Virus record (IMG/VR): IMGVR_UViG_3300028394_002328
Coordinates: 124,001-188,000 of that record
DNA length: 64,000 nucleotides
Reading direction: 5' to 3' (one strand)
Both the position numbers and the translations under genes were made by a program. This document shows, in pieces, positions 1-64,000 of this stretch. Below the pieces are notes generated by a model. It was not told the DNA's origin and made no database searches. It worked only from the letters and a program-made list of their open reading frames with translations. How positions within the stretch are numbered: the stretch's first letter is position 1; every line of letters starts with the position of its first letter.

Positions 1-3000
1 CAGTTTAATGCCACAACTGGACAATTTACACTACAAAATCCTATTGTTATTACTGATGAAGCTTATATAAGTGCTGGATCCCCTGTTAACAGTATAGGTA
101 ATATCGGCGACTACGCAGTAATAGCTAATCAACTAACCGGGACTCCAACTTCTGCAAAACAATTCTTTTACAAGACTAGTAGCAATACTTGGACATTTAT
201 TGGCTCTTCTGCATGGAAAGCAGATTGGCCCACAATTCAAGGTACCGCTTCAAATCCTGTATTAAACGCAGGCGACACATTTGATCTTCTTATATCCGAT
301 GGTTCTAATGTTACTATTACTGTTCCTGATGCTGGAGGTGGTAATGGCACAGTTTCCGGAGTTGCAAGTGCAATCAATGCTTTGGGTTGGGGAAATATGT
401 CTGCTTCTGTAAGAAGTGGAAAACTTTGTATATTTGGAAAAAGCACTGAATACATAGATGATAATCCACAATATGTCAGTATCACAAATAACAGTGGTAC
501 TGCTCTTGACGATATGGGAATTGCTGAGGGTTACTATTATCAGCCTTTACTGGAATCAGGAACTTCAGCACAACAACCTTTATGGCAAACTGGACAAACT
601 TATCCTCGTCCTACTGGTTCGGTGTGGATGAAAATTGGATCAGCCGGTACTGGACTACAGCCATATGTTTCTCAATGGGATTCTACCATAGCATCTTGGG
701 TAAATAGAAATGTATCATTAGCTACAAGTGACTGGGCTGCTTCAGCAGCACTAGATGCTACCGGTGGTCAAGCTATTCCTGCAGGAACAGTGTATGGTCA
801 ATATCAATTTAACGATACGTTAAGACCTAGTCCTTTATTTTTATGGGAAAGATATGCAACAGGTCCTACAGTAGTTACTGGCACAAATACTAGCCCATCA
901 TTTACAGCCGGGCCCTATACTTTAACAGTTTATGTTTCTATTCCAGGTAGTACATCCCTGTCTAGTGGTTATACTATGTCTTTAGGTGATAATACTGATG
1001 CTACTGATTTTGTTACAGCATGGTCAGCGGCTGGTATTGATTATACTACTGCTAGTGTAACAACTGATGGTGCAATACAATTAACACATACTGAAGGTGG
1101 TGAGATTGTTCTTGATGATGTAATTGCTGCAACAGGAGTTTCTTCTGGATTGATAACCGAAGCTGGATTTGTTATCGGTGATACTAATGTTAAATATGGA
1201 TCTCCTATAACAACATCATTTAGTAACGTCGCGGTTACCGGTGGAGCAGGTACGAGTGGTGTAGTAAATGTTTCAATAATTAGTGGTAACTATGTTGATA
1301 TCACAGCATCGGGCGGAACTAGTTATGTTGTGGGCAACACACTTACAGTTTTAGGGGCTAATCTAGGGGGAGCTACTCCTGCAAATAACTTAGTTTTAAA
1401 AGTTACAGCAATTGGAGGTAGCGGAAGCTTATCTGAAGTAACTTACGTGTCTGGCACTCCAAATATAGATTTTGCGGTGCAACTAAGCAATTGGTCTGAA
1501 TTTACTTATACAGCAAACGAAGGTGCCCCTGTTGCAGCTCCTGCTAACAATACAAATTGGTTCTACAGTGTTGTTAACCAAGTTGATATTATGGTAAATA
1601 TCCCAGTTGATGGTTGGGTAGGCTATAAAATGATTAACTATGATTCCAATGGTTTCCCAATTCCAACAGGTAGTAATACTACTGATCCAGCTGGGCCAAT
1701 AGTAAGTCCAACTGAGCCAACTACACAAAGTGATGGAACAGCATTGGAATATGGTGATATATGGGTTAACACTACTAACTTAGAAGATTATCCTGTCATT
1801 TCTCGTTGGCAATCAGTTGATGGTACAGATACATGGGTTCTAATAGATAATACAGATCAAGTTAATAGTACTGGTATAGTATTTGCGGATGCTCGTTGGG
1901 CAACTAACGATAATACGAATCCAGCAGATGATCCTATTCCAACAATAGCAAGTTTGTTAAGTAGTGATTATTTAGATTTAGATGCACCAAGCTCAAGTCT
2001 ATATCCAGTAGGAATGTTATTGTTCAACACACGCCGTTCAGGTTACAATGTTAAGCAATACAAAGTTAACTATTTTAACTCAGCTAGTTTCCCTGGAGAA
2101 ACATTACCTACTCAAACAGATGCATGGGTATCATCAAGTGGCTTACAGTCTAACGGTAGTCCATATATGGGTCGTAAAGCACAGAGAGCAATGGTTGTAG
2201 AATCATTACGCTCTACAATTGATACTAATCAAGCTATCCGTGATGAAGATAACTTCTTCAACCTAATGGCTACTCCTAACTATCCTGAACTACAACCTAA
2301 CATGGTCGTACTAAACGCCGATCGTGGTGAAACAGGTTACATATTAGGTGACACACCATTAGGGTTACCTGATAATGCTACTGATATTCAAGCATGGGCG
2401 ACAAACGCAGCAGGTGCTACAAGTACAGGTGAAGAAGGTTGTGTAACACGCAATACTTACTTAGGCTTGTTCTATCCAAGTGGAATAGCATTTGATTTAT
2501 CTGGTAACGAAGTTGCAGTTCCATCATCACATATGATGCTACGCACATTCTTACGCAATGATAATATTGCTTATCCTTGGTTAGCAGCAGCAGGTACACG
2601 AAGAGGTGTTATTGATAATGCAGCAAACATTGGTTATGTAGATAGAACAACTGGTGAATTCCAAGTTATTAAAACTAGATTAGGAATTCGTGATGTTTTA
2701 TATATTAACTTTATCAATCCAATGGTATTCTTTACAGGAAATGGCTTGTTGAATTATGGTAATAAGACAAGCTTTGACTCATCAAGTGCATTGGATAGAA
2801 CTAACGTTGCAAGATTGATTGCTTACATCCGTCGTCAATTGACAATTGCGGCTCGTCCGTTTGTCTTTGAACCTAACGATGCATTTACTAGAGGTCAAAT
2901 TGCAAACTCAGTAACATCACTAATGCTTGACTTACAAGCAAAACGTGGTATCTATGATTATCTAGTTGTGTGTGATGAGTCAAACAACACTCCTGCTAGA

Positions 3001-3111
3001 ATTGATAGAAATGAGCTTTGGGTAGACGTTGCGATTGAGCCTGTTAAGGCAGCTGAATTCATCTACATCCCAGTTCGTATTTTGAATACAGGTGAGTTAG
3101 CAGCACTATAA
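1..3111 (+). CDS. gp18: Contractile tail sheath protein (T4 gp18-like), 5'-truncated by window
   Basis: Frame is open from base 1 (QFNATTGQ...), so the gene starts upstream of the track start at 382. The C-terminus has sheath motifs: PSSHMMLRT..PWLAAAGTRRG, RTNVARLIAYIRR, FVFEPND, YDYLVVCDESNNTPARIDRNELWVDVAIEPVKAAEFIYIPVRI. Confidence 0.95.
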   Translation, partial: QFNATTGQFTLQNPIVITDEAYISAGSPVNSIGNIGDYAVIANQLTGTPTSAKQFFYKTSSNTWTFIGSSAWKADWPTIQGTASNPVLNAGDTFDLLISDGSNVTITVPDAGGGNGTVSGVASAINALGWGNMSASVRSGKLCIFGKSTEYIDDNPQYVSITNNSGTALDDMGIAEGYYYQPLLESGTSAQQPLWQTGQTYPRPTGSVWMKIGSAGTGLQPYVSQWDSTIASWVNRNVSLATSDWAASAALDATGGQAIPAGTVYGQYQFNDTLRPSPLFLWERYATGPTVVTGTNTSPSFTAGPYTLTVYVSIPGSTSLSSGYTMSLGDNTDATDFVTAWSAAGIDYTTASVTTDGAIQLTHTEGGEIVLDDVIAATGVSSGLITEAGFVIGDTNVKYGSPITTSFSNVAVTGGAGTSGVVNVSIISGNYVDITASGGTSYVVGNTLTVLGANLGGATPANNLVLKVTAIGGSGSLSEVTYVSGTPNIDFAVQLSNWSEFTYTANEGAPVAAPANNTNWFYSVVNQVDIMVNIPVDGWVGYKMINYDSNGFPIPTGSNTTDPAGPIVSPTEPTTQSDGTALEYGDIWVNTTNLEDYPVISRWQSVDGTDTWVLIDNTDQVNSTGIVFADARWATNDNTNPADDPIPTIASLLSSDYLDLDAPSSSLYPVGMLLFNTRRSGYNVKQYKVNYFNSASFPGETLPTQTDAWVSSSGLQSNGSPYMGRKAQRAMVVESLRSTIDTNQAIRDEDNFFNLMATPNYPELQPNMVVLNADRGETGYILGDTPLGLPDNATDIQAWATNAAGATSTGEEGCVTRNTYLGLFYPSGIAFDLSGNEVAVPSSHMMLRTFLRNDNIAYPWLAAAGTRRGVIDNAANIGYVDRTTGEFQVIKTRLGIRDVLYINFINPMVFFTGNGLLNYGNKTSFDSSSALDRTNVARLIAYIRRQLTIAARPFVFEPNDAFTRGQIANSVTSLMLDLQAKRGIYDYLVVCDESNNTPARIDRNELWVDVAIEPVKAAEFIYIPVRILNTGELAAL

Positions 3112-3115
3112 GAAG

Positions 3116-3141
3116 ATTAAGGGGCAGAAATGCCCCTTAAT
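3116..3141 (+). terminator. Stem-loop after tail sheath (terminator or processing hairpin)
   Basis: ATTAAGGGGCA-GAAA-TGCCCCTTAAT: perfect 11-bp stem, GAAA tetraloop, 4 nt after the stop; no strong U-tract. Confidence 0.7.
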
Positions 3142-3145
3142 AAAA

Positions 3146-3153
3146 GATAAATA
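3146..3153 (+). promoter_or_regulatory. T4-like late promoter core
   Basis: GATAAATA upstream of SD AGGAG and the tail tube ATG at 3175. Confidence 0.7.
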
Positions 3154-3174
3154 ATATTAACAGGAGAAATTAAA

Positions 3175-3807
3175 ATGGCGATAGCCTCACAAACACTAGT
3201 TAATCTATCAGCAAGCGATACCAATAATGGTAATCAAACTTTGTTGATGCCAAAGTTACAGTTTAGATTCCGTCTAAACTTTTTTAACTTTGGTGATAAT
3301 GATGGACTTGAATTAACAAGACAAGTTATTGATTGTTCTAGACCAAACCTTTCGTTCGCTAAGATTACATTACCAGTATACAACTCTACCATTTTCATGG
3401 CAGGTAAGCATACATGGCAGACCATGACTGCTAACATTCGTGACGATGCCTCAGGTGCAGTATCTAGATCAGTTGGTGCACAGGTTCAAAAGCAATTAGA
3501 CATGGCAGAACAAGCCAGTGCTGCGTCAGCAAGTGACTATAAGTTTTCAATGACTTTAGAAATTTTAGACGGTGGTAATGGAGTTGCAGTACCCCAAGTA
3601 CTTGAAACATGGTATTTAGTTGGATGTTTCTTAGAATCAGTTAACTATAACACTGTCAACTATGGTACTAACGAAGACGTTAGAATAGCATTAACCATAC
3701 AATACGACAACGCAATCCAAACAGGATACAACGGAGTCGAAGAAGGCGTAGGACAGACTGCACAGCAACAGAGAAACCCAACAGATACAGCTACCAGCGT
3801 AGCCTAA
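3175..3807 (+). CDS. gp19: Tail tube protein (T4 gp19-like)
   Basis: LMPKLQFRFRL, RPNLSF, AGKHTWQTMTANIRDD, LETWYLVGCF, IALTIQYDNA; directly follows the sheath; good SD. Confidence 0.9.
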   Translation: MAIASQTLVNLSASDTNNGNQTLLMPKLQFRFRLNFFNFGDNDGLELTRQVIDCSRPNLSFAKITLPVYNSTIFMAGKHTWQTMTANIRDDASGAVSRSVGAQVQKQLDMAEQASAASASDYKFSMTLEILDGGNGVAVPQVLETWYLVGCFLESVNYNTVNYGTNEDVRIALTIQYDNAIQTGYNGVEEGVGQTAQQQRNPTDTATSVA

Positions 3808-3817
3808 GAGGTAACGC

Positions 3818-4777
3818 ATGGCTAACTCTAACGGGCAAAACCTACAAAGAAGGACCGGGGCTCCCGGTCCTCCTAATGACGGTAAATCCTATTCTGCTTC
3901 AGGTGCAAATCTGCGTGATGCTCAACACGCAGCAAAAATATTTAGAACAGGTGTTTATGAACGAGCACCTAAACTTAAATTTTTATTTCATGTATATTTT
4001 GATGTTAACCAAACAGCATACGATCAGAATATAAATACTGGTGCTAATTTTGGTCTTTTAGTTAAAAGTGTTAAATTGCCTAGCTATCAAATAAACACTG
4101 TTGACATGAATCAATATAATAGAAAAAGAATCGTACAGACTAAAATTAAATATAATCCTGTTACTATTAATTTTCACGATGATAGTAATAATATGATTAC
4201 CAAATTATGGGATGCATATTATACATATTATTATAAAGATGGTTCAAATTTTGGTGCTGTTTTTCAAGGTGCTAGAGGTGGAATTGCTAGACCAACTACG
4301 GATAACGGTGGATCTGTGCAAGCAGCCACAGATGCTAATTATAATTATAGAAACATTTACACAAACACAGATAATATTGTTGGGAATAATAATTGGGGTT
4401 ATTGGGGAGAAAGTCCTAATCCTAGTTTAGTTAAAGTACCCTTCTTCAAAAATATAACTATATTTGGATTTAACCAACATAAGTTTACTGCATATACATT
4501 AATTAATCCAATGATTAATTCATTAAATCATGATACCTACAATTATTCAGAAGGTGGTGGTACAATGGATATTCAAATGGATTTAGGATATGAAACAGTA
4601 GTTTATAATGCAGGCGCTATGGATGGTCAAACTCCGAGTAATATTGTTCAAGGATTTGGTTTAGACGGCTCATATGATAAGATACTAAGTCCAGTTACAC
4701 CAAAAGGTAATAATAGACCTGTTGCAGGAAAAAGTGTTTACATTCCACCTGCTGGTGGATTTATGAGTCCATATTAA
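3818..4777 (+). CDS. Tail tube-like / baseplate tube initiator (gp54/gp48-like)
   Basis: LFHVYF..GLLVKSVKLPSYQINTVDMNQYNRKRIVQTKIKYNPVTINFHDD, a gp19-superfamily pattern, adjacent to the tube gene. Confidence 0.7.
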   Translation: MANSNGQNLQRRTGAPGPPNDGKSYSASGANLRDAQHAAKIFRTGVYERAPKLKFLFHVYFDVNQTAYDQNINTGANFGLLVKSVKLPSYQINTVDMNQYNRKRIVQTKIKYNPVTINFHDDSNNMITKLWDAYYTYYYKDGSNFGAVFQGARGGIARPTTDNGGSVQAATDANYNYRNIYTNTDNIVGNNNWGYWGESPNPSLVKVPFFKNITIFGFNQHKFTAYTLINPMINSLNHDTYNYSEGGGTMDIQMDLGYETVVYNAGAMDGQTPSNIVQGFGLDGSYDKILSPVTPKGNNRPVAGKSVYIPPAGGFMSPY

Positions 4778-4789
4778 GAAAGGTATAAT

Positions 4790-5065
4790 ATGTCGTTAAA
4801 CAATCCAAATGTAGCTTATAACTATCAAAAAACACCAGGGTTAGTTACTTCAGATGCATTGCAATCTGTGGCAGGATTATCAGTAGCATTAAGAAATAAT
4901 CCAAATTATAATAGAAACTTATCTACTTTATATCCTATTGGTCAATCTACACCTAATCCAGGCGCCGGTTATCCTACAATGCTAGCACTACAATCTCCCA
5001 AAGGAATTGGTGAATATCCTTATGCAGGTTCACAAGTAACATATATAGGTGGAACAAGTGGCTAG
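4790..5065 (+). CDS. Hypothetical protein (91 aa)
   Basis: ORF fills the gap in the operon, with AAGG SD; no motif recognised. Confidence 0.6.
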   Translation: MSLNNPNVAYNYQKTPGLVTSDALQSVAGLSVALRNNPNYNRNLSTLYPIGQSTPNPGAGYPTMLALQSPKGIGEYPYAGSQVTYIGGTSG

Positions 5066-5420
5066 AATAATAGATAACAGATCCAATTTAGATCAAACTA
5101 TTAGAATTTTTGATTCTTTTTATTCTACTGATGTAAGAGTTGGTGCAGACCAATTTGATATTGTATATGGATACTTCACTAGCGTATGTGAAACTAAAAC
5201 TATAGCACAAAATTTTACAGCAGTTTTGTTTAGGGCAGCAACTGAAACAGGATTAAATGTATTAGATTTATTAGACGAAATACAGGGCAGCGGTAATAAA
5301 TTACAAATGAATAAAATTATTTGTTATTACCTAAACAGTTTGAAATCAAAAACTTCTTTGTATGGGGTAAGTGTTGTGCCTAGACCCAATCAACCTGTAG
5401 CGAGAAATGTAGTACAATGA
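5049..5420 (+). CDS. Conserved-type hypothetical phage protein
   Basis: In-operon ORF; GTG at 5058 (SD AGGTGG) is an equally plausible start. Confidence 0.7.
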   Translation: MEQVARIIDNRSNLDQTIRIFDSFYSTDVRVGADQFDIVYGYFTSVCETKTIAQNFTAVLFRAATETGLNVLDLLDEIQGSGNKLQMNKIICYYLNSLKSKTSLYGVSVVPRPNQPVARNVVQ

Positions 5421-5421
5421 T

Positions 5422-5859
5422 ATGGGGAAATGGGCACAAGGGTTTTATACTCCTAAAAATCCTCAAAAATATATAGGAAAACATACTCCTAAATATCGTT
5501 CAGGATGGGAACTCACATTTATGACATTTTGTGACAGTAACAATAATGTACTGTACTGGGCTAGTGAAGCATTAAGAATTCCATATAAACACCCATTCAC
5601 AGGTAAACCAACTATCTATGTTCCTGATTTTTTTGTAGTCTATGAAAATAAGTTCGGCAAGAAAATAGCAGAAGTTGTAGAAATTAAACCTAAAAAACAA
5701 AGTATTATAGAAAGTAAAGCAGCCAGTGCAAAAGATAGAATGGTTGTTGCTATAAATCATGCTAAGTGGCAAGCGGCTATGGGATATTGTAAAAGTCAAG
5801 GATATACATTTAGAGTAATTACTGAATCCGATTTATTTAGAAATGGTAACCAAACCTGA
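5422..5859 (+). CDS. gp4: Head completion nuclease (T4 gp4-like, TnsA-N/PD-(D/E)xK fold)
   Basis: QGFYTPKNPQKYIG, YRSGWELTFMTFCD, WASE, YVPDF, EIKP, KWQAA, FRVITESDL. Confidence 0.9.
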   Translation: MGKWAQGFYTPKNPQKYIGKHTPKYRSGWELTFMTFCDSNNNVLYWASEALRIPYKHPFTGKPTIYVPDFFVVYENKFGKKIAEVVEIKPKKQSIIESKAASAKDRMVVAINHAKWQAAMGYCKSQGYTFRVITESDLFRNGNQT

Positions 5860-5860
5860 C

Positions 5861-5866
5861 TAAATA
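5861..5866 (+). promoter_or_regulatory. Late promoter core, 5 nt before ATG
   Basis: TAAATA-ATATT-ATG(5872), no SD. Confidence 0.6.
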
Positions 5867-5871
5867 ATATT

Positions 5872-6354
5872 ATGACCAAACGTTTAGAAGAATTATTTGA
5901 ACTGCCACAAGAAGAGATTGAATCTCTGTCTAAACCTATTCCTGAAAATGCAATAGAAGTTACTAAAGAAGCGTTAACTAATTTAGAAAAAATAGAAAAT
6001 GCTTTACCTCAAGTAAGAGGATTAGAAGTTGCTGATATTGAAATGGACAGTCTAGCTGATTTAGCTACTAATAGTTATAAAGACCTTATGGACTTAGGTA
6101 TGCAAGTAGATAGCAGATTTAGCAGTGAAATATTTAGCGTAGCTAGTAACATGTTAAATCATGCCATTACTGCTAAGACAGCTAAAATTAATAAGAAACT
6201 TAAAATGATAGAATTACAATTAAAGAAAGCTGCATTAGACCACAAAACCAATCCTGCCGTAGAAGAAATAGCAAATACTCCATTAGGTGAAGGTAAGGCT
6301 CTTGATAGAAATGAGTTGTTAAAAATTCTAGCAGCTAAAAAGAATGATGAATGA
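5872..6354 (+). CDS. Helical protein, possible small terminase subunit (gp16-like)
   Basis: Two-helix pattern SYKDLMDLG..SRFSSEIFSVASNMLNHAITAK..KMIELQLKK resembles gp16-type helices; position next to gp4. Assignment is tentative. Confidence 0.45.
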   Translation: MTKRLEELFELPQEEIESLSKPIPENAIEVTKEALTNLEKIENALPQVRGLEVADIEMDSLADLATNSYKDLMDLGMQVDSRFSSEIFSVASNMLNHAITAKTAKINKKLKMIELQLKKAALDHKTNPAVEEIANTPLGEGKALDRNELLKILAAKKNDE

Positions 6355-6365
6355 TAAATACTAGA
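6353..6365 (+). promoter_or_regulatory. Late promoter, extended GATAAATACTAGA copy 1
   Basis: Exact 13-mer also at 9484 and 27092. Confidence 0.7.
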
Positions 6366-6379
6366 TACGGGAACATGCA

Positions 6380-7006
6380 ATGAAAAGCCTTAAAAAATAT
6401 ATTACTGAAAGTGTGCATACATATAACTGCACGATTAAAATTGCAGGTGATGTTGATAAAAACTTCTTAGATTTATTCAAGTACAATCTAAGTAAGTTTG
6501 ATCCTATCGATATCAGTGCTCCTACAACCACGCCTATTCAAAAAGATCCATATGGTTTTCCTAATTTAAGCAATCAATCTGTAACTATTATCAAATGTAA
6601 ATTTAGATATCCAGCTACAGAACCAATGGTTCAACAAATAGCACAGTTGTGTGGATATAATGTTGATATGGTTCGTTTAGTTAATACTGATTATAACGAC
6701 AGTATTAATACAGAATCAGATGAGTATGCTAACCAAATGAAAGAAAGCCCATTATTGACTAAAAACGAAATGGGTTCAGCACCAGGCAGTAAAGAGGCTA
6801 GCAAAGCATATGGCGAGTCATATTTGACAAGCATTAAAGATCAAATGAAGGATAATGAAATTGATATTCCTTATTCAGGACAAAAAACTCAACCAGCATT
6901 TGATCCATTCAAAGTTATACCTCAAGATCCTAGGGGCGACAATAGCCCAATGAGTAAGATTACTAGACCAAATAAACCAGCGACTGGCGCTAAGTTCAAT
7001 AGATAA
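6380..7006 (+). CDS. Putative internal head protein with T4-like capsid-targeting N-terminus
   Basis: N-terminus MKSLKKYITE aligns with T4 CTS MKTYQEFIAE; late promoter upstream. Confidence 0.6.
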   Translation: MKSLKKYITESVHTYNCTIKIAGDVDKNFLDLFKYNLSKFDPIDISAPTTTPIQKDPYGFPNLSNQSVTIIKCKFRYPATEPMVQQIAQLCGYNVDMVRLVNTDYNDSINTESDEYANQMKESPLLTKNEMGSAPGSKEASKAYGESYLTSIKDQMKDNEIDIPYSGQKTQPAFDPFKVIPQDPRGDNSPMSKITRPNKPATGAKFNR

Positions 7007-7017
7007 GGAACACAAAA

Positions 7018-9414
7018 ATGGACATGAAAGATTTATTATCAAAAATGGCTCAGCTTAATGAGGCTAAAGAAGCAAGCTATTCACCATCATACCGTGTAGG
7101 TAAGACTGGTGATTTTAGTGATAAGCCTAATATGAAAAGAGGCACACCAGTTGCTGGTAAAATAGGTAAGTATGGAAAAACATCAGATGAGTTAGGTGAT
7201 CCTGATCAAGATCCTGATGATGATACCTCTTCTAGCGCAGAGAAGCGTGGTCGTGGTCGTCCCAAGAAAGCAGGTGGAGAAGCATATACTAAAGATAGAT
7301 ACTCTGGTGCAAAAGACCTACAAAGTGTTATGATTGGTAAAATGCCTAAATCATTACCAGGTAAAAAAGGTACAGTACATAAATCTCCTCAAGATAAAGA
7401 AGAAGGCGCTACTAAAAAGAAAAGTTTAAAAGATTGGGTTGAAAGAGTAGAAAGCGTATTAGCAGAAAATACTGCTACCACAACATCAACTGCTACTGCA
7501 CCTAGTCCTTCACAGAAAGTAATGGTAAAGCCAGGCCAGCCTGCTGGACAAAAGCCTCCTGCAACAATGACTACACAAACAGGTCAAACTATTGCTGTAG
7601 GTTCAGCAGACCAAGTTAAAAAATTAGGTGATTTAGTTAACACAGGGCAAGTACAATTAACAAAGCCTGGTACAACTCAGCCACTAGATGAAGAAGATAT
7701 GGAAGAAGGTAATGAAAAGTGGATCAAAGGCGCTATCAAGCATCCAGGTGCTTTCACTAAAAAAGCAAAATCACATGGAATGAGTACATCTTCATTTGCT
7801 AGTAAAGTATTATCTAATAAAGAAGATTATCCTGCTAGTACTGAAAAGCAAGCAAATCTTGCAAAAACTTTAGGTAAGTTCCGTAAAAAAACTGACGAGG
7901 CTGATATTCCTCCAAATGACAGTTTAATGAGTCCTATTAGCGAAGCAAAGAAAAAAGCCGATGCAGCAGCAAAGAAAGATGATAAGGCTGAAAAAGCAGG
8001 CAAGAAAGTAGCTAAAGATATTGAGTATGATGAAAAAGTAAAAGATAGCATACATGGTAAAAAGCGCAGTGCTGAGGATAATAAAGCAGAACGTGCGGGT
8101 AAAAAAGTTGCTAAGGACATTGAATACGATATGAAAAAGAAAACAGTTAAAGAAGCCGCTAAGCCAGATTTCCCTGATATTGACAATGACGGCAATACAA
8201 AAGAATCTATGAAAAAGGCTGCAGCCGACAAGAAAAAGAAGGCTGTTAAAGAAGGTAGAGACCATCACTTAAAAGCAGCCTATCATGAAGGTAAGGCACA
8301 TGGTTTAAGCAAACAAGCATATAACTGTCGCCATGATGATATGGAAGAAGCAAGACAGTATCATGAAGGTTACAAGTGTGGTCTTGATGAGTGCTATGGT
8401 CAACAACCTATTTTAGGTTATGTCGGTGAAGAATCACAACATGATGTAGTTGACACAATGGCTAGTTACGGTGCTCATGGATTAGAAGAAGATGATATGA
8501 TGGAAGTTGGTCGTGGTGAATACATGAAGCAACAAGCCCGTAAGCCAGGCGATACATTCAAAGCGTTTGGTCAAACTTTCAAAGATAGCGATGTACTAGA
8601 TGAATTTGCTTTTGAATCATGGGATAAGCAATTAACTGCTATCTTAGAAGGTAAAGAAGTAAATGAAGGTATGACTGTTTCTATCTCTAAAGGTCATCAA
8701 GGTTCCCCTGATTCAGTAAGCGTATCAGCACAAGATGGCGAAGCCGACCAGTTGTTAGGCTTAATCAAATCAGCAGGCTTAGGTTTGTTTGGTGGAGATG
8801 AAAGCAAAGGGTTCGCACCCGGTGAAGAAACTCCTAGAACAGCACCAGGTGGTATTGAAGTAGTTGATGATCATGATGGTATGATGGCATTAATGAAAAA
8901 ATTAACTGGCGGTGACACGTCAGGTAGTGATGGAGATTACGAAGAAGAACAAGGTCATACCGATCACGACCATGGAGATCATGAAGAAGAGTGTAATGAG
9001 TGTGGTTACATGGAAAGCGATTGCCAGTGTGATGACAAAGAAATGGTTGATGAAGTAGAATCAGAAGACCAAATGACTTACAATGTAGCAGAAGATAATC
9101 CTCCTGATTCAGGCGCAGCAGAAACAACTGCTGATGAAAATGCTGAAGCAGCGGAAGATCAGGCAATTGCAACAGACGATGAATTTCAAAATGTCAATGA
9201 ATGGGCTAATCAAGTTGGTGGAGGTCCAGGCAAAGGGACAGATGCAGGATTTGAGCAAGATATTGCGTTTATGACTAAAGTTATTTCAGGTGGCTTGAAT
9301 AAGCAAAAATCAACTGGTCAGACAACTATCCCAGTGATTGCTCATCAGGGGCAGCGTACTGGTGTTAATGAAAATTTTGTGGCTGATTGGAAGAAATTAG
9401 CAGGAATAAAGTAA
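7018..9414 (+). CDS. Large charged low-complexity protein, putative prohead core/internal protein
   Basis: 798 aa, Lys/Glu/Asp-rich, many [LIVM]-x-E motifs, AT-hook KRGRGRPKK, DxDxDG motif, His/Cys cluster, ends DWKKLAGIK. Confidence 0.65.
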   Translation: MDMKDLLSKMAQLNEAKEASYSPSYRVGKTGDFSDKPNMKRGTPVAGKIGKYGKTSDELGDPDQDPDDDTSSSAEKRGRGRPKKAGGEAYTKDRYSGAKDLQSVMIGKMPKSLPGKKGTVHKSPQDKEEGATKKKSLKDWVERVESVLAENTATTTSTATAPSPSQKVMVKPGQPAGQKPPATMTTQTGQTIAVGSADQVKKLGDLVNTGQVQLTKPGTTQPLDEEDMEEGNEKWIKGAIKHPGAFTKKAKSHGMSTSSFASKVLSNKEDYPASTEKQANLAKTLGKFRKKTDEADIPPNDSLMSPISEAKKKADAAAKKDDKAEKAGKKVAKDIEYDEKVKDSIHGKKRSAEDNKAERAGKKVAKDIEYDMKKKTVKEAAKPDFPDIDNDGNTKESMKKAAADKKKKAVKEGRDHHLKAAYHEGKAHGLSKQAYNCRHDDMEEARQYHEGYKCGLDECYGQQPILGYVGEESQHDVVDTMASYGAHGLEEDDMMEVGRGEYMKQQARKPGDTFKAFGQTFKDSDVLDEFAFESWDKQLTAILEGKEVNEGMTVSISKGHQGSPDSVSVSAQDGEADQLLGLIKSAGLGLFGGDESKGFAPGEETPRTAPGGIEVVDDHDGMMALMKKLTGGDTSGSDGDYEEEQGHTDHDHGDHEEECNECGYMESDCQCDDKEMVDEVESEDQMTYNVAEDNPPDSGAAETTADENAEAAEDQAIATDDEFQNVNEWANQVGGGPGKGTDAGFEQDIAFMTKVISGGLNKQKSTGQTTIPVIAHQGQRTGVNENFVADWKKLAGIK

Positions 9415-9428
9415 AAGCAACTGATAAG

Positions 9429-9457
9429 AAATACCCAGCTTAGCTGGGTATTTTTTT
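9429..9457 (+). terminator. Rho-independent terminator
   Basis: AAATACCCAGC-TTA-GCTGGGTATTT followed by a T-run. Confidence 0.9.
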
Positions 9458-9483
9458 GGCTATGGCGTTCTTTATCTCAAAAC

Positions 9484-9496
9484 GATAAATACTAGA
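9484..9496 (+). promoter_or_regulatory. Late promoter, extended GATAAATACTAGA copy 2
   Basis: Between the terminator and the ATG at 9516. Confidence 0.75.
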
Positions 9497-9515
9497 ATAA
9501 AGAGGTAATGATAGG

Positions 9516-12500
9516 ATGAGCCAGCAGAATATAGACTTTGGTACGTTTCCTGACGATCCGGATGCGGATGCGATAAGAACGGCCTTTCAAAAAGTACAAG
9601 AAAACTTTACAGAAATTTATTCAGGCCTACAAGGCGCAGCGGTTTCATCAATCAATAGGACTCCTGGAGCTGGTATAACAGTAAGTAGTCCAACTGGTAA
9701 TGTTATCGTTACTGCTAACATTGCCTGCGTTCAAGTTCACACAAGCACACTAAGCATAGGTCGTGATGCTAATGGTAGTCAAGATACCTCTATTACTTCT
9801 AGCTCTCAGACTCTATGGGTTGACCTACCTACTACTATTTCTAACGTTACTAATATTATATTATCTGGTAATGCTTCAATAGGTGGAAATTTATTAGTAA
9901 ATGGTTTTTCTAATTTAGCTAATATTATAGCCACTGGATATGCTAACATAGGTAGTAATCTTACGGTCACTGGAAATATATCTTCAAATGCAATCTCTGC
10001 AACGGGTAATATTAGCACAACTGCTAATCTTAGTGGAGCAAACATTAGCAGTACAGGGACATTGACAGTATCCGGTAACGTTAATTTTACTGGCACAAGT
10101 AATGTTACATTAGGTAGTACATCTAACATACACATGTCTGGTGGAACTAGCGGATATATATTACAGACTGATGGTTCAGGAAATTTATCTTGGATTAATC
10201 CAAGTTCAGCAGTTGGGTCGGGAACATCAGGTACAAGTGGATATACAGGTATAAGTGGTTATAGTGGTATCAGCGGGTACACAGGAGTTTCAGGATATAC
10301 CGGTGTTAGTGGTGTTTCAGGTACATCGGGATATTCAGGTGTTTCAGGTACAAGCGGATACAGTGGATATACTGGTTATTCAGGTGCAGTAGGAACATCA
10401 GGAACTAGTGGATACACCGGAACATCAGGTACAAGTGGATATACCGGTGTTTCAGGATATACTGGAACGTCAGGCTTTACAGGAATCAGTGGATACTCAG
10501 GCACTTCAGGATATACTGGAACATCGGGTACATCGGGTACATCAGGTACTAGTGGATACTCAGGTACAAGTGGTACATCAGGTACATCAGGTACGAGTGG
10601 ATACACCGGTACATCAGGTACATCAGGTACGAGTGGATATACCGGTACATCAGGATATTCAGGTACTAGCGGTATTAGTGGTTACACGGGGGCAAGCGGT
10701 ACATCAGGCATCAGTGGATATACAGGTACTTCAGGAACTTCGGGATACTCAGGAACTTCGGGCTATTCAGGAACAAGTGGTATAAGTGGACATTCAGGCA
10801 TCAGTGGTTACACGGGGGCAAGCGGTACATCAGGCATCAGTGGATATACAGGTACTTCAGGATATACTGGAACGTCAGGCTATACAGGTGTCAGTGGATA
10901 CTCAGGCACAAGTGGTATATCAGGTTATACAGGAGATAGTGGTACATCGGGGATATCTGGTTATACTGGCACATCAGGTACTTCAGGGATATCTGGTTAT
11001 ACTGGTGCAATCGGTACATCAGGGTATACTGGTATCAGTGGTTACACCGGGGTCAGTGGTTATACTGGGGTCAGTGGTTACACAGGAACATCAGGTATAT
11101 CAGGTTATACAGGAGCTAGTGGTACATCGGGGATATCTGGTTATACTGGCACATCAGGTACTTCAGGGATATCTGGTTATACTGGTGCAAGCGGTACATC
11201 TGGGCATTCTGGGGTCAGTGGTTATACCGGCGTAAGTGGTTATACTGGGGTCAGTGGTTACACAGGAACATCAGGTATATCAGGTTATACAGGAGCTAGT
11301 GGTACATCGGGGATATCAGGATATACTGGTGCATCTGGACATTCTGGTATATCAGGTTATACCGGTGCTAGTGGCACATCGGGTATATCAGGGTATACTG
11401 GTATCAGTGGTTACACCGGGGTCAGTGGTTATACTGGGGTCAGTGGTTATACTGGAACATCAGGTATATCAGGTTATACAGGAGCTAGTGGTACATCGGG
11501 TACTAGTGGATATTCTGGTATTAGTGGTTATTCAGGGACAAGCGGTACATCAGGTGCAAGTGGTATTTCGGGTTATACTGGAACATCAGGTATATCAGGA
11601 TACACCGGAGCAAGTGGTACATCGGGAATATCAGGATATACTGGAACAAGTGGTACATCGGGATATTCAGGAACTTCTGGATATTCAGGAACTTCCGGGG
11701 CAAGTGGCACATCAGGGATTAGTGGTTATACAGGAGCTAGTGGTACATCGGGTATCAGTGGTTATACTGGTGTTTCAGGTTATACTGGTGTTTCAGGCTA
11801 CACAGGAACTTCCGGGGCAAGTGGCACATCAGGGATTAGTGGTTATACTGGAACAAGTGGTACATCAGGGATTAGTGGTTATACTGGAACAAGTGGTACA
11901 TCGGGTATCAGTGGTTATACTGGAACAAGTGGTACATCAGGGATTAGTGGATATACTGGTGTCAGTGGATACACCGGTACAAGCGGAACATCTGGTATAA
12001 GTGGTTATTCAGGTTCAGGCATCAGCGGCTACTCAGGTACAAGTGGCACATCAGGTACAAGCGGTACGACAGGAATTAGTGGATATACCGGTGTCAGCGG
12101 ATATACTGGAGTAAGTGGCACATCTGGTATAAGTGGTTATACGGGAGATAGTGGTACATCAGGTATCAGTGGCTACTCAGGAACAAGTGGTACATCAGGT
12201 ATCAGTGGATATACCGGTACTAGTGGTACATCAGGTATCAGTGGCTACTCAGGAACAAGTGGTACATCAGGTATTAGTGGATACACCGGTATTAGTGGAT
12301 ACACCGGTATTAGTGGTACATCAGGTGTCAGTGGTTATACTGGCGTAAGTGGATACACAGGCGTAAGTGGATACACAGGCGTAAGTGGATATTCAGGATC
12401 AGGCGTAAGTGGCTACTCAGGTACATCAGGTATCAGTGGTACATCAGGTAGAAGCGGATACTCAGGTCAATCAGTCGCTATTCAAGGTTCAGTTGCGAAC

Positions 12501-15500
12501 TCTACTTTATTACCATCTGGTCAACCTGCAGGATATTTATATATCGTTCTAGCTGCTGGTGGTGGATATAATGCAGGTGATGGTGCATTAAGTAATGGCG
12601 ATAACACATATACCAATATTGGACCACTTCAAGGTCCATCAGGATTCTCAGGTGTAAGTGGTTATTCAGGATCAGGTATAAGTGGTTATACTGGTACAAG
12701 CGGATATACTGGTACATCAGGAACAAGTGGTTACACTGGAACAAGTGGTACATCAGGTATCAGTGGATATTCAGGTAGTAGCGGGTATTATGGTCAAGAC
12801 GGAACAAGTGGATATTCAGGAACAAGTGGCTACTCAGGTACTTCAGGAGTAAGTGGGTATACTGGTACATCAGGTACAAGCGGATATACTGGTGCTAGTG
12901 GTACCTCAGGTACAAGCGGATATACTGGTACAAGCGGATATACTGGTACAAGCGGATATACTGGTACATCAGGAACAAGTGGTTATACAGGCACTTCAGG
13001 AATAAGTGGAACATCAGGAATAAGCGGTACATCAGGCATAAGCGGGTACACTGGTACAAGTGGTACATCAGGTATCAGTGGTACATCAGGTATCAGTGGA
13101 TACTCAGGATCAGGTATTAGTGGTTATTCGGGTACAAGTGGTTACACAGGTACTTCAGGCATAAGTGGTTACACAGGTACTTCAGGCATAAGCGGCACAT
13201 CAGGCATAAGTGGATATACTGGAACAAGCGGCTACTCAGGTACTTCAGGCATAAGTGGAACATCAGGCATAAGTGGAACATCAGGCATAAGTGGTTATAC
13301 TGGTGTTAGTGGTTATTCAGGTACATCAGGAATAAGTGGTTATACAGGTGTAAGTGGAGAATCTGGTATAAGCGGATATAGTGGTACTTCAGGTATAAGC
13401 GGTACATCGGGTATCAGTGGATATACAGGAGTAAGTGGATATTCAGGTGCATCGGGCGCATCAGGTACTAGCGGATACACTGGTACAAGTGGTACAAGTG
13501 GTACAAGTGGATATACAGGAGTAAGTGGATACAGTGGTACATCAGGTTTAAGCGGTTATAGTAGTTCTAGCGGTGTTAGTGGATACAGCGGTGCCTCAGG
13601 TACTAGTGGTAAACAAGGTACATCAAGTAGTTACTTCAATTATCTTGCTGATACTAGTACACAAAGTGCGCCTCCTGCAACTGGGGATATTATTTGGAAC
13701 AATAGTACACAAACTAGTGCTACTCAGATATATGTAAACCATGTTACTTCAGATGGAGTAGATATTGAGATATTCTTAGCATTACTAAGTCAAACAGAAT
13801 TAATTACTTTACAAGATGCTGCCGAAAGTAATAATTATCAAATATTTGAAATCAATGGTACTCCTACAAATAATACAACTTATTGGACACTTCCAGTAGT
13901 ATCAACAGGTTCGGGAGGAACAGGTTCTACTAATTTTGGTAATAATTTACCTCTAATCTTAGCATTAACTAATGGTGTTAGTGGATTCTCGGGAGCATCA
14001 GGTAGCAGTGGTTATTCAGGAACTTCAGGGTATACTGGTGTAAGTGGATACACAGGTGTCAGTGGATATACTGGTACATCGGGTATAAGTGGATACACAG
14101 GGGTAAGTGGTTATACTGGTGTTAGTGGCTACTCAGGTACATCAGGTATAAGCGGTACATCAGGTATAAGCGGTACATCAGGTATAAGCGGTACATCAGG
14201 TATAAGTGGTGCATCAGGTATAAGTGGCTATACTGGAACAAGTGGATATACTGGTACATCAGGTATTAGTGGTTACACTGGAACATCAGGTATAAGCGGA
14301 ACATCAGGTATAAGTGGATACACTGGAACAAGTGGATACTCAGGCACATCAGGTACTAGTGGCACATCGGGTATAAGCGGTACTTCAGGAATAAGCGGCT
14401 ACTCAGGATCAGGTATTAGTGGATATACTGGTACATCAGGTATAAGTGGATACACTGGTGTTAGTGGATATACAGGTGTAAGTGGATACTCAGGTACATC
14501 AGGAATAAGTGGTTACACTGGTACAAGTGGCACATCAGGTATCAGTGGTACATCAGGTATCAGTGGTACATCAGGTATCAGTGGATACTCAGGATCAGGT
14601 ATAAGCGGATATACTGGTACATCAGGGATAAGTGGTTACACTGGTGTTAGTGGTTACACTGGTGTTAGTGGATATACAGGGGTAAGTGGATACACTGGTG
14701 TTTCAGGTGTAAGTGGTTACACTGGTACAAGTGGTACATCTGGTATCAGTGGATACACCGGCACATCAGGGAGAAGTGGATACTCAGGTACTTCAGGCAT
14801 AAGTGGATACACAGGTATATCAGGATATACAGGCGTAAGTGGTACATCAGGTATCAGTGGATATACTGGGGTCAGTGGGTACACCGGAATAAGTGGATAC
14901 ACAGGTGTCAGTGGATACTCAGGTAATGCAGGTGTAAGCGGATACTCAGGATCAGGTGTAAGTGGATATTCTGGTACATCAGGATACAGCGGTGTTGCAG
15001 GTACGTCAACATCACTCAACGCAACAAATGATACAACAACTAACCCATTATACCCAGTAATGGTTGCCGCTGCAGGAAGCACTCAAACAGTAAAAGTAAG
15101 TACTAGTGGTCTAGCGTTTAATGCTAGTAGTAATGTTCTCACTGTTGGTAGCGGTACAGGTGGTAATATTACTGGTTCTAACGTAATAAGTGCTAACACC
15201 TTTATCGGTACCCTTGCTAATGGTAATAGTAACGTTTATATTGCTACAGCAAACGGTAACGTGACAATAGCAGCGGTTGGTAATACTACATTGACAATTA
15301 CTGGTACTGGTGCAAATATCAGCGGTACAGCAAATATTTCAGGTAATGCTAACGTTGGTAATATTGGAACTGCTCAAGTACTTGCTTCAGCAAACGTTAC
15401 TTCACCTCAACTAATATCAAACATAGCAACCGGTACTGCGCCGTTAGTAGTAACAAGTACAACTCGTGTTTCTAATCTTAGTGTTGCTTATGCTAACGTT

Positions 15501-17378
15501 TCGGACTATAGTACTATTACTACAGCATCTACAGGTAACTATTATGTTAACTTTACTAATGCATTAACAGGTAACGTACAAATGAACGCTAACGCTGCGT
15601 TCGTTGCAAACACAAGTAATGGTGCATTATACGCAACTACATTTGTTGGTAATCTATATGGTATTTTAGCCAACGGTAATAGTAATGTCAACATTGCAAC
15701 TGCAAACGGCAATGTCACAATAGCGGCTGTTGGTAATACTACATTGACAATTACTGGTACTGGAGCAAATATTAGTGGTACAGCAAATATTTCAGGTAAT
15801 GCTAACACTGGTAACTTAGGTACAACAACATTAATTGCTACAACAGGTAATATTACTACAGTTAATGGTAACATAGCAAACGCTTCTACTATCATTGCTA
15901 ATGCAGCAAACGGAACTGTATTTGCAAATAACTATACAGCATCAGGTGCTGCTACAGGTAATGCCAATGTATCAACTATAACAGGTAATTTGGGTATTCG
16001 TGCAATATTCTCTACCTATACAGATAATTCAGCAGCAGCCAGTGCTACTATCGCTAATGCAGCAATACACGCAATAGCAGCACCAAACTTAGCAGCAGCA
16101 AATGCTACTGTTACATTTACTAACGCAGCAACGTTTTATATTGCAGGTGCGCCAGTTGCTAATACAAATGCTACAATTACTAATCCATATTCATTATTTG
16201 TAGCAGCAGGTAATAGTTATCTTGCAGGTAACGTTACTTTTGCAGGTAACTTAATCGGTATTCATGCAAATGGTAATAGTAACGTCAATATACCTGCCGC
16301 TAATGGAAACGTTAATATAAGTGCAGCAGGTAATGCTAATGTGTTCGTTGTAACCGGCACTGGTGCTAATATCACCGGTACAGCAAATATTTCAGGTAAT
16401 GCTAACGTAGGTAGCTTAGGCTTTGGTAGTGGTGTAATTACTGGTACCGGCAACATTACTGGTGGTAACTTAATTGGTATTATCGCTGCTGGGTCAAATA
16501 CAATTACTACTACTGGTAATATTACTGGTGGTAACTTGATTGGTATTCACGCAAACGGTAATAGTAATGTTAATATACCTGCTGCTAACGGAAACGTTAA
16601 TATAAGTGCGGTTGGTAATGCTAATGTGCTAGTTGTAACTGGAACTGGTGCAAACATCACTGGTACTGCTAACATCACTGGTAATACTAACGTTGGTAAT
16701 ATTACAGTAGGCTCTGGAACCGGTGGTAATATTACTGGAGCAAACTTAGTAAGTGCTAATTATTTTACTGGTACATTTATTAATGGTAACAGCAACATAT
16801 CTATTGTAGCAAATGCCAATATTAATTTATCAGCAGTTGGTAATGCTAATGTGTTCGTTGTAACCGGCACTGGTGCTAATATCACCGGTACAGCAAATAT
16901 TTCAGGTAATGCGAACGTCGGTAACTTAGGCTTTGGTAGTGGGGTAATTACTGGTACAGGTAATATAACTGGCGGTAATTTAATTGGTATCGTGGCTGCT
17001 GGTAGTAATACTATTAGTACTACTGGTAATATATCAGCAGGTAATGTAACAGTAACATCATATCACATACGTTCAGTTGGTACTGCAATATCAGCAGCAG
17101 GTTCTACTCAAGGTACTGCTACAGCATTGACTAAAGAGATGAACATTGTTTCTACTGTTCTATCTGGCAATGGTGTAGTATTACCAACAGCAGTAGCTGG
17201 TATGGTATTAACTATTACTAATAGTAGTGCAAACAGTTTATTAGTATACCCTGCAACTGGGGCAGCAATTAATGCACTAGCAGCCAATGCAGGATTGACG
17301 CAAGTTGCGAACGCAACAATACAATTTATTGCACCAACTACAACTCAGTGGTATACAGTAGGCGCTACATACGCATAA
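9516..17378 (+). CDS. Giant fibre protein: gp9/gp10-like N-terminal anchor, Gly-X-Ser/Thr repeat, Asn/Gly-rich shaft
   Basis: N-terminus QNIDFGTFPDDPDADAIRTAFQKVQENFTEIY matches the T4 gp9/gp10 N-terminal pattern (IxxG...DG.GD.LR.AF.K.N.NF.E.Y); three Gly-X-Y blocks; C-terminal GNI/NGNSNV fibre repeats. Confidence 0.85.
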   Translation: MSQQNIDFGTFPDDPDADAIRTAFQKVQENFTEIYSGLQGAAVSSINRTPGAGITVSSPTGNVIVTANIACVQVHTSTLSIGRDANGSQDTSITSSSQTLWVDLPTTISNVTNIILSGNASIGGNLLVNGFSNLANIIATGYANIGSNLTVTGNISSNAISATGNISTTANLSGANISSTGTLTVSGNVNFTGTSNVTLGSTSNIHMSGGTSGYILQTDGSGNLSWINPSSAVGSGTSGTSGYTGISGYSGISGYTGVSGYTGVSGVSGTSGYSGVSGTSGYSGYTGYSGAVGTSGTSGYTGTSGTSGYTGVSGYTGTSGFTGISGYSGTSGYTGTSGTSGTSGTSGYSGTSGTSGTSGTSGYTGTSGTSGTSGYTGTSGYSGTSGISGYTGASGTSGISGYTGTSGTSGYSGTSGYSGTSGISGHSGISGYTGASGTSGISGYTGTSGYTGTSGYTGVSGYSGTSGISGYTGDSGTSGISGYTGTSGTSGISGYTGAIGTSGYTGISGYTGVSGYTGVSGYTGTSGISGYTGASGTSGISGYTGTSGTSGISGYTGASGTSGHSGVSGYTGVSGYTGVSGYTGTSGISGYTGASGTSGISGYTGASGHSGISGYTGASGTSGISGYTGISGYTGVSGYTGVSGYTGTSGISGYTGASGTSGTSGYSGISGYSGTSGTSGASGISGYTGTSGISGYTGASGTSGISGYTGTSGTSGYSGTSGYSGTSGASGTSGISGYTGASGTSGISGYTGVSGYTGVSGYTGTSGASGTSGISGYTGTSGTSGISGYTGTSGTSGISGYTGTSGTSGISGYTGVSGYTGTSGTSGISGYSGSGISGYSGTSGTSGTSGTTGISGYTGVSGYTGVSGTSGISGYTGDSGTSGISGYSGTSGTSGISGYTGTSGTSGISGYSGTSGTSGISGYTGISGYTGISGTSGVSGYTGVSGYTGVSGYTGVSGYSGSGVSGYSGTSGISGTSGRSGYSGQSVAIQGSVANSTLLPSGQPAGYLYIVLAAGGGYNAGDGALSNGDNTYTNIGPLQGPSGFSGVSGYSGSGISGYTGTSGYTGTSGTSGYTGTSGTSGISGYSGSSGYYGQDGTSGYSGTSGYSGTSGVSGYTGTSGTSGYTGASGTSGTSGYTGTSGYTGTSGYTGTSGTSGYTGTSGISGTSGISGTSGISGYTGTSGTSGISGTSGISGYSGSGISGYSGTSGYTGTSGISGYTGTSGISGTSGISGYTGTSGYSGTSGISGTSGISGTSGISGYTGVSGYSGTSGISGYTGVSGESGISGYSGTSGISGTSGISGYTGVSGYSGASGASGTSGYTGTSGTSGTSGYTGVSGYSGTSGLSGYSSSSGVSGYSGASGTSGKQGTSSSYFNYLADTSTQSAPPATGDIIWNNSTQTSATQIYVNHVTSDGVDIEIFLALLSQTELITLQDAAESNNYQIFEINGTPTNNTTYWTLPVVSTGSGGTGSTNFGNNLPLILALTNGVSGFSGASGSSGYSGTSGYTGVSGYTGVSGYTGTSGISGYTGVSGYTGVSGYSGTSGISGTSGISGTSGISGTSGISGASGISGYTGTSGYTGTSGISGYTGTSGISGTSGISGYTGTSGYSGTSGTSGTSGISGTSGISGYSGSGISGYTGTSGISGYTGVSGYTGVSGYSGTSGISGYTGTSGTSGISGTSGISGTSGISGYSGSGISGYTGTSGISGYTGVSGYTGVSGYTGVSGYTGVSGVSGYTGTSGTSGISGYTGTSGRSGYSGTSGISGYTGISGYTGVSGTSGISGYTGVSGYTGISGYTGVSGYSGNAGVSGYSGSGVSGYSGTSGYSGVAGTSTSLNATNDTTTNPLYPVMVAAAGSTQTVKVSTSGLAFNASSNVLTVGSGTGGNITGSNVISANTFIGTLANGNSNVYIATANGNVTIAAVGNTTLTITGTGANISGTANISGNANVGNIGTAQVLASANVTSPQLISNIATGTAPLVVTSTTRVSNLSVAYANVSDYSTITTASTGNYYVNFTNALTGNVQMNANAAFVANTSNGALYATTFVGNLYGILANGNSNVNIATANGNVTIAAVGNTTLTITGTGANISGTANISGNANTGNLGTTTLIATTGNITTVNGNIANASTIIANAANGTVFANNYTASGAATGNANVSTITGNLGIRAIFSTYTDNSAAASATIANAAIHAIAAPNLAAANATVTFTNAATFYIAGAPVANTNATITNPYSLFVAAGNSYLAGNVTFAGNLIGIHANGNSNVNIPAANGNVNISAAGNANVFVVTGTGANITGTANISGNANVGSLGFGSGVITGTGNITGGNLIGIIAAGSNTITTTGNITGGNLIGIHANGNSNVNIPAANGNVNISAVGNANVLVVTGTGANITGTANITGNTNVGNITVGSGTGGNITGANLVSANYFTGTFINGNSNISIVANANINLSAVGNANVFVVTGTGANITGTANISGNANVGNLGFGSGVITGTGNITGGNLIGIVAAGSNTISTTGNISAGNVTVTSYHIRSVGTAISAAGSTQGTATALTKEMNIVSTVLSGNGVVLPTAVAGMVLTITNSSANSLLVYPATGAAINALAANAGLTQVANATIQFIAPTTTQWYTVGATYA
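10221..15008 (+). repeat. 9-bp-period Gly-X-(Ser/Thr) coding repeat in three blocks (10221-12473, 12633-13625, 13974-15008)
   Basis: Triplets GTS, GYT, GYS, GIS, GVS, GAS; about 751+331+345 aa by coordinate count. Confidence 0.95.
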
Positions 17379-17387
17379 GGAAATATT

Positions 17388-18008
17388 ATGATAACATTAG
17401 ATATATTAAGAGCAATTTGTCCAAAAACAAAACCTGCAATTTTAGAAAATTACGTTGAACCGATTAACACAGTGGGTCAATATTATGAAATGTTTGACAA
17501 CCCAAAAAGAATAGCAGGGTTTTTAGCACAAGTAGCACACGAATCAGGTGGGTTTACTGCTATAAAAGAAAATTTAAATTATAGTGCTAAAGGGTTGATG
17601 ACTACTTTCAAAAAATACTTCCCCGATGAAGCTACTGCAAAGCAATACGAGAAGAAACCAGAAAAGATTGCTAATCGTGTATATGCTAACAGAATGAAAA
17701 ATGGTTCTGAAGAATCAGGTGATGGATATCGTTTTTGTGGGCGTGGATTAATACAGTTAACAGGAAGAGATAATTATACTAAGTTTGCACAGGCACTGGA
17801 CATGAGTATTGATGATACAGTAGCCTATTTAGAAACTCCAAACGGCGCATTAGTTAGTGCAGCATGGTTTTGGGATAATAATAAATTAAATCAATATTGC
17901 GACCGTGATGATTTTGTTACATTGACTAAAAGAATTAATGGCGGAACTATTGGATTGGAAGATAGAAAGCATCATTATCAAATTGCATTGAATTTGCTTC
18001 AAGGGTAA
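17388..18008 (+). CDS. Glycoside hydrolase family 19 (chitinase/lysozyme-like) lysin
   Basis: AGFLAQVAHESGGF, ENLNYS, GDGYRFCGRGLIQLTGRDNY, SAAWFW, TKRINGG.GLEDR. Confidence 0.93.
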   Translation: MITLDILRAICPKTKPAILENYVEPINTVGQYYEMFDNPKRIAGFLAQVAHESGGFTAIKENLNYSAKGLMTTFKKYFPDEATAKQYEKKPEKIANRVYANRMKNGSEESGDGYRFCGRGLIQLTGRDNYTKFAQALDMSIDDTVAYLETPNGALVSAAWFWDNNKLNQYCDRDDFVTLTKRINGGTIGLEDRKHHYQIALNLLQG

Positions 18009-18009
18009 A

Positions 18010-20529
18010 ATGGCACAACCAATTTGGACTACACCAGCAGGAACTTTAGGAACTTTCCCATCGGGAATTTCTACTATTACGCAATTAATAGCCACACCAG
18101 TGGCTCCTGCCACCAGTGTAACTTATACATTACTAAGTGCTATTTTACCGGCAGGATTATCAATTGATATCCTAGGAACAATCTACGGTACACCTTCATT
18201 AGTAACACAAGAAACTACATCAACTTTTACTATAAGAGCCACTGATAATTTAGGAAACATAAGAGATAGAACATTTTCAATGACTATCTCTGGCACTGCA
18301 ATACCATCTTTTGTCACCCCATCTGGTAGTATTTTAACGTCAAACGACAGTGTGTGGATAGAACTTCAAATTGAATATGCTAATCCTGATTCAGAGAATC
18401 CTGTAACTATTTCATTGATAGAGGGAGCGCTGCCCGTAGGACTAGAAATTAATCAAACTGGATTAATAAGAGGATATGCTGAACCACCTACAGCGTCAGT
18501 GACATTACCTGAAGTTGTTACAGCGGCAACTGTAACAGAAACTACTAATATAATTACATGTTTAACTACAACAGGATTCGCTCTTGGTAGACCAGTCGTG
18601 TTTACCGGGGCCTCGGTATTTGGTGGTTTAGAAGCAGGTATTACTTATTATATTAAAAGTATCATAGATAGTACTACTTTTACAATAAGTACTACTCAAA
18701 ACGGTCCTACATTAGCGCTTGCTAGTGGTACAGGATTTATGACAGTTACATTGCCTACACTTTCAATTGGACAACCAACTATTAGGTCATATGTTTTTAC
18801 ATTAACATTAAACAGTCCATTAGGAGGAGATTCAGGGTCATATAGTATGACTATCATAAATCAGAATACTCCCATAAGTCAAGGTGGTCCAGGCTTTCCT
18901 GCAAATAGCAGAACACCTACAATATATAATACTAGACCACAATCATTTAACATAACTGATGCTGATCCATATTATGGATATTATGTATTACCGCCGATAG
19001 ATAGTGGATATAATGATACATATCCCCCAAGTTCACTGGCATTTATTGGAACTATCCAAAGTGATAATTATTTTGCATTTAAGATAATTGGACATGATTT
19101 TGATGGCAATGGTATTACTTATGTATACTCAGAGTTACCATCTGCACTTACCGGTGACAGTGCAACAGGTTGGATAACAGGTACTCCTTCGATATCAACT
19201 GAAGGTATTAACCAATTTAATTTTGGTGTTGCTGTTTATAAAACAGCCAACCCAACAATACAAACACCCTTTTTTAACTTCTCATTTAATTTAGCAAATG
19301 CAATAACAGGTGTTATTACATGGGTTACTCCTAGTAATTTAGGAACTATTTTTAATGGTACTGTAAGTACAAAAGGTGTATCAGCGACAGCAGATGTTGC
19401 ATTACAATTTAGGGTTATAGACGGGGAATTGCCCCCGAATTTAACACTTTTGTCTAATGGACAAATAACTGGGTATGTAGCAGATCAACCTACCGCTAAT
19501 TTATTAGAACAAGGTGATAACACAGTATTTACCTTTACAATACAAGCATACTCACCAATTTATCCTATAGTATTTTCTAATAGAACCTTTACATTAACTG
19601 TATTGCAAGAATTTAGTCAACCTACTGATACATTGTACATAAAAGCTACTCCTAGTATACAAGATAGAGTTATGATTGATTCTTTATTGAATGATGATAC
19701 ACTAATACCTTATGATTTATTATATCGTCCCAATGACATTTATTTTGGTAAAGCATCTAGTGTAATTTACGAACACGCATATGGTATATATGCTAGTGAT
19801 GTAGCTGAGTACATTGCGGCTGTAACTAGAAATCATTATTGGAGGAACATTACATTAGGCGAATTAAAAACTGCCATTGCAAGAGATGAGAATGGTAATA
19901 TAATTTATGAAGTAGTGTATAGTCAAGTTATAGATAATTTAGTTAACCCTAAGGGTGTTAGTGTGGCAAGTTCAATATATTGGCCAGTATTAATTGATTT
20001 AGGTCAAGGTCCATGGTATACTAGTGTAACAAATGTGTTTACCAGCTATGAAGATATATTAGGACAACTGTACTATACCAGCTTAACTCCAGGATACGCC
20101 CGTACATTATATCCAAATAGTTTATATAATATGCGTAACCGAGTAGCACAAGTATTGGGGCAAGAATATGATAGTAGATTGTTACCATTATGGATGACTA
20201 GTCAACAAATAGATGGTAGTACATTGGGGTATACTCAAGCTTGGGTAATATGTTATACTCAACCGGGTGGTGCAGAAATTATAAAAAATAATATTAATAA
20301 TAATTGGACACAGGCTGATGGTTTGCCATATACATTAAATATGATTAATTTTAGAATTGATAGATTTAGTGTAGACAAGAGTATGACATATAACTATGAT
20401 AATAGGTTAGTACCGCCCACGTGGACTGGTTTACCTAGTGGAACACCTGTTCCCGATCCTGTTGATAGTAAAGATTTTTATGTACTATTCCCCCGTCAAA
20501 CAATTTTACCTGACGAATCTCAGTACTAA
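18010..20529 (+). CDS. Virion structural protein with putative-Ig (He_PIG-like) repeats, probable baseplate component
   Basis: Repeated W.TP.G.LG..LP.GL.I...G.I.GTP...FTIRATD units; small beta module (TGFALGRPVVF..TYYIKS..TTFTIS) shared with the next gene. Confidence 0.7.
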   Translation: MAQPIWTTPAGTLGTFPSGISTITQLIATPVAPATSVTYTLLSAILPAGLSIDILGTIYGTPSLVTQETTSTFTIRATDNLGNIRDRTFSMTISGTAIPSFVTPSGSILTSNDSVWIELQIEYANPDSENPVTISLIEGALPVGLEINQTGLIRGYAEPPTASVTLPEVVTAATVTETTNIITCLTTTGFALGRPVVFTGASVFGGLEAGITYYIKSIIDSTTFTISTTQNGPTLALASGTGFMTVTLPTLSIGQPTIRSYVFTLTLNSPLGGDSGSYSMTIINQNTPISQGGPGFPANSRTPTIYNTRPQSFNITDADPYYGYYVLPPIDSGYNDTYPPSSLAFIGTIQSDNYFAFKIIGHDFDGNGITYVYSELPSALTGDSATGWITGTPSISTEGINQFNFGVAVYKTANPTIQTPFFNFSFNLANAITGVITWVTPSNLGTIFNGTVSTKGVSATADVALQFRVIDGELPPNLTLLSNGQITGYVADQPTANLLEQGDNTVFTFTIQAYSPIYPIVFSNRTFTLTVLQEFSQPTDTLYIKATPSIQDRVMIDSLLNDDTLIPYDLLYRPNDIYFGKASSVIYEHAYGIYASDVAEYIAAVTRNHYWRNITLGELKTAIARDENGNIIYEVVYSQVIDNLVNPKGVSVASSIYWPVLIDLGQGPWYTSVTNVFTSYEDILGQLYYTSLTPGYARTLYPNSLYNMRNRVAQVLGQEYDSRLLPLWMTSQQIDGSTLGYTQAWVICYTQPGGAEIIKNNINNNWTQADGLPYTLNMINFRIDRFSVDKSMTYNYDNRLVPPTWTGLPSGTPVPDPVDSKDFYVLFPRQTILPDESQY

Positions 20530-20532
20530 ATA
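20527..20532 (+). promoter_or_regulatory. Late promoter core overlapping stop codon
   Basis: TAAATA built on the TAA stop at 20527-20529. Confidence 0.55.
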
Positions 20533-20549
20533 CTATATGGAAATGAATT

Positions 20550-21824
20550 ATGAGTAGCGCAATTAATACAAACGGAATAGATGTTAATTATCCTACACCC
20601 GGGCAGAATAATAGTAGCCAAGGGTTTAGGAATAATTTCAATGCTATAAAAACTAATATTGATACCGCCGGTACGGAGATCACTGATTTACAAAACAAAG
20701 TTGTTGTCAAGTCCGCATTAAATAATACCACTGTAGACAATAACATGGCTAATACTTTGATTAGCAATGCCAGTACGAGAAGTTTTAGAGCAACTACTTT
20801 TAATTTGGGCAATAGCTTATCCGGCACAGTATTAGTTGATGTTTCATTAGGTGACGTACAATATGGTACTGTTACGGCTAATACTACCTTTCAATTTGGT
20901 AACTGGGCTCCTACTGGCACTCAGAGTAATGTTCAATTACAATTGGCAATTAGTAATGCAAATGCGGTAATCACTTGGCCTAGCGAAGTAGTAGTATCAA
21001 ATAACAATTTTGGTTTAACTAGTTTAGAAAATTATATTATTGGTACTTCAAATATTACTACCCCTTATAATGTATCTCAACTAGATTACAGATTAAGTAG
21101 TTTAGATTGCGGTAATACTATTACAATTGAACCATATAATAGACCAAGACAATCTACACAAATTCAACAAAGAAGTCCAGCACCAACTGGATTTCAAGGT
21201 GATGTAGCAGGAACAGTAGCAGTTGATCCTAGCGTTAATCAATTAACAATCACCGTTGCTAATACAGACCCATATCTTACAACTTCAGGCAATACTACAC
21301 AACTATATACTGATTTACCAATAGTATTTACCGGTACTTCACTTGCAGGTAATATCGTAGTAGGAACAACATATTATGTAAGAAATGTAGTGTCTAGTAC
21401 TACATTTACTGTGTCATCATCTATCGGTGGGGCTAATATTGCAATTGGGGCAAATGCTTCAGGCACTACAATGTTTGCTAATCCTGCAAGATACTTGTAT
21501 GTATCTACTGATGATTATAATTCTACAGTTTATAATAAAAATGTTGCAAACACTACAGTGACAACCAATGTGATAACATTAAACAATACCACTAGTCTAG
21601 TAGTTAATGCTCCAATCATTTTTACAGCAAATATTGCAGAAATAGTTGCAAATACAGTCTATTATATTAAAACTATATCTAGCCCGAATATAACTATTAG
21701 TCAATCTAGGACAAATGGTGTAGCAGGTACAACATTAACATTAAGTTCTAATGCTACTGCTACAACTGCTAACATATATGTAGGGTCTGATATTTGGCGA
21801 AGAATTCCTCTTAATTCATGGTAA
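20550..21824 (+). CDS. Virion structural protein
   Basis: N-terminal YP.PGQNNSSQGFRNNF.AIK coiled-coil anchor; two copies of the PIVFT..T.YY...TFT.S module; ends IWRRIPLNSW. Confidence 0.7.
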   Translation: MSSAINTNGIDVNYPTPGQNNSSQGFRNNFNAIKTNIDTAGTEITDLQNKVVVKSALNNTTVDNNMANTLISNASTRSFRATTFNLGNSLSGTVLVDVSLGDVQYGTVTANTTFQFGNWAPTGTQSNVQLQLAISNANAVITWPSEVVVSNNNFGLTSLENYIIGTSNITTPYNVSQLDYRLSSLDCGNTITIEPYNRPRQSTQIQQRSPAPTGFQGDVAGTVAVDPSVNQLTITVANTDPYLTTSGNTTQLYTDLPIVFTGTSLAGNIVVGTTYYVRNVVSSTTFTVSSSIGGANIAIGANASGTTMFANPARYLYVSTDDYNSTVYNKNVANTTVTTNVITLNNTTSLVVNAPIIFTANIAEIVANTVYYIKTISSPNITISQSRTNGVAGTTLTLSSNATATTANIYVGSDIWRRIPLNSW

Positions 21825-21828
21825 TTAA

Positions 21829-22065
21829 ATGCATCCATTCATAACTGATTTATCTGATAAAAAACTAGAAGACTTACAAACTACGATATCTGATCTCACT
21901 GGAAAATTAAATTTTGCTTATAGGACTGGAAATGGTCCATTAATTCATCAATTACAAATGGCAATCGGTAGTTATAAAGATGAATACCAAAAGAAAATGG
22001 ATGATCTCATAAAAAAACAAAATATTAGTTCAAAGATTGATATAAAGAAACAAAATGAGCGCTAG
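21829..22065 (+). CDS. Small hypothetical coiled-coil protein
   Basis: In-operon ORF overlapping the next start. Confidence 0.7.
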   Translation: MHPFITDLSDKKLEDLQTTISDLTGKLNFAYRTGNGPLIHQLQMAIGSYKDEYQKKMDDLIKKQNISSKIDIKKQNER

Positions 22066-22654
22066 AGTATCAAAAGATTTTGCCTTTCAAGCAGGATTAT
22101 ATTATGAAAATAAATTCCTAATTAATACCTATAATATTAGGCTTTATATGGAAGTAACGGTTGAAGATATATCAATACAAAATATCGCACTAGACCGTAT
22201 TAAGCATTTGTTTATCAATGGATTAGACAATTGTATTTTTGTACATGAAACTAATAAAACTGTAATTGAAAATTATATTAAAGCAGGATTAAGAGTTTGT
22301 ACATTGCCCGAAGAACCATATGATCAGATAATAGCTTTGGTGTTATTAAAAAAGATTAATACTATTACTGACAGTAAATTATATGTCACACAAATAAAAA
22401 TTTCATCATTAATATCCGATGATGTAGAGTTTTATGTTACCCATGATGAACATGTTGATTTTTGGAATAGAAATGTTTCTTGGTGGAATAATTCTGGACC
22501 CTGTATTACAGATTGGGCAAAGAAATTAAACAAAAAAGACAAAATAGTTGAACTTAAAAAAGATACCAATGATTGGATCGATTTGGGATTAGCTTGGAAG
22601 CAAAAAGACAGTTCTACTGACAACGAGATTGTTTTCTTGAATTTGGACAAGTAA
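22055..22654 (+). CDS. Hypothetical protein, faint QueD/T-fold resemblance
   Basis: LDNCIFV and PEEPYDQIIALVL echo QueD LDH.FL and .PTAENIA..; catalytic His residues absent. Confidence 0.55.
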   Translation: MSARVSKDFAFQAGLYYENKFLINTYNIRLYMEVTVEDISIQNIALDRIKHLFINGLDNCIFVHETNKTVIENYIKAGLRVCTLPEEPYDQIIALVLLKKINTITDSKLYVTQIKISSLISDDVEFYVTHDEHVDFWNRNVSWWNNSGPCITDWAKKLNKKDKIVELKKDTNDWIDLGLAWKQKDSSTDNEIVFLNLDK

Positions 22655-22657
22655 CTC

Positions 22658-22686
22658 TTGATATTTACCTTAAGAGGTGTTACAAT
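22658..22686 (+). promoter_or_regulatory. Sigma70-type promoter for the dnaE fragment
   Basis: TTGATA-N17-TACAAT with extended TG; ATG 5 nt downstream at 22692. Confidence 0.7.
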
Positions 22687-22691
22687 CAGTT

Positions 22692-23198
22692 ATGAAAACA
22701 GATTTGTACGGGCAGCAAATTTACACAGAAAGTGATATCTGTGAAATATATTTGAGGGACCCTGTACGAAAACTAAAACAAGTTTTGGTAGAAAAACCCA
22801 TACAGTTTTCAGATATATTAGATTTGTCTGATGTACCACATACTACAGTCTATTCCGATCCTAAATTAACTATTGAAGAATTTGACAATAGGTTACAAAA
22901 TAATTGGTTAATGCCCGAAGAGTATAAGAATTTTGACATTGCCAAATATGTATTAGACTTGTGTAAAAACGATGAAGAACTACAAAGAGTTGGTGAAGAA
23001 TTAATATTATTCCAAGAACGGGAAATGTTTGATTTGTTACGCTATCTCAAGTATTTTGTAGATACTATGAGAGCAAATAATATAGTATGGGGCGTGGGTA
23101 GAGGTAGTAGTGTAGCCAGTTTTGTACTATTTTTGTTAGGAGTTCACCGTATTAATTCATTATATTATGATTTATCAATTGATGAATTCTTAAAATAA
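22692..23198 (+). CDS. dnaE (fragment): DNA polymerase III alpha (DnaE) fragment, stand-alone palm/thumb piece
   Basis: RVGEELILF..LRYLKYFVDTMRANNIVWGVGRGSSVASFVLFLLGVHRINSLYYDLSIDEFLK corresponds to DnaE GPGRGS..GSLVAYAL.IT..DP..DLLFERFL. The ATG at 22692 is preferred because the track start at 22677 lies inside the promoter. Confidence 0.85.
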   Translation: MKTDLYGQQIYTESDICEIYLRDPVRKLKQVLVEKPIQFSDILDLSDVPHTTVYSDPKLTIEEFDNRLQNNWLMPEEYKNFDIAKYVLDLCKNDEELQRVGEELILFQEREMFDLLRYLKYFVDTMRANNIVWGVGRGSSVASFVLFLLGVHRINSLYYDLSIDEFLK

Positions 23199-23201
23199 AT
23201 A
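23196..23201 (+). promoter_or_regulatory. Late promoter core overlapping stop codon
   Basis: TAAATA on the TAA stop, followed by SD AGGAG. Confidence 0.55.
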
Positions 23202-23222
23202 TTCTATATAAGGAGTTTCATT

Positions 23223-23645
23223 ATGAAATATAAAACAGCAATGGGAAAAGTAGTAGACATGGGAGCATTGGCTGCTAAAAACGAAAAGGCAAGAGCAGTT
23301 GGTAATATGAAAGTTAATGCTCGCGGTGACACAATTGATTCTACTGGAAAGGTAATCAAAAGCGCTACTAATAGAGTTAACGAAAACTATGCAAAAACTG
23401 TAGGTAACCGTTCAGCCAATGTAGTTAGAAAACCATCTCAGCCCATTGAAAGAAACAAGGTCAAACCTGACGTAGTTAAAGAAGAATTAACCACATTTGA
23501 AAAAGAACTTGAGGCTGAGTTTGAAGATGATTTAGAAGTTGAAGAAATTAAGGCTTTAGAAGTCAAAGAAAGTAAAGTGGAAGTTAAAGAAATTAAATCA
23601 AAGGAGATTAATAGTAAAAATGGCAATACAACCACACAAGATTAA
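23223..23645 (+). CDS. Hypothetical protein (basic N-terminus, acidic C-terminus)
   Basis: Strong SD AGGAG; G..VDM.AL..KNE..RAVGNM.VNARGD motif. Confidence 0.75.
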   Translation: MKYKTAMGKVVDMGALAAKNEKARAVGNMKVNARGDTIDSTGKVIKSATNRVNENYAKTVGNRSANVVRKPSQPIERNKVKPDVVKEELTTFEKELEAEFEDDLEVEEIKALEVKESKVEVKEIKSKEINSKNGNTTTQD

Positions 23646-23973
23646 TAATTTACGAGCCTTGCATGATGCAGTTATTGTGTCAGACATGGCATTTGATGAG
23701 CGTATCAGTGCAGGTGGAATTATTATTCCCAATGATGATATGAAAAATTCAGGTATCAGACCTCGTTGGGGTCGTGTATATGCGATTGGACCTGAACAAA
23801 AAGATGTTCAAGTTGGTCAATATATTTTAATTAGCCACGGTCGTTGGACTCGCGGTATTAAAATTGAAGATAGTTCAGGTGAACTTACTATCCGTAAAGT
23901 AGATAACAATGATATTTTAATGGTTAGTGACGAACCTGTGCTAGATCATACTATGGGTGATAAGGTAATCTAA
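23620..23973 (+). CDS. groES: Co-chaperonin GroES/Cpn10 (T4 gp31 analogue)
   Basis: LRALHDAVIV, E.ISAGGIIIP, WGRVYAIGP, VQVGQYIL, DNNDIL. Confidence 0.9.
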   Translation: MAIQPHKINNLRALHDAVIVSDMAFDERISAGGIIIPNDDMKNSGIRPRWGRVYAIGPEQKDVQVGQYILISHGRWTRGIKIEDSSGELTIRKVDNNDILMVSDEPVLDHTMGDKVI

Positions 23974-24267
23974 ATGCAATTTATTATTCGTTGGCTTAAC
24001 AAAAAATTCAATAGTTCTTTGAAAGATGCTAGTGTTGGAGAAGTTTATGCAAACCAAACTATTGCTGGTTCACCCAAGACCTCTAACCTAAATTCATTTG
24101 GCATGAACTTCACTGTGTATAAAGCAAATGGTGGATTCATCGTTGAATACCATCAATACGATAGACACCGTGACCGTAGCGAAAATAAATTACATATTGT
24201 TACTGAGGATAAAGACCTTGGTGAAGAGTTAGGTAAGATTATTAGTTTTGAAACATTAAGGAGTTAA
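23974..24267 (+). CDS. Hypothetical protein
   Basis: Abuts groES; F.VY.ANGG.IVE..YD...DR...LH.. motif. Confidence 0.7.
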   Translation: MQFIIRWLNKKFNSSLKDASVGEVYANQTIAGSPKTSNLNSFGMNFTVYKANGGFIVEYHQYDRHRDRSENKLHIVTEDKDLGEELGKIISFETLRS

Positions 24268-24269
24268 TT

Positions 24270-24947
24270 ATGTTTTATACCCCTAGAGTTTATCCAGACG
24301 CTACTACAATCAATACAGCAATGGCTGGTGTTTATAAGAACATGAGTCTTGCTGTTTTGGTCAGTATGCTTGTTAGTTATTTTGTTGGTACATCACCCCA
24401 ATTACTAGCATTTTTCTTTACTGGTGTAATGAAATGGATCGTGATGTTTTCACCTCTCATTGCTATTTTTGCGATTACTTTTGTACTATCTCGTAGCCCA
24501 TCTAGGGAAGTAGCATTTCTTATGCTATATGGATTTGCCGCCCTTATGGGACTAAGTTTTGCTACCATTTTTGCTGTGTTTCAAATGGGTAGTATCATTA
24601 CTGCATTTATGGGTGCGGCAGTACTATTTGGTGTTATGAGTTTTTATGGATATTTCACGAAGACAAACCTTGATAGTATGGGTCAGTTTATGTTTGTTGG
24701 CCTTATTGCTATTATCATTGCCAGTATCATTAATATTTTTATTGGTAGTACTGTATTTCAAATGGTAATCTCAGCACTTGCTATCATCATCTTTTTGAGT
24801 TTGACTGCGTATGATACCCAAAAGATTAGAGAAATGCTGTTTTATGATGAAACTGGGACAGCAGAAGTCACGGGAGCCTTGACTTTATACCTAGATTTCA
24901 TTAATATCTTCTTGTCGTTACTTCAATTATTTGGTGAGAAAAAATGA
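24270..24947 (+). CDS. yccA: BAX inhibitor-1/YccA (TMBIM) family membrane protein
   Basis: About 7 hydrophobic segments; VY..M, AF..AA..F..MS.YG..TK..L, LTAYDTQKI, GALTLYLDFINIFLSLLQL. Confidence 0.92.
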   Translation: MFYTPRVYPDATTINTAMAGVYKNMSLAVLVSMLVSYFVGTSPQLLAFFFTGVMKWIVMFSPLIAIFAITFVLSRSPSREVAFLMLYGFAALMGLSFATIFAVFQMGSIITAFMGAAVLFGVMSFYGYFTKTNLDSMGQFMFVGLIAIIIASIINIFIGSTVFQMVISALAIIIFLSLTAYDTQKIREMLFYDETGTAEVTGALTLYLDFINIFLSLLQLFGEKK

Positions 24948-25870
24948 AAAATAGGCTTTGGGTTGAGAAATTTCGTCCCACAAATGTAGATGAATATGTG
25001 TTTACTGATGACCGACTGAAAAGTCAGGTCAAGCAATGGATTAGTGAAGGATCTATTCCCCATCTTTTATTAAGTGGGGATCCAGGTACAGGTAAGACTA
25101 CACTTGCTAAGGTTCTTATTAAAGAACTAGGTGTGGAAGAGTATGATGTACTAGAAATCAATGCCAGCCGTGAAAATGGTATTGATAATATGCGTGAAAA
25201 AATCAATGGCTTTGTTCAAACAATGCCTTTTGGTAAATTCAAAATCGTTCTACTAGATGAGGCTGATTATCTAACTCAGCCAAGTCAGGCAGCATTGCGC
25301 GGTGATATGGAAACATATCATATGACTGTTAGGTATATCTTAACTTGTAACTATGAGCATAAGATTATCCCTGCATTGCGTAATAGCAGGTGTCATAAGA
25401 TTCATATCGCAAAACCTGATATGAATGAGTTTACTGCTAGGGCCGCAACTGTTCTTGTTACTGAGGGCGTAGAGTTTGACTTAGATACACTAGATAACTA
25501 TATTCGTGGAACTTATCCTGATCTTAGGCGTTGTCTAAACCAACTTCAAGTAAACAGTAATACAGGTAAACTCATTTCTAATGTAGATACTAATTCAAGT
25601 GAAGATTCTATTCTAGTTGAAGCCGCACAATTGTTTAAAAGTGGTAAAATTATAGAAGGTCGTCAACAACTGCTACATTATATTGCGTTGTATCCAACAC
25701 GCATTGAAGATACATATAAATGGATGTACGACAATCTTGACCTTTGGGGCACAACTAATGAACGGCGTGATGCTAATATTATAATCATTCGCAATGGTCT
25801 TGCCAATCTACCATTGGTAGGTATTCCTGAAATTTCATTAGCAGCAACTTTGGCAGAATTGTCATTATGA
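24944..25870 (+). CDS. gp44: Sliding clamp loader AAA+ subunit (T4 gp44/RFC-small-like)
   Basis: LWVEKFRP, PHLLLSGDPGTGKTT, EINASRENG, KIVLLDEADYLT..QAALR, ILTCNY, PDLRR. Confidence 0.95.
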   Translation: MKNRLWVEKFRPTNVDEYVFTDDRLKSQVKQWISEGSIPHLLLSGDPGTGKTTLAKVLIKELGVEEYDVLEINASRENGIDNMREKINGFVQTMPFGKFKIVLLDEADYLTQPSQAALRGDMETYHMTVRYILTCNYEHKIIPALRNSRCHKIHIAKPDMNEFTARAATVLVTEGVEFDLDTLDNYIRGTYPDLRRCLNQLQVNSNTGKLISNVDTNSSEDSILVEAAQLFKSGKIIEGRQQLLHYIALYPTRIEDTYKWMYDNLDLWGTTNERRDANIIIIRNGLANLPLVGIPEISLAATLAELSL

Positions 25871-26133
25871 GATATTTGTTTATACAATTTATAAGAAAGC
25901 CTAACGGTCAAATTGACGAGGCTGTATCCATGTCTAGGCGTGTAAAATTAACCGATCAACAGTTAATGAATGTTATTTTAGACTATGCCGAAAAGAAAGT
26001 CTTAAAATGCGTTATTGAAGGAAAGGTTGTAGATACAGATTGGGACAGGATGAATGATTATTATAAAAAAATTTATCCAGCATTGATTGGGCAGCTAGAG
26101 AAAGAAGCCCATATAACAGCTAAAGAAAAGTAA
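25867..26133 (+). CDS. Hypothetical protein
   Basis: ATGA overlap with the clamp loader stop. Confidence 0.7.
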   Translation: MRYLFIQFIRKPNGQIDEAVSMSRRVKLTDQQLMNVILDYAEKKVLKCVIEGKVVDTDWDRMNDYYKKIYPALIGQLEKEAHITAKEK

Positions 26134-26158
26134 AAACGGGGCCTAGGCCCCGTTTTTT
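26132..26158. terminator. Bidirectional rho-independent terminator
   Basis: AAAAACGGGGC-CTAG-GCCCCGTTTTT between convergent genes; A-run and T-run on either side. Confidence 0.92.
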
Positions 26159-26936
26159 ATGAGTACAACTTTAAGACATGTTCAATAATTTTATGTCTTT
26201 GTACGTCACGCACATCAAATTTACAAGATGTTAGACCTGGAACTTGATACTGTCCCAGTCTATCTATTAGATCCATAAGACCATTTTGTGAAGTTTTTCT
26301 GTCTGCTTGTTCAATATCTCCTGTGATTATTAATTTACTGCCAACTCCGATTCTTGTCATAATCATCTTTAGTTGACTAGGTGTGGCATTTTGTGCTTCA
26401 TCTAGAATAATATAGCTATGTTTGAAGTTTCTACCTCTACAAAATGCTAGTGGTGCTATCTCAATGATTTGTTCGTCTAGCATTTGGGCTATTTCTTTAA
26501 CTGAATAATATTCTTTTAAAACATCAAGTAATGGACGAGTCCAAGGTTCCATTTTGGCATTTAAGTCGCCAGGCAAGAAGCCATGTTTTTCGTCATCAAC
26601 GCCGACCGCGGGTCTGGTTAAAATAATTTGTTCGCAGACACCTTCTCTCATAGCCTTAATAGCGGCTAACATTCCAAGATAAGTTTTGCCCGTACCTGCA
26701 GGTCCTGAAACTACGACTATATCGGTTTCATCATCTAGGAGGGCCATCATGTATTTTTCTTGGTTTTGAGACTTTGGAATCAATTCAACAGCTTTCCGTT
26801 TGGCTCGGGGTTGAGCTTGGCTGAAGTCTATTGTTTTAGATTGATTCATGTAGAATGTTTTCACTTCGTTTCTGTTTTGTTGTATTTGTCTAGGATCTTC
26901 TTTACTGCGTAACGCACTAGTTTTTCTTTTACTCAA
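26157..26936 (-). CDS. phoH: PhoH family ATPase
   Basis: SGPAGTGKT, LTRPAV, GFLPGDL..KM.PW..P, PLAFCRGRNF, ILDEAQN, GD..QAD, DVQRH. TTG at 26936 has SD AAAGGAGA, so it is preferred over the track start at 26978. Confidence 0.95.
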   Translation of the reverse strand: MSKRKTSALRSKEDPRQIQQNRNEVKTFYMNQSKTIDFSQAQPRAKRKAVELIPKSQNQEKYMMALLDDETDIVVVSGPAGTGKTYLGMLAAIKAMREGVCEQIILTRPAVGVDDEKHGFLPGDLNAKMEPWTRPLLDVLKEYYSVKEIAQMLDEQIIEIAPLAFCRGRNFKHSYIILDEAQNATPSQLKMIMTRIGVGSKLIITGDIEQADRKTSQNGLMDLIDRLGQYQVPGLTSCKFDVRDVQRHKIIEHVLKLYS

Positions 26937-26981
26937 CTTGATCTCCTTTGTTAGAGCTAAGAATGTAATCACATTCAAAAG

Positions 26982-26987
26982 TATTTA
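26982..26987 (-). promoter_or_regulatory. Possible late promoter core for phoH
   Basis: TAAATA on the minus strand 46 nt upstream of the TTG start. Confidence 0.4.
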
Positions 26988-27091
26988 AAGATTGTTCAGG
27001 TATGATATAACGTACTAGGTAAACACAGAGATAATTGATAAATATTAGGCTCAACATATTTTTTTGATTCTACATAAATATATTCCTCTAA

Positions 27092-27104
27092 GATAAATAC
27101 TAGA
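27092..27104 (+). promoter_or_regulatory. Late promoter, extended GATAAATACTAGA copy 3 (last A is the A of ATG)
   Basis: Further TAAATA cores at about 27039 and 27075 in the same intergenic region. Confidence 0.7.
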
Positions 27105-27709
27105 TGAAACAACATTCCGCAGATAACTTTTTTAATGACATTGACTTTGTAAGTATTGTAAGCTCCATAAAAGGAGTATTTACAAGCGATGGTACAATGT
27201 CCATATTACTTGATTTTGAGCGTGTATTAGATGAAGCCGATCTTTATGCTTATAAAAATTGGCTACTAGGGGAATTAGTACAGGGCCCAGACATAGGTAA
27301 ATATAGTGTCACATGTGTATTCATGTGGCCATATAAATTAATGCCAGACCCACGTGGGGCAAAACGACTAGCAACTATTGGATGTGATGTAGCGTTTGCT
27401 AAATCAAGAATCAAAGTTCCTGTTGAAGTAAAAAATTATGAAGATTTCGTACAGGGAACTCGCTATCCAAAAATGGAAGAGCGCCCTGTTTGGTTTGTAC
27501 AAATAAGAATGCCTAAAGAATTGATGAACGATATTAAAGAAGGTTCAATTGATTTGGCTGATCAAACTATTGACTTAGAAGAAATTGAGAATGCCTATGA
27601 GGACGATTTAGATAAACAAGACGCCGGAGATCAAGGCGCTCAATCTCCAATGGATATGGGTGCACCACTTGGAGCACCTCCTGCATCACCTGTACAGGCA
27701 CCAGTATAA
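27104..27709 (+). CDS. Conserved-type hypothetical jumbo-phage protein
   Basis: LLDFERVLDE.DLYAYKNW..GELV.GP, FMWPY..MPDP.G..RL motifs; Pro-rich tail. Confidence 0.75.
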   Translation: MKQHSADNFFNDIDFVSIVSSIKGVFTSDGTMSILLDFERVLDEADLYAYKNWLLGELVQGPDIGKYSVTCVFMWPYKLMPDPRGAKRLATIGCDVAFAKSRIKVPVEVKNYEDFVQGTRYPKMEERPVWFVQIRMPKELMNDIKEGSIDLADQTIDLEEIENAYEDDLDKQDAGDQGAQSPMDMGAPLGAPPASPVQAPV

Positions 27710-27711
27710 TT

Positions 27712-28263
27712 ATGAATAATAAAACCTATATTACCGAAGGCTTAGATTACCATGATATGGAAAATCAAATAGTTTCAACCGTATCGGTAGATGAATATGC
27801 CGCTAAAATGGGTAAAGATAAGGACGTTGTAACACTAGCCTTTATTGTTAAATCTTCAGCAGCAGGTGAAGATTTAGTAGATTGGTTTGAGCGTGGATAT
27901 GATTGGGTATTAGATGCTAGTCTTAGTGATGGTGAAATTGAGATTGGTAAATATTTAGTATTTGTAGAGATGAATCGCCGTTCCAATGCACCTGGCAGAA
28001 TTGTAGAATTATTATCAGATTTAACAACACTTACAGATATAAAAGTTAATGAATGGACAGTAACAGTTGACGGTGAAGATTACGAACCTGACGAACAAGT
28101 ATTACAACAGGTTATCATACTAAATCCAAATAAATATAAAATAGACAAAGAGCGTGAAGAAGAATTAAACGAAATGAGACTGTTAGCTAAGATAGAACCC
28201 AAACCTATATATTCTAGTAATGATACAGAATTAAAGAACTTTAAAGCCATGGCAGGATTATAA
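27712..28263 (+). CDS. Hypothetical, probable head-associated protein
   Basis: N-terminus MNNKTYITE (CTS-like), C-terminus NFKAMAGL. Confidence 0.7.
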   Translation: MNNKTYITEGLDYHDMENQIVSTVSVDEYAAKMGKDKDVVTLAFIVKSSAAGEDLVDWFERGYDWVLDASLSDGEIEIGKYLVFVEMNRRSNAPGRIVELLSDLTTLTDIKVNEWTVTVDGEDYEPDEQVLQQVIILNPNKYKIDKEREEELNEMRLLAKIEPKPIYSSNDTELKNFKAMAGL

Positions 28264-28264
28264 T

Positions 28265-28639
28265 ATGAGACTTGAAGATTTAATAGGACCGGGTAAAACA
28301 GTTAATATTCAAACTTTGAATTTAATTATTTCACCTGAAGAAGAAGTTACCAAACCAAATCCTCAGCAGCCAGTAGTAGCAGCTCCTGACTGTGATAAAA
28401 AAACTGTAATTAATCCAGGCATTGAATATGGCAGTGATGGTAAAGCTAAATGGAGTCCTCCTTTACAACAACAATTATCTACTATGAAAGATGCCGTAGG
28501 TGTTGAAACTGATGATGTAACAGTTGAGCCTACCGTTCAAGATGAAATAGACGCAGAAGAAGAATCTACTGGTACTGATTTAGAAAGACTTAAAAAACTA
28601 GCAGCGGTATTTTCCCCGCACAATTTTCCTGCAGGGTAA
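28265..28639 (+). CDS. Hypothetical protein
   Basis: In-operon ORF; WSPPLQQ motif; RLKKLAAV near the C-terminus. Confidence 0.7.
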   Translation: MRLEDLIGPGKTVNIQTLNLIISPEEEVTKPNPQQPVVAAPDCDKKTVINPGIEYGSDGKAKWSPPLQQQLSTMKDAVGVETDDVTVEPTVQDEIDAEEESTGTDLERLKKLAAVFSPHNFPAG

Positions 28640-28645
28640 AGGAAT

Positions 28646-30433
28646 ATGCCATCGACACATATTCAAAAATTCTTTACAAGTAGAGATAATAGGGTAGATA
28701 ACCCAGATGAATTTGTAGGTCAAGAAGGTCGTTTATGGTATGATCCAGACACGAATACGATTCGTGTTTATACCGGTGACCCGGGTGGTATGGCTGTTGG
28801 CGGTGGTGGAACTGGTAATCCAGGTGGTAGTAACCGTGCGGTTCAATTTAATGATAGCGGTGGTTTTGGTGGCGAATCCGCTTTTACTTATGATAAAACT
28901 ACTGATACACTGACAATATCTAATGCTGTTAATTCAGGATTATTTATTGGTAGTGGTGCTAACTTAACTAACTTACCTGCTGCTAATTTAGTTGGATCTG
29001 TTCCATTAGCGGCTGCGGTTAGTAATAATGCCCAACCCAACATAACTAGTGTAGGTACACTAACCTCACTCACAATGGGTGGGAACATTCTTTCTAATGC
29101 AAACATTAGTTATGACATAGGTAATACTACTCATAGATTTAGAGATTTATGGTTGGCAAGCAGCACCATATATATGGGAAATATCAGACTTAGTGCAGAC
29201 ACAACTAATTTAGTAGTTTCAGGAAATGTTGTTGCACCAATCGTTAAAGTTACTCAGCAAATTATAGTTCCCGCAAATGCGGATATGATTGCTAATGGTA
29301 ATGTAGATTTTACTCATAGTCCTTATATAAATTTAGGTAATGTTAATACTGTACATATTAGTGGTGGAAACAGTGGATATGTATTGTCTACCGATGGCGC
29401 AAGCAATTTAAGTTGGATAGCACAATCAGGAGGCAATGGTGGTAATTCTGCTAATGCGAATTATGCTAACTTTGCAGGAACTAGCTTTAATGTAAATGCT
29501 TCTAACATTGTTGGTACTGTTGCCAACGCAAACTATTCCTTATACTCTAGTGTAGTATTAACTGGTAATCAATCATTGATTACTGGATTAGGTACTCTAA
29601 CTTCTTTAACTACTAGTGGAAATATTTACGCTAATACCGGTACAGTGTACGGTAACTTATTTGCAGGTGATGGCGGATTACTTACCAACATTGCTGCCGC
29701 AGCAGGCACTTACCTTGTAAACGGTACTAGTAATGTAGCTGTTTTACCAAATGGTAATGTTACATTTAGAGTCGCTAATACTGCCAATGTATTAACTGTT
29801 ACAAACAACAGTCTACGAGTAGTTGGCACTACTTACTTTGGTAATTTAGCAACTGGTAATTATTTAACATCTACATTGGGTTGTGTCACAATTGGCTCGG
29901 GTACAGTTGTAACTACTGGCAATACAGCAGGAATATTTAATTCATCAATCAATAACATTAATCTAGGATTGCAGTCAAATGTAACAATGGGTTCTATAAC
30001 AGGTACTGTTACAGCCAGAGGTAATTTAGTTGCCAATTCTATTAGTGCTATTAATTTAACTGCAACAGGTGCAGTAAATTTTGCTGGAACAAATTTATTA
30101 GTAAACACTTTAACTAGCCAAGGGTTAATTTCTAGTAAACAATCAATACAAGTAGATATTGATACGATTGTAGATAGTTTTTTATTAACCACATATCGAT
30201 CGGTAAAATACACATTTAGAGTAGGTGCAGACGAGGGTTATCAGGCCATTGAGGTCCTTTTAGTTCATGACGGCATAAATAGTATAGTTACTATATACGG
30301 GAGCTTATCAACAACCGGTGATGATCTTATAATGTTATCAACAGACATAGAGGGAGACACTGTTTATTTGTTGGGTACTGGATTAGGAACAAATGTTACT
30401 GTAAATTATATTGGGACATATATTCCCGATTAA
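28646..30433 (+). CDS. Fibre/structural protein with Mtd_N-like N-terminus
   Basis: FVGQEGRLWYDPDTNTIRV; AQPNITSVGTL and NGTSNV fibre repeats; C-terminal D.F....YRSVKY...EVLLVHDG...TIYG domain. Confidence 0.75.
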   Translation: MPSTHIQKFFTSRDNRVDNPDEFVGQEGRLWYDPDTNTIRVYTGDPGGMAVGGGGTGNPGGSNRAVQFNDSGGFGGESAFTYDKTTDTLTISNAVNSGLFIGSGANLTNLPAANLVGSVPLAAAVSNNAQPNITSVGTLTSLTMGGNILSNANISYDIGNTTHRFRDLWLASSTIYMGNIRLSADTTNLVVSGNVVAPIVKVTQQIIVPANADMIANGNVDFTHSPYINLGNVNTVHISGGNSGYVLSTDGASNLSWIAQSGGNGGNSANANYANFAGTSFNVNASNIVGTVANANYSLYSSVVLTGNQSLITGLGTLTSLTTSGNIYANTGTVYGNLFAGDGGLLTNIAAAAGTYLVNGTSNVAVLPNGNVTFRVANTANVLTVTNNSLRVVGTTYFGNLATGNYLTSTLGCVTIGSGTVVTTGNTAGIFNSSINNINLGLQSNVTMGSITGTVTARGNLVANSISAINLTATGAVNFAGTNLLVNTLTSQGLISSKQSIQVDIDTIVDSFLLTTYRSVKYTFRVGADEGYQAIEVLLVHDGINSIVTIYGSLSTTGDDLIMLSTDIEGDTVYLLGTGLGTNVTVNYIGTYIPD

Positions 30434-30451
30434 TATTAAAGAGAAAAAAAT

Positions 30452-33184
30452 ATGACCACAAGAAATTTTGTCGTAAAAAATGGGTTACAAGTAGGCAATG
30501 TAACAATTGATGCATCTAATAGTAATATTAATGCAGGTAATATTAATGCAGGCAATTTATTACTTGCGAATTTTGCTAATATTACTAGCAATATAGTATC
30601 TAACAATGTAACTGTTAATTTAGAACTTAGCGGAAACACTGCTAATTTTAGTGGTAATATTAAAACGCTAAATGCTAACTTAGGTAATCTTGGTACTGCT
30701 AATTTCCTAAGCGTCACCTCAAATGTAACATCAAACAATTCTACTGTTAATTTACAATTAACGGGTAATACAGCCAATTTTAGCGGAAACGTTTCTGTAT
30801 CAGGGATTAAAACAGATAACTATTACTATTCAAATGGTAGTCCAGTAGATTTTCAACAACCGGCAGGATCTAATACACAGATTCAATATAATAGTAATAA
30901 TGACTTTGGTGCTAGTGCTAACTTTACATTTAACAGTTCTACTAATACACTAACCGTTACTGGCAATGTACTTGGCAGTAATATCTACGCAAACTCAGGA
31001 ACTGTTGGAGCAAGTTTATTAACTGGTACATTAACAACTAATGCTCAACCAAATGTCACAAGTGTTGGTACACTAAGTAGTTTAGTAGTTTCAGGCAATA
31101 TTCAATCTAATACTAATGTAATTACCGATTATGTATTAGGTAAGTCAACCAGTGTTACTATTACAGCAGCGGCAGGAAATAACAATGTTGATTTAAGACC
31201 TACTGGAACTGGTACAGTAGATGTTGGTAATTTTAGAATCACTTCATTAGCAACTCCTACTCAAGCAACCGATGCTGCAACAAAAGATTATGTTGATACA
31301 GCAGCACAAGGTCTAGATCCTAAAGGCAGTGTTCAGTTTGCGTCCTACACAGCACTGCCTAATTATACATATAATAACGGAACATCAGGAGTTGGTGCAA
31401 CTATTACTGCTAGTGCTAATGGTGCATTAACACTTGACGGTGGAACACCAAGCGCAGGTGCTAGAGTTCTTATTAAAAATGAGATTAATGCTAATCAACC
31501 TTATAATGGTATATATGTAGTTACTGCAACAGGTTCTGCTAGTGCAGTATTCGTACTAACACGAGCTACTGATTTTGATAACAATTCTCCTAGCGGTGAG
31601 ATTCCAGGAGCATTCGTATTCGTAGAAGAAGGTACAGTTAACGCTGATACAGGTTGGGTATGTACTACTAATAGTCCAGTTACTGTTGGTACAACTAACA
31701 TTACATTTGTTCAATTCTCTGGGGCAGGTAGTTATACAGCTGGCACTGGATTAACTTTAAACGGTAGTCAATTTAGTATTAGCAACACAACAGTAACAGC
31801 CGGTTCATATGGTGGCAGTGATCAAGTAGCAACATTTACAGTAAATGAGCAAGGTCAATTAACTGCTGCAAGTAATACTTATATTCAAGCAAATGCAGCT
31901 AATTTAAGCGGTACTACTCTTGCTAGTGGCGTTACAACTTCAAGTTTAACTAGTGTTGGTACATTAGGAAATCTTAGTGTTACTGGAAATACAACTAGTG
32001 GCAATGTTTACGCTAACTCAGGTATTATTGGTGCTAACACATTACAAGCATCTGCTAATATAACTGGTGGTAATTTAATATCAAATGGCGTTGCTAATAT
32101 TACTGGCAACTTATCTGCTAATAATATTACTAGTACTAATAAAATAACTGCTAGTTCAGCAAACATTAGTGGAAATGCTAATGTTGGTGGTATTTTAACA
32201 GACAACTATTACTATGCGAATGGTAGCCCAGTTGACTTCCAACAAGCAGCAGGGTCGAATACTTATATACAATTTAATAGTAATGGTGATTTTGGCGCTA
32301 GTGCTAACTTCACATTTAATAGTTCAACTAATCTTCTTACAGTAGTCGGCAGTGCTAACTTAGGCAATGCTGTAACAGCAAATTATTTCATTGGTAGTGG
32401 AGCTAATTTAGCAAATATTACTGGAGCTAATGTTACAGGTACAGTTGCAAATGCAACTCATGCTGTATCGGCTGATAGTGCGACTACAGCAGGAACAGTA
32501 ACAACAGCAGCACAACCAAATATTACAAGCGTTGGTAATTTAACATCACTAATAGTAAGTGGAAATCTTAGTAGTGGCAATGCTAACTTAGGTAATGTTG
32601 CTACAGCAAATTATTTTACAGGCACATTAACTACTAATGCTCAACCAAATATAACCAGTGTTGGTACATTACTCTCATTAGCAGTTACCGCAAATATTAC
32701 AGCAGGTAATATCTATGCTAACTCAGGAACAATTGGCGCTAGTTTATTAACTGGTACATTAACTACAGCAGCACAACCAAATATAACCAGTGTTGGTACA
32801 TTAAGCAATTTAGTAGTTTCAGGTAATACAACTACAGGTAACTTAAAACTTAACGGTGGACTAACAAGCAATAGAACAAACGTTGCTGTAACTACAAATA
32901 CAGTTCTTGACCAATTTAATCCGTCGACTTACCGAACTGCTAAATATGTCGTATCAGCAGCAGGAGATGACGGATATCAATCAGTAGAGGCTTTATTAGT
33001 ACATGATGGATCAAATTCATATATAACAGTGTATGGTTCAATTTGTTCTAATGTAACAGCGGATATTGTTGAAATAACAAGTAATATTAATGGAATATCA
33101 GGTAATGTGGCAGTTTATGCAACTACACTAAGTGGAAATACTAAGGTAAATCTTGTGGCAGCATATATTCAACCAACCAGTTAA
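30452..33184 (+). CDS. Tail fibre-like protein
   Basis: RNFVVKNGL start; DAATKDYVD..GLDPK, RVLIKNE..NGIYVVT..VLTRATDFD module; internal duplication of TDNYYY.NGSPVDFQQ; same C-terminal domain as 28646. Confidence 0.8.
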   Translation: MTTRNFVVKNGLQVGNVTIDASNSNINAGNINAGNLLLANFANITSNIVSNNVTVNLELSGNTANFSGNIKTLNANLGNLGTANFLSVTSNVTSNNSTVNLQLTGNTANFSGNVSVSGIKTDNYYYSNGSPVDFQQPAGSNTQIQYNSNNDFGASANFTFNSSTNTLTVTGNVLGSNIYANSGTVGASLLTGTLTTNAQPNVTSVGTLSSLVVSGNIQSNTNVITDYVLGKSTSVTITAAAGNNNVDLRPTGTGTVDVGNFRITSLATPTQATDAATKDYVDTAAQGLDPKGSVQFASYTALPNYTYNNGTSGVGATITASANGALTLDGGTPSAGARVLIKNEINANQPYNGIYVVTATGSASAVFVLTRATDFDNNSPSGEIPGAFVFVEEGTVNADTGWVCTTNSPVTVGTTNITFVQFSGAGSYTAGTGLTLNGSQFSISNTTVTAGSYGGSDQVATFTVNEQGQLTAASNTYIQANAANLSGTTLASGVTTSSLTSVGTLGNLSVTGNTTSGNVYANSGIIGANTLQASANITGGNLISNGVANITGNLSANNITSTNKITASSANISGNANVGGILTDNYYYANGSPVDFQQAAGSNTYIQFNSNGDFGASANFTFNSSTNLLTVVGSANLGNAVTANYFIGSGANLANITGANVTGTVANATHAVSADSATTAGTVTTAAQPNITSVGNLTSLIVSGNLSSGNANLGNVATANYFTGTLTTNAQPNITSVGTLLSLAVTANITAGNIYANSGTIGASLLTGTLTTAAQPNITSVGTLSNLVVSGNTTTGNLKLNGGLTSNRTNVAVTTNTVLDQFNPSTYRTAKYVVSAAGDDGYQSVEALLVHDGSNSYITVYGSICSNVTADIVEITSNINGISGNVAVYATTLSGNTKVNLVAAYIQPTS

Positions 33185-33221
33185 CCTCTATTAGTTAAGC
33201 TTTACAGGGATATATGGAACT

Positions 33222-34520
33222 GTGGCAAATAGAAATTTCGTAGTTAAAAACGGCCTTACGGTCGGAAATATCACATTAAATGCTAGTAATAGCAATGTAA
33301 TTACTACGGGAAATGTCACAGCCAATTTTTACATAGGTAATGGTAGTTTACTAACTGGTATATCAACTACTCCACTAACCGTTGCTCTAAGTAATGCAAC
33401 CGGTGGCAATGTCACTAATAGCATTGCTAGCGTTAGCACACTAAAATTTGATAGTACTAGTGGATTTGGTGTTACCGATCTTGGATCAGGCAACGCATTA
33501 ATAACATTAGGTAGTACTTTTAAGACTTGGCAAGTAACAGGACAACCTAGTCTTGTTGCTGTAGGTGAAGATACAGTACAATTTATTGCTGGTACTGGAA
33601 TAACTATTACTACTAGTAATACTAGTAATCCAAAAAGTATTACTTTTAATAGTACTGGCGGAGGTGGCGGATCAGGTGCTAATGTAACAGTAGATGATTT
33701 CACAGGAAATGGTGTTCAAACTACATTTCAATTAAGTACAACACCTGGTAATATTAACCAAACCAGTGTTAACTATAATGGCGTAACTCTACTTAGAAAT
33801 TCATATACTCTATCAGGGGCAAATATAACATTTGTAAGTCCTCCTGCCAATGGTGCTCAAATTGAAGTATCTACACTTCAAGCTGGTAATTCAAGTCCAG
33901 GGATACCAGGTGGATCAAATACCCAACTACAATATAACGCAAATGGTTCATTTGGTGGCATACCCAATGTCACATTCAATGGTAGTAATTTAAGTTTAGG
34001 CAATGTAGCCAATATTAATATTACCGGTGGTAGCAATGGACAAGCACTAACTACTGATGGTAATGGCATATTAACTTGGTCTACTGTAGCAGGAAGTCCC
34101 GGTGGATTTAACACTTATGTTCAGTTTAACGATTCAGGTAATTTTGCTGGAAGTAGTAGATTTTTATTTAATAAATTATCTAATACGCTTACTGTTAGCA
34201 ATGTAACCGTATTAGGTGCAGGTAATACTTTAAGTTTTCAAAACGCAGCGGGTAATAAAGTAAGTTTAGCAGCACCTACAAACATAGCCGCAAATGTATC
34301 ATTTACTGTTCCTAATACAGTTGGTACAACGCAACAAGTATTAGGAGTAATCGCTGACGGGGCATCACAGACATTAGGTTGGAAAACTGTACCTACATAT
34401 TATGTCACTGTAAATTTAAGAAATGGTAATAGTTATCTATCATCACCTAATCCTGTTCTTAGACAATACCCAATACGACTAAGATCAGGATCATTTTTAA
34501 ATGTATCTGTTACCGAATAA
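33222..34520 (+). CDS. Fibre/structural protein
   Basis: GTG start; MANRNFVVKNGL like 30452; FTGNGVQTTF beta module; PGGSNTQLQYN hinges. Confidence 0.75.
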   Translation: MANRNFVVKNGLTVGNITLNASNSNVITTGNVTANFYIGNGSLLTGISTTPLTVALSNATGGNVTNSIASVSTLKFDSTSGFGVTDLGSGNALITLGSTFKTWQVTGQPSLVAVGEDTVQFIAGTGITITTSNTSNPKSITFNSTGGGGGSGANVTVDDFTGNGVQTTFQLSTTPGNINQTSVNYNGVTLLRNSYTLSGANITFVSPPANGAQIEVSTLQAGNSSPGIPGGSNTQLQYNANGSFGGIPNVTFNGSNLSLGNVANINITGGSNGQALTTDGNGILTWSTVAGSPGGFNTYVQFNDSGNFAGSSRFLFNKLSNTLTVSNVTVLGAGNTLSFQNAAGNKVSLAAPTNIAANVSFTVPNTVGTTQQVLGVIADGASQTLGWKTVPTYYVTVNLRNGNSYLSSPNPVLRQYPIRLRSGSFLNVSVTE

Positions 34521-34523
34521 ATA
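34518..34523 (+). promoter_or_regulatory. Late promoter core overlapping stop codon
   Basis: TAAATA on the TAA stop, then SD AAGGA. Confidence 0.55.
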
Positions 34524-34540
34524 TAGTGAAGGAATTTTAA

Positions 34541-37438
34541 ATGGCAAATAAGTACCCGTTAGTTGCAAACTCGTCAACGCTAACAATTGAAGAACTAAGA
34601 AGTAATGACACCTTATTGGTTGATAATTTAACTACAACAGGTATTAGTAATTTAGGTCCAATCGCTAATCTATATCTTACCGGCGGTAGTGCAGGTCAAT
34701 ATTTACAAACAGACGGAGCCGGTAATTTAAGTTTTACTACAGTTAGTGTCACTACATCAGGTATAAGCAATGGCACAAGTAATGTAAATATACCTGCTGT
34801 TAATGGTAATGTTACTATTGGTGTAGCAGGTAATAGTGGAGTTGTTACCGTTACCGGTACTGGCATGGTTGTAGCAGGTAATATCAATCCAAGCGCCAAT
34901 GTAACATATAATTTGGGCAATGCTACTAATCGTTGGAATAATTTATATCTAGCAGGTAATACTATTGTACTAGGTAATGCTACTATTAGTGCTAATGGTA
35001 ATGCTATTATCATGACCAACCCAGATGGTGGTAATTTTGTAATATCAGGAAATAGTAATACAGGTACATCGGGCACTAGTAACGGTACATCAAATGTAAA
35101 TATTCCTGTAGCAAATGGTAATATTACATTTAGTGCTAATGGTACTGGTAATGTTATACAAGTATCTAGTTCAGGAATGATTATTACGGGTAATATTATT
35201 CCTACAAGTAACAATACATTTAGTCTAGGCAACACAACTTCATATTTTAAAGACGCTTTCATTGGTCCAGGATCTCTTTACATTAACGGTGTAAAAGCAC
35301 TAGAGCAAAGTAGCAATACGATTGTTGTTAGTGCTGACATTAATCAATCTGTTAAATTAAGTACAAGTGGTTCAGGTGATATTCAGTTTAATCCAACTGG
35401 CAGTGGTGTAATCGCCGTAAAAGGTCCACTACAGATTCAAGCAGGTAATTATGTAACTAGTAGCAACGGCGGACCAGTTGGATTTAGTAACCCAATCAAT
35501 GTTGATACACTTTCATCTCTAACTGCTAATACTAATTTGACAATTACTGCTAATGGTAGTGGTTCAGTTTCAATTAATGACGATGTTACTATTACTGGTA
35601 ACTTAAATGTTAATGGTGGTGGTGGTAATTTAAGCGTTACTAGTTTAACAGTAGAAGATAATATTATTGATATTAGTGCTGAAACTACAGGTGCACCTAG
35701 CAATAACGCTGGATTAAGAGTAGTTCGCGGTGATCAAGCAGCAACACAATTGCGTTGGACAGAAAGTGCTGGTCAATGGCAGTTTACTAATGATGGTGCT
35801 ACATATTTAGCAATGGTTGGTTCTAATACAAGCACCGGTAATGCTAATATTGGTAATATTGGAACAGGTATAGTATTAGCATCAGGAAATATTACTGGTG
35901 CAAATATTAGAAGTAATGGTTCTGCGAATATTGCTAATGGATTGACAGTTTCAAATGGTGGCGCTAGTATTACAGGTGCTGTTGGAATTACGGGAAATAT
36001 TAATGTAACCGGTAACTTTAATGTTACGGGTAATTTGAACTATAGCAATGTTACAGATTTGGTTGTAGGTGACCCACTTATCATTATGGGCGCTAATAAT
36101 ACAGGTAACTTGTATGATTTAGGTATTGTAGCCAGTTTTACTACTGGTAGTTATTATTATACAGGATTTGTTAGAGATCATAATGATGGTGTTTGGAAAT
36201 TATTTACTAATGTAGCAACAGAACCAACTACTGTAATTGATTGGGCTAACTCTACATTTGCACCAATGAAATCAGGTGCATTTACAAGTAATAGTACGAT
36301 TACAGCAAATGGTAACATAACTGGCAGTAATATTATAACTGCTGGACAATTAGTATCTAGCATTGCCACTGGAACTAGTCCTTTAACAGTTACTAGTACT
36401 ACATTAGTTACTAATCTAAACGCTGACTTATTAGATGGATATAATACCGCAACAGCAGCAACAGCAAATACAGTAGCGGTTCGTAATAGTGATGGTAATA
36501 TTACTGCTAACTTCTTTGTTGGTAATGGTAGTCAATTAACTGGTTTAAGTACAAATGGAGTTAGTAACGGCAATAGTAATGTTGCTATTGCTACAGCGAA
36601 TGGTAATGTAACAATCGCAGCAGTTGGTAACACCGTATTGACAGTAACTGGTACTGGAGTAAATGTAGCCGGTACTATTACAACTGGTGCAGGATCAGGT
36701 GGAAATATTAGTGGAGCTAATTACATAAGTGCTAACTATGTAACTGGTACATTAACAACAGCAGCACAACCAAATATAACCAGTGTTGGTACGTTAACAG
36801 GATTAACTAGTCTAGGAACTGTTAATTTTACTAGTGCTAGTAATGTATCATTAGGTCCTGTAGGTAATGTAAAGATTACTGGTGGAACAAATGGTCAATA
36901 CCTAACTACTGACGGTGCAGGTAATTTAAGTTTTGGTACGGTTACTGTTAGTTCAGCAAGTATAAGCAATGGCACTAGTAATGTCAACATAGGAAGTTCA
37001 GGTGGTAATGTTACATTCGGTGTAGCAGGTAATGCCGCAATTCTTACTGTAACTGGTACTGGTGCTAATATTGCAGGTACAGGCAATGTTACTGGTAATT
37101 TAAATGTTGGTAATTTAACTTGTAGTTCGGGTACAGTAACAGCAGCAACTATAACAGAAACATCAAGTATTACTCTTAAAGAAAATTTAAATCCAATCAC
37201 AAATGCACTAGATAGTATTGTACAATTAATGGGATTCACTTATGATCGTAAAGATGGTACTGCTAAAGGAGAAGCAGGGTTGATTGCTGAAGAAGTAAAT
37301 AACATATTACCTAACTTGATTAGTTATGATGAGACAGGTAAGCCATACAGTATTAATTATAGTAAATTAACCGTGTATTTAATTGAAGCAATGAAAACTC
37401 TTAAATCAGAGTTAGATTCACTTAAAAGTCAAAGATAA
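34541..37438 (+). CDS. Tail fibre with C-terminal intramolecular chaperone (Peptidase_S74-like)
   Basis: TSSITLKENL.PI.NALD.I.QL.G.TYD...GLIAEEV..ILP.L...INY.KL...LIEA.K.L coiled coil. Confidence 0.88.
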   Translation: MANKYPLVANSSTLTIEELRSNDTLLVDNLTTTGISNLGPIANLYLTGGSAGQYLQTDGAGNLSFTTVSVTTSGISNGTSNVNIPAVNGNVTIGVAGNSGVVTVTGTGMVVAGNINPSANVTYNLGNATNRWNNLYLAGNTIVLGNATISANGNAIIMTNPDGGNFVISGNSNTGTSGTSNGTSNVNIPVANGNITFSANGTGNVIQVSSSGMIITGNIIPTSNNTFSLGNTTSYFKDAFIGPGSLYINGVKALEQSSNTIVVSADINQSVKLSTSGSGDIQFNPTGSGVIAVKGPLQIQAGNYVTSSNGGPVGFSNPINVDTLSSLTANTNLTITANGSGSVSINDDVTITGNLNVNGGGGNLSVTSLTVEDNIIDISAETTGAPSNNAGLRVVRGDQAATQLRWTESAGQWQFTNDGATYLAMVGSNTSTGNANIGNIGTGIVLASGNITGANIRSNGSANIANGLTVSNGGASITGAVGITGNINVTGNFNVTGNLNYSNVTDLVVGDPLIIMGANNTGNLYDLGIVASFTTGSYYYTGFVRDHNDGVWKLFTNVATEPTTVIDWANSTFAPMKSGAFTSNSTITANGNITGSNIITAGQLVSSIATGTSPLTVTSTTLVTNLNADLLDGYNTATAATANTVAVRNSDGNITANFFVGNGSQLTGLSTNGVSNGNSNVAIATANGNVTIAAVGNTVLTVTGTGVNVAGTITTGAGSGGNISGANYISANYVTGTLTTAAQPNITSVGTLTGLTSLGTVNFTSASNVSLGPVGNVKITGGTNGQYLTTDGAGNLSFGTVTVSSASISNGTSNVNIGSSGGNVTFGVAGNAAILTVTGTGANIAGTGNVTGNLNVGNLTCSSGTVTAATITETSSITLKENLNPITNALDSIVQLMGFTYDRKDGTAKGEAGLIAEEVNNILPNLISYDETGKPYSINYSKLTVYLIEAMKTLKSELDSLKSQR

Positions 37439-37449
37439 TGTAGGTTATA

Positions 37450-39276
37450 GTGGCCACGCTAAAGAATACAACTATTAACGATACCGGGTTTGTTACATTA
37501 CCAGTTGGTAATACAGTACAACGACCTGATACTCCAACAGTTGGAATGATGAGATATAACTCAACTAGTGGCTATGCTGAAGTTTATACTAGTGGTGGTT
37601 GGGCTATTTTTGGTTCTTCTCCACCATCTATTAGCACTATATCACCTGGCACTTATAGTGGTGAACAAGGTACATCTTTTACTATTAATGGTGCTAACTT
37701 TAGTAATGATGCCACAGTTAAATTTATTGATGTAAATAATACTGAATACAATGCTGCTGTTGTTACTTTTGTTAATAGCAGCCAATTAACTGCTACAACT
37801 CCCCAAGATTTTACTATAGCACAGGGTCCACTTGATGTTAAAGTATCACAGGCTAGTGGTACAGTTACCAAATTAGATTGTATTGACACGGGCGGAAGTC
37901 CTGGATGGGTTACTACTGCTGGTCAAATAGGTGGTACTATTTATAGAAATGGATCAGTTAGCGTAACTGTTTCAGCCACAGATCCTGACTCAGGTGCTAC
38001 GGTTACTTATTCAGTGTATTCAGGCGCACTTCCATCTGGGTTATCTCTAAACGCAAGCACTGGTGCTATTACAGGGACTGCTCCCAATGTAGGCAGTGAT
38101 ACAACTTACAATTTTACATTGCGAGCAACTGACAACGCAGGTAATACATCTGACCGTGCGTTTAGTATGGTAATATTACAGGGCGCACCTGGAGCACCTA
38201 CTATAGGTACTGCTACTGCAACAAGCGCAACAACTGCAACCGTAGTATTTACGGCACCTGCTAATACAGGTGGAAGTACAATTACTAGTTACACTGCTGT
38301 GTCAAGTCCAAGTAGTATTACCGGTACACTAAGTCAAGCTGGTTCAGGTACTATTACAGTTAGTGGATTAGCTGCTGGTACAAGTTACACCTTTACTGTA
38401 TATGCTACTAATTCGTATGGTAATAGTACTAGTAGTTCGGCAAGTAACAGTATAACAACAAATCAAGTAGCACCATCAACAGTTGAATACTTAGTGCTTG
38501 CAGGCGGTGCTGGTGGTGGAACTAATCACGCAGGTGGTGGTGGTGCAGGTGGTATGTTGACTTCTACATTATCGGTTTCAGCGAGTACTAATTATACAGT
38601 TACAGTTGGTGGTTCTGGAACAGGCGGAATTGGTGGATATGGTAATAGAGGAACTAATGGTTCAACTAGTCAATTTGCTAGTATTAGTACAACAGGTGGT
38701 GGCGGCGGCGGTGGCAGAGGCGGAGGTCCTGGTATTGCTGGCGGATCAGGTGGTGGCGGTGGCGGAGGTAGCGGAGATGAAGGATACGGAGGCACTACTG
38801 ATGCAAGCCAAGGTTATAGAGGTGGCCAAGCAGTTGACTTATATGGAGCTGGCGGCGGCGGCGCCGGCGGTCAAGGTGGTGATAGATCCGGATCTAGCGG
38901 TGGAGCCGGTGGATCGGCAGCGTATAGTAGCATAACAGGCACATCTACCGCTTATGGTGGTGGAGGTGGTGGAGGTGGCTATGGTAGTGGAACAGCTACA
39001 GCCGGTGGATCTGGTATTGGCGGAAATGGTGGTGATGGTAATTCAGGAACTCCTGGTTATTCAGCACCATATGCTAACACAGGATCTGGTGGAGGCGGCG
39101 GCGGTCCTGCTTGGGGAGCCGGCGGAAATGGATCATCCGGAGTTGTAATCATAGCCTATCCAAATACATTTAAAACACTATCTTCAATTGGCGGTGGATT
39201 AAGTTACGATCAACCAAGTAGATCAGGTTATAGGGTATATCGCTTTACCGGTGGCACAGGTTCAATAAGTTGGTAA
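37450..39276 (+). CDS. Modular adhesin 1: LPxG..QRP anchor, IPT/TIG, He_PIG, FN3, glycine-rich tip
   Basis: Domains readable in the translation; ends GYRVYRFTGGTGSISW. Confidence 0.8.
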   Translation: MATLKNTTINDTGFVTLPVGNTVQRPDTPTVGMMRYNSTSGYAEVYTSGGWAIFGSSPPSISTISPGTYSGEQGTSFTINGANFSNDATVKFIDVNNTEYNAAVVTFVNSSQLTATTPQDFTIAQGPLDVKVSQASGTVTKLDCIDTGGSPGWVTTAGQIGGTIYRNGSVSVTVSATDPDSGATVTYSVYSGALPSGLSLNASTGAITGTAPNVGSDTTYNFTLRATDNAGNTSDRAFSMVILQGAPGAPTIGTATATSATTATVVFTAPANTGGSTITSYTAVSSPSSITGTLSQAGSGTITVSGLAAGTSYTFTVYATNSYGNSTSSSASNSITTNQVAPSTVEYLVLAGGAGGGTNHAGGGGAGGMLTSTLSVSASTNYTVTVGGSGTGGIGGYGNRGTNGSTSQFASISTTGGGGGGGRGGGPGIAGGSGGGGGGGSGDEGYGGTTDASQGYRGGQAVDLYGAGGGGAGGQGGDRSGSSGGAGGSAAYSSITGTSTAYGGGGGGGGYGSGTATAGGSGIGGNGGDGNSGTPGYSAPYANTGSGGGGGGPAWGAGGNGSSGVVIIAYPNTFKTLSSIGGGLSYDQPSRSGYRVYRFTGGTGSISW

Positions 39277-39279
39277 TAT

Positions 39280-40332
39280 ATGGCAACCCTTAAAAATTCA
39301 ACCATTAACGATACACAATTCTTTACATTGCCTGCAGGTACTACGGCACAACGGCCAGCTAGCCCTGTACAGGGCATGACACGCTATAATACAACATTAG
39401 GTTATATTGAGTGGTACGATAGTGTAAGTGCAACATGGCGACCTATCTATCAAAGTCCAAGTATTGAAGTAACTTATTTAGTAGTTGGTAGTGGCGGAGG
39501 CGGCGGAGGTGGCTTTAGTACAGATGCCGCAGGTGGAGGTGGAGGTGCCGGCGCATATATAGAAGGCACTGAGTATCTAGTGTCAGGCACCTCCAAAATA
39601 ATTACTGTTGCAGCCGGTGGTGAAGGTGGTGCAGGTTCTGTTGGTGTTAGAGGTGGTGTTGGTAGTAACACAGTGTATGGTAGTGTCACTGCTAATGGTG
39701 GCGCAGGTGGTGGAACATATAGTGGAAACCCTGCTTATAATCAGGGTATGGATGGCACCAGTAATGGCAATGCATCTGGATCTGGTGGTGCAGGTGCGGG
39801 ATCTGCAACAAATCCAGGAGGAGCCGGGGGAGCATACGGAAATGCAGGTGGATCGCACACGGGTACAGGACAAAGTAACAAATCTACATCATGCGGTGGT
39901 GGGGGTGGGGCAGGCGCAGCAGGTGGAAATGGTACTGCAAATAGCACCGGCGGTGCAGGTGGTATCGGAAAATTAAGCGCTATGACAGGTTTGTATTATG
40001 CTGGTGGAGGTGGAGGTGGTTCTACACAGGGATCAACTGCACAAGGTGGTAATGGAGGTGGCGGTAATGCCGGAGCACCCCCTGGAACTGGTGGAGGGGG
40101 TAATAATGGTTCTGCTGGAACGACAAATCGCGGAGGAGGCGGTGGGGGAGCCAGTGCAGGTAGTGTAACTGTTACAGGTGGAAACGGTGGAAGTGGGGTC
40201 GTAATATTAAGAATAGGCGCTAGTTATATTGTGACTATCGGTGTTGGATTATCATATTCACTAGATACTTCAAATCCAGTATATAAAATTTATACGTTTA
40301 CCTCAGGAACAGGCACAATAACATTTAGTTAA
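39280..40332 (+). CDS. Adhesin 2: anchor plus one glycine-rich domain
   Basis: MATLKNSTIND..LPAGTTAQRP; YLVVGSGGGGG..; ends YKIYTFTSGTGTITFS. Confidence 0.8.
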   Translation: MATLKNSTINDTQFFTLPAGTTAQRPASPVQGMTRYNTTLGYIEWYDSVSATWRPIYQSPSIEVTYLVVGSGGGGGGGFSTDAAGGGGGAGAYIEGTEYLVSGTSKIITVAAGGEGGAGSVGVRGGVGSNTVYGSVTANGGAGGGTYSGNPAYNQGMDGTSNGNASGSGGAGAGSATNPGGAGGAYGNAGGSHTGTGQSNKSTSCGGGGGAGAAGGNGTANSTGGAGGIGKLSAMTGLYYAGGGGGGSTQGSTAQGGNGGGGNAGAPPGTGGGGNNGSAGTTNRGGGGGGASAGSVTVTGGNGGSGVVILRIGASYIVTIGVGLSYSLDTSNPVYKIYTFTSGTGTITFS

Positions 40333-40349
40333 TTAAAAAGGAGAAAAAA

Positions 40350-40718
40350 ATGGCACATTATGCTTTTTTAGATGAAAATTATGTAGTAACAGAAGTTATA
40401 GTTGGTAAAGACGAAAGCAACTTTGATTGGGAAAGACACTATGGTGATTTCCGTGGTCAATTGTGTAAGCGTACTAGTTATAACACAATAGGTGGACAAC
40501 ACACATTAGGTGGACAACCTTATAGAAAAAATTATGCAGGCATAGGTTATACTTATGATCCACAGCGTGATGCTTTCATTCCACCTCAACCATATCCAAG
40601 TTGGACATTAAACGAGGATACTTGTAATTGGGATCCATATAAACCATATCCTAGTGATGGTGGTAGATATACTTGGGATGAAGATCAATTAGATTGGATA
40701 GCAGTACCTACTGAATAA
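40350..40718 (+). CDS. Small aromatic-rich 'MAHYAF' protein 1 (unknown function)
   Basis: Strong SD AGGAG; MAHYAFLDEN.VV.EVIVG..KRTSYNT..YRKNYAGIGYTYD..RDAFIPPQPYPSW. Confidence 0.85.
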   Translation: MAHYAFLDENYVVTEVIVGKDESNFDWERHYGDFRGQLCKRTSYNTIGGQHTLGGQPYRKNYAGIGYTYDPQRDAFIPPQPYPSWTLNEDTCNWDPYKPYPSDGGRYTWDEDQLDWIAVPTE

Positions 40719-40725
40719 TATGTAA

Positions 40726-43434
40726 ATGGCCACCCTTAAAAACACTACAGTAAACGATACTGGTTACTTACAGTTACCAGTTGGTACAACTGATCAAAGA
40801 CCAGTTAGCCCCGCCAACGGCTATACTAGATACAATACCGACTTGCGTGTAGTAGAATATTATGATGCTAACTACAGTAGTTGGATGAGTGTAGTAAGTG
40901 GTGCTAGTGGTACTACACTTAGTGTTGATTTTCTTGTGGTAGCCGGGGGTGGAGGTGGCGGGTTTGACGTATCTGGTGCTGGTGGTGCAGGCGGATTGAG
41001 AACCAGTGCAGGAACCAGTGGCGGTGGTGCCTCAGCCGAAAATGTAGTAACAGCTACCGTTGGCACTGCATATACTGTTACTGTAGGCAGCGGAGGTGCC
41101 GGAAACACATCATCAGGTGTTGGCACCAATGGTAGTAATTCTGTTTTTGGTTCTATTACCGCAATTGGTGGGGGTGGCGGTGGCGGTGCTGCTTACGCAG
41201 GTGTTGCTGGAGGCAGTGGCGGTGGCGGTGGCGCCGGGGCTACTTACACTGGCGGTTTGGGCACAGCCAGTCAAGGGTACGTTGGCGGTACCAGTTATCA
41301 AGCAGGCACCAATTACAGTGCTGGTGGCGGTGGTGGGTCGGGTTCTGTCAGCTCTGCTGCGTCAGCAAGTAAAGGTGGCGACGGTGGGGCAGGAACTGCT
41401 TCTACAATTACTGGCAGTGCAGTAACATATGCTGGTGGAGGTGGAGGTGGATTCTTAAGTACCGCCGGTGCTGCTTCTGCCAGCTCTCGTGGCATAGGTG
41501 CTGCTGGTGGTGGTTCAGGTGGGGTTAGTAGTAGTACTACAATAGTATTTTCATCAACCTCTGCTACATCAAATACAGGTAGTGGCGGCGGTGGCAGTGG
41601 TTGGACCAATGGATCAAATGGGTCGGGTGGTTCGGGTGGTTCAGGTATAGTTGTACTCAAATTCCCAGCTGCATTCTATTTGACAGCCGATGCAGGATTG
41701 ACTAGTAGCGTGGTTACTAGTGGTGCTTATAAGATTGCTACATTCACTGCTGGCACGGGCCCAGTTTATTTTAGTAATACTTCGCCACTTGATGTAAGTT
41801 ATTTAGTGGTTGCTGGTGGCGGTGGATCAGGTGGTCCTGGCAATAGATCAGCTTATACTAATTCTTCAGCATGGTCAGGTGGAGGTGGCGCTGGTGGGTT
41901 ACTAACTGGAACTATTAGCACTATACTTTTAGGGGCCAGTTATACAGTTACAGTTGGTGCTGGTGGGTCAGTAGACAATAATGGAACAAATAGCGTGTTT
42001 AATACATACACCGCTATAGGGGGCGGAGCCGGCGGTGATTCATCTACTGGGGGAGATAACGGTAATAGTGGTGGCTCAGGTGGAGGAGGAGGCGGAGACG
42101 TTGCAACCTCAGGCGGATCGGCTACCGCAGGACAAGGTTACGCAGGTGGAGCTGGACAAGACCTTTCGCCAGAATCTGGAGGTGGCGGTGGAGGCGCCGG
42201 GGGTGTTGGCAATCCAGGCACAACAACAGGAGCAGGTGGTGTTGGATATGCAAGTTCTATTACAGGTACTTCTACTTACTACGCAGGTGGAGGCGGTGGT
42301 GGTGCAGGAGTCGGAACACGAACTACCAATACTGGTGGATTAGGTGGAGGTGGAAATGGTACTACTGTTGCATACGGTTCGACTTCAACAGCTACTCCTG
42401 GTACACCAAATACTGGTGGTGGTGGCGGAGCAGGTCCAACAGCAGGTGGATCCGGTGTAGTCATACTAGCATACGCATCTAATTATTATATTAATGTTGG
42501 CTCAGGTCTAACAGCAGACACAAGTTTGTCAAATGGTGTTAAATATACCAAATTCACAGCAGGTACTGGCTCAATTTCATTTACTACTAGTCCCACTTTT
42601 ACAGTAGATTATCTAGTAGTTGCTGGTGGAGGTAGTGGTGCTACATATACACCTAGCAGTGGTTATGCTAGTGGTAATACAGGTAGTGCTAGTGTTTTTA
42701 ACATTATAACCGCATCAGGTGGAGGTTATGGAGGAGCTTGGAACGCTGCTAGTGGCACTGTAGGAGGAGCAGGTGGTTCCGGTGGTGGCGGCGGTCCTAT
42801 AAATGTAGCAAATCAATCAATAGCAGGCGGAGCTGGCACTGCTGGTCAAGGTTATGCAGGTGGTTCAGGAGTATACACTGGTTCAGCTTATGTAAGCGGT
42901 GGAGGTGGTGGTGCTGGTGGTATTGGTGGTAATGGATCAGGAAGCACATGTGGTGCTGGTGGTGTTGGATATGGTAGTGCGATCAATGGCACCCTTACTT
43001 ATTATGCTGGTGGTGGTGGGGGAGGTACGGCAATCGGTTCTGCTGGAGCAGGTGGAAATGGAGGTGGAGGTGCAGGTGGTAGAGGCGCGAATGGTACATC
43101 CGGTACTCCTAACACCGGAGGTGGCGGGGGTGGCGCAGATTCTGGAATAGGTGCTGGTAATGGTGGAGGTGGCGCCGGTGGATTGTTAGCCAATGTCGCT
43201 TCTAACTTGTCTACCGGTGTTTCATATACTGTAACTATTGGGGCAGGTGCAGCATCGGTTGGTACTGGCACAGGTACTAGTGGCGCAGGTGGTTCAGGTA
43301 TCGTCATACTGCGTGTACCAAGTAATTACTCAGCGACCTTCTCAGGTGGATTAACTACTAGTCTAAGCACTTCAGTAACCGGTTATAAAACCTACACAGT
43401 AACAGCCGGCACTGGTACGGTAACCTTTAGTTAA
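40726..43434 (+). CDS. Adhesin 3: anchor plus three tandem glycine-rich domains
   Basis: Three (V/Y)LVVAGGG..GSGIV(V/I)L..FTAGTG units; ends YKTYTVTAGTGTVTFS. Confidence 0.8.
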   Translation: MATLKNTTVNDTGYLQLPVGTTDQRPVSPANGYTRYNTDLRVVEYYDANYSSWMSVVSGASGTTLSVDFLVVAGGGGGGFDVSGAGGAGGLRTSAGTSGGGASAENVVTATVGTAYTVTVGSGGAGNTSSGVGTNGSNSVFGSITAIGGGGGGGAAYAGVAGGSGGGGGAGATYTGGLGTASQGYVGGTSYQAGTNYSAGGGGGSGSVSSAASASKGGDGGAGTASTITGSAVTYAGGGGGGFLSTAGAASASSRGIGAAGGGSGGVSSSTTIVFSSTSATSNTGSGGGGSGWTNGSNGSGGSGGSGIVVLKFPAAFYLTADAGLTSSVVTSGAYKIATFTAGTGPVYFSNTSPLDVSYLVVAGGGGSGGPGNRSAYTNSSAWSGGGGAGGLLTGTISTILLGASYTVTVGAGGSVDNNGTNSVFNTYTAIGGGAGGDSSTGGDNGNSGGSGGGGGGDVATSGGSATAGQGYAGGAGQDLSPESGGGGGGAGGVGNPGTTTGAGGVGYASSITGTSTYYAGGGGGGAGVGTRTTNTGGLGGGGNGTTVAYGSTSTATPGTPNTGGGGGAGPTAGGSGVVILAYASNYYINVGSGLTADTSLSNGVKYTKFTAGTGSISFTTSPTFTVDYLVVAGGGSGATYTPSSGYASGNTGSASVFNIITASGGGYGGAWNAASGTVGGAGGSGGGGGPINVANQSIAGGAGTAGQGYAGGSGVYTGSAYVSGGGGGAGGIGGNGSGSTCGAGGVGYGSAINGTLTYYAGGGGGGTAIGSAGAGGNGGGGAGGRGANGTSGTPNTGGGGGGADSGIGAGNGGGGAGGLLANVASNLSTGVSYTVTIGAGAASVGTGTGTSGAGGSGIVILRVPSNYSATFSGGLTTSLSTSVTGYKTYTVTAGTGTVTFS

Positions 43435-43444
43435 AGAGTAAAAA

Positions 43445-44050
43445 ATGGCACATTATGCTTTCTTAAATGAATATTTGATTGTTACAGAAGTTATCACTGG
43501 ATTAGATGAAAATAACTATGATTGGGAAACTCATTATGGTAATTTTCGTAGACAACTTTGTAAACGCACTAGTTACAATACATACGGTGGTGTACATAAT
43601 CTAGGTGGCACACCATATAGAAAAAACTATGCTGGTATTGGTTTTAGTTATGACCCACAGCGTGATGCGTTTATACCACCAAAACCAAATGATTATTGGT
43701 TGTTGAACGAAGAAACATGCTTATGGGAAGAACCCTCACCAACAAATTGTGAAGGTGTTTACTTTGCTAGGTTAGATGAAGATAATATTGTTCAACAATT
43801 ATTTTATGTTAAAAATTCTGATACTTCACTCGATGGTGTTATAAACGAAAACATAGGATTAGCATTCTGTAGAAGTGTTTTTGGTAGTGATACAAATTGG
43901 AAGCAAACTAGTCACGATCCACATTTTAGATTTCATTTTGGTGATATTGGCTATAGTTATGATGAAAACTATGATGCTTTTATACCACCTCAACCCGATC
44001 CAAATTGGGTATTAGACTATGATACATTCACTTGGTATTCACCTAGATAA
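43445..44050 (+). CDS. 'MAHYAF' protein 2, tandem two-domain version
   Basis: First half closely parallels 40350; second half (YFARLDEDNIV..WKQTS..GYSYDENYDAFIPPQP) is a second copy of the domain. Confidence 0.85.
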   Translation: MAHYAFLNEYLIVTEVITGLDENNYDWETHYGNFRRQLCKRTSYNTYGGVHNLGGTPYRKNYAGIGFSYDPQRDAFIPPKPNDYWLLNEETCLWEEPSPTNCEGVYFARLDEDNIVQQLFYVKNSDTSLDGVINENIGLAFCRSVFGSDTNWKQTSHDPHFRFHFGDIGYSYDENYDAFIPPQPDPNWVLDYDTFTWYSPR

Positions 44051-44055
44051 AGACA

Positions 44056-44061
44056 TAAATA
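44056..44061 (+). promoter_or_regulatory. Late promoter core, 4 nt before ATG
   Basis: CATAAATA-CAGT-ATG(44066), no SD. Confidence 0.65.
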
Positions 44062-44065
44062 CAGT

Positions 44066-46645
44066 ATGTCAGGAAATATCACCCAAATAGAACCGTTTAA
44101 CCTAAACAATGCTGGAAGTTATACTTTCGGCAATGCTACCGTAACCGGTAATACTGATTTAGGGATAGTAGGCAATGTTACTATTACAGGTGGTACTAGT
44201 GGTTATATATTACAAACTGATGGATCAGGTAATTTAAGTTGGGTCAACCCAGTAGATACATCAGGGTACAGTGGCGCTAGCGGCTATTCAGGTGTCAGTG
44301 GCTATAGTGGTATTTCAGGATACACCGGTATAAGTGGTTACACTGGAGTATCAGGGTATACAGGCGTAAGTGGTGTTAGTGGATACACTGGGGTCAGTGG
44401 ATACACTGGGGTCAGTGGATATAGTGGTGCATCAGGTTCTAGTGGATATTACGGACAAGATGGAGCTAGTGGTTATTCAGGTGTAAGCGGATATACTGGA
44501 GTAAGTGGTTACACAGGTACTAGTGGATACACTGGAATTAGTGGCTATACTGGTACTAGTGGTACTTCAGGTTATACTGGTGCAAGTGGATACACTGGAA
44601 TTAGTGGCTATACAGGTGCATCAGGCACAAGTGGATACACCGGAGTCAGTGGTTATTCAGGTGGTACAGGTAGTAATGGGGCTAGTGGTTATTCAGGGGT
44701 ATCAGGATTCTCTGGATTTAACGCTAATGTAACTTATTCAAGTACTCCACCTGTTAGTCCTCATATAGGTGATTTGTGGGTTAACTCTGATACAGCAGTT
44801 TTGACAATGTACTTCAATGATGGGGTATCAAACAATTGGGCAGAATTAGAAGCAGCACAATCATTTAGTACATCAGGTAGCAGTGGATATTCAGGTTATA
44901 GTGGACTAGGTATAAGTGGTTATAGCGGTTACTCAGGTGGTACTGGTAGTAATGGAGTTAGTGGCTATTCAGGTATAAGTGGATATAGCGGCGGTACTGG
45001 TAGTAATGGTGCTAGTGGTTACTCAGGAATAAGTGGTTATTCAGGTGGCACTGGTAGTAATGGTGCTAGTGGTTATTCAGGAACTAGTGGAGCTACTGGA
45101 CCAAGTTCTATTACAGCAATCAACAATCAACAAAATACAGGTACTGGTGCATTAGGTTTACCAGTTGGAACTACGGCAGAAAGACCCGCTACTGCGTATA
45201 ATGGATATACTAGAATCAATACTAGTACAACCTTTATGGAAATTTACTATAATGGAAATTGGATTAGTGCAGTATCATTGATAACTGCGCCGAACGCACC
45301 AACAATTGGTACTGCTACAGTAGTGAGTTCAACTAGTGCTACTGTCACATACACTGCTCCAGCATACGATGGTGGAGCAACAATTACTAGTTACACGGCT
45401 GTTAGTAGCCCGGGAAATATTACAGGAACATTAAGTCAAGCAGGGTCAGGTACTATTACTGTTAATGGATTGACTACTGGTACTGCTTACACATTTACTG
45501 TATATGCTACTAATAGTGTCGGAAATAGCGTTGCAAGTAGTGCAAGCAACAGTATTACAACTTGGTCAGTACCTGGTGCACCTACTATCGGTACTGCTAC
45601 CGCCACTGGGACAACAACGGCAACAGTTACATTTACTGCACCTGCTAGTAATGGCGGTACAGCGATTACTCAGTATATTGCTACATCAAGTCCAGGTAGT
45701 GTCACTGGAACATTAAGTCAAGCAGGGTCAGGCACTATTAGTATTAGTGGACTAACTCAAGGTACAAGTTATACATTTACAGTTAAAGCGGTTAATGCTG
45801 TTGGTCAAAGTGCTGCAAGTAGTGCAAGTAATAGTATAACTACACAATCTGCAACACCTACATCAGTTGAATATCTAGTGGTTGCTGGTGGAGGTGGTGG
45901 AGGTGGTGCATCTGGTGGTAGAGGTGGCGGTGGAGGTGCAGGCGGAATGTTAACCAGCACTCTATCTGTTTCAGCAAGTACTGCATACACTGTAACCGTT
46001 GGCGGTGGCGGACCTGGTAGTAATTTAACTGCAGGACGAGGATCTAATGGAACAGCTAGTCAATTTGCTTCGATTAGTACAGTAGGAGGAGGAGGTGGCG
46101 CCGGTGACGACGGTGGAGGTATTGGTTATGGATCTGCTGGTGGATCCGGTGGTGGTGGCCATTATGATGGTGCTGGCGGTGCTGGCACAGCCGGACAAGG
46201 TAATAATGGTGGCTCTGGTATAACCAGTCCAAACTTTGGATCAGGCGGTGGCGGTGGCGCCGGAGCTGTTGGACAAAGTGGACAAACTTATAAAGGCGGC
46301 GATGGTGGTATAGGAAATCTATCTAGTATAACTGGTTCATCTACATACTATGCAGGCGGTGGTGGTGGCCAACTTAATGGCGGTACTGCTGGATCTGGCG
46401 GTGCAGGTGGTGGTGGTGCAGGTAACGGCCAAAATAATGGCTTTAGTAATACTGGAGGCGGTGGAGGTGGAAATGGCTCTGGTGGTACAGCAGGTGCCGG
46501 TGGTTCTGGAGTAGTTATCATTGCTTATCCTGACTCATACAATGCGCCTGCATCAATTTCCGGCGGATTAACTTACGATCAACCAAGCAGGTCAGGTTAT
46601 AGAGTGTATCGTTTCACACAAGGTACTGGTACTATTACTTGGTAA
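44066..46645 (+). CDS. Adhesin 4: Gly-X-Ser repeats, anchor motif, 2x FN3, glycine-rich tip
   Basis: Gly-X-Ser blocks at about 44264-44720 and 44870-45100; LPVGTTAERP; two APTIGTAT FN3 units; ends GYRVYRFTQGTGTITW. Confidence 0.8.
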   Translation: MSGNITQIEPFNLNNAGSYTFGNATVTGNTDLGIVGNVTITGGTSGYILQTDGSGNLSWVNPVDTSGYSGASGYSGVSGYSGISGYTGISGYTGVSGYTGVSGVSGYTGVSGYTGVSGYSGASGSSGYYGQDGASGYSGVSGYTGVSGYTGTSGYTGISGYTGTSGTSGYTGASGYTGISGYTGASGTSGYTGVSGYSGGTGSNGASGYSGVSGFSGFNANVTYSSTPPVSPHIGDLWVNSDTAVLTMYFNDGVSNNWAELEAAQSFSTSGSSGYSGYSGLGISGYSGYSGGTGSNGVSGYSGISGYSGGTGSNGASGYSGISGYSGGTGSNGASGYSGTSGATGPSSITAINNQQNTGTGALGLPVGTTAERPATAYNGYTRINTSTTFMEIYYNGNWISAVSLITAPNAPTIGTATVVSSTSATVTYTAPAYDGGATITSYTAVSSPGNITGTLSQAGSGTITVNGLTTGTAYTFTVYATNSVGNSVASSASNSITTWSVPGAPTIGTATATGTTTATVTFTAPASNGGTAITQYIATSSPGSVTGTLSQAGSGTISISGLTQGTSYTFTVKAVNAVGQSAASSASNSITTQSATPTSVEYLVVAGGGGGGGASGGRGGGGGAGGMLTSTLSVSASTAYTVTVGGGGPGSNLTAGRGSNGTASQFASISTVGGGGGAGDDGGGIGYGSAGGSGGGGHYDGAGGAGTAGQGNNGGSGITSPNFGSGGGGGAGAVGQSGQTYKGGDGGIGNLSSITGSSTYYAGGGGGQLNGGTAGSGGAGGGGAGNGQNNGFSNTGGGGGGNGSGGTAGAGGSGVVIIAYPDSYNAPASISGGLTYDQPSRSGYRVYRFTQGTGTITW

Positions 46646-46649
46646 ACAA

Positions 46650-46655
46650 TAAATA
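46650..46655 (+). promoter_or_regulatory. Late promoter core, 5 nt before ATG
   Basis: CAATAAATATAATCATG; near-identical copy at 48873. Confidence 0.7.
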
Positions 46656-46660
46656 TAATC

Positions 46661-48871
46661 ATGGCAATACTTCAAATAGACCCTAGTTCAATAAATTCTA
46701 GTTCATCATATTCTTTTGCGAATGTGACGGCTAATACATTCACTGCCACTGAAAATTTACAAATTCCTAATGGTAATACGGCACAACGACCTAATAGTCC
46801 AGCATATGGATTAATGAGATATAATACAGAAACTGGTCTTGCTGAAATATATACTAGCAGTGGGTGGGGAGTATTTGGATCACAACCACCTACAATAAGC
46901 ACAGTATCACCAGGTACTTTTAATGGAGAAATAGGTACATCTTTTACTATTAATGGAGCTAATTTTACTAATGACGCTACTGTTAAATTTGTTGATGTAA
47001 ATAACACAGAATACAGTGCAGCGATTGTTACTTTTGTTAACTCTAGTCAATTACTTGCTACTACACCGCAAGACTTTACAGTAGCACAGGGACCACTTGA
47101 TGTTAAAGTAGTTCAACTAAGTGGAACGGTTACTAAATTAAATTGTATTGATACTGGTAGTAGTCCTGGTTGGTATACTCCCGCAGGACAAATTGGTGGT
47201 ACAATTTATAGAAACGGAATAGTTAGTATAACGGTTGTTGCTACTGACCCTGACCCAAGTGCTACTATCACTTATAGTGTGCTTTCAGGCGCACTTCCAA
47301 GCGGATTATCATTGGATTCTAGTACCGGTGTTATCTCTGGTACTGCTCCCGATATTGGTAGTGATACTACATACAACTTCACACTAAGAGCCACAGACAA
47401 CGCAGGTAATACATCTGACCGCGCATTTAGTATAATAATATTACAGGGAGCACCTGGTGCACCTACTGTAGGTACTGCAACAAGATCGGCAAGTCAATCA
47501 GTTCAAGTGACATTTACTGCACCTGCAAATGTTGGTGGTAGTGCAATTACCAGTTACACAGTTACAAGTAGCCCAGGCAGCCTTACAGGGACAGGTGCAA
47601 CAAGTCCTATAACTGTAACTGGTTTGACAAATGGCACAGCATACACATTTACTGTAACCGCTACAAACAGTTATGGCACTAGTGTGGCTAGTAGCGCAAG
47701 TAACTCCGCTACACCGTATACAGTACCTGGTGCACCTACTATTGGTAGTGCTACTTCTACTGGTACTACCACTGCTACAGTTGCTTTCACTGCACCTGCA
47801 AGCAACGGTGGAAGCACTATAACAAGTTACACAGCGGTAAGTAGTCCTGGTAGTATAACCGGTACACTAAGTCAAGCAGGTTCGGGTACTATTACAGTTA
47901 GTGGATTAACCCCAGGTACAAGTTATACATTTACTGTATATGCAACTAATGCAGGTGGTAATAGTTCTAATAGTAGTGCAAGTAATAGCATAACAACAAC
48001 TCAAGTAGCCCCAACATCTGTTGAATATCTTGTTGTTGCTGGTGGAGGTGGAGGTGGGTCAAGATTTGGTGGCGGTGGTGGAGCTGGTGGTATGTTGACT
48101 TCTACTTTATCAGTTTCTGCGAGCACTGGTTATACAGTTACAGTCGGTGGTGGAGGTTCAGGTGGAGCAGGCAGTGGTGGACCTAATACTAATGGAGCAA
48201 CTAACGGCGGTCCAGGTAATAATTCAGTATTTGCATCTATAACCACAATTGGTGGTGGATACGGTGCAGCAGGTGATACTGGAAACGGTGGATCTGGTGG
48301 ATCTGGAGGTGGTGGAGCTGGACGATTTAACAGCAGTGGTGGTAGCGGTACAGGTGGGCAAGGAAATGCCGGTGCTTCTACACTTGGACAAGATGGCGGA
48401 TCAGCATCATTTAATGGTGGTGGTGGTGGTGGAGCAGGAGCAGCAGGACCTTATAATTCATTTGGTGTTGGTGGAAATGGTTCAGCTAGTTCTATTACAG
48501 GATCATCAGTAACATACGCAGGTGGTGGCGGTGGCGGCGGAACAGGAGATGGCGGCGGTCCAGGTGGCGTGAGAAACGGTGGTGCCGGAGGGTCTGGCGG
48601 TGGCGGTGCGGGTGGACCATATTCTGGTGGATCCGCTACAGGTGGTACTAATAACTTGGGTGGAGGAGGCGGAGGTGGAGCCTACAACGCTACATTTAGT
48701 GGTGATAACCAACCCGGTGCTTCTGGTGGATCTGGTGTAGTTATCATTGCTTATCCAAACACATTTTTACCATTGTCATCAATTAGCGGTGGACTCAGTT
48801 ACGATCAACCTACTAGATCAGGTTATAGAGTATATCGCTTTACTGGCGGTACAGGCACTATCTCTTGGTAA
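46661..48871 (+). CDS. Adhesin 5: anchor, IPT, He_PIG, 2x FN3, glycine-rich tip
   Basis: Same architecture as 48887; ends GYRVYRFTGGTGTISW. Confidence 0.8.
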   Translation: MAILQIDPSSINSSSSYSFANVTANTFTATENLQIPNGNTAQRPNSPAYGLMRYNTETGLAEIYTSSGWGVFGSQPPTISTVSPGTFNGEIGTSFTINGANFTNDATVKFVDVNNTEYSAAIVTFVNSSQLLATTPQDFTVAQGPLDVKVVQLSGTVTKLNCIDTGSSPGWYTPAGQIGGTIYRNGIVSITVVATDPDPSATITYSVLSGALPSGLSLDSSTGVISGTAPDIGSDTTYNFTLRATDNAGNTSDRAFSIIILQGAPGAPTVGTATRSASQSVQVTFTAPANVGGSAITSYTVTSSPGSLTGTGATSPITVTGLTNGTAYTFTVTATNSYGTSVASSASNSATPYTVPGAPTIGSATSTGTTTATVAFTAPASNGGSTITSYTAVSSPGSITGTLSQAGSGTITVSGLTPGTSYTFTVYATNAGGNSSNSSASNSITTTQVAPTSVEYLVVAGGGGGGSRFGGGGGAGGMLTSTLSVSASTGYTVTVGGGGSGGAGSGGPNTNGATNGGPGNNSVFASITTIGGGYGAAGDTGNGGSGGSGGGGAGRFNSSGGSGTGGQGNAGASTLGQDGGSASFNGGGGGGAGAAGPYNSFGVGGNGSASSITGSSVTYAGGGGGGGTGDGGGPGGVRNGGAGGSGGGGAGGPYSGGSATGGTNNLGGGGGGGAYNATFSGDNQPGASGGSGVVIIAYPNTFLPLSSISGGLSYDQPTRSGYRVYRFTGGTGTISW

Positions 48872-48875
48872 TCAA

Positions 48876-48881
48876 TAAATA
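48876..48881 (+). promoter_or_regulatory. Late promoter core, 5 nt before ATG
   Basis: CAATAAATATAATTATG. Confidence 0.7.
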
Positions 48882-48886
48882 TAATT

Positions 48887-51031
48887 ATGTCATTACTTAG
48901 AATTGAACCAGCCGCGGTAAATGCCAATTCATCATTCTCTTTTGCAGGAGTAAATGCTACAGGCAATTTACAGTTACCTACTGGAAATACTGCTCAACGG
49001 CCAGGAAGTCCAATAGCCGGGACAATTAGATATAATTCACAAACAGGTTTCGCGGAAATATATACTAGCAGTGGATGGGCAACATTTGGTGCTCCTCCTC
49101 CAACTATCAGTACCGTATCACCTGGTACTTATAATGGAGAAACAGGTACTGAATTTACTGTAAATGGGGCTAATTTTACTAATGACGCTGTAGTTAAATT
49201 TGTTGATGTAAACAATACAGAATATAGCGCTACTGTAGTTACATTTGTAAATTCAAGTCAATTAATAGCCACTACACCTCAAGATTTTACCGTAGCACAA
49301 GGACCACTTGATGTTAAAGTAACACAATTAAGTGGAACAGTTACTAAACTAGCCTGTATAGATACTGGTGGTAGTCCCAGTTGGGTTACTACTGCTGGTC
49401 AAATAGGCGGTACAATTTATAGAAATGGCTCAGTTAGTGTAACTGTCTCAGCTACCGATCCTGATGCAAGTGCTACGATTACTTACAGTGTGCTTTCAGG
49501 TGCATTGCCAAGTGGATTAAGTTTGAATTCAAGTACAGGTGCTATTACTGGTACTGCACCTGATGTAGGTAGTGATACTACTTACAATTTTACATTGCGA
49601 GCAACTGACAATGCAGGTAATACATCTGACCGTGCGTTTAGTATGGTAATATTACAAGGTGCTCCAGGTGCACCTGTTATCGGTACAGCAACAAGATCAG
49701 CCAGCCAATCAGTTCAAGTTACATTTACCGCACCTGCAAATGTTGGCGGTAGTAGTATTACTAGTTACACTGCTACCAGTAGTCCAGGTAGTATTACAGG
49801 CACCGGTGCAAGCAGTCCAGTTACTGTAACTGGGTTGACAAATGGAACTGCATATACATTTACTGTTACTGCTACTAATAGTTATGGTACTGGTACTGCC
49901 AGTGGTGCTAGTAATTCTGCTACTCCATATGGTGTACCTGGTGCACCTACTATTGGTACTGCTACTTCTACTGGTACTACAACTGCTACTGTATCATTTA
50001 CCGCACCTGCAAGCAACGGCGGTAGTACAATAACCAGTTACACTGCGGTTAGTAGCCCTGGCAATGTCACTGGCACATTAAGTCAAGCAGGATCAGGTAC
50101 TATTACAGTAAGTGGATTAAGCGCAGGTACAAGTTACACATTTACAGTATATGCTACAAATGCCGCAGGTAATAGCGCTAATAGTTCAGCAAGTAATCAG
50201 ATAACAACAACTCAAGTAGCTCCAACTTCAGTTGAATACTTAGTATTAGCTGGTGGAGGTGGCGGCAGAGATTGTGGTACAGCAATTGGATCATCTGGTG
50301 GCGGTGGTGCTGGTGGATATTATAATTCAACTATAGCAGTATCGGGAAGTACTAGTTACACTGTAACAGTTGGTGGTGGAGGTACAAGAAATAATAATGG
50401 ATCAAACAGTGAATTTGCTAGCGTACTCGCATATGGTGGCGGTACTGGAGGAACAGGTACTCACGGTGCTGGCGAAAACGGAACTTCAGGTGGATCAGGT
50501 GGTGGCGGTGGTTGGGGTGATAATTCATACGGATATGGTGGATCCAGTCTAGGTGGCGGTAATGCAGGTGGAGTGGGCGGTACACGAAGTCAACCCGGTG
50601 GTGATCCGCCGTATGGTGCAGGTGGAGGAGGAGGCGCTGGTAGTGCTGGTGGTAACTACAGTGGTGGTGCAGGTGGATCAGGCGCTTCTAGTTCTATTAC
50701 AGGATCTTCGGTTACTTACGCAGGTGGCGGCGGCGGTGGTAATGAGTTAGGAACACCTGGTAGTGGTGGATCAGGAATAGGTGGTGCAGGTGGCACAAAT
50801 GGTGGTGGATACAATGCACCCACCGCTAACACAGGTGGCGGTGGAGGAGGAGCAGGTGGATATAATGGTGGCGCCGGAGGATCCGGTTCTTCTGGGGTAG
50901 TTATCATAGCATATCCAAATACATTTTTACCATTGTCATCAATATCTGGCGGACTCAGTTATGATCAACCCAGCAGAAGTGGTTATAGAGTATATCGCTT
51001 TACTGGCGGTACAGGTCCTATTAGCTGGTAA
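48887..51031 (+). CDS. Adhesin 6: anchor, IPT, He_PIG, 2x FN3, glycine-rich tip
   Basis: Tandem paralogue of 46661; ends GYRVYRFTGGTGPISW. Confidence 0.8.
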   Translation: MSLLRIEPAAVNANSSFSFAGVNATGNLQLPTGNTAQRPGSPIAGTIRYNSQTGFAEIYTSSGWATFGAPPPTISTVSPGTYNGETGTEFTVNGANFTNDAVVKFVDVNNTEYSATVVTFVNSSQLIATTPQDFTVAQGPLDVKVTQLSGTVTKLACIDTGGSPSWVTTAGQIGGTIYRNGSVSVTVSATDPDASATITYSVLSGALPSGLSLNSSTGAITGTAPDVGSDTTYNFTLRATDNAGNTSDRAFSMVILQGAPGAPVIGTATRSASQSVQVTFTAPANVGGSSITSYTATSSPGSITGTGASSPVTVTGLTNGTAYTFTVTATNSYGTGTASGASNSATPYGVPGAPTIGTATSTGTTTATVSFTAPASNGGSTITSYTAVSSPGNVTGTLSQAGSGTITVSGLSAGTSYTFTVYATNAAGNSANSSASNQITTTQVAPTSVEYLVLAGGGGGRDCGTAIGSSGGGGAGGYYNSTIAVSGSTSYTVTVGGGGTRNNNGSNSEFASVLAYGGGTGGTGTHGAGENGTSGGSGGGGGWGDNSYGYGGSSLGGGNAGGVGGTRSQPGGDPPYGAGGGGGAGSAGGNYSGGAGGSGASSSITGSSVTYAGGGGGGNELGTPGSGGSGIGGAGGTNGGGYNAPTANTGGGGGGAGGYNGGAGGSGSSGVVIIAYPNTFLPLSSISGGLSYDQPSRSGYRVYRFTGGTGPISW

Positions 51032-51040
51032 GGACTATTA

Positions 51041-52738
51041 ATGACAACGCAAATAACAACAGACAATATACAAACTAGTTCGGTTTATAGCCTCCAAGGA
51101 CCTAGAATCACTACTATTCAAATAACCAATAGTAGTTATGTTGTATTAGATGATACTGCTGTTAGCACCTCAGGTGGATATATTAAAATTACTGGTACTG
51201 GATTTACTAGTGGTAGTCAAGTATTAGTAAACAGTGTTGCAGCAACTAGTACTACTTTTGTTAGTGCTGTAGAATTAAGGGCACAACTACCGGCTACAGC
51301 CGCTGGTACTTATATATTATATGTAGCGGATACAAATGGTGGATTGGCTAGTAAAGTAAATGGTATTACATTTAGTGGTACTCCTACTTGGGTTACAGGT
51401 AGTACATTAACTAGTGGTATTTCTGCTGTTGCTTACAGTACACAACTTTCGGCTACTAGTGATAGTGCTATAACATACGCATTACAAGCAGGTAGTACAT
51501 TACCTACAGGATTGTCATTATCTAGCAGTGGATTACTTAGTGGTACTGTGACTATTGGATCGGATACTACATATAGTTTTACTATTACTGCTACCGACGT
51601 TGAATTACAAGATAGTCCTAGAACATTTAGTTTAACAATTATTGCGGCTACGGTGCCTGGAGCACCTACAATAGGTAGTGCTACAGCAACTGGTAGTAGT
51701 ACTGCTACAGTTACATTCACCGCACCAGTGTCAAATGGAGGTAGTACAATTACTTCTTACACCGCAGTTAGCAGTCCTGGTAGTATTACTGGTACACTAA
51801 GTCAGGCTGGTTCAGGTACTATTACTGTAAGTGGTTTAACACCGAGTACAAGTTACACCTTTACTGTATATGCTACAAATTCTATAGGCAATAGTGCAAA
51901 TAGCGCAGCGAGTAATAGTATTACTACTGCTCAGGTAGCACCAACTTCAGTTGAATATCTAGTTGTTGCCGGTGGCGGTGCGGGCGGAGCGGGTGCTAGT
52001 GGAGGTGGTGGAGCGGGCGGATTATCTTATAATTCATCGTTTGCAGTTAGCGCATCAACTGGATATACAATTACAATCGGTGGTGGTGGAGCTAGTGTAT
52101 CATATCCATCACTTAGTAATCCTGGTTCTAGCTCAGTATTTGCTAGTGTAACCTCACTGGGCGGCGGTTATGGTGGAGCTGGGCTTTCAGACACAACAAG
52201 AAATGGTGGAAGCGGAGGATCGGGTGGCGGTGGAGGTGCACCAGATGGATCCGGAGGTGCAGGCACCGCCGGACAAGGCAATAATGGTGGAGCAAATCAT
52301 CCAGGTGGATCATATGCAGGTGGTGGTGGCGGCGGCGCTGGCGGTGCTGGTGCAAACGGTACACAAGATACTGGAGGACCAGGCGGCGTAGGATTGTCAT
52401 ATAGTATAATAGGCGCGGCAACTTATTATGCAGGCGGTGGTGGCGGTGCCGGCAATTCCAACAGCGGTGCAGGCGGCAGTGGCGGAGGCGGAGCGGGCGG
52501 AGGCGGAGATCCTAGTAGTGGTATTGCAGGAACTCCCAACACTGGTGGTGGTGGCGGAGGTTCAAGAGGAGGAGGACCAGTTAGTGGGCCAGGCGGCTCC
52601 GGAGTAGTCATTATAGCCTATCCAAATACATATTTACCATTATCATCAATTAGTGGTGGACTCTCTTACGACCAACCTACAAGATCAGGTTACAGAGTAT
52701 ATCGCTTTACTGGTGGTACAGGTACTATCTCTTGGTAA
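51041..52738 (+). CDS. Adhesin 7: IPT, He_PIG, FN3, glycine-rich tip
   Basis: GGYIKITGTGFTSGSQVLV (IPT), LPTGLSLSSSGLLSGT (He_PIG), FN3, Gly-rich; ends GYRVYRFTGGTGTISW. Confidence 0.8.
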   Translation: MTTQITTDNIQTSSVYSLQGPRITTIQITNSSYVVLDDTAVSTSGGYIKITGTGFTSGSQVLVNSVAATSTTFVSAVELRAQLPATAAGTYILYVADTNGGLASKVNGITFSGTPTWVTGSTLTSGISAVAYSTQLSATSDSAITYALQAGSTLPTGLSLSSSGLLSGTVTIGSDTTYSFTITATDVELQDSPRTFSLTIIAATVPGAPTIGSATATGSSTATVTFTAPVSNGGSTITSYTAVSSPGSITGTLSQAGSGTITVSGLTPSTSYTFTVYATNSIGNSANSAASNSITTAQVAPTSVEYLVVAGGGAGGAGASGGGGAGGLSYNSSFAVSASTGYTITIGGGGASVSYPSLSNPGSSSVFASVTSLGGGYGGAGLSDTTRNGGSGGSGGGGGAPDGSGGAGTAGQGNNGGANHPGGSYAGGGGGGAGGAGANGTQDTGGPGGVGLSYSIIGAATYYAGGGGGAGNSNSGAGGSGGGGAGGGGDPSSGIAGTPNTGGGGGGSRGGGPVSGPGGSGVVIIAYPNTYLPLSSISGGLSYDQPTRSGYRVYRFTGGTGTISW

Positions 52739-52739
52739 C

Positions 52740-52745
52740 TAAATA
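52740..52745 (+). promoter_or_regulatory. Late promoter core
   Basis: TAAATA 2 nt after the stop and 19 nt before the ATG at 52765. Confidence 0.55.
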
Positions 52746-52764
52746 CTATTAAGATAAAAATATT

Positions 52765-55700
52765 ATGGCAACCTTTGTATTCCCAACATCTCCTACAGTA
52801 GGACAAACCTATACTTTTAGTACTAAAACTTGGGTTTGGACAGGATATGCTTGGGTATTACAAGCGAACGGTGCAATCAATAACTTACCAATTGGCAATG
52901 CTACTCCTAGCACTGGCGTATTTACTACATTACAAGCAACTACTAGTGCTAATTTAGGCACTGTATCTAATGTTTATATAGCTGGTGGCACTAGTGGTTA
53001 CATATTAAAGACAGATGGATCAGGTAATTTAACTTGGACTGATCCTACTGGCTATAGCGGCTATTCAGGTATTAGTGGATACTCAGGTGGTACTGGTAGT
53101 AACGGATCTAGTGGATATTCAGGCACCTCAGGAATTAGTGGATATACTGGCGTAAGTGGTTACACCGGTACTTCGGGTATCAGTGGTTATACAGGTGCAA
53201 GTGGTATATCTGGATATACCGGTATATCAGGTGCTAGTGGTTATACAGGTACATCAGGTATTAGTGGATATACTGGCGTAAGTGGATACTCAGGCAGCAG
53301 TGGGTATTACGGTCAGGATGGCGCTAGTGGATATTCAGGCATGTCTGGATACACTGGTGCTTCGGGTATAAGCGGTTACACAGGTGCAAGTGGTACATCA
53401 GGCTATACTGGCGTGAGTGGATATTCAGGTACATCGGGGTACACGGGTACTTCAGGAATATCTGGATATACTGGTATATCAGGTGCCAGTGGTTATACAG
53501 GTACATCAGGTATTAGTGGATATTCAGGTGTCACAGGTAGCAATGGTACTAGCGGATATTCAGGTGTTAGTGGATACTCAGGCAGCAGTGGCTATTACGG
53601 ACAAGATGGCGCTAGTGGTTATTCAGGTATTAGTGGTTATAGTGGAATAGGCATTAGTGGATACAGTGGCGCAGCAGGCCCATCAAATACTATACTTGCT
53701 ACAAATGATACAAGCACTACTACATTATATCCTGTACTAGTTGGTGCAGCAGGTAGCAATCAAACAGCAAAAGTAAATACAGGTAACTTTGTTTTTAATG
53801 CTAGTACAAATACTTTTAGCACAGGTAATATTAATGTAAGTGGAGTCAGTAATTTAGGTCCTGTAGGTAATGTCATTATTACTGGTGGTTCTAATAACGC
53901 TATATTGTCTACTAATGGTAGTGGTAATCTATCTTGGTCTACATTAAGTTCAGTATTAGGAAATTTTAATACTATTAATTATACAGGTAATGGTGTTCAA
54001 ACAACCTTTACTGTAACTTCAGGCGATACTGCTAATGGCATATTCGTCACTCAAAACGGTTTACTTCAAGTTCCGATAACTGATTATACAGTATCAGGCT
54101 CAAATTTGGTATTTACCAGCGCCCCTGCTAATGGAGTGGCTATTAGTATTCGTGAACTTGCTGGATTAAGTGGATATTCAGGTGGCACCGGTGGTAGCGG
54201 ATCTAGTGGTTATTCGGGTATCAGTGGATATTCAGGGTCGGGTATAAGTGGTTATTCAGGTTCGGGTATTAGCGGATACTCAGGCTTAGGTATCAGTGGG
54301 TATTCAGGAGAATCAGGGTATTCAGGAGTGAGTGGATATACAGGGACTTCAGGTTATACTGGTGTAAGTGGATACTCAGGTACATCGGGCGTAAGTGGAT
54401 ACTCAGGTACATCGGGCGTAAGTGGGTATACAGGTATATCAGGTGTTAGTGGTTATTCAGGTACATCAGGCGTAAGTGGTTATTCAGGTGGTACTGGTAG
54501 CGATGGTATTAGTGGTTATTCAGGTGTAAGTGGATATTCAGGATCAGGAATCAGTGGATATTCAGGGTTAGGTATAAGTGGATACTCAGGTGCAGCAGGT
54601 ATAAGCGGTTATACAGGTGTAAGTGGTTATAGTGGACAAGGTGGCACACTAACTTCAACAGTAGATAATTTTACAGGTGATGGATCTCAAACTGCATTCA
54701 CACTGTCTACTACACCTACAAATATAAATTATACAATAGTATCTGTAGGTGGTGTATTACAACCACAAACAACATACTCAGTTACAGGATCTACATTAAC
54801 ATTTAGTTCGGCTCCAGTAAACACAGTAGTAATACAGGTTACAACTTTTGGGGGAAATGTATTTGCACCAGGTGCTGTATCAGGTTACAGCGGTTATTCA
54901 GGGTTAGGTATCAGTGGATATACTGGTGCTAGCGGATATACCGGAGTAAGTGGATACACAGGTGTCAGCGGGTATACTGGAACAAGTGGATACTCAGGTG
55001 CATCAGGTGTAAGTGGCTATTCAGGTGGAACTGGTAGTGATGGTGCTAGTGGTTATTCAGGTCTTTCGGGGTACACCGGTACTTCGGGTATCAGTGGGTA
55101 TACTGGTGTCAGTGGGTATTCAGGTCTTTCGGGCTACACCGGTACTTCGGGTGTCAGTGGGTATACTGGTGTCAGTGGTTACACAGGTACATCAGGTGTT
55201 AGTGGATATTCAGGCGAAAGTGGCTATTCAGGTGTCAGTGGATATACAGGCATAAGTGGATATACAGGCATAAGTGGATATACAGGCATAAGTGGATATT
55301 CAGGTACATCAGGTGTAAGTGGATATACAGGTATTAGTGGTTATTCAGGTACCTCGGGCGTAAGTGGGTATACAGGTACATCAGGCATAAGTGGATATTC
55401 AGGTACATCAGGTGTTAGTGGATATTCAGGCGAAAGTGGTTATACCGGCGTTAGTGGATACTCAGGTACATCAGGTGTTAGTGGATACTCAGGTACATCA
55501 GGTGTTAGTGGATACTCAGGTACATCAGGTATCAGTGGTTACACAGGAACAAGTGGATACTCAGGTACATCGGGCGTAAGTGGTTATACTGGAACAAGTG
55601 GTACATCAGGTGTAAGTGGTTATACTGGAGTAAGTGGATATTCAGGTACATCAGGTATAAGTGGCTATACTGGAGTAAGTGGTTATACAGGTGCATCAGG

Positions 55701-57792
55701 TGTAAGTGGATATTCAGGATCAGGTGTAAGTGGATATTCAGGATCAGGAATCAGTGGATATTCAGGTCTTTCAGGCTTTAGTGGTAGCCCGGGTATTTCA
55801 AGTAGTTACTTCAACTATCTCGCTGATGCTAATACTCAGAGTGCGCCACCTGGACTTGGTGATATTATTTGGAATAATAGTACACAAATAAATTCTACTC
55901 AACTGTTCATAAATCATATAACCACAGATAGCATTGATATTGACATATTCTTAGCATTACTAAGCCAAACAGAAAATATTACTATACAAGATACCTCACT
56001 GAGTGACAATTATCAGATATTTGAAATTAATGGTACTCCTACAAATAATACTGGATATTGGACTGTCCCAGTAGTGGCAGTGGGTTCAGGCGGAACAGGC
56101 ACTACTAATTTTGCTAATAACTTACCCGTAATCTTAGCAATAACTAACGGTGTAAGTGGATTCTCAGGTTATTCAGGTGTAAGTGGATATAGTGGAATAG
56201 GTGGTACATTAACTTCAACTGTAGATAATTTTACTGGCAATGGATCTCAAACAGCATTCACACTAAGTGTGACACCTACAAGTATTAATTATACACTAGC
56301 AGCAGTAGGCGGTGTGTTACAACCTGTTACAGCATACACTGTAGTAGGTACAACTTTGACATTTAGTTCTGCACCAAGTAATGGAGAAATAATACAAGTC
56401 ACAACTCTAGGTGGATATGCTTATGCGCCGGGCGCTATATCAGGATATAGTGGTTATTCAGGTACATTGGGTGTAAGTGGCTATTCAGGTGTTTCAGGAT
56501 ATACTGGAACTAGCGGATATACAGGCATCAGTGGCTATACTGGAGTAAGTGGATATTCAGGTTCAGGTATCAGTGGATATACTGGAGTAAGTGGTTACAC
56601 AGGTGTCAGTGGATATTCAGGATCAGGCATCAGTGGGTATTCAGGTACTTCAGGCTATACTGGAGTAAGTGGTTACACAGGTGTTAGTGGTTACACAGGT
56701 GTCAGTGGTTACTCAGGAGTAAGTGGATATTCAGGAGTAAGTGGATATTCAGGTACATCAGGTGTTAGTGGGTATTCAGGCATAAGTGGTTATACTGGTG
56801 TCAGTGGATACACCGGTGTCAGTGGTTACACAGGTACTTCAGGATACACCGGTGTCAGTGGTTACACAGGTACTTCAGGATATACCGGAACAAGTGGATA
56901 TTCAGGTACATCAGGTGTAAGTGGCTATACTGGAGTAAGTGGATATTCAGGTATCAGTGGCTACTCAGGGTCAGGTATAAGTGGTTATTCAGGTCTAGGT
57001 TACGGAGGGCTAACATCTGGAACAAGTCTAACAATTGTAAGTAGTGGGACAGTCACATTCACTACAAATTTATCAGATACACAAACCGCATTTAGAACCG
57101 GTCAACGAGTAAGAGCATTCTTCACTACAGCAAACACCAACTATATGGAAGGCACTATTAATTCATTTAGTGGTACTACACTACAATTAAGTGTGACTAA
57201 TTCTTCTACTGCGGGGATTGGCCCTCTTAGTTCTTGGGCTTTTGTAGCTGCTGGCGTACAAGGTGACAGTGGAACTAGCGGGTACACGGGTATCAGCGGT
57301 TATACGGGTACTTCAGGATACACTGGCACTAGTGGTTATTCAGGTGCTACAGGTCCTGTCGGAGGATCTAATACACAAGTTTTATATAATAATGGTGGTG
57401 TAGCGGCTGGATCTGCTAATTTAACATGGAGCGGTACAACACTATCAATAACTGATGGCGCTTCAAATATGTATGCTGTTGGTTATAAAGCAGTACCACA
57501 AAGTGCTACTACATCAGGTAATTTTGCCTTAACAGATAGCGCTAAACATGTTTATGTATCTGCCGGGGTAACAGTGCCTCCTAATAGTACCGCAGCATTT
57601 GATATAGGTACTGTATTGACCGTTGTAAATTCTAGTGCTTCTTCAATAACTGTTACACAAGGTGTAGGAGTAACTATGAGACAAACCGGTACAGCAAGTA
57701 CTGGTAATAGAACTCTTGCTAGTTATGGCTTATGCAGTATTATTAAAGTTGCTACTGATACTTGGTATATTTCAGGAACTGGGTTGACTTAA
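52765..57792 (+). CDS. Second giant Gly-X-Ser fibre protein (1675 aa) with interspersed globular modules
   Basis: FP.SPTVGQTYT..KTW.W.G..W N-terminus; six Gly-X-Ser blocks; three FTG.G.QT.F modules; YFNYLAD module shared with 9516; C-terminal GTASTGNRTLASYGL..IIKVATDTW..SG.GL domain. Confidence 0.85.
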   Translation: MATFVFPTSPTVGQTYTFSTKTWVWTGYAWVLQANGAINNLPIGNATPSTGVFTTLQATTSANLGTVSNVYIAGGTSGYILKTDGSGNLTWTDPTGYSGYSGISGYSGGTGSNGSSGYSGTSGISGYTGVSGYTGTSGISGYTGASGISGYTGISGASGYTGTSGISGYTGVSGYSGSSGYYGQDGASGYSGMSGYTGASGISGYTGASGTSGYTGVSGYSGTSGYTGTSGISGYTGISGASGYTGTSGISGYSGVTGSNGTSGYSGVSGYSGSSGYYGQDGASGYSGISGYSGIGISGYSGAAGPSNTILATNDTSTTTLYPVLVGAAGSNQTAKVNTGNFVFNASTNTFSTGNINVSGVSNLGPVGNVIITGGSNNAILSTNGSGNLSWSTLSSVLGNFNTINYTGNGVQTTFTVTSGDTANGIFVTQNGLLQVPITDYTVSGSNLVFTSAPANGVAISIRELAGLSGYSGGTGGSGSSGYSGISGYSGSGISGYSGSGISGYSGLGISGYSGESGYSGVSGYTGTSGYTGVSGYSGTSGVSGYSGTSGVSGYTGISGVSGYSGTSGVSGYSGGTGSDGISGYSGVSGYSGSGISGYSGLGISGYSGAAGISGYTGVSGYSGQGGTLTSTVDNFTGDGSQTAFTLSTTPTNINYTIVSVGGVLQPQTTYSVTGSTLTFSSAPVNTVVIQVTTFGGNVFAPGAVSGYSGYSGLGISGYTGASGYTGVSGYTGVSGYTGTSGYSGASGVSGYSGGTGSDGASGYSGLSGYTGTSGISGYTGVSGYSGLSGYTGTSGVSGYTGVSGYTGTSGVSGYSGESGYSGVSGYTGISGYTGISGYTGISGYSGTSGVSGYTGISGYSGTSGVSGYTGTSGISGYSGTSGVSGYSGESGYTGVSGYSGTSGVSGYSGTSGVSGYSGTSGISGYTGTSGYSGTSGVSGYTGTSGTSGVSGYTGVSGYSGTSGISGYTGVSGYTGASGVSGYSGSGVSGYSGSGISGYSGLSGFSGSPGISSSYFNYLADANTQSAPPGLGDIIWNNSTQINSTQLFINHITTDSIDIDIFLALLSQTENITIQDTSLSDNYQIFEINGTPTNNTGYWTVPVVAVGSGGTGTTNFANNLPVILAITNGVSGFSGYSGVSGYSGIGGTLTSTVDNFTGNGSQTAFTLSVTPTSINYTLAAVGGVLQPVTAYTVVGTTLTFSSAPSNGEIIQVTTLGGYAYAPGAISGYSGYSGTLGVSGYSGVSGYTGTSGYTGISGYTGVSGYSGSGISGYTGVSGYTGVSGYSGSGISGYSGTSGYTGVSGYTGVSGYTGVSGYSGVSGYSGVSGYSGTSGVSGYSGISGYTGVSGYTGVSGYTGTSGYTGVSGYTGTSGYTGTSGYSGTSGVSGYTGVSGYSGISGYSGSGISGYSGLGYGGLTSGTSLTIVSSGTVTFTTNLSDTQTAFRTGQRVRAFFTTANTNYMEGTINSFSGTTLQLSVTNSSTAGIGPLSSWAFVAAGVQGDSGTSGYTGISGYTGTSGYTGTSGYSGATGPVGGSNTQVLYNNGGVAAGSANLTWSGTTLSITDGASNMYAVGYKAVPQSATTSGNFALTDSAKHVYVSAGVTVPPNSTAAFDIGTVLTVVNSSASSITVTQGVGVTMRQTGTASTGNRTLASYGLCSIIKVATDTWYISGTGLT
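53050..57360 (+). repeat. Interrupted 9-bp-period Gly-X-(Ser/Thr) coding repeats
   Basis: Blocks at about 53050-53685, 54163-54645, 54883-55800, 56152-56205, 56440-57006, 57259-57360. Confidence 0.9.
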
Positions 57793-59570
57793 TGACCTCA
57801 CTATTAGGAATGTTATTGGGTAGTTTAGGTACTTCATCGGGTAATGTACCAGGTGCACCTGGCATTGGTGCAGCTGGTAGGTTGGATAATACTAGTGTTA
57901 CAGTACAATATACCGCACCAGCAAGCGATGGCGGTAGTCCTATTACTAAGTATACCGCAGTTTCTACCCCCGGCGGTATTACAGGAACACTAAATCAGGC
58001 AGGTTCAGGTGTTATTATAGTTAGTGGATTGACAACAGGTACTGCATATACATTTGTAGTATATGCAACTAATAGCGCAGGTAATAGTGCAAATAGTGCT
58101 GCGAGTAATTCTGCAACACCTGCAGGACTACCAGGGACTCCCACAATTGGTACTGCTACAGCCACTGGAACAACAACTGCGACTGTATCATTTACTGCAC
58201 CATCAAGTGACGCTGGTAGTGCTATTACTAGTTATACCGCGGTTTCTACACCTGGCAATATTACTGGAACACTAAGTCAATCAGGTTCAGGTACTATTAG
58301 TGTAAGTGGATTAACCAGTGGCACAGCATACACATTTCAAGTATATGCGACTAATGGTGTTGGTAATAGTTACAATTATAGTGGCAATAGTAATTCTATA
58401 ACAACTTATAGTGTGCCGGTTAATACAGTTGCCCCGGCAGTAACGGGTACAGCAACAAACGGTCAAACTCTTTCAACTACTACAGGTTCGTGGACAGGCA
58501 CTCCAGCCAGTTTTAGTTATGCTTATCAATGGCAAAGATCCGGTACGAATATCGGTAGTGCTAATTCTAGCACATATACTCTAGTCGCGGCTGATGTAGG
58601 TAATACTATTCGGTGTCAAGTAACCGCTACAAATTCAGCTGGTAGTACCGCGGCTAATTCTAATTCTACTGCGGCAGTTGCAGCAATTGTACCAGGTGCA
58701 CCTACTATCGGTGCGGCTACGGCTACCGGAGCATCTACTGCTACTGTCGCATTTACTGCTCCAGCAGATAATGGAGGAGCTACTATTACTAGTTATACCG
58801 CGGTATCTAGTCCCGGCGGTATTACAGGTACATTAAGTCAATCAGGATCCGGTACTATTACTGTTAGTGGCTTAAATGGTAATACCGGGTATACATTTAC
58901 AGTTTATGCAACTAACTCAGCAGGTAATAGTCCTAATAGTGGCTCAAGTAATAGTATAACTACCTCTAGCCAATTATACCAAGCTTTCTTCAATGCTGCT
59001 ACAAATACTCAACTTTATGTAGGTGTTAGCGGTTCATCTATTGCTGCTAGCCAAAACTTTACCGTAGAATGTTGGGGGTATAGACTTAATAGCAATACTC
59101 ATAATTTTTGGAGTATTGGAACTGAAACAACAGGTAGATTACAACTACAGGCTACTTTAGTAGAAGTTTTTGGAGGTGCGTTTACTAGAGGATTTACAGC
59201 ACCTTCAATAAATGCTTGGCATCATTATGCTTTGGTTAGAAATAGTAATGCAATCCAGCTGTATATAGATGGTACAGCACGACTTAGTGCAGGTAGTTAT
59301 AGTAATGCCTTAGGTAATACTGGTCCAGTATACATTGGTACTAGAAGTAATGGTAATATTAATCGTCTTAATGGTTACATGTCAAATTTCCGCATAGTAA
59401 TAGGTACTGCTGTGTATACAGGAACCTTTACTCCACCAAGAACCAATTTACCCGCAATATCGGGCACTAGCCTGTTGACCTTACAAAATTCAAGTGCGAT
59501 TGATAATAGTGGTAATAATCGTACTATAACTAATACTGCTGTAACATTTAGTACACTTAGTGGCTATTAA
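57792..59570 (+). CDS. 3x FN3 + Ig-like + C-terminal LamG/concanavalin-A-like lectin protein
   Basis: ATG at 57792 overlaps the upstream stop (TAATG); NFTVECW, WHHYALVR, LYIDG, NGYMSNFRIV..AVYT..FTPP are LamG_3 motifs. Confidence 0.82.
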   Translation: MTSLLGMLLGSLGTSSGNVPGAPGIGAAGRLDNTSVTVQYTAPASDGGSPITKYTAVSTPGGITGTLNQAGSGVIIVSGLTTGTAYTFVVYATNSAGNSANSAASNSATPAGLPGTPTIGTATATGTTTATVSFTAPSSDAGSAITSYTAVSTPGNITGTLSQSGSGTISVSGLTSGTAYTFQVYATNGVGNSYNYSGNSNSITTYSVPVNTVAPAVTGTATNGQTLSTTTGSWTGTPASFSYAYQWQRSGTNIGSANSSTYTLVAADVGNTIRCQVTATNSAGSTAANSNSTAAVAAIVPGAPTIGAATATGASTATVAFTAPADNGGATITSYTAVSSPGGITGTLSQSGSGTITVSGLNGNTGYTFTVYATNSAGNSPNSGSSNSITTSSQLYQAFFNAATNTQLYVGVSGSSIAASQNFTVECWGYRLNSNTHNFWSIGTETTGRLQLQATLVEVFGGAFTRGFTAPSINAWHHYALVRNSNAIQLYIDGTARLSAGSYSNALGNTGPVYIGTRSNGNINRLNGYMSNFRIVIGTAVYTGTFTPPRTNLPAISGTSLLTLQNSSAIDNSGNNRTITNTAVTFSTLSGY

Positions 59571-59580
59571 TTGTAATTAA

Positions 59581-59588
59581 TATAAATA
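59581..59588 (+). promoter_or_regulatory. Canonical T4 late promoter TATAAATA
   Basis: Exact consensus in the gap before the holin-like gene. Confidence 0.8.
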
Positions 59589-59611
59589 CATAATAATAAA
59601 AAAGGTGTAAA

Positions 59612-60262
59612 ATGTCACAAACAATACTACCAAAGAAAACTGATTTTGAACAGCCAACAGTAACTGATGATTCCCATCATGAATTATTAGCTAACGATCC
59701 AGCAGTTACAGCGATCCCAAAAGGGACAACATATGACAGCTTTAACTCAACAACCAACATACCTGCAAGTGGGCCTACAGCATTTGGCACACCACCAGCA
59801 GGTGAATTCGGGGCATTCGGTGGTTTTGATTCATCAGCAACAACAGGTTTTGGGGCAAATCCAGGGTTCGGGGCGTCAACAAGTTCATTTGGTGGAACAA
59901 CCAACAGCATGGGATCCACCGGCACAAACAATATGAATACGGGCAATCAACCTATACTTACAGGATCAGGTCCGAATGCTGCACAAGGTTCAGATATATT
60001 AGTTACCAATAACAACACAGATTGGATAAATAAAAAATGGCGTCCGGCAATGGGCTGGATATATATGTTAACATGTACTATGGACTTTGTTGTGTTCCCC
60101 ATATTATGGAGTTTATTACAATCCTTGAGTCATGGTAGTGTAACTAGCCAATGGCAACCATTAACACTTCAAGGTGCAGGTCTTTACCATATTGCAATGG
60201 GTGCAGTATTGGGTATAGCGGCATACGGCAGAACAAAAGAAAAAGTTGCCGGGATGTCTTAA
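59612..60262 (+). CDS. 3TM holin-like protein (GTA holin type) with long low-complexity N-terminus
   Basis: DWINKKWRPAMGW.Y...C..DF..FP.LW, W.PLTLQG.GL.H.AMGA.LG..A.GRT.EK. Confidence 0.75.
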   Translation: MSQTILPKKTDFEQPTVTDDSHHELLANDPAVTAIPKGTTYDSFNSTTNIPASGPTAFGTPPAGEFGAFGGFDSSATTGFGANPGFGASTSSFGGTTNSMGSTGTNNMNTGNQPILTGSGPNAAQGSDILVTNNNTDWINKKWRPAMGWIYMLTCTMDFVVFPILWSLLQSLSHGSVTSQWQPLTLQGAGLYHIAMGAVLGIAAYGRTKEKVAGMS

Positions 60263-60282
60263 TTTTTTAAAGGAAATATTAA

Positions 60283-61227
60283 ATGAAAAAAATAATAGAA
60301 ATACTAACAGCAACACTGTTAAGTATTACTTCATCAGTTGTACTTGCTCAAAGTCAAACTCCAGTAAATATCACAACAACTTCTCCACAAGGTAGTCCTG
60401 TTCAGTTTACTAGTTACAGTGGGTTGAATGCTACCTTTACATTTCAAACACAAAACACATTAAATTCTGCATTTTGTAATAGTGGAGCAGGTGATGTATG
60501 TACTCTAGCCACATCACCCAGTGGTGTAAATGCATATCCTATTGCCAATACACGTTGGGGAACATATAAACTTAATAACCCCAATGCAGGTAGTTGTTCC
60601 CCTAGCATTACATTTGGTGGTTCTCAATACTGTTTATTAGAATTTCACTTTCATGGACCATCAGAGCACTGGATAAACAATTCTGTTACTGACCTAGAAG
60701 TACACTTTGTTTATTTTAAACTAGCTGATGTTACAGGTCCTTATGGATTATGTAATGCAGATAGTTTGTTAGTATTAGGTCAACGCATGGTTGGTAACGG
60801 TAGTACACCAAATGCAGCTTGGACCAATGTGTTTAATGCGATTCCAGCTGCTAACAGCACAGGTGCATTATCAGGTCAGACTGTTAGTTTTAACATTGCA
60901 ACAATGATGGGCATGGCCAACTTCAACACAGCACCAAGTTATAGATACAGCGGTGGATTGACTGCACCAATTTCTATTGGCACGTTGGGTGCCGCTAGTA
61001 CCTGTGTTGCAACTACCGATCCTGCTAACAGTCGTCCATGGTGGGGTAATCCACAGCGTCAACTAACACAAGAATCATATCCTCAAATTGTTTCTTGGGT
61101 ATTGTTTAGACAACCAATACAATTGTCTGTGGCACAAGTACAACAATTTAAAACTGTTTTTGCAGATGGCAATGCCCGTGCTGTACAACCAGTAGGTGCT
61201 ACTATTTATTTTGCTAATCCAAACTAA
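60283..61227 (+). CDS. cah: Secreted alpha-class carbonic anhydrase
   Basis: Signal peptide MKKII..VVLA; QTPVNI; EFHFHGPSEH; LEVHFV; YRYSGGLTAP; VSWVLFRQPIQLS..Q; NARAVQP. All three Zn-ligand His residues are present. Confidence 0.9.
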   Translation: MKKIIEILTATLLSITSSVVLAQSQTPVNITTTSPQGSPVQFTSYSGLNATFTFQTQNTLNSAFCNSGAGDVCTLATSPSGVNAYPIANTRWGTYKLNNPNAGSCSPSITFGGSQYCLLEFHFHGPSEHWINNSVTDLEVHFVYFKLADVTGPYGLCNADSLLVLGQRMVGNGSTPNAAWTNVFNAIPAANSTGALSGQTVSFNIATMMGMANFNTAPSYRYSGGLTAPISIGTLGAASTCVATTDPANSRPWWGNPQRQLTQESYPQIVSWVLFRQPIQLSVAQVQQFKTVFADGNARAVQPVGATIYFANPN

Positions 61228-61256
61228 TTGACGGCATACAATTTGTATGCTATATT
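61228..61256 (+). promoter_or_regulatory. Sigma70-type promoter with fully palindromic 17-bp spacer
   Basis: TTGACG-[GCATACAA T TTGTATGC]-TATATT, extended TG; ATG 6 nt downstream. Confidence 0.75.
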
Positions 61257-61262
61257 CATTGA

Positions 61263-62066
61263 ATGACAGATCACTATCAGACTTTGGGGGTAGCTAAAAA
61301 TGCTACCCCTGATGAAATTAAAAAAGCATACCGTAAACTCGCTAGTCAAAATCACCCAGATAAAGGCGGTGATACTGCTACCTTTCAACGAATTGAAGAG
61401 GCATACCGTACACTAAGTGATTCGGAAAAGAGGCAACAATACGACAATCCCATGCCTCAAGGGTTTCCTGGTGGATTCCCCGGTGGATTTCATTTTCAGC
61501 AAGGACCTGACATTAATGACATATTTGGTCAAATGTTTGGTATGCGTCAAGGTAATCCATTTCAACAACCTGGCCATCAAGTATTCAGAACTCAGGTAAT
61601 GCTTACCCTAGAAGAAATGTATACAGGAACACAAAGAGTTCTTAATCTACAATTGCCTACTGGGCTTAAAGCAGTCAATGTTGATGTACCTAAAGGAGTT
61701 GAATCAGGTAGTCAAATTAAATATGAAAACATTGTAAAGAATGGAGTATTAGTTATAGAATTCCATGCCATGCAACATCTTAGATTTGAGCGTAAAAATG
61801 CCGATTTGTATTGTAATCAAAGCATAAGTGTGTTAGACTTGATTGTAGGTACAAGTTTTCATTTCAACACTATTAGTGGAAAAACATTAGAAGTTCAAGT
61901 ACATCCCAAAACACAACCGTGGATGCAACTAAAAATACCAAGACAAGGTATGCCCATACCAAACTCGCATTTATACGGAGACCAAATTATATTGCTTAAA
62001 CCCTTCATTCCTGATACTATGCCCGATGAAATCTCTGAAACTATTTTGCGACACAGAACTGTGTAA
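61263..62066 (+). CDS. dnaJ: DnaJ-class co-chaperone (J domain, G/F region, C-terminal domain, no Zn finger)
   Basis: DHYQTLGV..A..DEIKKAYRKLA..HPDKGG..F..I.EAY..LSD..KR..YD; GFPGGFPGGF. Confidence 0.95.
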   Translation: MTDHYQTLGVAKNATPDEIKKAYRKLASQNHPDKGGDTATFQRIEEAYRTLSDSEKRQQYDNPMPQGFPGGFPGGFHFQQGPDINDIFGQMFGMRQGNPFQQPGHQVFRTQVMLTLEEMYTGTQRVLNLQLPTGLKAVNVDVPKGVESGSQIKYENIVKNGVLVIEFHAMQHLRFERKNADLYCNQSISVLDLIVGTSFHFNTISGKTLEVQVHPKTQPWMQLKIPRQGMPIPNSHLYGDQIILLKPFIPDTMPDEISETILRHRTV

Positions 62067-62069
62067 ATA
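62064..62069 (+). promoter_or_regulatory. Late promoter core overlapping the dnaJ stop
   Basis: TAAATA on the TAA stop, then SD AAGGA before the GTG at 62087. Confidence 0.5.
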
Positions 62070-62086
62070 TTTAAAAGGAAACTAAT

Positions 62087-64000
62087 GTGAGTAATTCACC
62101 CGAAATTGAAACTATCATTGAAAGGGCTATTGCCTTTGCTAAAGAAAAAAATCATCAATATTGCACAGTAGAACATCTGTTATTGTCTCTTATTAACTTT
62201 CCACCATTCAAAAAGTGTTTAGTTAATTTTGGTGCAGATATTGATACAATGAACGATGAAGTGAATGCATATCTTAACGGAATGCATGCCATTGAATCTA
62301 AAAATAATGAAACTACTCCAAGAAAAACCAATAGTTTAGAGCGTGTTATTAACCGTAGCGTAACACAAGTATTGTTTACAGGTCGTCGCCAAGTAACAAC
62401 TATTGACCTTTATCTTAGTATTGCTAGCGAGGGTAATAGCCATGCTCATTATTTCTTGTTGAAATATGGTATTAATAAGGCTGAGTTCGTTCAACACTGG
62501 CAGAAAACATATAAGGGTCAAGAATATACAGGTAATTTGTCTGACCAACAAGCAGATGAAATCTTAGAAGAATATACTATCAATCTTACTACACTAGCCA
62601 AAGAAAATAAACTAGAACCTGTTATTGGTCGTAGCAAAGAACTTGATGATATTATCAATGTATTGGCTAAACGGTTTAAGTCAAATGTACTAATGGTAGG
62701 TGACCCAGGTGTAGGTAAAACTGCTATTGTTGAAGGTCTAGCACAGGCTATCAACAATGGAGATATCCCCCAGTTTCTCAATGGTTATCAATTGTATTCA
62801 CTTGAGATTGGTAGTCTACTTGCTGGTAGTAAATATCGCGGTGACTTTGAAGAAAAAGTCAAACATGTTATTGACGCACTTAACACCAAAAAGAAAGCAA
62901 TTCTCTTTATTGATGAAGCACATACTATGCAGGGTGCGGGTGGTGCTAGCAATGGTAGTGTAGACTTTGCTAATATGATTAAGCCAGCAATTACTAAAGG
63001 TACACTTAAGGTTATTGCTAGTACTACTTGGGAAGAGTTTTACGAAAGTTTTGAAAAAGATCGGGCGCTAATGCGTAGGTTCTATCGTATTGGTATTGAT
63101 GAGCCAAGTCAGGATAGTACTGTTCGTATCTTGTCAGGATTAAGCACTAGGTTGAATGATTTCCATCAAGTAGAAATCACTGATGAAGCAATCAAAGCCG
63201 CAGTAGAAAGTTCAGGCCGTTATATTCATGACCGTAAAAATCCTGATAAGTCTATTGATTTGCTTGATGCAGCCTGTGCTAAACAGCGTGTATTGGGTAA
63301 TGAAGGTGCGGTAATTACTAAAGAACTTATCTTTGAACAAGTAGAAAAATATACTGGAGTACCTGCTGATAAACTAAAAGGTGATAATTTCAGTAAGATT
63401 CAGAACTTGGAAATTAATATCAAAGGTAAACTCTACGGTCAAAATGAAACCGTTGAAAAAGTCCTTGAGCGAGTATATGTTAGTTTTGCAGGTATTGGTA
63501 ATGATACTAAGCCTACAGCAAGTTTCTTGTTCTTAGGCCCAACTGGTACAGGTAAAACTGAACTTGCGAAATTGTTAGGTAAGAACCTTGATATGCCTTT
63601 ACTTAAGTATGACATGACCGAATATGGAGAAAAACATAGCGTTAGCAGTTTGATTGGACCTCCCCCAGGTTATGTTGGGTTTGGTGATAGTCAAGTATCA
63701 GGTGGTCGTTTGATTAACGATTTGAGTAAGAACCCACATAGTATTCTATTGTTTGATGAGGTAGAAAAAGCTCACCCAGATATTTTTAATATCTTTTTAC
63801 AAATGCTAGACGAAGGACGTATTACCGGTAGTAATGGTAAAGAAGTAAGTTGTAAGAATACTATTATTATCATGACCAGTAACTTGGGATCGAGTGATAG
63901 TGAACGCAATAACATTGGCTTTGGTGATCAAGAAAAAACAGGTGAAGATGACCGAGCGTTGAAAGAATTCTTCAAGCCTGAGTTTAGAAATCGTTTGGAT
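62087..64000 (+). CDS. clpA: ClpA-type Hsp100 AAA+ ATPase, 3'-truncated (not in ORF track)
   Basis: Manually translated from GTG: HQYCTVEHLLL, PVIGR, GDPGVGKT, KYRGDFEE, LFIDEAH, PDKSIDLLD, FLGPTGTGKTELAK, LIGPPPGYVG, LFDEVEKAHPD, KPEFRNRLD. No ClpB-type long middle domain between the two AAA modules. Confidence 0.95.
   Translation, partial: MSNSPEIETIIERAIAFAKEKNHQYCTVEHLLLSLINFPPFKKCLVNFGADIDTMNDEVNAYLNGMHAIESKNNETTPRKTNSLERVINRSVTQVLFTGRRQVTTIDLYLSIASEGNSHAHYFLLKYGINKAEFVQHWQKTYKGQEYTGNLSDQQADEILEEYTINLTTLAKENKLEPVIGRSKELDDIINVLAKRFKSNVLMVGDPGVGKTAIVEGLAQAINNGDIPQFLNGYQLYSLEIGSLLAGSKYRGDFEEKVKHVIDALNTKKKAILFIDEAHTMQGAGGASNGSVDFANMIKPAITKGTLKVIASTTWEEFYESFEKDRALMRRFYRIGIDEPSQDSTVRILSGLSTRLNDFHQVEITDEAIKAAVESSGRYIHDRKNPDKSIDLLDAACAKQRVLGNEGAVITKELIFEQVEKYTGVPADKLKGDNFSKIQNLEINIKGKLYGQNETVEKVLERVYVSFAGIGNDTKPTASFLFLGPTGTGKTELAKLLGKNLDMPLLKYDMTEYGEKHSVSSLIGPPPGYVGFGDSQVSGGRLINDLSKNPHSILLFDEVEKAHPDIFNIFLQMLDEGRITGSNGKEVSCKNTIIIMTSNLGSSDSERNNIGFGDQEKTGEDDRALKEFFKPEFRNRLD

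What the first reader, a model, noticed from the sequence alone, without database searches (positions are those of the whole stretch)
7018..9414. Polyprotein-like internal head protein: DNA- and metal-binding micro-modules separated by protease-type sites
Seen: more than a dozen [LIVM]-x-E motifs (LNE-A, LAE-N, LDE-E, ISE-A, VKE-A, VKE-G, LEE-D, LDE-F, VNE-G, VDE-V, VAE-D, VNE-W, VNE-N) divide the protein into short segments with distinct character: an AT-hook KRGRGRPKK (7243-7269), a basic helical WIKGAIKHPGA..ANLAKTL unit, a duplicated KAEKAGKKVAKDIEYD unit, a Ca-binding-like DIDNDG (about 8176-8193) and a His/Cys cluster HTDHDHGDH..CNECG..CQC (about 8956-9030). Established: T4 gp21 cleaves after (I/L)-x-E, and AT-hooks bind AT-rich minor grooves. 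Inference: one gene delivering a set of peptides that condense DNA or are ejected into the host.
Basis: partly seen in the sequence, partly recalled or inferred. Interest (0 to 1): 0.65.

Follow-up and report, generated by a model that had tools for sequence, protein, structure and literature searches.

The report
Protease-cut internal head protein, jumbo phage
This gene of an uncultured giant phage encodes a mostly disordered, mosaic protein that carries the scaffold protein's tail and about a dozen conserved protease-type cut sites, so it is most likely built into the young phage head and chopped into small DNA-binding and acidic pieces; this is a new variant of a known theme and has not been shown experimentally.

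Summary
ORF 7018-9414 (+) encodes 798 aa with 19 [LIVM]-x-E motifs (10.5 expected). It also has an AT-hook, a duplicated 16-aa unit, a DxDxDG loop and a His/Cys cluster, all at the stated coordinates.

Composition alone gives modest enrichment (z 2.8, rank 10 of 290 ORFs). The stronger evidence is conservation. In 121 homologues, 12 of 21 conserved Glu keep a hydrophobic residue at P3 and almost never at P2, P4 or P5.

A 335-kb contig carrying an identical copy encodes a T4-type prohead protease (Peptidase_S77), a scaffold protein and a gp23-type capsid protein. The protein ends in the same motif as the scaffold (K/R-K/R-L-A/S-G-I/L). These are the only two such ORFs among 356.

The AlphaFold model shows small folded islands on a disordered chain. 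The N-terminal half is basic and the C-terminal half is acidic. In the cultured relative PA5oct, the gene at the same position (gp281) is a virion protein by mass spectrometry.

Best reading (confidence about 0.55): a prohead-core or internal head protein that is processed into pieces. Virion location, cleavage and the fate of the peptides are untested. Novelty: a new variant of a known kind.

The parts
7018..9414 (+). ORF of 798 aa (P0001), a mosaic and mostly disordered protein. Residues 16-412 are basic (net +20), 413-728 acidic (net -55), and 729-798 form a basic tail.
7018..7062 (+). N-terminal 15-aa amphipathic leader ending L-N-E|A. Candidate targeting or pro-peptide.
   Evidence: L13 and E15 kept in 118/120 homologues, with A or G at P1'. 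Predicted helix 3-11. A similar leader is present on the acidic core protein next to the protease.
7243..7269 (+). AT-hook-like basic stretch with a G-R-P core.
   Evidence: Best Pfam hit is PF02178 at 14.2 bits, below the 17.4 cut-off. The G-[RK]-G-R-P core is kept in 95/121 homologues.
7459..7467 (+). Conserved site L-A-E150|N (mostly L-N-E|A in relatives).
   Evidence: Motif in 117/117. P3 varies among L, I, M and V. Lies just after helix 138-148.
7717..7890 (+). Small helical module, aa 234-291 (phrog_20603). In some relatives it is replaced by a different helical module.
   Evidence: E 2.6e-16. pLDDT 75-92. Found as 59-aa stand-alone proteins in Thermus phages. 41% identical over 66 aa to an internal stretch of the cargo-protein-1 homologue of crAss-like phage cr128_1. 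Present in 60/121 homologues.
7891..7899 (+). Site T-D-E294|A at the end of the helical module.
   Evidence: E294 is invariant, with a hydrophobic P3 in 108/121 relatives (Thr in this protein) and A at P1'.
7984..8031 (+). Copy 1 of the 16-aa Lys-rich repeat (aa 323-338).
   Evidence: Copy number is 0-4 across the family.
8083..8130 (+). Copy 2 of the 16-aa repeat (aa 356-371).
8176..8193 (+). DxDxDG loop, identified at motif level only. Swapped for a Cys-containing module in 27 relatives.
   Evidence: present in 47/121. No Pfam support.
8209..8400 (+). Conserved His/Cys-rich helical hairpin, aa 398-461. It contains the sites V-K-E412|G, M-E-E444|A and L-D-E458|C.
   Evidence: pLDDT 81-95. Motifs kept in 120/121, 117/121 and 121/121 homologues. 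No significant fold match.
8422..8430 (+). Site V-G-E471 in a disordered linker.
   Evidence: 102/102. pLDDT below 50.
8497..8505 (+). Site M-M-E496|V (mostly L-D-E|M or L-D-E|V in relatives). The linker just upstream is a hot spot for inserted modules.
   Evidence: 112/115. Inserts seen.
8659..8667 (+). Site V-N-E550|G between two small folded elements.
   Evidence: 120/120, with G invariant at P1'. pLDDT below 50 at 546-550.
8956..9030 (+). His-rich stretch followed by a CxxC...CxC cluster. Candidate zinc knuckle.
   Evidence: The CxxC...[CH]xC pattern is kept in 119/121 homologues. Metal binding was not tested.
9046..9054 (+). Site V-D-E679|V.
   Evidence: 119/120. Disordered.
9085..9093 (+). 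Site V-A-E692|D.
   Evidence: 119/120. Disordered.
9193..9201 (+). Site V-N-E728|W, at the border of the conserved C-terminal tail.
   Evidence: 109/120
9202..9411 (+). Conserved basic C-terminal tail, aa 729-798.
9388..9411 (+). C-terminal motif W-K-K-L-A-G-I-K, the same motif that ends the scaffold protein.
   Evidence: All 121 homologues end [WY]-x-x-L-[AS]-G-[IL] plus 0-2 residues. All 120 scaffold homologues end K-R-L-A-G-L. The PA5oct scaffold ends R-R-L-A-G-I-K. Expected number of such C-termini in the genome is 0.0023; two were observed.
5422..7006 (+). Context: a gp4-type head-completion gene (5422-5859) and two small genes (5872-6354, 6380-7006) that are homologous to PA5oct gp283 and gp282.
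   Evidence: The gene order is kept in 17 related loci.

Best explanation
The gene encodes a prohead-core (internal head) protein of an uncultured jumbo myovirus whose head is built the T4 way.

Proposed mechanism:
1. The precursor is taken into the assembling prohead. Recruitment is through its C-terminal tail, which copies the last residues of the scaffold protein, and possibly also through its 15-residue N-terminal leader.
2. The phage's Peptidase_S77 prohead protease then cuts after Glu at about a dozen conserved hydrophobic-x-Glu sites. Most of these lie in disordered linkers between small modules.
3. Cutting separates three basic pieces of 13-15 kDa from an acidic C-terminal half (residues 413-728). 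The basic pieces are residues 16-150 with the AT-hook, 151-294 with the small helical module, and 295-412 with the Lys-rich repeats.
4. The basic pieces would stay with the packaged AT-rich DNA and perhaps enter the host with it. The acidic pieces would leave, as scaffold fragments do.

Shown here: the motifs, their conservation, the disorder, the charge split, the shared C-terminal motif, the presence of the protease in a near-identical genome, and the virion location of the positional counterpart in PA5oct.

Inferred: incorporation into the head, every cleavage, and the fate and function of the pieces.
For: - Clade: the sheath is 43-44% identical to those of Atu_ph07 and PA5oct.
- Head genes: the 335-kb contig with a 100% identical copy encodes Peptidase_S77 (98 bits), gp23-type MCP (324 bits), portal and scaffold.
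- Protease specificity: MCP relatives keep hydrophobic-x-E about 25 residues before the conserved mature N-terminal region. The scaffolds of this phage and of PA5oct have 28 and 27 such motifs, 16 at shared columns, with L, I, V and M interchanging at P3.
- Conserved sites: 12-13 sites are conserved with strict P3 specificity.
- Structure: 503/798 residues have pLDDT below 50, and 9 of the 12 conserved sites fall in linkers or at module ends.
- Mosaicism: modules are swapped and inserted, and insert borders lie closer to the sites than random positions (within 6 aa in 52% against 28%).
- Shared tail: the C-terminal motif is shared only with the scaffold among 356 ORFs and is conserved in both families. 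The strict motif in PA5oct falls in the scaffold and in two MS-detected virion proteins, gp278 and gp249.
- Positional counterpart: PA5oct gp281 is a virion protein by MS, acidic, with 12 such sites and three looser copies of the motif. The flanking genes are homologous.
- Charge split.
- Divergence: this is the fastest-evolving protein of its gene block (37-51% against 45-84% identity for the other genes of the block). T4 internal proteins are likewise highly diverse (PMC3012670).
Against: - There is no direct evidence of virion location or of cleavage. The phage is uncultured.
- Motif enrichment by composition is only moderate (rank 10 of 290). [LI]xE alone is not significant.
- The fraction of conserved Glu with a hydrophobic P3 is not significantly above that of neighbouring proteins in the matched sample (P=0.23).
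- Half of the sites have Val at P3 and unusual P1' residues (C, V, M, W, D). Acceptance by this protease is inferred only from the scaffold comparison.
- Three sites lie inside a confident helical hairpin.
- The gene sits in the tail-tube/head-completion block, about 190 kb from the head genes.
- There is no sequence homology to PA5oct gp281 or to any characterised internal protein.
- The complex prediction of the tail with the MCP gave no answer.
Confidence: 0.55

Rival explanations
1. It is an accessory scaffold or core protein. It enters the prohead as proposed but is degraded completely and expelled, so no functional peptides remain. The basic and acidic halves only help core assembly.
For: It has a scaffold-type C-terminal motif, a high density of protease-type sites and an acidic C-terminal half. 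T4 gp22, gp67 and gp68 are degraded to small peptides (PMC9958956).
Against: - The AT-hook is conserved in 95/121 homologues and the Cys cluster in 119/121, which suggests the pieces have functions of their own.
- The protein diverges and shuffles modules far faster than the scaffold (40-60% against 77-96% identity among the top hits).
- In PA5oct the positional analogue gp281 is detected in virions, whereas the scaffold gp330 is not.
- The three basic pieces contain few conserved internal sites.
Confidence: 0.2
2. It is an unprocessed virion protein. Either it is a neck, head-completion or tail-lumen component, or it is an extended cargo protein threaded through the portal like crAss C1. The conserved hydrophobic-x-Glu pattern would then be incidental.
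For: The gene lies between head-completion and tail-fibre genes in a strictly conserved block. One module is shared with a crAss cargo-protein-1 homologue. The long disordered chain would suit extrusion. Composition-only enrichment is moderate.
Against: The conserved hydrophobic residue falls at P3 and almost never at P2, P4 or P5, unlike in ten neighbouring structural proteins. The sites lie in linkers. The tail matches the scaffold's. A separate 1499-aa tape-measure-like protein lies next to the portal.
Confidence: 0.17
3. It is a non-structural DNA-binding protein, for example a nucleoid or genome-organising factor made late in infection, and is never packaged.
For: It has an AT-hook and Lys-rich repeats. 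The small helical module occurs as stand-alone genes in the non-structural regions of Thermus phages.
Against: It is tightly packed in a structural operon, with an 11-nt spacer and conserved order. It has the scaffold-type C-terminus. Its positional analogue in PA5oct is a virion protein.
Confidence: 0.05

Closest known systems
T4 prohead core proteins: internal proteins IPI-III and Alt, and gp67/gp68 (PMC9958956, PMC3012670)
   Same: They are encoded by a phage with an S77 prohead protease and built into the scaffolding core. They are cut after Glu in hydrophobic-x-Glu motifs. They carry a short N-terminal leader that is removed. The retained proteins are basic, contact DNA and are highly diverse between phages.
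   Different: There is no sequence homology. T4 internal proteins lose only a 10-20-residue leader, whereas here about a dozen conserved sites are spread over 798 residues. Targeting is suggested to use a C-terminal copy of the scaffold tail rather than, or in addition to, an N-terminal CTS. This protein also has an AT-hook, a Cys cluster and cassette-like modules.
Ejection and inner-body proteins of phiKZ-like giant phages, e.g. SPN3US gp53/gp54 (PMC10052503, PMC5694885)
   Same: They are large internal head proteins of jumbo phages whose long pro-regions are cut at several x-E sites by a gp21-related protease. They are fast-evolving and paralogous or mosaic.
   Different: They belong to a different phage lineage and a different motif (A/S/G-x-E). 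That motif shows no excess here: 18 seen against 18.2 expected. Their pro-regions are N-terminal with a single large mature product. There is no homology.
Pseudomonas phage PA5oct gp281 (YP_010678933.1), a 498-aa 'structural protein' detected by ESI-MS/MS
   Same: It occupies the same position after homologous genes: sheath, two tube genes, head closure, gp283 and gp282. It is acidic, has 12 hydrophobic-x-E motifs, and has three looser copies of the L-A-G motif.
   Different: There is no detectable homology. It is shorter, has no AT-hook or Cys cluster, and its motif copies are N-terminal and internal rather than C-terminal.
Scaffold protein of the PA5oct/Rak2/Atu_ph07 clade (phrog_10922; PA5oct gp330)
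   Same: It has an identical type of C-terminal motif and a very high density of hydrophobic-x-E sites.
   Different: The scaffold is a 369-aa helical protein that is highly conserved and encoded between the protease and the MCP. P0001 is unrelated in sequence apart from the tail, is mostly disordered, and is encoded about 190 kb away.
Cargo protein C1 (gp45) of PhicrAss001 and its homologue in cr128_1 (PMC10172136)
   Same: It shares a roughly 60-residue helical module (41% identity). It is a protein of similar size that is largely unresolved in the virion map, is stored inside the virion and is thought to be ejected.
   Different: It comes from a podovirus with no known S77-type processing of C1. 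Only the one module is shared, and no other part of the cr128_1 homologue, which carries the portal-binding compact domain, aligns with P0001.
Adenovirus core proteins pVII and pre-Mu, and the herpesvirus UL26/UL26.5 and lambda C/Nu3 arrangement (from general knowledge, not tested here)
   Same: The principles match. Basic DNA-condensing peptides are released inside the capsid by the viral protease. Passengers are recruited by sharing the scaffold's C-terminal capsid-binding tail.
   Different: These are unrelated viruses and proteins. The comparison is an analogy only.

Membership tests
Substrates of a T4-type (Peptidase_S77) prohead protease / prohead core proteins | The phage encodes an S77 prohead protease. 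| tested here: met
   PF03420 at 98 bits, above the cut-off, in the 335-kb contig that carries a 100% identical copy of the gene. The 88-kb record holding the window lacks the head region.
Substrates of a T4-type (Peptidase_S77) prohead protease / prohead core proteins | Cleavage after Glu in hydrophobic-x-Glu motifs. | not testable with these tools
   Only indirect evidence: 12-13 conserved motifs with P3 specificity, mostly in linkers.
Substrates of a T4-type (Peptidase_S77) prohead protease / prohead core proteins | Presence in proheads or virions. | not testable with these tools
   The phage is uncultured. The positional analogue PA5oct gp281 is annotated as MS-detected.
Substrates of a T4-type (Peptidase_S77) prohead protease / prohead core proteins | A targeting signal shared with other core proteins. 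| tested here: inconclusive
   The C-terminal motif is shared only with the scaffold. An N-terminal leader ending in hydrophobic-x-E is also present, but 44/356 ORFs have such a motif at residues 12-18. Binding to the MCP gave no answer.
Scaffolding protein of this clade (phrog_10922) | Sequence homology over the helical body. | tested here: not met
   The PHROG scan of P0001 found only phrog_20603 and a weak phrog_30010 hit. The scaffold is a separate gene that matches phrog_10922.
AT-hook (PF02178) | G-R-P core flanked by Arg/Lys and a score above the family cut-off. | tested here: inconclusive
   The core and flanks are present and conserved in 95/121 homologues. The score is 14.2 bits against a cut-off of 17.4. 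DNA binding was not tested.
Tail tape measure protein | Long helical protein with Gly/Ala-rich hydrophobic segments; one per genome, in the tail module. | tested here: not met
   The protein is mostly disordered and charged. A 1499-aa tape-measure-like ORF with a lysozyme-like end lies next to the portal in the full genome.
crAss-like cargo protein C1 | Homology including the portal-binding compact domain. | tested here: not met
   BLASTP aligns only residues 244-309 to residues 243-307 of the cr128_1 protein.
phiKZ-type inner-body / ejection proteins | Homology, and S/A/G-x-E processing motifs. | tested here: not met
   No hits in phage records beyond the small module. [SAG]xE count is 18 against 18.2 expected.
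EF-hand / DxDxDG calcium-binding loops | A recognised calcium-binding domain around the loop. | tested here: not met
   No Pfam match for residues 295-412 even at E up to 5. The loop is present in only 47/121 homologues.

The most novel reading that the evidence does not exclude
The protein is a self-neutralising, cassette-built payload polyprotein. An acidic C-terminal half masks three basic DNA-binding pieces in the cytoplasm, and a scaffold-mimicking C-terminal tail smuggles the whole chain into the prohead. The prohead protease then frees the pieces. The basic ones act as phage-encoded histone-like or AT-hook condensers of the AT-rich genome, or are co-injected to act on host DNA. Because every cassette is bracketed by protease sites, modules can be swapped freely between phages, including with crAss-like cargo proteins. 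The L-A-G tail would then be a general, transferable head-targeting tag of this jumbo-phage clade.
Probability: 0.2. Interest if true: 0.75.

Novelty: new variant of a known kind. Interest (0 to 1): 0.52.

Why it matters
Internal head proteins are among the least understood parts of jumbo phages. According to the T4 review, how proteins are sorted into the scaffolding core "remains mysterious" (PMC9958956).

This family has more than 1,800 metagenomic members and no annotation. It offers a concrete, testable sorting signal: the scaffold-type C-terminal L-A-G motif. That motif is also present in virion proteins of the cultured phage PA5oct.

It also shows a clear case of a head protein built from exchangeable mini-modules bracketed by protease sites. 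If the tail works as a tag, it could be used to load foreign proteins into jumbo-phage capsids, as the T4 CTS is used. An AT-hook inside a phage capsid would be a new kind of DNA-packing or injected factor.

Tried and rejected
- **Complex prediction.** MCP (alignment A3) with the C-terminal 70 residues gave no answer, score 0.00. This is neither support nor evidence against binding.
- **Fold searches.**
  - BFVD gave only the Thermus-phage mini-proteins and weak cargo-protein rows.
  - PDB Foldseek found nothing at E<=0.001.
  - VIA wide search of the 384-600 model reached Z 6.8 at best (C5a, ribosome modulation factor). That is within the noise for helical hairpins.
- **Family and structure libraries.** Nothing significant beyond phrog_20603 from the PDB sequence profile search, Pfam, PHROGs or NCBIfam.
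- **Inserted modules.** Pfam on the longest family members found nothing. One N-terminal PTPS hit in P0112 is probably a fusion or miscall on a 2.6-kb contig.
- **ESM Atlas.** The small helical module matched only viral hypothetical clusters.
- **Homology to PA5oct gp281.** An HMM of the family scored nothing against gp281 and its neighbours, so gp281 is a positional analogue only.
- **Tape-measure idea.** Rejected, because a separate tape-measure-like gene lies next to the portal.
- **T4 late promoter.** TATAAATA is not enriched in the window: 4 seen, 11.8 expected.
- **Atu_ph07 synteny.** It breaks after the head-closure gene and was not informative.
- **Source names.** Cluster look-up gave only 'hypothetical protein'.
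- **Sequencing runs.** No read-level or expression data were obtained, and read laying was not used.
- **N-terminal leader.** On its own it is not specific: 44/356 ORFs have a hydrophobic-x-E at residues 12-18.
Full report
**1. What is there**

ORF 7018-9414 (+) is a clean 798-aa reading frame (P0001). It has a Shine-Dalgarno-like AAGGA 10 nt upstream and only 11 nt separating it from the preceding gene.
- 13 named hydrophobic-x-Glu motifs, plus six more, 19 in all;
- the AT-hook at 7243-7269;
- the DxDxDG loop at 8176-8193;
- the His/Cys cluster at 8956-9030;
- two copies of a 16-aa Lys-rich unit at 7984-8031 and 8083-8130.

**2. Genomic setting**

The window is a structural region of a myovirus. 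The genes run in this order:
- tail sheath;
- two tail-tube genes;
- a gp4-type (TnsA-like) head-completion gene;
- two small unknown genes;
- P0001;
- a 2620-aa collagen-like fibre;
- a GH19 lysozyme;
- further fibre and baseplate genes.

The sheath is 43-44% identical to those of the jumbo phages Atu_ph07 and PA5oct.

The window's own record is an 88-kb fragment estimated at 26% complete, and it has no head genes. A 335,035-bp IMG/VR contig (G001, 95% complete) carries a 100% identical copy of the gene.

About 190 kb from P0001, G001 has a T4-type head module in this order:
- a 1499-aa tape-measure-like protein;
- portal;
- a 75-aa protein;
- a 294-aa acidic protein;
- a Peptidase_S77 prohead protease (98 bits);
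- a 369-aa scaffold protein;
- a gp23-type major capsid protein (324 bits).

The same module, gene for gene, is present in PA5oct.

**3. Are the motifs more than chance?**

- Against shuffles of the protein itself: 19 observed, 10.5 expected (P=0.004). The narrow T4 consensus [LI]xE is not significant (8 against 4.8). The phiKZ-type [SAG]xE shows no excess.
- Against the whole genome: z=2.8 ranks 10th of 290 ORFs. Reassuringly, the scaffold protein ranks first (28 against 13 expected, z=5.0).
- Across 121 homologues the excess is systematic: 21.9 against 13.7, and 78% have z>2.
- The decisive point is conservation.
  - Of the 21 Glu columns kept in at least 80% of the family, 12 keep L, I, V or M two residues upstream. 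A 13th, E294, does so in 108/121 members.
  - The corresponding counts for one, three, four and five residues upstream are 1, 0, 1 and 0.
  - Hydrophobic-x-Asp, -Lys and -Gly give 3/19, 3/20 and 4/27.
- Ten neighbouring proteins from the same 17 related genomes spread their hydrophobic residues evenly over P2-P5 (13, 13, 7 and 11 of 47 conserved Glu). P0001 gives 1, 8, 0 and 1 (Fisher P=0.009).
- Caveat: the plain fraction of conserved Glu with a hydrophobic P3 is not significantly higher than in those neighbours in the matched sample (P=0.23).
- An amphipathic helix would also enrich P4 and P5, which is not seen.

**4. Does the phage's protease plausibly use such sites?**

- The capsid-protein relatives keep a hydrophobic-x-Glu about 25 residues before the conserved mature N-terminal block. 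This is where T4 gp23 is cut, according to general knowledge of T4.
- The scaffold proteins of G001 and PA5oct are only 37% identical. They carry 28 and 27 motifs, 16 of them at the same alignment columns, with L, I, V and M interchanging at P3.
- Val or Met at P3, which is common in P0001, is therefore plausible. It remains an inference.

**5. Architecture**

- AlphaFold with a 70-sequence alignment gives mean pLDDT 50, with 503/798 residues below 50.
- Small confident islands are a helical module at 234-294, a helical hairpin at 385-460 and a small beta-hairpin plus helix near 500-545.
  - Folding residues 384-600 separately confirmed only the hairpin.
- Nine of the twelve conserved sites lie in disordered linkers or at module ends (E15, E150, E294, E471, E496, E550, E679, E692, E728). 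Three (E412, E444, E458) lie inside the hairpin.
- Cutting at the conserved sites would give a 15-residue leader, three basic pieces of 13-15 kDa (16-150 with the AT-hook, 151-294, 295-412; net +7, +6, +7), a run of acidic pieces (413-728, net -55) and a basic 70-residue tail.

**6. Mosaicism**

The family has more than 1,800 members, all metagenomic and unannotated, from contigs of up to 350 kb. It keeps the sites while the material between them changes:
- The helical module is replaced by another helical module in at least 21 members.
- The Lys-rich repeat occurs in 0-4 copies.
- The DxDxDG loop alternates with a Cys-containing module.
- Large unrelated inserts appear in the linkers.
- Insert borders lie nearer to a motif than random positions do (within 6 residues in 52% against 28%; median 6 against 14). 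This count is approximate, because the sequences are related and alignment borders are imprecise.
- The AT-hook core is kept in 95/121 and the CxxC...[CH]xC cluster in 119/121 members.

P0001 is the most divergent protein of a gene block whose order is identical in 17 related loci (37-51% identity against 45-84% for the other genes of the block). It is also far less conserved than the scaffold.

**7. The C-terminal tail (new here)**

- P0001 ends W-K-K-L-A-G-I-K. The G001 scaffold ends I-K-R-L-A-G-L. The PA5oct scaffold ends R-R-L-A-G-I-K.
- Among the 356 ORFs of G001, the pattern [KR][KR]L[AS]G[ILVT] occurs only in these two proteins, both at the very end. About 0.23 occurrences are expected in the genome and 0.0023 at C-termini. 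The pattern was defined after seeing the two proteins, so this is not a formal P value.
- Independent support:
  - All 121 P0001 homologues and all 120 scaffold homologues keep it.
  - Two relatives carry an extra internal copy.
  - In PA5oct the strict pattern, read in frame, falls in the scaffold and in two MS-detected virion proteins, gp278 and gp249. A weaker variant (His in place of the second basic residue) falls in one protein without MS evidence, gp264.
  - The G001 homologue of gp278 ends in a close variant of the motif.
- Sharing the scaffold's C-terminal tail is how herpesvirus and lambda proteases are recruited into procapsids. That is general knowledge and was not tested here.

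**8. The cultured analogue**

In PA5oct the genes after the sheath run in this order:
- two tube genes;
- gp285;
- a head-closure gene (gp284);
- gp283;
- gp282;
- gp281;
- terminase.

gp283 and gp282 are homologous to the two small genes upstream of P0001 (E 2e-24 and 5e-8).

gp281 therefore sits at the position of P0001. It is annotated as a structural protein found by ESI-MS/MS. It is acidic, has 12 hydrophobic-x-Glu motifs, and carries three looser L-A-G motifs. It is not detectably homologous to P0001. The PA5oct scaffold was not detected by MS, as expected for a protein that is degraded.

**9. A link to cargo proteins**

The helical module at 244-309 is 41% identical to residues 243-307 of an 854-aa protein of crAss-like phage cr128_1. 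BFVD labels that protein as containing the cargo-protein-1 compact domain. [quoted passage not shown] The same module exists as 59-aa stand-alone proteins in Thermus phages. Only this one module is shared.

**10. Interpretation**

The most economical reading is that P0001 is a prohead-core or internal head protein. It would be recruited by the scaffold-type tail, and perhaps also by the 15-residue leader. That leader resembles the one on the acidic core protein next to the protease. The S77 protease would then cut it into pieces.

T4 provides the precedent. Its core proteins are either degraded (gp22, gp67, gp68) or trimmed and retained as basic, DNA-contacting, highly variable internal proteins (PMC9958956 and PMC3012670). 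phiKZ-like phages show multi-site cutting of long pro-regions (PMC10052503 and PMC5694885).

What happens to the pieces is inference. The conserved AT-hook and the basic N-terminal half argue that they stay with the AT-rich DNA (36-40% G+C) or are injected. The acidic half would leave. I put this explanation at about 0.55.

The rivals are:
- a fully degraded accessory scaffold, 0.20;
- an unprocessed virion or cargo protein, 0.17;
- a non-structural DNA-binding protein, 0.05.

**11. Limits**

- There are no proteomic, expression or read data.
- The complex prediction gave no answer.
- Fold and family searches were blank.
- Metal binding and calcium binding rest on motifs only.
- The head genes were read from a near-identical contig, not from the window's own fragment.

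Noticed in passing
window 9516-17378, 44066-46645, 52765-57792: Three very large fibre-like proteins with collagen-like Gly-x-x triplets. The 2620-aa one has an uninterrupted G-x-x run of 600 residues. These stretches explain the raised G+C and strong GC skew of the regions (0.42-0.48 against about 0.35).
   Followed up: partly
window 24944-25870: A DNA-polymerase clamp-loader gene (phrog_168, E 1e-69) sits inside the otherwise structural region.
   Followed up: no
G001 78716-80458 (outside the window): A 580-aa homologue of the PA5oct virion protein gp278. It is rich in hydrophobic-x-Glu motifs (22 against 12.2 expected, z 3.4) and ends in a close variant of the scaffold-type motif (K-R-L-L-G-K). 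It is another candidate protease-processed head protein.
   Followed up: partly
G001 246978-248555 and 256103-256795 (outside the window): Two further ORFs begin with a leader resembling that of P0001 (ending L-S-E) and end in strongly basic tails. The 230-aa one has an acidic middle and a z of 3.8 for the motif. They are possible additional packaged proteins.
   Followed up: no
PA5oct NC_071039 155221-155847 (gp249): An MS-detected 208-aa virion protein with an internal I-K-K-L-A-G-I-S motif. A V-D-E site and a very basic Lys/Pro-rich C-terminus follow it. This suggests the L-A-G motif marks several head proteins in the cultured relative.
   Followed up: partly
G001 8717-27751 (outside the window): A single ORF of 6344 aa in the near-identical 335-kb genome. 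It was not examined.
   Followed up: no
L081 14523-19022 (G001, next to the portal): A 1499-aa tape-measure-like protein with Gly/Ala-rich hydrophobic stretches and a lysozyme-like C-terminal part is encoded directly upstream of the portal gene, far from the sheath and tube genes.
   Followed up: no
window 5422-5859: The head-completion (T4 gp4-like) protein matches the TnsA-type endonuclease N-terminal domain (PF08722, E 3e-20).
   Followed up: no
P0004 (1201 aa, 350-kb contig), residues about 491-801: A close relative (92% identical over the shared parts) carries about 300 extra residues in the linker between sites E471 and E496. Very recent module gain or loss therefore occurs at that hot spot.
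   Followed up: partly

What the first reader, a model, noticed from the sequence alone, without database searches (positions are those of the whole stretch)
9516..17378. Giant proline-free, nearly charge-free Gly-X-Ser/Thr fibre (~1430 repeat residues)
Seen: Gly at every third position with X mainly Tyr/Thr/Ile/Val/Ala and Y almost only Ser/Thr; essentially no Pro and very few charged residues; baseplate-type gp9/gp10 N-terminal anchor. Established: bacterial collagen-like proteins (e.g. streptococcal Scl2) rely on Pro and charge pairs for triple-helix stability; glycosylated Thr stabilises a vent-worm cuticle collagen; Gly-X-X repeats can instead form polyglycine-II bundles (snow flea antifreeze protein, S16 gp38). 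Inference: either a triple helix of about 400 nm (0.29 nm per residue) needing an unusual stabiliser such as O-glycosylation or Tyr stacking/cross-linking, or a very large PGII bundle with a flat hydroxyl face able to bind ice, mineral or polysaccharide.
Basis: partly seen in the sequence, partly recalled or inferred. Interest (0 to 1): 0.75.

Follow-up and report, generated by a model that had tools for sequence, protein, structure and literature searches.

The report
Giant proline-free collagen-like phage fibre
A 335-kb freshwater jumbo phage encodes a 2,620-residue tail-fibre protein whose middle 1,410 residues are a strict Gly-X-Y (collagen-type) repeat with almost no proline or charge. 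Related phages keep the same anchor and often the same tip but vary this stalk from about 110 to 490 triplets, so it looks like a length-adjustable tether built on a collagen recipe that has not been studied.

Summary
ORF 9516-17378 (+) encodes 2,620 aa with 470 Gly-X-Y triplets (1,410 aa) in three blocks. X is Thr/Tyr/Ile/Val/Ala and Y is Ser/Thr. There are 1 Pro and 7 charged residues, against 4.2% and 21.9% in the phage's other proteins.

The gene is real. A second assembly (335,035 bp, 95% complete) carries it unchanged. A 2022 strain differs by 30 synonymous and 10 conservative changes, never at Gly, and its indels keep the frame.

It lies in a conserved tail slot between a tape-measure-like gene and a GH19 lysozyme in a PA5oct/Rak2-type jumbo myovirus. 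Orthologues at this slot share the N-terminal anchor and often the tip, but carry 0 to 1,467 Gly-X-Y residues, all nearly Pro-free.

A 116-aa beta-sandwich that interrupts the repeat is predicted to trimerise. My best reading is a homotrimeric, kinked collagen-like triple helix of about 0.4 um that acts as an evolvable tether.

A polyglycine-II bundle is unlikely. Ice or mineral binding has no support. What stabilises the helix is unknown. Three GT2 glycosyltransferase genes sit beside the capsid gene, so glycosylation is possible but untested.

Collagen-like phage fibres are known; this composition is a new variant, and it is widespread in metagenomes.

The parts
9516..17378 (+). Whole fibre gene, 2,620 aa (P0001)
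   Evidence: Single ORF. It is identical in a second assembly, G001 133516-141378. Strain differences are 30 synonymous and 10 non-synonymous.
9516..9830 (+). N-terminal anchor, aa 1-105 (helix 15-40, then short strands); weakly gp9/gp10-like
   Evidence: phrog_677 at E 2e-5. PF07880 at 13.6 bits, below cut-off, and the only hit in the genome. Conserved at 48-70% identity in 398 IMG/VR relatives. AF2 model has pLDDT 73.
9831..10220 (+). N-proximal N/S/T/G-rich shaft, aa 106-235, ending in the junction motif GGTSGYILQTDGSGNLSW (aa 209-226)
   Evidence: Weak Bactofilin (beta-helix) hit at E 0.012, below cut-off. The motif recurs just before the repeat in paralogues P0122 and P0123 and inside many other fibre proteins.
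10221..12473 (+). Collagen-like block 1, aa 236-986 (runs of 200, 42 and 7 triplets, separated by two GSG one-residue interruptions)
   Evidence: Nested diverged DNA repeats.
12474..12632 (+). Insert 1, aa 987-1039, short non-collagenous segment
   Evidence: Weak similarity to the start of the Gly-rich domain of P0123. No family hit.
12633..13625 (+). Collagen-like block 2, aa 1040-1370
   Evidence: Pfam Collagen 28.6 bits at its start.
13626..13973 (+). Insert 2, aa 1371-1486: beta-sandwich node predicted to trimerise
   Evidence: AF2 pLDDT 93.7, pTM 0.87. Three-copy fold: score 0.58 against a best control of 0.00, with the confident contacts inside this domain. It is 75% identical to a copy in P0122. 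It matches 2,705 cluster representatives, and 98 of 219 instances are flanked by Gly-X-Y on both sides. No solved structure matches clearly.
13974..15008 (+). Collagen-like block 3, aa 1487-1831
   Evidence: Pfam Collagen 43.1 bits.
15009..16982 (+). Distal N/A/T/G-rich shaft, aa 1832-2489, with five copies of an approximately 50-aa unit (ANGNSNV..TGTGANISGTANISGNANVGN)
   Evidence: Shared with many fibre paralogues in the genome. No Pfam, NCBIfam or PDB hit.
16983..17375 (+). C-terminal tip, aa 2490-2620, presumed receptor-binding end
   Evidence: 48-74% identical in orthologues L020-L029, L067, L077 and L082. Its nearest Atlas clusters are all viral.

Best explanation
This is a homotrimeric tail fibre of an uncultivated freshwater jumbo myovirus of the PA5oct/Rak2 type. 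A short gp9/gp10-like N-terminus plugs it into the tail or baseplate. The distal N/A/T/G-rich shaft and the conserved C-terminal tip bind the host.

The 1,410 residues between them form a segmented collagen-like triple helix. It has three blocks, seven one-residue (Gly-Ser-Gly) kinks and two globular nodes. The nodes hold the three chains together and in register. At 0.286 nm per residue the helical part would be about 400 nm long, several times the tail.

I read its role as a long, flexible tether whose length can evolve, widening the capture radius in dilute lake water. The helix would be held without proline or salt bridges by three things: beta-branched or aromatic X residues, Ser/Thr hydroxyls at Y, and the trimeric nodes. 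O-glycosylation by the phage's own GT2 enzymes may add to this.

Shown: the sequence pattern, the constraint on it, the tail-module synteny and the variable stalk length. Predicted: trimerisation of the node. Inferred: the triple helix itself, the baseplate attachment, the tether role and the stabilising interactions.
For: 1. Pattern. There are 470 triplets, 1 Pro and 7 charged residues, and runs of up to 200 triplets. Pfam Collagen passes its cut-off.

2. Constraint.
- A 2022 strain differs by 30 synonymous and 10 conservative changes, and no Gly is replaced.
- Its indels are a 9-nt insertion, deletions summing to 9 nt, or compensating +1/-1 pairs.
- Tyr triplets avoid each other, 2 seen against about 45 expected.

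3. Reality of the gene.
- It is identical in a 335,035-bp assembly that differs from this record elsewhere (99.93% identity).
- The phage is present in lake metagenomes from 2017 to 2025.

4. Context.
- Sheath, two tube genes, two small genes, a tape-measure-like gene, the fibre, a GH19 lysozyme and a He_PIG protein lie in that order.
- The same order holds in 13 related contigs.
- The capsid is a T4-type gp23 and the portal is T4-type.
- The capsid protein is 63-67% identical to those of Vibrio phage 2.275.O, PA5oct, Phosso and E. coli phage A4.

5. Spacer behaviour.
- Positional orthologues carry 0, 201, 336-468, 762, 1,170-1,254, 1,410 or 1,467 Gly-X-Y residues, with 1-11 Pro each.
- Many share the tip at 48-74% identity.
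- The closest relative (neighbouring genes 74-94% identical at the protein level, most 84-94%) has a 1,283-aa version.

6. Trimer. Three copies of aa 1330-1530 scored 0.58, against a best of 0.00 in 3 controls. That mark was reached by 21 of 30 proteins solved as pairs of one chain and by 0 of 23 solved as single chains; the calibration used two copies, not three. The confident contacts are at residues 1373, 1409-1420, 1431-1441 and 1481-1483.

7. Family.
- The same Pro-poor Gly-[Tyr/Phe/Ile/Val/Thr]-Ser stalks occur in hundreds of metagenomic proteins.
- These proteins also carry phage-fibre domains (Peptidase_S74, Mtd_N, BclA_C, CBM_5_12).
- One sits in a podovirus-like tail module.

8. The insert-2 fold recurs in Atlas clusters that carry Collagen plus T4_gp9_10_N.
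Against: No tool here could fold or measure the repeat itself. The confident contacts in the complex prediction lie in the node, not in the Gly-X-Y arms.

By the host-guest peptide scale, Tyr at X and Ser at Y are among the least favourable residues for a triple helix. That ranking is from my memory of Persikov et al. 2000. The reviews I read say only that any replacement of Pro or Hyp lowers Tm, and that charge pairs stabilise. A stable helix of this composition is therefore not expected from known rules.

The N-terminal anchor assignment is weak: PF07880 is below cut-off and there is no structural match. Virion association has not been shown. The exact length of the repeat rests on short-read assemblies.
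Confidence: 0.6

Rival explanations
1. The three chains are joined at the anchor and the nodes, but the Gly-X-Y stretches are flexible and largely unfolded. They would act as an entropic tether. The triplet period would then be a by-product of expanding 9/18/36-nt DNA repeats, not of a triple helix.
For: The DNA is a nest of tandem repeats with periods of 9 to 180 nt. The composition lacks every known triple-helix stabiliser (reviews). The complex prediction gave no confident contacts in the arms.
Against: A disordered linker does not need Gly at every third residue. Yet the period is kept over 336-1,467 residues in orthologues whose X/Y residues have diverged into two different compositions. 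No Gly is replaced among 40 strain differences, and indels keep the triplet frame. X and Y follow a tight grammar.
Confidence: 0.15
2. The repeat folds back on itself into a large polyglycine-II bundle, like the snow-flea antifreeze protein or the S16 gp38 adhesin. This would give a flat hydroxyl-rich face that binds ice, mineral or polysaccharide.
For: It has a period of three with Gly, and Ser/Thr-rich positions that could line one face. The outward face of such a bundle could in principle carry bulky residues.
Against: Gly makes up only 33% of the repeat. 58% of X positions are Tyr/Ile/Val. Runs of up to 600 residues contain no turn-like break. The flanking anchor and node are of trimeric type and would hold the chains parallel. 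Orthologues vary the repeat from 112 to 489 triplets between the same anchor and tip; that fits a linear spacer better than a compact domain.
Confidence: 0.04
3. The fold is the same collagen-like trimer, but the protein is not a baseplate side fibre. It could be a central tail-tip fibre, a neck or head whisker, or a hair-like decoration.
For: The gene follows the tape-measure-like gene directly and precedes a tail lysozyme. In many phages that position holds hub or tip proteins. The gp9/gp10 similarity is below cut-off. The genome has about 15 further fibre or adhesin genes that could be the side fibres.
Against: phrog_677 and PF07880 both place their N-terminal region on aa 1-102 and 3-53. 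Atlas clusters join Collagen with T4_gp9_10_N.
Confidence: 0.2

Closest known systems
Collagen-like repeats in phage tail fibres (Smith et al. 1998 'Bacteriophage collagen', cited in PMC1079782; Prochlorococcus phage P-SSM2 orf028; EHEC prophage collagen-like proteins, PMC3368898)
   Same: Gly-X-Y runs lie inside trimeric phage fibre proteins, between non-collagenous domains. P-SSM2 orf028 is 49% Gly-X-Y, with Pro, Ser or Thr often at X and Y.
   Different: Here Pro is essentially absent (1 in 1,410) and so is charge. X is aromatic or beta-branched and Y is 75% Ser. The length is 470 triplets. I found no paper describing this composition, but the library is incomplete.
Bacterial collagen-like proteins Scl2 (Streptococcus) and BclA (Bacillus)
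   Same: Gly-X-Y triple helix without hydroxyproline, nucleated by an adjacent globular trimerisation domain. Thr is frequent at Y. The PDB sequence search picked up BclA weakly.
   Different: Scl2 relies on many charged and polar residues and a hydration network. Across bacterial collagens Pro fills 19-31% of X and Thr 32-48% of Y. This fibre has neither Pro nor charges, and Ser rather than Thr dominates Y.
T4 gp9 / gp10 baseplate proteins (PF07880 T4_gp9_10_N)
   Same: The first 50-100 residues resemble the shared N-terminal segment. Both are trimeric proteins of the tail module.
   Different: The score is below the family cut-off. The rest of the protein is unrelated. The gene order differs from T4.
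Polyglycine-II bundles (snow-flea antifreeze protein; S16 gp38 adhesin tip)
   Same: A three-residue period with Gly.
   Different: Those are short, Gly-richer, small-residue helices joined by turns into a compact sandwich. Here there are no turns, X is bulky, the runs reach 600 residues and the flanks are trimeric.
Glycosylated collagens (vent-worm cuticle collagen with galactosylated Thr; BclA; Mimivirus fibril collagens) - from memory, not tested
   Same: Ser/Thr-rich Y positions that could carry O-glycans. The phage encodes GT2 enzymes beside its capsid gene.
   Different: There is no evidence that this fibre is glycosylated. The GT2 genes lie about 180 kb from the fibre gene.

Membership tests
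Collagen-like proteins (PF01391, triple-helix repeat) | Gly at every third residue over long uninterrupted runs | tested here: met
   470 triplets; the longest run is 200 triplets.
Collagen-like proteins (PF01391, triple-helix repeat) | Profile match above Pfam's gathering score | tested here: met
   28.6 and 43.1 bits against a cut-off of 27.2, on two pieces that include the repeat.
Collagen-like proteins (PF01391, triple-helix repeat) | Usual stabilisers: Pro/Hyp at X/Y, or charge pairs | tested here: not met
   1 Pro and 7 D/E/K/R in 1,410 residues. The phage's other proteins have 4.2% and 21.9%.
Collagen-like proteins (PF01391, triple-helix repeat) | Adjacent trimerisation domain that sets the chain register | tested here: inconclusive
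   Three copies of aa 1330-1530 scored 0.58, against a best control of 0.00. That mark was reached by 21 of 30 proteins solved as pairs of one chain and by 0 of 23 solved as single chains. Contacts lie in insert 2. This is a prediction only.
Collagen-like proteins (PF01391, triple-helix repeat) | Triple-helical conformation (CD, protease resistance, 0.29 nm rise) | not testable with these tools
   Needs recombinant protein or virions.
T4 gp9/gp10-like baseplate proteins (PF07880) | N-terminal domain match above cut-off | tested here: not met
   13.6 bits against 25, E 0.012, aa 3-53; it is the only hit in the 335-kb genome. phrog_677 at E 2e-5 on aa 1-102.
T4 gp9/gp10-like baseplate proteins (PF07880) | Fold of the N-terminal domain resembles solved gp9/gp10 | tested here: not met
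   Foldseek against PDB gave nothing at E <= 0.001. The monomer model is of moderate quality, pLDDT 73.
Phage tail fibre (functional class) | Encoded in the tail module at a conserved position | tested here: met
   The order sheath, tube, tape-measure-like gene, fibre, GH19 lysozyme holds in 13 related contigs.
Phage tail fibre (functional class) | Conserved anchor, variable shaft, exchangeable distal end | tested here: met
   The anchor is 48-70% identical in relatives. The stalk ranges from 0 to 1,467 Gly-X-Y residues. The tip is shared by some orthologues and replaced in the closest one.
Phage tail fibre (functional class) | Present in the virion | not testable with these tools
   There is no isolate and no proteome.
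Polyglycine-II bundle proteins | Short Gly-rich helices of small residues joined by turns | tested here: not met
   Gly is 33% of the repeat, 58% of X is Tyr/Ile/Val, and there are no breaks in runs of up to 600 residues.

The most novel reading that the evidence does not exclude
Phages use a second, so far unstudied recipe for the collagen triple helix: no proline, no charge pairs, aromatic or beta-branched residues at X and Ser/Thr at Y, possibly O-glycosylated. This recipe is stable enough to build fibres of 0.1 to 0.4 um, and their length is tuned by gaining or losing triplets. If so, the sequence rules for triple-helix stability derived from animal and streptococcal collagens are incomplete.
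Probability: 0.35. Interest if true: 0.8.

Novelty: new variant of a known kind. Interest (0 to 1): 0.6.

Why it matters
Collagen stability rules come from Pro/Hyp-rich animal collagens and from charge-rich streptococcal ones. A natural, strongly constrained Gly-X-Y family with neither feature, found in hundreds of phage fibres, gives a direct test of whether other side-chain codes can hold a triple helix. The candidates are hydroxyl networks, Tyr packing and glycans. Such a code would also offer Pro-free designs that can be expressed in bacteria.

For phage biology, one conserved tail slot holds stalks from 0 to about 490 triplets. Closely related phages differ two-fold in length. This points to fibre length as an evolvable trait, possibly linked to capsule or sheath thickness or to encounter rate in dilute water. 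A fibre of about 0.4-0.5 um would be several times longer than the tail.

Tried and rejected
**Searches of the cultured-phage collection**
- A megablast and two tblastn searches found nothing. The low-complexity filter probably masks the repeat.
- Only the tail tube and capsid genes gave relatives.

**Sequence and fold searches**
- The PDB sequence search with the repeat returned animal collagens, on Gly periodicity alone. This is not informative.
- A lead from PDB entry 8zxl ('spindle/axial fibril') gave no relevant paper.
- The N-terminal AF2 model found no fold match.
- Insert 2 found no clear solved relative: Foldseek best E 0.085, VIA-align Z 6.4.
- NCBIfam gave nothing.
- The Atlas search with the C-terminal tip returned only unnamed viral clusters.

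**A conclusion I withdrew**
- The first homologue search suggested that no N-terminal relative carries Gly-X-Y.
- This was wrong. It was an effect of candidate selection, and the IMG/VR loci overturned it.

**Other dead ends**
- Cluster look-ups gave no names.
- The 346-kb contig behind P0143 could not be searched as a genome.
- Synteny with PA5oct stops after the tube genes, so it does not assign the fibre's position in the virion.
- The literature search on phage virion glycosylation gave nothing usable.
- Across 104 related stalks, aromatic triplets are not generally kept apart: 1,426 observed against 1,702 expected. The Tyr spacing rule therefore holds for this protein and some relatives only.

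**Limits of the read data**
- Short-read contigs cannot confirm the order of the repeat pieces. The many 'joints' come from repeats and paralogues.
- The metatranscriptome run holds low-depth pieces of the gene, but that does not show transcription.

**Genes not found**
- No tRNA genes in the window.
- No GT2 gene in the 88-kb record itself.
Full report
**1.

Window 9516..17378 (+) is one ORF of 2,620 aa. Runs of five or more Gly-X-Y triplets add up to 1,410 residues (470 triplets). They form three blocks, aa 236-986, 1040-1370 and 1487-1831, and the longest unbroken run has 200 triplets.

X is Thr 151, Tyr 147, Ile 79, Val 46 and Ala 21. Y is Ser 353 and Thr 103. The runs hold one Pro and seven charged residues. 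The phage's non-fibre proteins have 4.2% Pro and 21.9% D/E/K/R.

Six triplets (GTS, GYT, GIS, GYS, GVS, GAS) make up 93% of the repeat. Thr at Y occurs almost only after Tyr. Tyr triplets almost never touch: 2 seen, about 45 expected.

Seven interruptions all read GYS-GS-G[IV]S, which is one residue short of a triplet. Pfam Collagen passes its cut-off on pieces that include the repeat.

**2. The gene is real and under constraint**

The window is part of an 88-kb IMG/VR record. A second record of 335,035 bp, judged 95% complete, is the same phage. It is 99.93% identical over 87.7 kb and carries the identical 2,620-aa gene.

The phage's DNA is in lake and freshwater runs from 2017 to 2025. A 2022 strain differs from the window at 40 listed sites in the gene. 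Thirty are synonymous and ten are conservative (I/V, S/T, F/Y and similar), and none replaces a Gly. Its indels are a 9-nt insertion, deletions summing to 9 nt, or compensating +1/-1 pairs.

The out-of-frame ORFs listed inside the repeat are by-products of the repeat. One caveat applies: short-read contigs break within the repeat, so the exact copy number rests on two assemblies that agree.

**3. What surrounds it**

The order of genes is:
- tail sheath (PF17482);
- two tail-tube genes;
- two small genes;
- a 798-aa highly charged gene that I call tape-measure-like by position only;
- the fibre;
- a GH19 or tail-lysozyme-like gene;
- a He_PIG Ig-domain protein.

Further on lie about 15 fibre or adhesin genes with Gly_rich_2, FN3, He_PIG, Laminin_G_3 and Peptidase_S74 domains. 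Two of them (P0122 and P0123) carry the same repeat. P0122 also carries the same inserted domain.

The full genome has T4-type gp23 capsid, portal and gp15 genes. Its capsid protein is 63-67% identical to those of Vibrio phage 2.275.O, PA5oct, Phosso and E. coli phage A4. The phage is therefore a jumbo myovirus of the PA5oct/Rak2 group. Genome GC is 37% and the host is unknown.

**4. Orthologues show what the repeat is for**

Thirteen related IMG/VR contigs keep the same gene order around this slot. All their fibre genes begin with the same anchor (MxQxNIDFG.FPDDP.ADAIRTAF.K.Q.NF).

The stalk, however, ranges over 0, 201, 336-468, 762, 1,170-1,254, 1,410 and 1,467 Gly-X-Y residues. This protein is therefore not the longest. 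The closest relative, whose neighbouring genes are 74-94% identical at the protein level (most 84-94%), has a 1,283-aa version with 762 repeat residues and a different distal end. More distant relatives keep the same C-terminal tip at 48-74% identity.

All stalks are nearly Pro-free, with 1-11 Pro each. They fall into two compositions:
- X = Thr/Phe/Tyr/Trp/Ile/Val with Y = Ser;
- X = Ala/Ser/Tyr/Thr with Y = Thr/Ile.

A conserved anchor and tip joined by a Gly-X-Y segment of freely varying length is how a linear spacer behaves. It is not how a compact domain behaves.

**5. Trimer evidence**

The 116-aa insert 2 (aa 1371-1486) folds with high confidence as a beta-sandwich (pLDDT 93.7).

Three copies of aa 1330-1530 gave a score of 0.58, against a best of 0.00 in 3 controls. 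That mark was reached by 21 of 30 proteins solved as pairs of one chain and by 0 of 23 solved as single chains; the calibration used two copies rather than three. The confident contacts lie inside the insert.

The domain has 2,705 relatives among cluster representatives. Of 219 instances in the best 150 proteins, 98 are flanked on both sides by Gly-X-Y. Its fold matches Atlas clusters of phage proteins with Collagen and T4_gp9_10_N domains at TM 0.84-0.93. No solved structure matches clearly.

The prediction says nothing confident about the arms themselves.

**6. The anchor**

phrog_677 (baseplate wedge tail fibre connector) matches aa 1-102 at E 2e-5. PF07880 T4_gp9_10_N matches aa 3-53 at 13.6 bits. 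That is below its cut-off, but it is the only match in 335 kb. PDB sequence and fold searches found nothing. I treat baseplate attachment as likely but not shown.

**7. Most likely mechanism**

My reading is a homotrimeric fibre whose middle part is a segmented collagen-like triple helix. It would be about 400 nm long at 0.286 nm per residue (an established value). The Gly-Ser-Gly sites would act as kinks and the two nodes would keep the register. The whole would serve as a long flexible tether between anchor and receptor-binding end.

What stabilises it is open. Known bacterial collagens use Pro at X (19-31%), Thr at Y (32-48%) and charged or polar hydration networks. Peptide work shows that any replacement of Pro or Hyp lowers Tm, and that charge pairs compensate. 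From memory, Tyr at X and Ser at Y rank near the bottom of that scale.

The candidates are Ser/Thr hydroxyl and water networks, interchain packing of spaced Tyr/Ile/Val, nucleation by the nodes, low lake temperature, and O-glycosylation. The genome has three GT2 genes and methyltransferases (one with an FkbM domain) directly next to the capsid gene. A related 346-kb contig has a 1,706-aa multi-GT2 gene 4 kb from a collagen-like fibre gene. These findings make glycosylation plausible, nothing more.

**8. Rivals**

- **Disordered tether.** This fits the lack of stabilisers and the repeat DNA. It does not explain why Gly is kept at every third place across diverged orthologues and strains.
- **Polyglycine-II bundle.** This is disfavoured by the bulky X residues, the lack of turns and the spacer-like length variation.
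- **Other position on the virion.** A tip, neck or head location cannot be excluded.

**9. How new it is**

Collagen-like repeats in phage fibres have been known since 1998, and P-SSM2 orf028 is 49% Gly-X-Y. The Pro-free, charge-poor, aromatic/beta-branched-Ser composition is what stands out.

It is not rare. A word-seeded search found 630 proteins of 472-1,503 aa. In 70 of 122 examined, Pro is below 1% of the repeat, and pooled Y is 72% Ser. Other giants of 2,600-4,070 aa exist. One example sits in a podovirus-like tail module. These searches were seeded with this composition, so they show that it exists, not how frequent it is.

I found no paper on this composition, but the library is incomplete. 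My verdict is a new variant of a known kind, of moderate to high interest.

Noticed in passing
window 52765-57792 (+): A second giant collagen-like fibre (P0122, 1,675 aa, 867 Gly-X-Y residues). It has the same triplet composition, the same junction motif, and a copy of insert 2 that is 75% identical. It also carries two copies of a further module (GGTLTSTVDNFTG.GSQTAFTLS..).
   Followed up: partly
window 37450-52738 (+): A row of seven fibre or adhesin genes with Gly_rich_2 domains, FN3, He_PIG and TIG domains. Several have short Gly-X-Y runs, and P0123 (44066-46645) has 273 repeat residues. Together with 28646-37438 and 57762-59570 this is an unusually large adhesin arsenal.
   Followed up: partly
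window 60283-64000 (+) and beyond: A carbonic-anhydrase-like gene (60283-61227), a full DnaJ (61263-62066) and a ClpB-like two-AAA chaperone (62087-64351) lie directly after the fibre cluster. Phage-encoded chaperones next to giant fibres may help fold them; I did not test this.
   Followed up: no
window 24270-24947 (+): A Bax1-I (BI-1/YccA-type) membrane protein encoded by the phage, E 6.5e-50. It is followed by a clamp-loader-like AAA gene.
   Followed up: no
G001 320166-325688 (loci L114/L115): Three GT2 glycosyltransferase genes lie immediately beside the gp23 capsid gene. One is fused to two methyltransferase domains, including an FkbM domain, and a further methyltransferase gene lies alongside. 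This suggests that virion proteins are glycosylated.
   Followed up: partly
G001 8717-27751 (+) and 57810-64706 (+): Other giant ORFs in the same phage, of 6,344 aa and 2,298 aa, without Gly-X-Y runs. Not examined.
   Followed up: no
L014 16524-21644 (346-kb ENA contig): A 1,706-aa protein with several GT2 and methyltransferase domains, 4 kb downstream of a collagen-like fibre gene (P0143) that also holds an insert-2 domain. Two radical-SAM genes lie upstream.
   Followed up: no
window 10408-12000 (+), other frames: ORFs of 125-254 aa in another frame inside the repeat. They are open only because the codons are repetitive. The synonymous-site pattern supports the 9516 frame.
   Followed up: yes

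Follow-up and report, generated by a model that had tools for sequence, protein, structure and literature searches.

A predicted split minimal C-family DNA polymerase in an uncultured jumbo phage: the stand-alone N-terminal piece and its distant partner

The N piece, its promoter and its neighbours

The DNA analysed in this study, called the window (a stretch of 64,000 nucleotides at its full length), is part of an 88,116-bp IMG/VR viral record. Because this record is rated 26% complete, the window is regarded as a fragment of the genome of an uncultured jumbo phage. The locus under study carries the following features.

22658-22686, + strand: sigma70-type promoter with an extended -10 (TTGATA, 17 nt, TG-n-TACAAT), 10/12 matches
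22692-23198, + strand: N piece gene, assigned as the N-terminal unit of a split minimal Pol III alpha (PHROG 11127), 168 aa
22692-22904, + strand: N piece residues 1-71, family-specific N-terminal region, three short strands and helices in the model
22905-23195, + strand: N piece residues 72-168, first half of the C-family palm, ending in the loop before the DxD strand
23091-23111, + strand: GS (nucleotide-binding) motif of the Pol-beta-like nucleotidyltransferase fold, G134-V-G136-R137-G138-S139-S140
23223-23645, + strand: small downstream gene, PHROG 14844, function unassigned, 140 aa
23620-23973, + strand: GroES/Cpn10 co-chaperonin gene (PF00166, E 4.4e-8)
24944-25870, + strand: gp44/RFC-like clamp-loader ATPase gene (phrog_168, E 1e-69), 1,746 bp downstream of the N piece

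The N piece gene runs from the ATG at 22692 to the TAA at 23196-23198, and an in-frame GTG at 22677 is an alternative start that would give 173 aa. The deduced protein was matched to the C-family polymerases by several profile comparisons. In Pfam, PF07733 (DNA_pol3_alpha) was the sole match, with residues 93-167 on profile positions 20-94 of 260 (E 4e-9), and no Hint/intein family was detected on this protein. The PHROG profile phrog_11127, annotated as 'DNA polymerase', matched the N piece end-to-end on its 171 positions (E 3e-40). The family profile of the N piece matched residues 381-454 of Taq Pol III alpha in hmmsearch, and hhalign paired N piece residues 124-168 with E. coli DnaE 349-393. 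From this pairing, the C-terminus of the N piece corresponds to N393 of E. coli DnaE (...FERFLN393), eight residues short of the catalytic D401/D403. The last residues, EFLK, are directly followed by the stop, and a continuation is absent in every frame; the downstream frames hold the unrelated 140-aa ORF or stops. The stop codon comes eight residues before the position of the DxD, and the DxD is located on a separate protein, so that the N piece does not have the one-chain palm of canonical DnaE/PolC.

The AF2 model of the N piece alone had a pLDDT of 77.9, with about 72-91 for residues 1-71 and less than 50 for the GRGS strand-loop. An exhaustive VIA-align structure search with this model gave PolC or DnaE structures as the top seven matches (Z 4.4-7.2, rmsd 3.0-3.3 A, 88-94 residues aligned). 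These include PolC 9qpc (Z 7.2, rmsd 3.1 A, 88 aligned), M. tuberculosis DnaE1 5lew (Z 7.0), E. coli alpha 5m1s, in which positions 279-393 were superimposed on N piece residues 72-168 (Z 6.0, rmsd 3.1 A, 93 aligned), and Taq 2hpi (Z 4.5). The best match outside the C family was an unrelated structure with a Z of 3.0. The structure matches were limited to residues 72-168, and no DnaE counterpart was detected for residues 1-71. A Foldseek search of the same model against the PDB gave nothing at E <= 0.001.

The N piece is a conserved gene under purifying selection, not a relic, as judged from its sequence in many phages. At least 7,989 protein clusters were found by a word search, and almost all of the 120 clusters among the matches listed are exactly 168 aa long. 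In 80 IMG/VR loci, the length was 168 aa in 67 and 169 aa in 10. The dN/dS value (median of pairwise Nei-Gojobori estimates for pairs with a dS of 0.05-1.5) was 0.16 for the whole protein; the N-terminal part is less constrained (0.34, residues 1-90) than the remainder (0.09, residues 91-168). The GxGRGSS motif was invariant in 41 sequences, including the PA5oct-like, SCTP-2, Rak2-like and Vibrio phage versions. Even at only 32-42% identity, the versions of the PA5oct-like phage MIJ3, Salicola phage SCTP-2, Salmonella phage 7t3 and Vibrio phage 2.275.O have the same EF[FL]K at, or no more than three residues from, their C-terminus.

The -10 element of the promoter ends 5 nt before the ATG, and therefore a leaderless or near-leaderless transcript is predicted. 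The 13 promoter sites in the region against 12.4 expected are not above chance on the window sequence alone. Among 53 distinct upstream sequences of orthologues, a promoter with at least 9/12 matches was present in 45, and its -10 ended 5-6 nt before the ATG in 41, as compared with 9 of 1,060 shuffles. The hexamers were kept in the orthologues and the spacer sequence was variable. A Shine-Dalgarno-like motif at a working distance was found in none of the 53 distinct upstream sequences. These observations suggest that transcription from a host-sigma70 promoter begins with the A of the ATG or beside it, so that the mRNA would be leaderless. The ATG-abutting promoter is specific to a metagenomic clade of at least 62% identity; in the distant cultured phages it is absent, and the upstream genes overlap or abut the N gene. 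We found no earlier report of this promoter abutting the ATG. AAGAGG at 22674-22679 was considered as a ribosome-binding site and discarded, because this unconserved hexamer belongs to the promoter spacer and its distance from the ATG is 13-18 nt.

The small gene downstream of the N piece is found at the same position in all relatives examined. A chaperonin/GroES gene is annotated at the position of the co-chaperonin gene in MIJ3, the Vibrio phage and Phosso, and an unannotated gene of similar size lies there in SCTP-2 and 7t3. The order of N piece, small gene and, further downstream, clamp loader was observed in all five cultured phages inspected (MIJ3, the Vibrio phage, SCTP-2, Phosso and 7t3). 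In the preliminary description of this DNA, the ORF had been read as a stand-alone 168-aa DnaE piece that contains the GRGS region and ends before the catalytic aspartates, with a clean stop, no intein and no continuation, under its own sigma70-type promoter and 1.7 kb upstream of a clamp loader. The results above bear out this reading in each point that could be checked, the promoter being recognised by its conserved position in the orthologues.

Several other features of the window were observed. The GroES/Cpn10 ORF overlaps the preceding 140-aa ORF by 26 nt. Between it and the clamp loader lies a gene for a full-length Bax inhibitor-1/YccA-type membrane protein (PF01027, E 6.5e-50; 24270-24947, + strand), whose stop overlaps the clamp-loader start and which is unusual in a phage replication cluster. 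Two giant proteins with collagen triple-helix repeats (PF01391), presumably fibres, are encoded at 9516-17378 (+ strand; 2,620 aa, E 8.6e-182) and 52765-57792 (+ strand; 1,675 aa, E 2.3e-97). Parts of the window at 10-17 kb recur with 67-84% nucleotide identity in the longer contig G001 described below, at 112, 159-161, 168-169, 177-181 and 260-265 kb among other places. A glycoside hydrolase family 19 protein (chitinase class I-like; PF00182, E 7e-6), probably an endolysin or a virion-associated lysin, is encoded among the tail-fibre genes at 17388-18008 (+ strand).

The complementary C piece and its co-occurrence with the N piece

The complementary half of the palm was not found in the window's own 88-kb record, and an HMM of the C piece gave nothing at E <= 10 on the six-frame translation of the window. 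It was found in G001, a 335,035-bp IMG/VR contig that is rated 95% complete and comes from the same phage; the two assemblies are 100% identical over the 26.5 kb compared (6.5 kb around the N gene and window positions 1-20000). A search for an ORF starting near (M)PDIDxD had been proposed in the preliminary description, and the ORF found in G001 at 101,081-101,701 has 206 aa and starts with MKIESDVDIDF. The N gene is located at 146,692-147,195 of G001, and the C gene lies 45.6 kb upstream on the same strand. The C piece is missing from the 88-kb record because this record would end near position 105,800 of G001, about 4 kb short of the gene. Its presence in the phage of the window is thus taken from the second assembly, identical wherever the two were compared.

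A search with the phage DnaE family phrog_405 located the C piece in the complete relatives; each of them has it as another short ORF, with a length of about 200 aa. The partner ORFs in MIJ3, Vibrio 2.275.O, SCTP-2 and Salmonella 7t3 start with M..TD[VI]DID[VI], and therefore the catalytic DxD is placed at the extreme N-terminus. In the C piece from G001, five residues stand ahead of the DxD. This protein matched phrog_11778, annotated as 'DNA polymerase', with an E of 3e-56, and the DnaE-like PHROGs weakly. Four DnaE motifs were recognised by an alignment made by eye, and the order in E. coli DnaE is kept, as follows.

E. coli DnaE PDFDVDFCMEKRDQVIEHV; C piece SDVDIDFGDREKILQHI
E. coli DnaE VKFDFLGL (third Asp, D555); C piece FKLDLLNV
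E. coli DnaE LRRAMGKK; C piece LIRPAKK
E. coli DnaE GYGFNKSHSAAYA; C piece GYVFKRSHSCAYA (supported by hhalign, E 1e-3)

The hhalign match placed C piece residues 152-179 on DnaE 739-768 with an E of 1e-3 and a probability of only 20%. DnaE was absent from an hmmsearch of the C-piece profile against the PDB sequences, which returned chance matches only, and Pfam gave nothing on the C piece, including no Hint/intein. The homology of the C piece to DnaE is weak at the profile level, and is drawn from the motifs, the weak PHROG matches, the context and the co-fold. The distance from the DxD to the third aspartate is 63 residues in the C piece (D8-D71), as compared with 152 in E. coli (D403-D555), which leaves no room for the thumb. 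Twelve residues were invariant in 27 C pieces: D6, D8, D10, K69, D71, R139, P140, K142, F167, K168, H171 and Y175. The dN/dS value of the C piece (Nei-Gojobori) was 0.12. The AF2 model of the C piece alone, from a shallow alignment, had a pLDDT of 52.8, with residues 1-72 mostly below 50; such a poor fold is expected because the protein is half a domain.

The promoter type described for the N gene was found in 1 of 49 upstream sequences of the C gene. Directly upstream of the C gene, at about 100.4-101.1 kb of G001, lies a gene for a PhyH-type Fe(II)/2-oxoglutarate dioxygenase (PF05721, E 1.9e-8). Its stop and the start of the C gene overlap as ATGA, and therefore translational coupling is suggested. 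No match to this dioxygenase gene was found in the relative G003.

The distribution of the two pieces was compared in GenBank and IMG/VR. By tblastn on GenBank phages, 100 records gave a match to the N piece and 96 to the C piece, the breakdown by organism name being near-identical, and in some records (Phosso and PAC2) both pieces are already labelled DnaE-like. Among 16 long IMG/VR records, 12 contained both, and in each of these C preceded N by 40-49 kb on the same strand. In the other four (three with only C and one, G003, with only N), the expected position of the missing piece lies beyond the contig end. G003 (348.7 kb, rated 100% complete) was considered as a genome with the N piece only and was rejected as such, its expected C site, about 44 kb upstream of N, falling past the end of the contig. 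The two pieces co-occur in all informative genomes, according to these searches. The neighbourhoods inspected, in 160 IMG/VR loci and eight cultured-phage records, contained no fused or adjacent N and C; the search for homologous proteins of the N piece covered those of 92-294 aa, a range that fused proteins elsewhere would exceed. Across phages, the distance between the two genes varies from 11 to 116 kb. The pair is also present in Alishewanella phage Slicko01 (OQ508956.1), where N lies upstream of C, the reversed order, at a distance of 11 kb, and the C gene is near the clamp loader and primase/helicase genes. The genome of this phage is 141 kb, well under the 200-kb jumbo threshold, and thus the pair occurs also outside jumbo phages.

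The family-B polymerase is intact in G001-G003, with frames of 914-917 aa (917 aa in the phage of the window). No PHP domain was found in six related genomes, and no second PF07733 match in G001 and two complete relatives, each genome having one; the cultured complete relatives also have only one PF07733 match each. A full-length dnaE that would make the N piece a relic is therefore excluded in G001 and the two relatives. The finger domain PF17657 gave no match in four of five records (G000, MIJ3, Vibrio 2.275.O and SCTP-2), and the weak match in the fifth, 7t3 (E 0.019), lies inside its C piece. Two side observations were made on these genomes. In MIJ3 (LR588166.1), the family-B polymerase matches at 124.9-128.7 kb fall in two separate frames of 825 and 379 aa, and the main replicase may also be split or interrupted in this lineage. 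In Vibrio phage 2.275.O (MG592671.1), positions 123058-123147 on the - strand, which lie inside a 618-aa frame, matched PF07733 weakly as a second site (E 0.06; the GS-loop region, profile positions 49-78); this may be a chance match or another Pol-beta-fold protein.

Predicted assembly of the two pieces and their possible function

The N piece of the window and the C piece of G001 were co-folded, and the ipSAE was 0.90 (0.91, 0.90 and 0.90 in the runs), whereas the best of three controls gave 0.00. Of 80 solved complexes, 58 attain the mark of this co-fold, and of 110 mismatched pairs, 2 do so. The contacts agreed by at least 94% between the runs, and the pLDDT of the partner was at least 87. 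Custom alignments were used, and eight sequences from GenBank phage records were left out. The contacts of lowest error include those of W133-G134 of N, in the strand before GRGS, with residues 9-11 of C, in the DID strand. Such pairing of the GS strand with the DxD strand is expected in a palm of the Pol-beta-like nucleotidyltransferases. N residues 3-31 and 61-74 also lie within the predicted interface. The co-fold supports the binding of N and C without showing it, and the score may reflect a memory of single-chain DnaE structures. Homology to DnaE, the position of the split, a partner that exists and co-occurs, purifying selection and conserved catalytic residues were shown here; with the model, physical assembly of the two proteins is likely.

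In our view, N and C probably combine into a single composite active site. The N piece would supply the first half of the palm, namely its helices, the first beta-strand and the GRGS nucleotide-binding loop. The C piece would contribute the following strand, which lies at its start and bears the metal-binding D-x-D-x-D, together with the third aspartate (K-L-D-L-L) and the reduced finger motifs (IRPAKK and FKRSHSxAYA). The two chains would associate non-covalently, without intein or splicing, and complete a single beta-sheet and a single active site. The assembled enzyme would have about 374 residues, without the thumb, PHP, clamp-binding and OB domains, and would work beside the intact family-B replicase of the phage. 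In the freshwater clade, the N gene appears to be under its own host-type early promoter abutting the ATG. The activity most likely to be expected is template-directed nucleotide addition in an accessory role in replication or repair; templated DNA polymerase activity of the pair is plausible. Processive synthesis is doubtful, because the thumb and a recognisable clamp-binding motif are absent. The preliminary description had raised a C-family polymerase assembled in trans without splicing, and this view gains support from the partner ORF, the co-occurrence, the purifying selection and the co-fold. Of the further checks it had named, co-folding separated the pair from every control, and dN/dS gave no sign of relaxed selection on the fragment; the near-complete phage genomes contain a complementary ORF and no full-length dnaE.

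A more far-reaching and rather doubtful proposal is that the pair is the smallest known active C-family DNA polymerase (about 374 residues), accessory to the family-B replicase and made partly from a leaderless early sigma70 mRNA. Bacillus subtilis DnaE extends primers and then hands off to PolC. By analogy, the accessory role of the mini polymerase might be, for example, primer extension before hand-off, and this suggestion is as tentative as the joint proposal to which it belongs.

The enzyme formed by N and C could be a nucleotidyltransferase of another kind. In that case the chains would assemble into an enzyme of the Pol-beta fold that is no templated DNA polymerase and has another substrate or product, for example in non-templated tailing, primer-like synthesis, or nucleotide signalling or modification. 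The missing thumb, with 63 residues between D8 and D71 against 152 in E. coli, the lack of PHP, finger-Pfam and clamp-binding domains, and the intact PolB that already serves as the replicase would all suit such an enzyme. We regard it as unlikely, however, since the DnaE finger motifs (LRRAMGKK-like and FNKSHSAAYA-like) are retained and invariant, and these motifs mark C-family polymerases and not generic nucleotidyltransferases. The gene neighbourhood also speaks against it, as the N gene and the clamp loader share a conserved neighbourhood of replication genes, and the C gene of the Alishewanella phage is near the clamp loader and primase/helicase genes.

It was also proposed in the preliminary description that the N fragment is a decoy or modulator of the host replisome. 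According to this proposal, the N piece alone would bind the host or phage replisome, and its link with C would reflect shared ancestry only. The separate promoter of the N gene, the family-specific residues 1-71 and the ability of the N piece to fold alone with moderate confidence (pLDDT 77.9, AF2) could be read in this way, but the strongest constraint falls on the catalytic GRGS strand-loop, which has a pLDDT below 50 when alone, the co-occurrence with the C piece is strict, and the predicted interface pairs the GRGS strand with the DxD strand. The decoy proposal has thus found no support, and we consider it very improbable. Least credible of all is that the N piece is a pseudogene left by the decay of a captured dnaE, or that it is joined to its partner via a split intein or recoding. 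Its size (about a tenth of DnaE) and its end immediately ahead of the catalytic residues could be read in this way. The pseudogene is already refuted by the selection and conservation data (dN/dS of 0.16 and, for the palm part, 0.09; a length of 168 aa that recurs in thousands of clusters and in 67 of 80 loci; an identical end point in phages at 32-42% identity), and against joining stand the lack of a Hint/intein domain, the five residues before the DxD of the C piece and the 11-116 kb between the genes.

Relation to known split and single-chain polymerases

C-family polymerases are the bacterial replicases, and for long they were known solely as large single chains. The two-chain mini version described here is conserved and, with at least 7,989 protein clusters, abundant in metagenomes; its break parts the nucleotide-binding loop of the active site from the metal-binding aspartates. 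If it is active, it would define the minimal catalytic core of the C-family polymerases and bear on the origin of the family, and it would raise the question of why phages with a family-B replicase keep a second, bacterial-type polymerase. If the pair proves to be the smallest polymerase of this family, it would offer an experimental model of a minimal or ancestral Pol III core and a natural scaffold for a two-piece polymerase. A test is feasible, as cultured relatives exist (PA5oct, Rak2 and 121Q).

A split minimal Pol III alpha has been predicted in the group 2.2 jumbo phages by Iyer, Anantharaman, Krishnan, Burroughs & Aravind 2021 (Viruses 13:63, PMC7824862), and the arrangement is therefore already known as a computational prediction. 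In their description, it accompanies a family-B polymerase, and a role in one-strand synthesis or repair was proposed (PMC7824862). No experimental work (biochemistry or expression) on any member was found in the searchable literature. The system of the window resembles theirs (PMC7824862) in the stand-alone N unit with the nucleotide-binding GS motif, in the distant C unit with the Mg2+-binding aspartates and the template-binding part, in the family-B polymerase alongside with no other Pol III domains, and in the same relatives, i.e., the Rak2-like phages, PA5oct, Atu_ph07 and SCTP-2. There is no difference in kind, and the phage of the window is an uncultured member. The N unit of about 170 aa ending before the DxD, the separate C unit and the PolB without other Pol III domains were all found here; the two units may make one active enzyme, and the observations on this point are the co-fold model (ipSAE 0.90) and the conserved catalytic residues. 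This analysis adds the break point (E. coli N393 / about P400), the selection values and the controlled co-fold, as well as the near-constant spacing of 40-49 kb in the clade, the promoter abutting the ATG and the presence of the pair in a 141-kb non-jumbo phage.

The pair shares with bacterial DnaE and PolC (E. coli alpha, Taq 2hpi, M. tuberculosis DnaE1 5lew and G. kaustophilus PolC 3f2b) the Pol-beta-like palm, the GS loop, the DxD, the third aspartate and the LRRAMGKK-like and FNKSHSAAYA-like finger motifs. It differs from them in consisting of two chains instead of one, with about 374 residues against about 1,160. The phage version is without the PHP, thumb, beta-clamp-binding, HhH and OB domains, and its N piece has an extra N-terminal region of 71 residues.

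The cyanobacterial split-intein DnaE (DnaE-n and DnaE-c) is likewise a C-family polymerase made from two distant genes. The cyanobacterial halves carry intein halves and are ligated to one chain, and their break lies far downstream of the palm. In contrast, the phage break splits the palm itself, with the GS loop on one side and the DxD on the other; no intein sequence stands on either piece, and therefore the pieces must stay two chains.

The multi-subunit RNA polymerases of phiKZ-like phages have been experimentally characterised. In these jumbo phages, the core RNA polymerase is encoded in separate polypeptides that assemble non-covalently (PMC7824862). The system described here is similar in that a core nucleic-acid polymerase of a large phage is divided between separate polypeptides, their assembly being predicted here by the model, and it differs in the unrelated fold, which is the double-psi beta-barrel in the phiKZ-like enzymes, and in the phage group.
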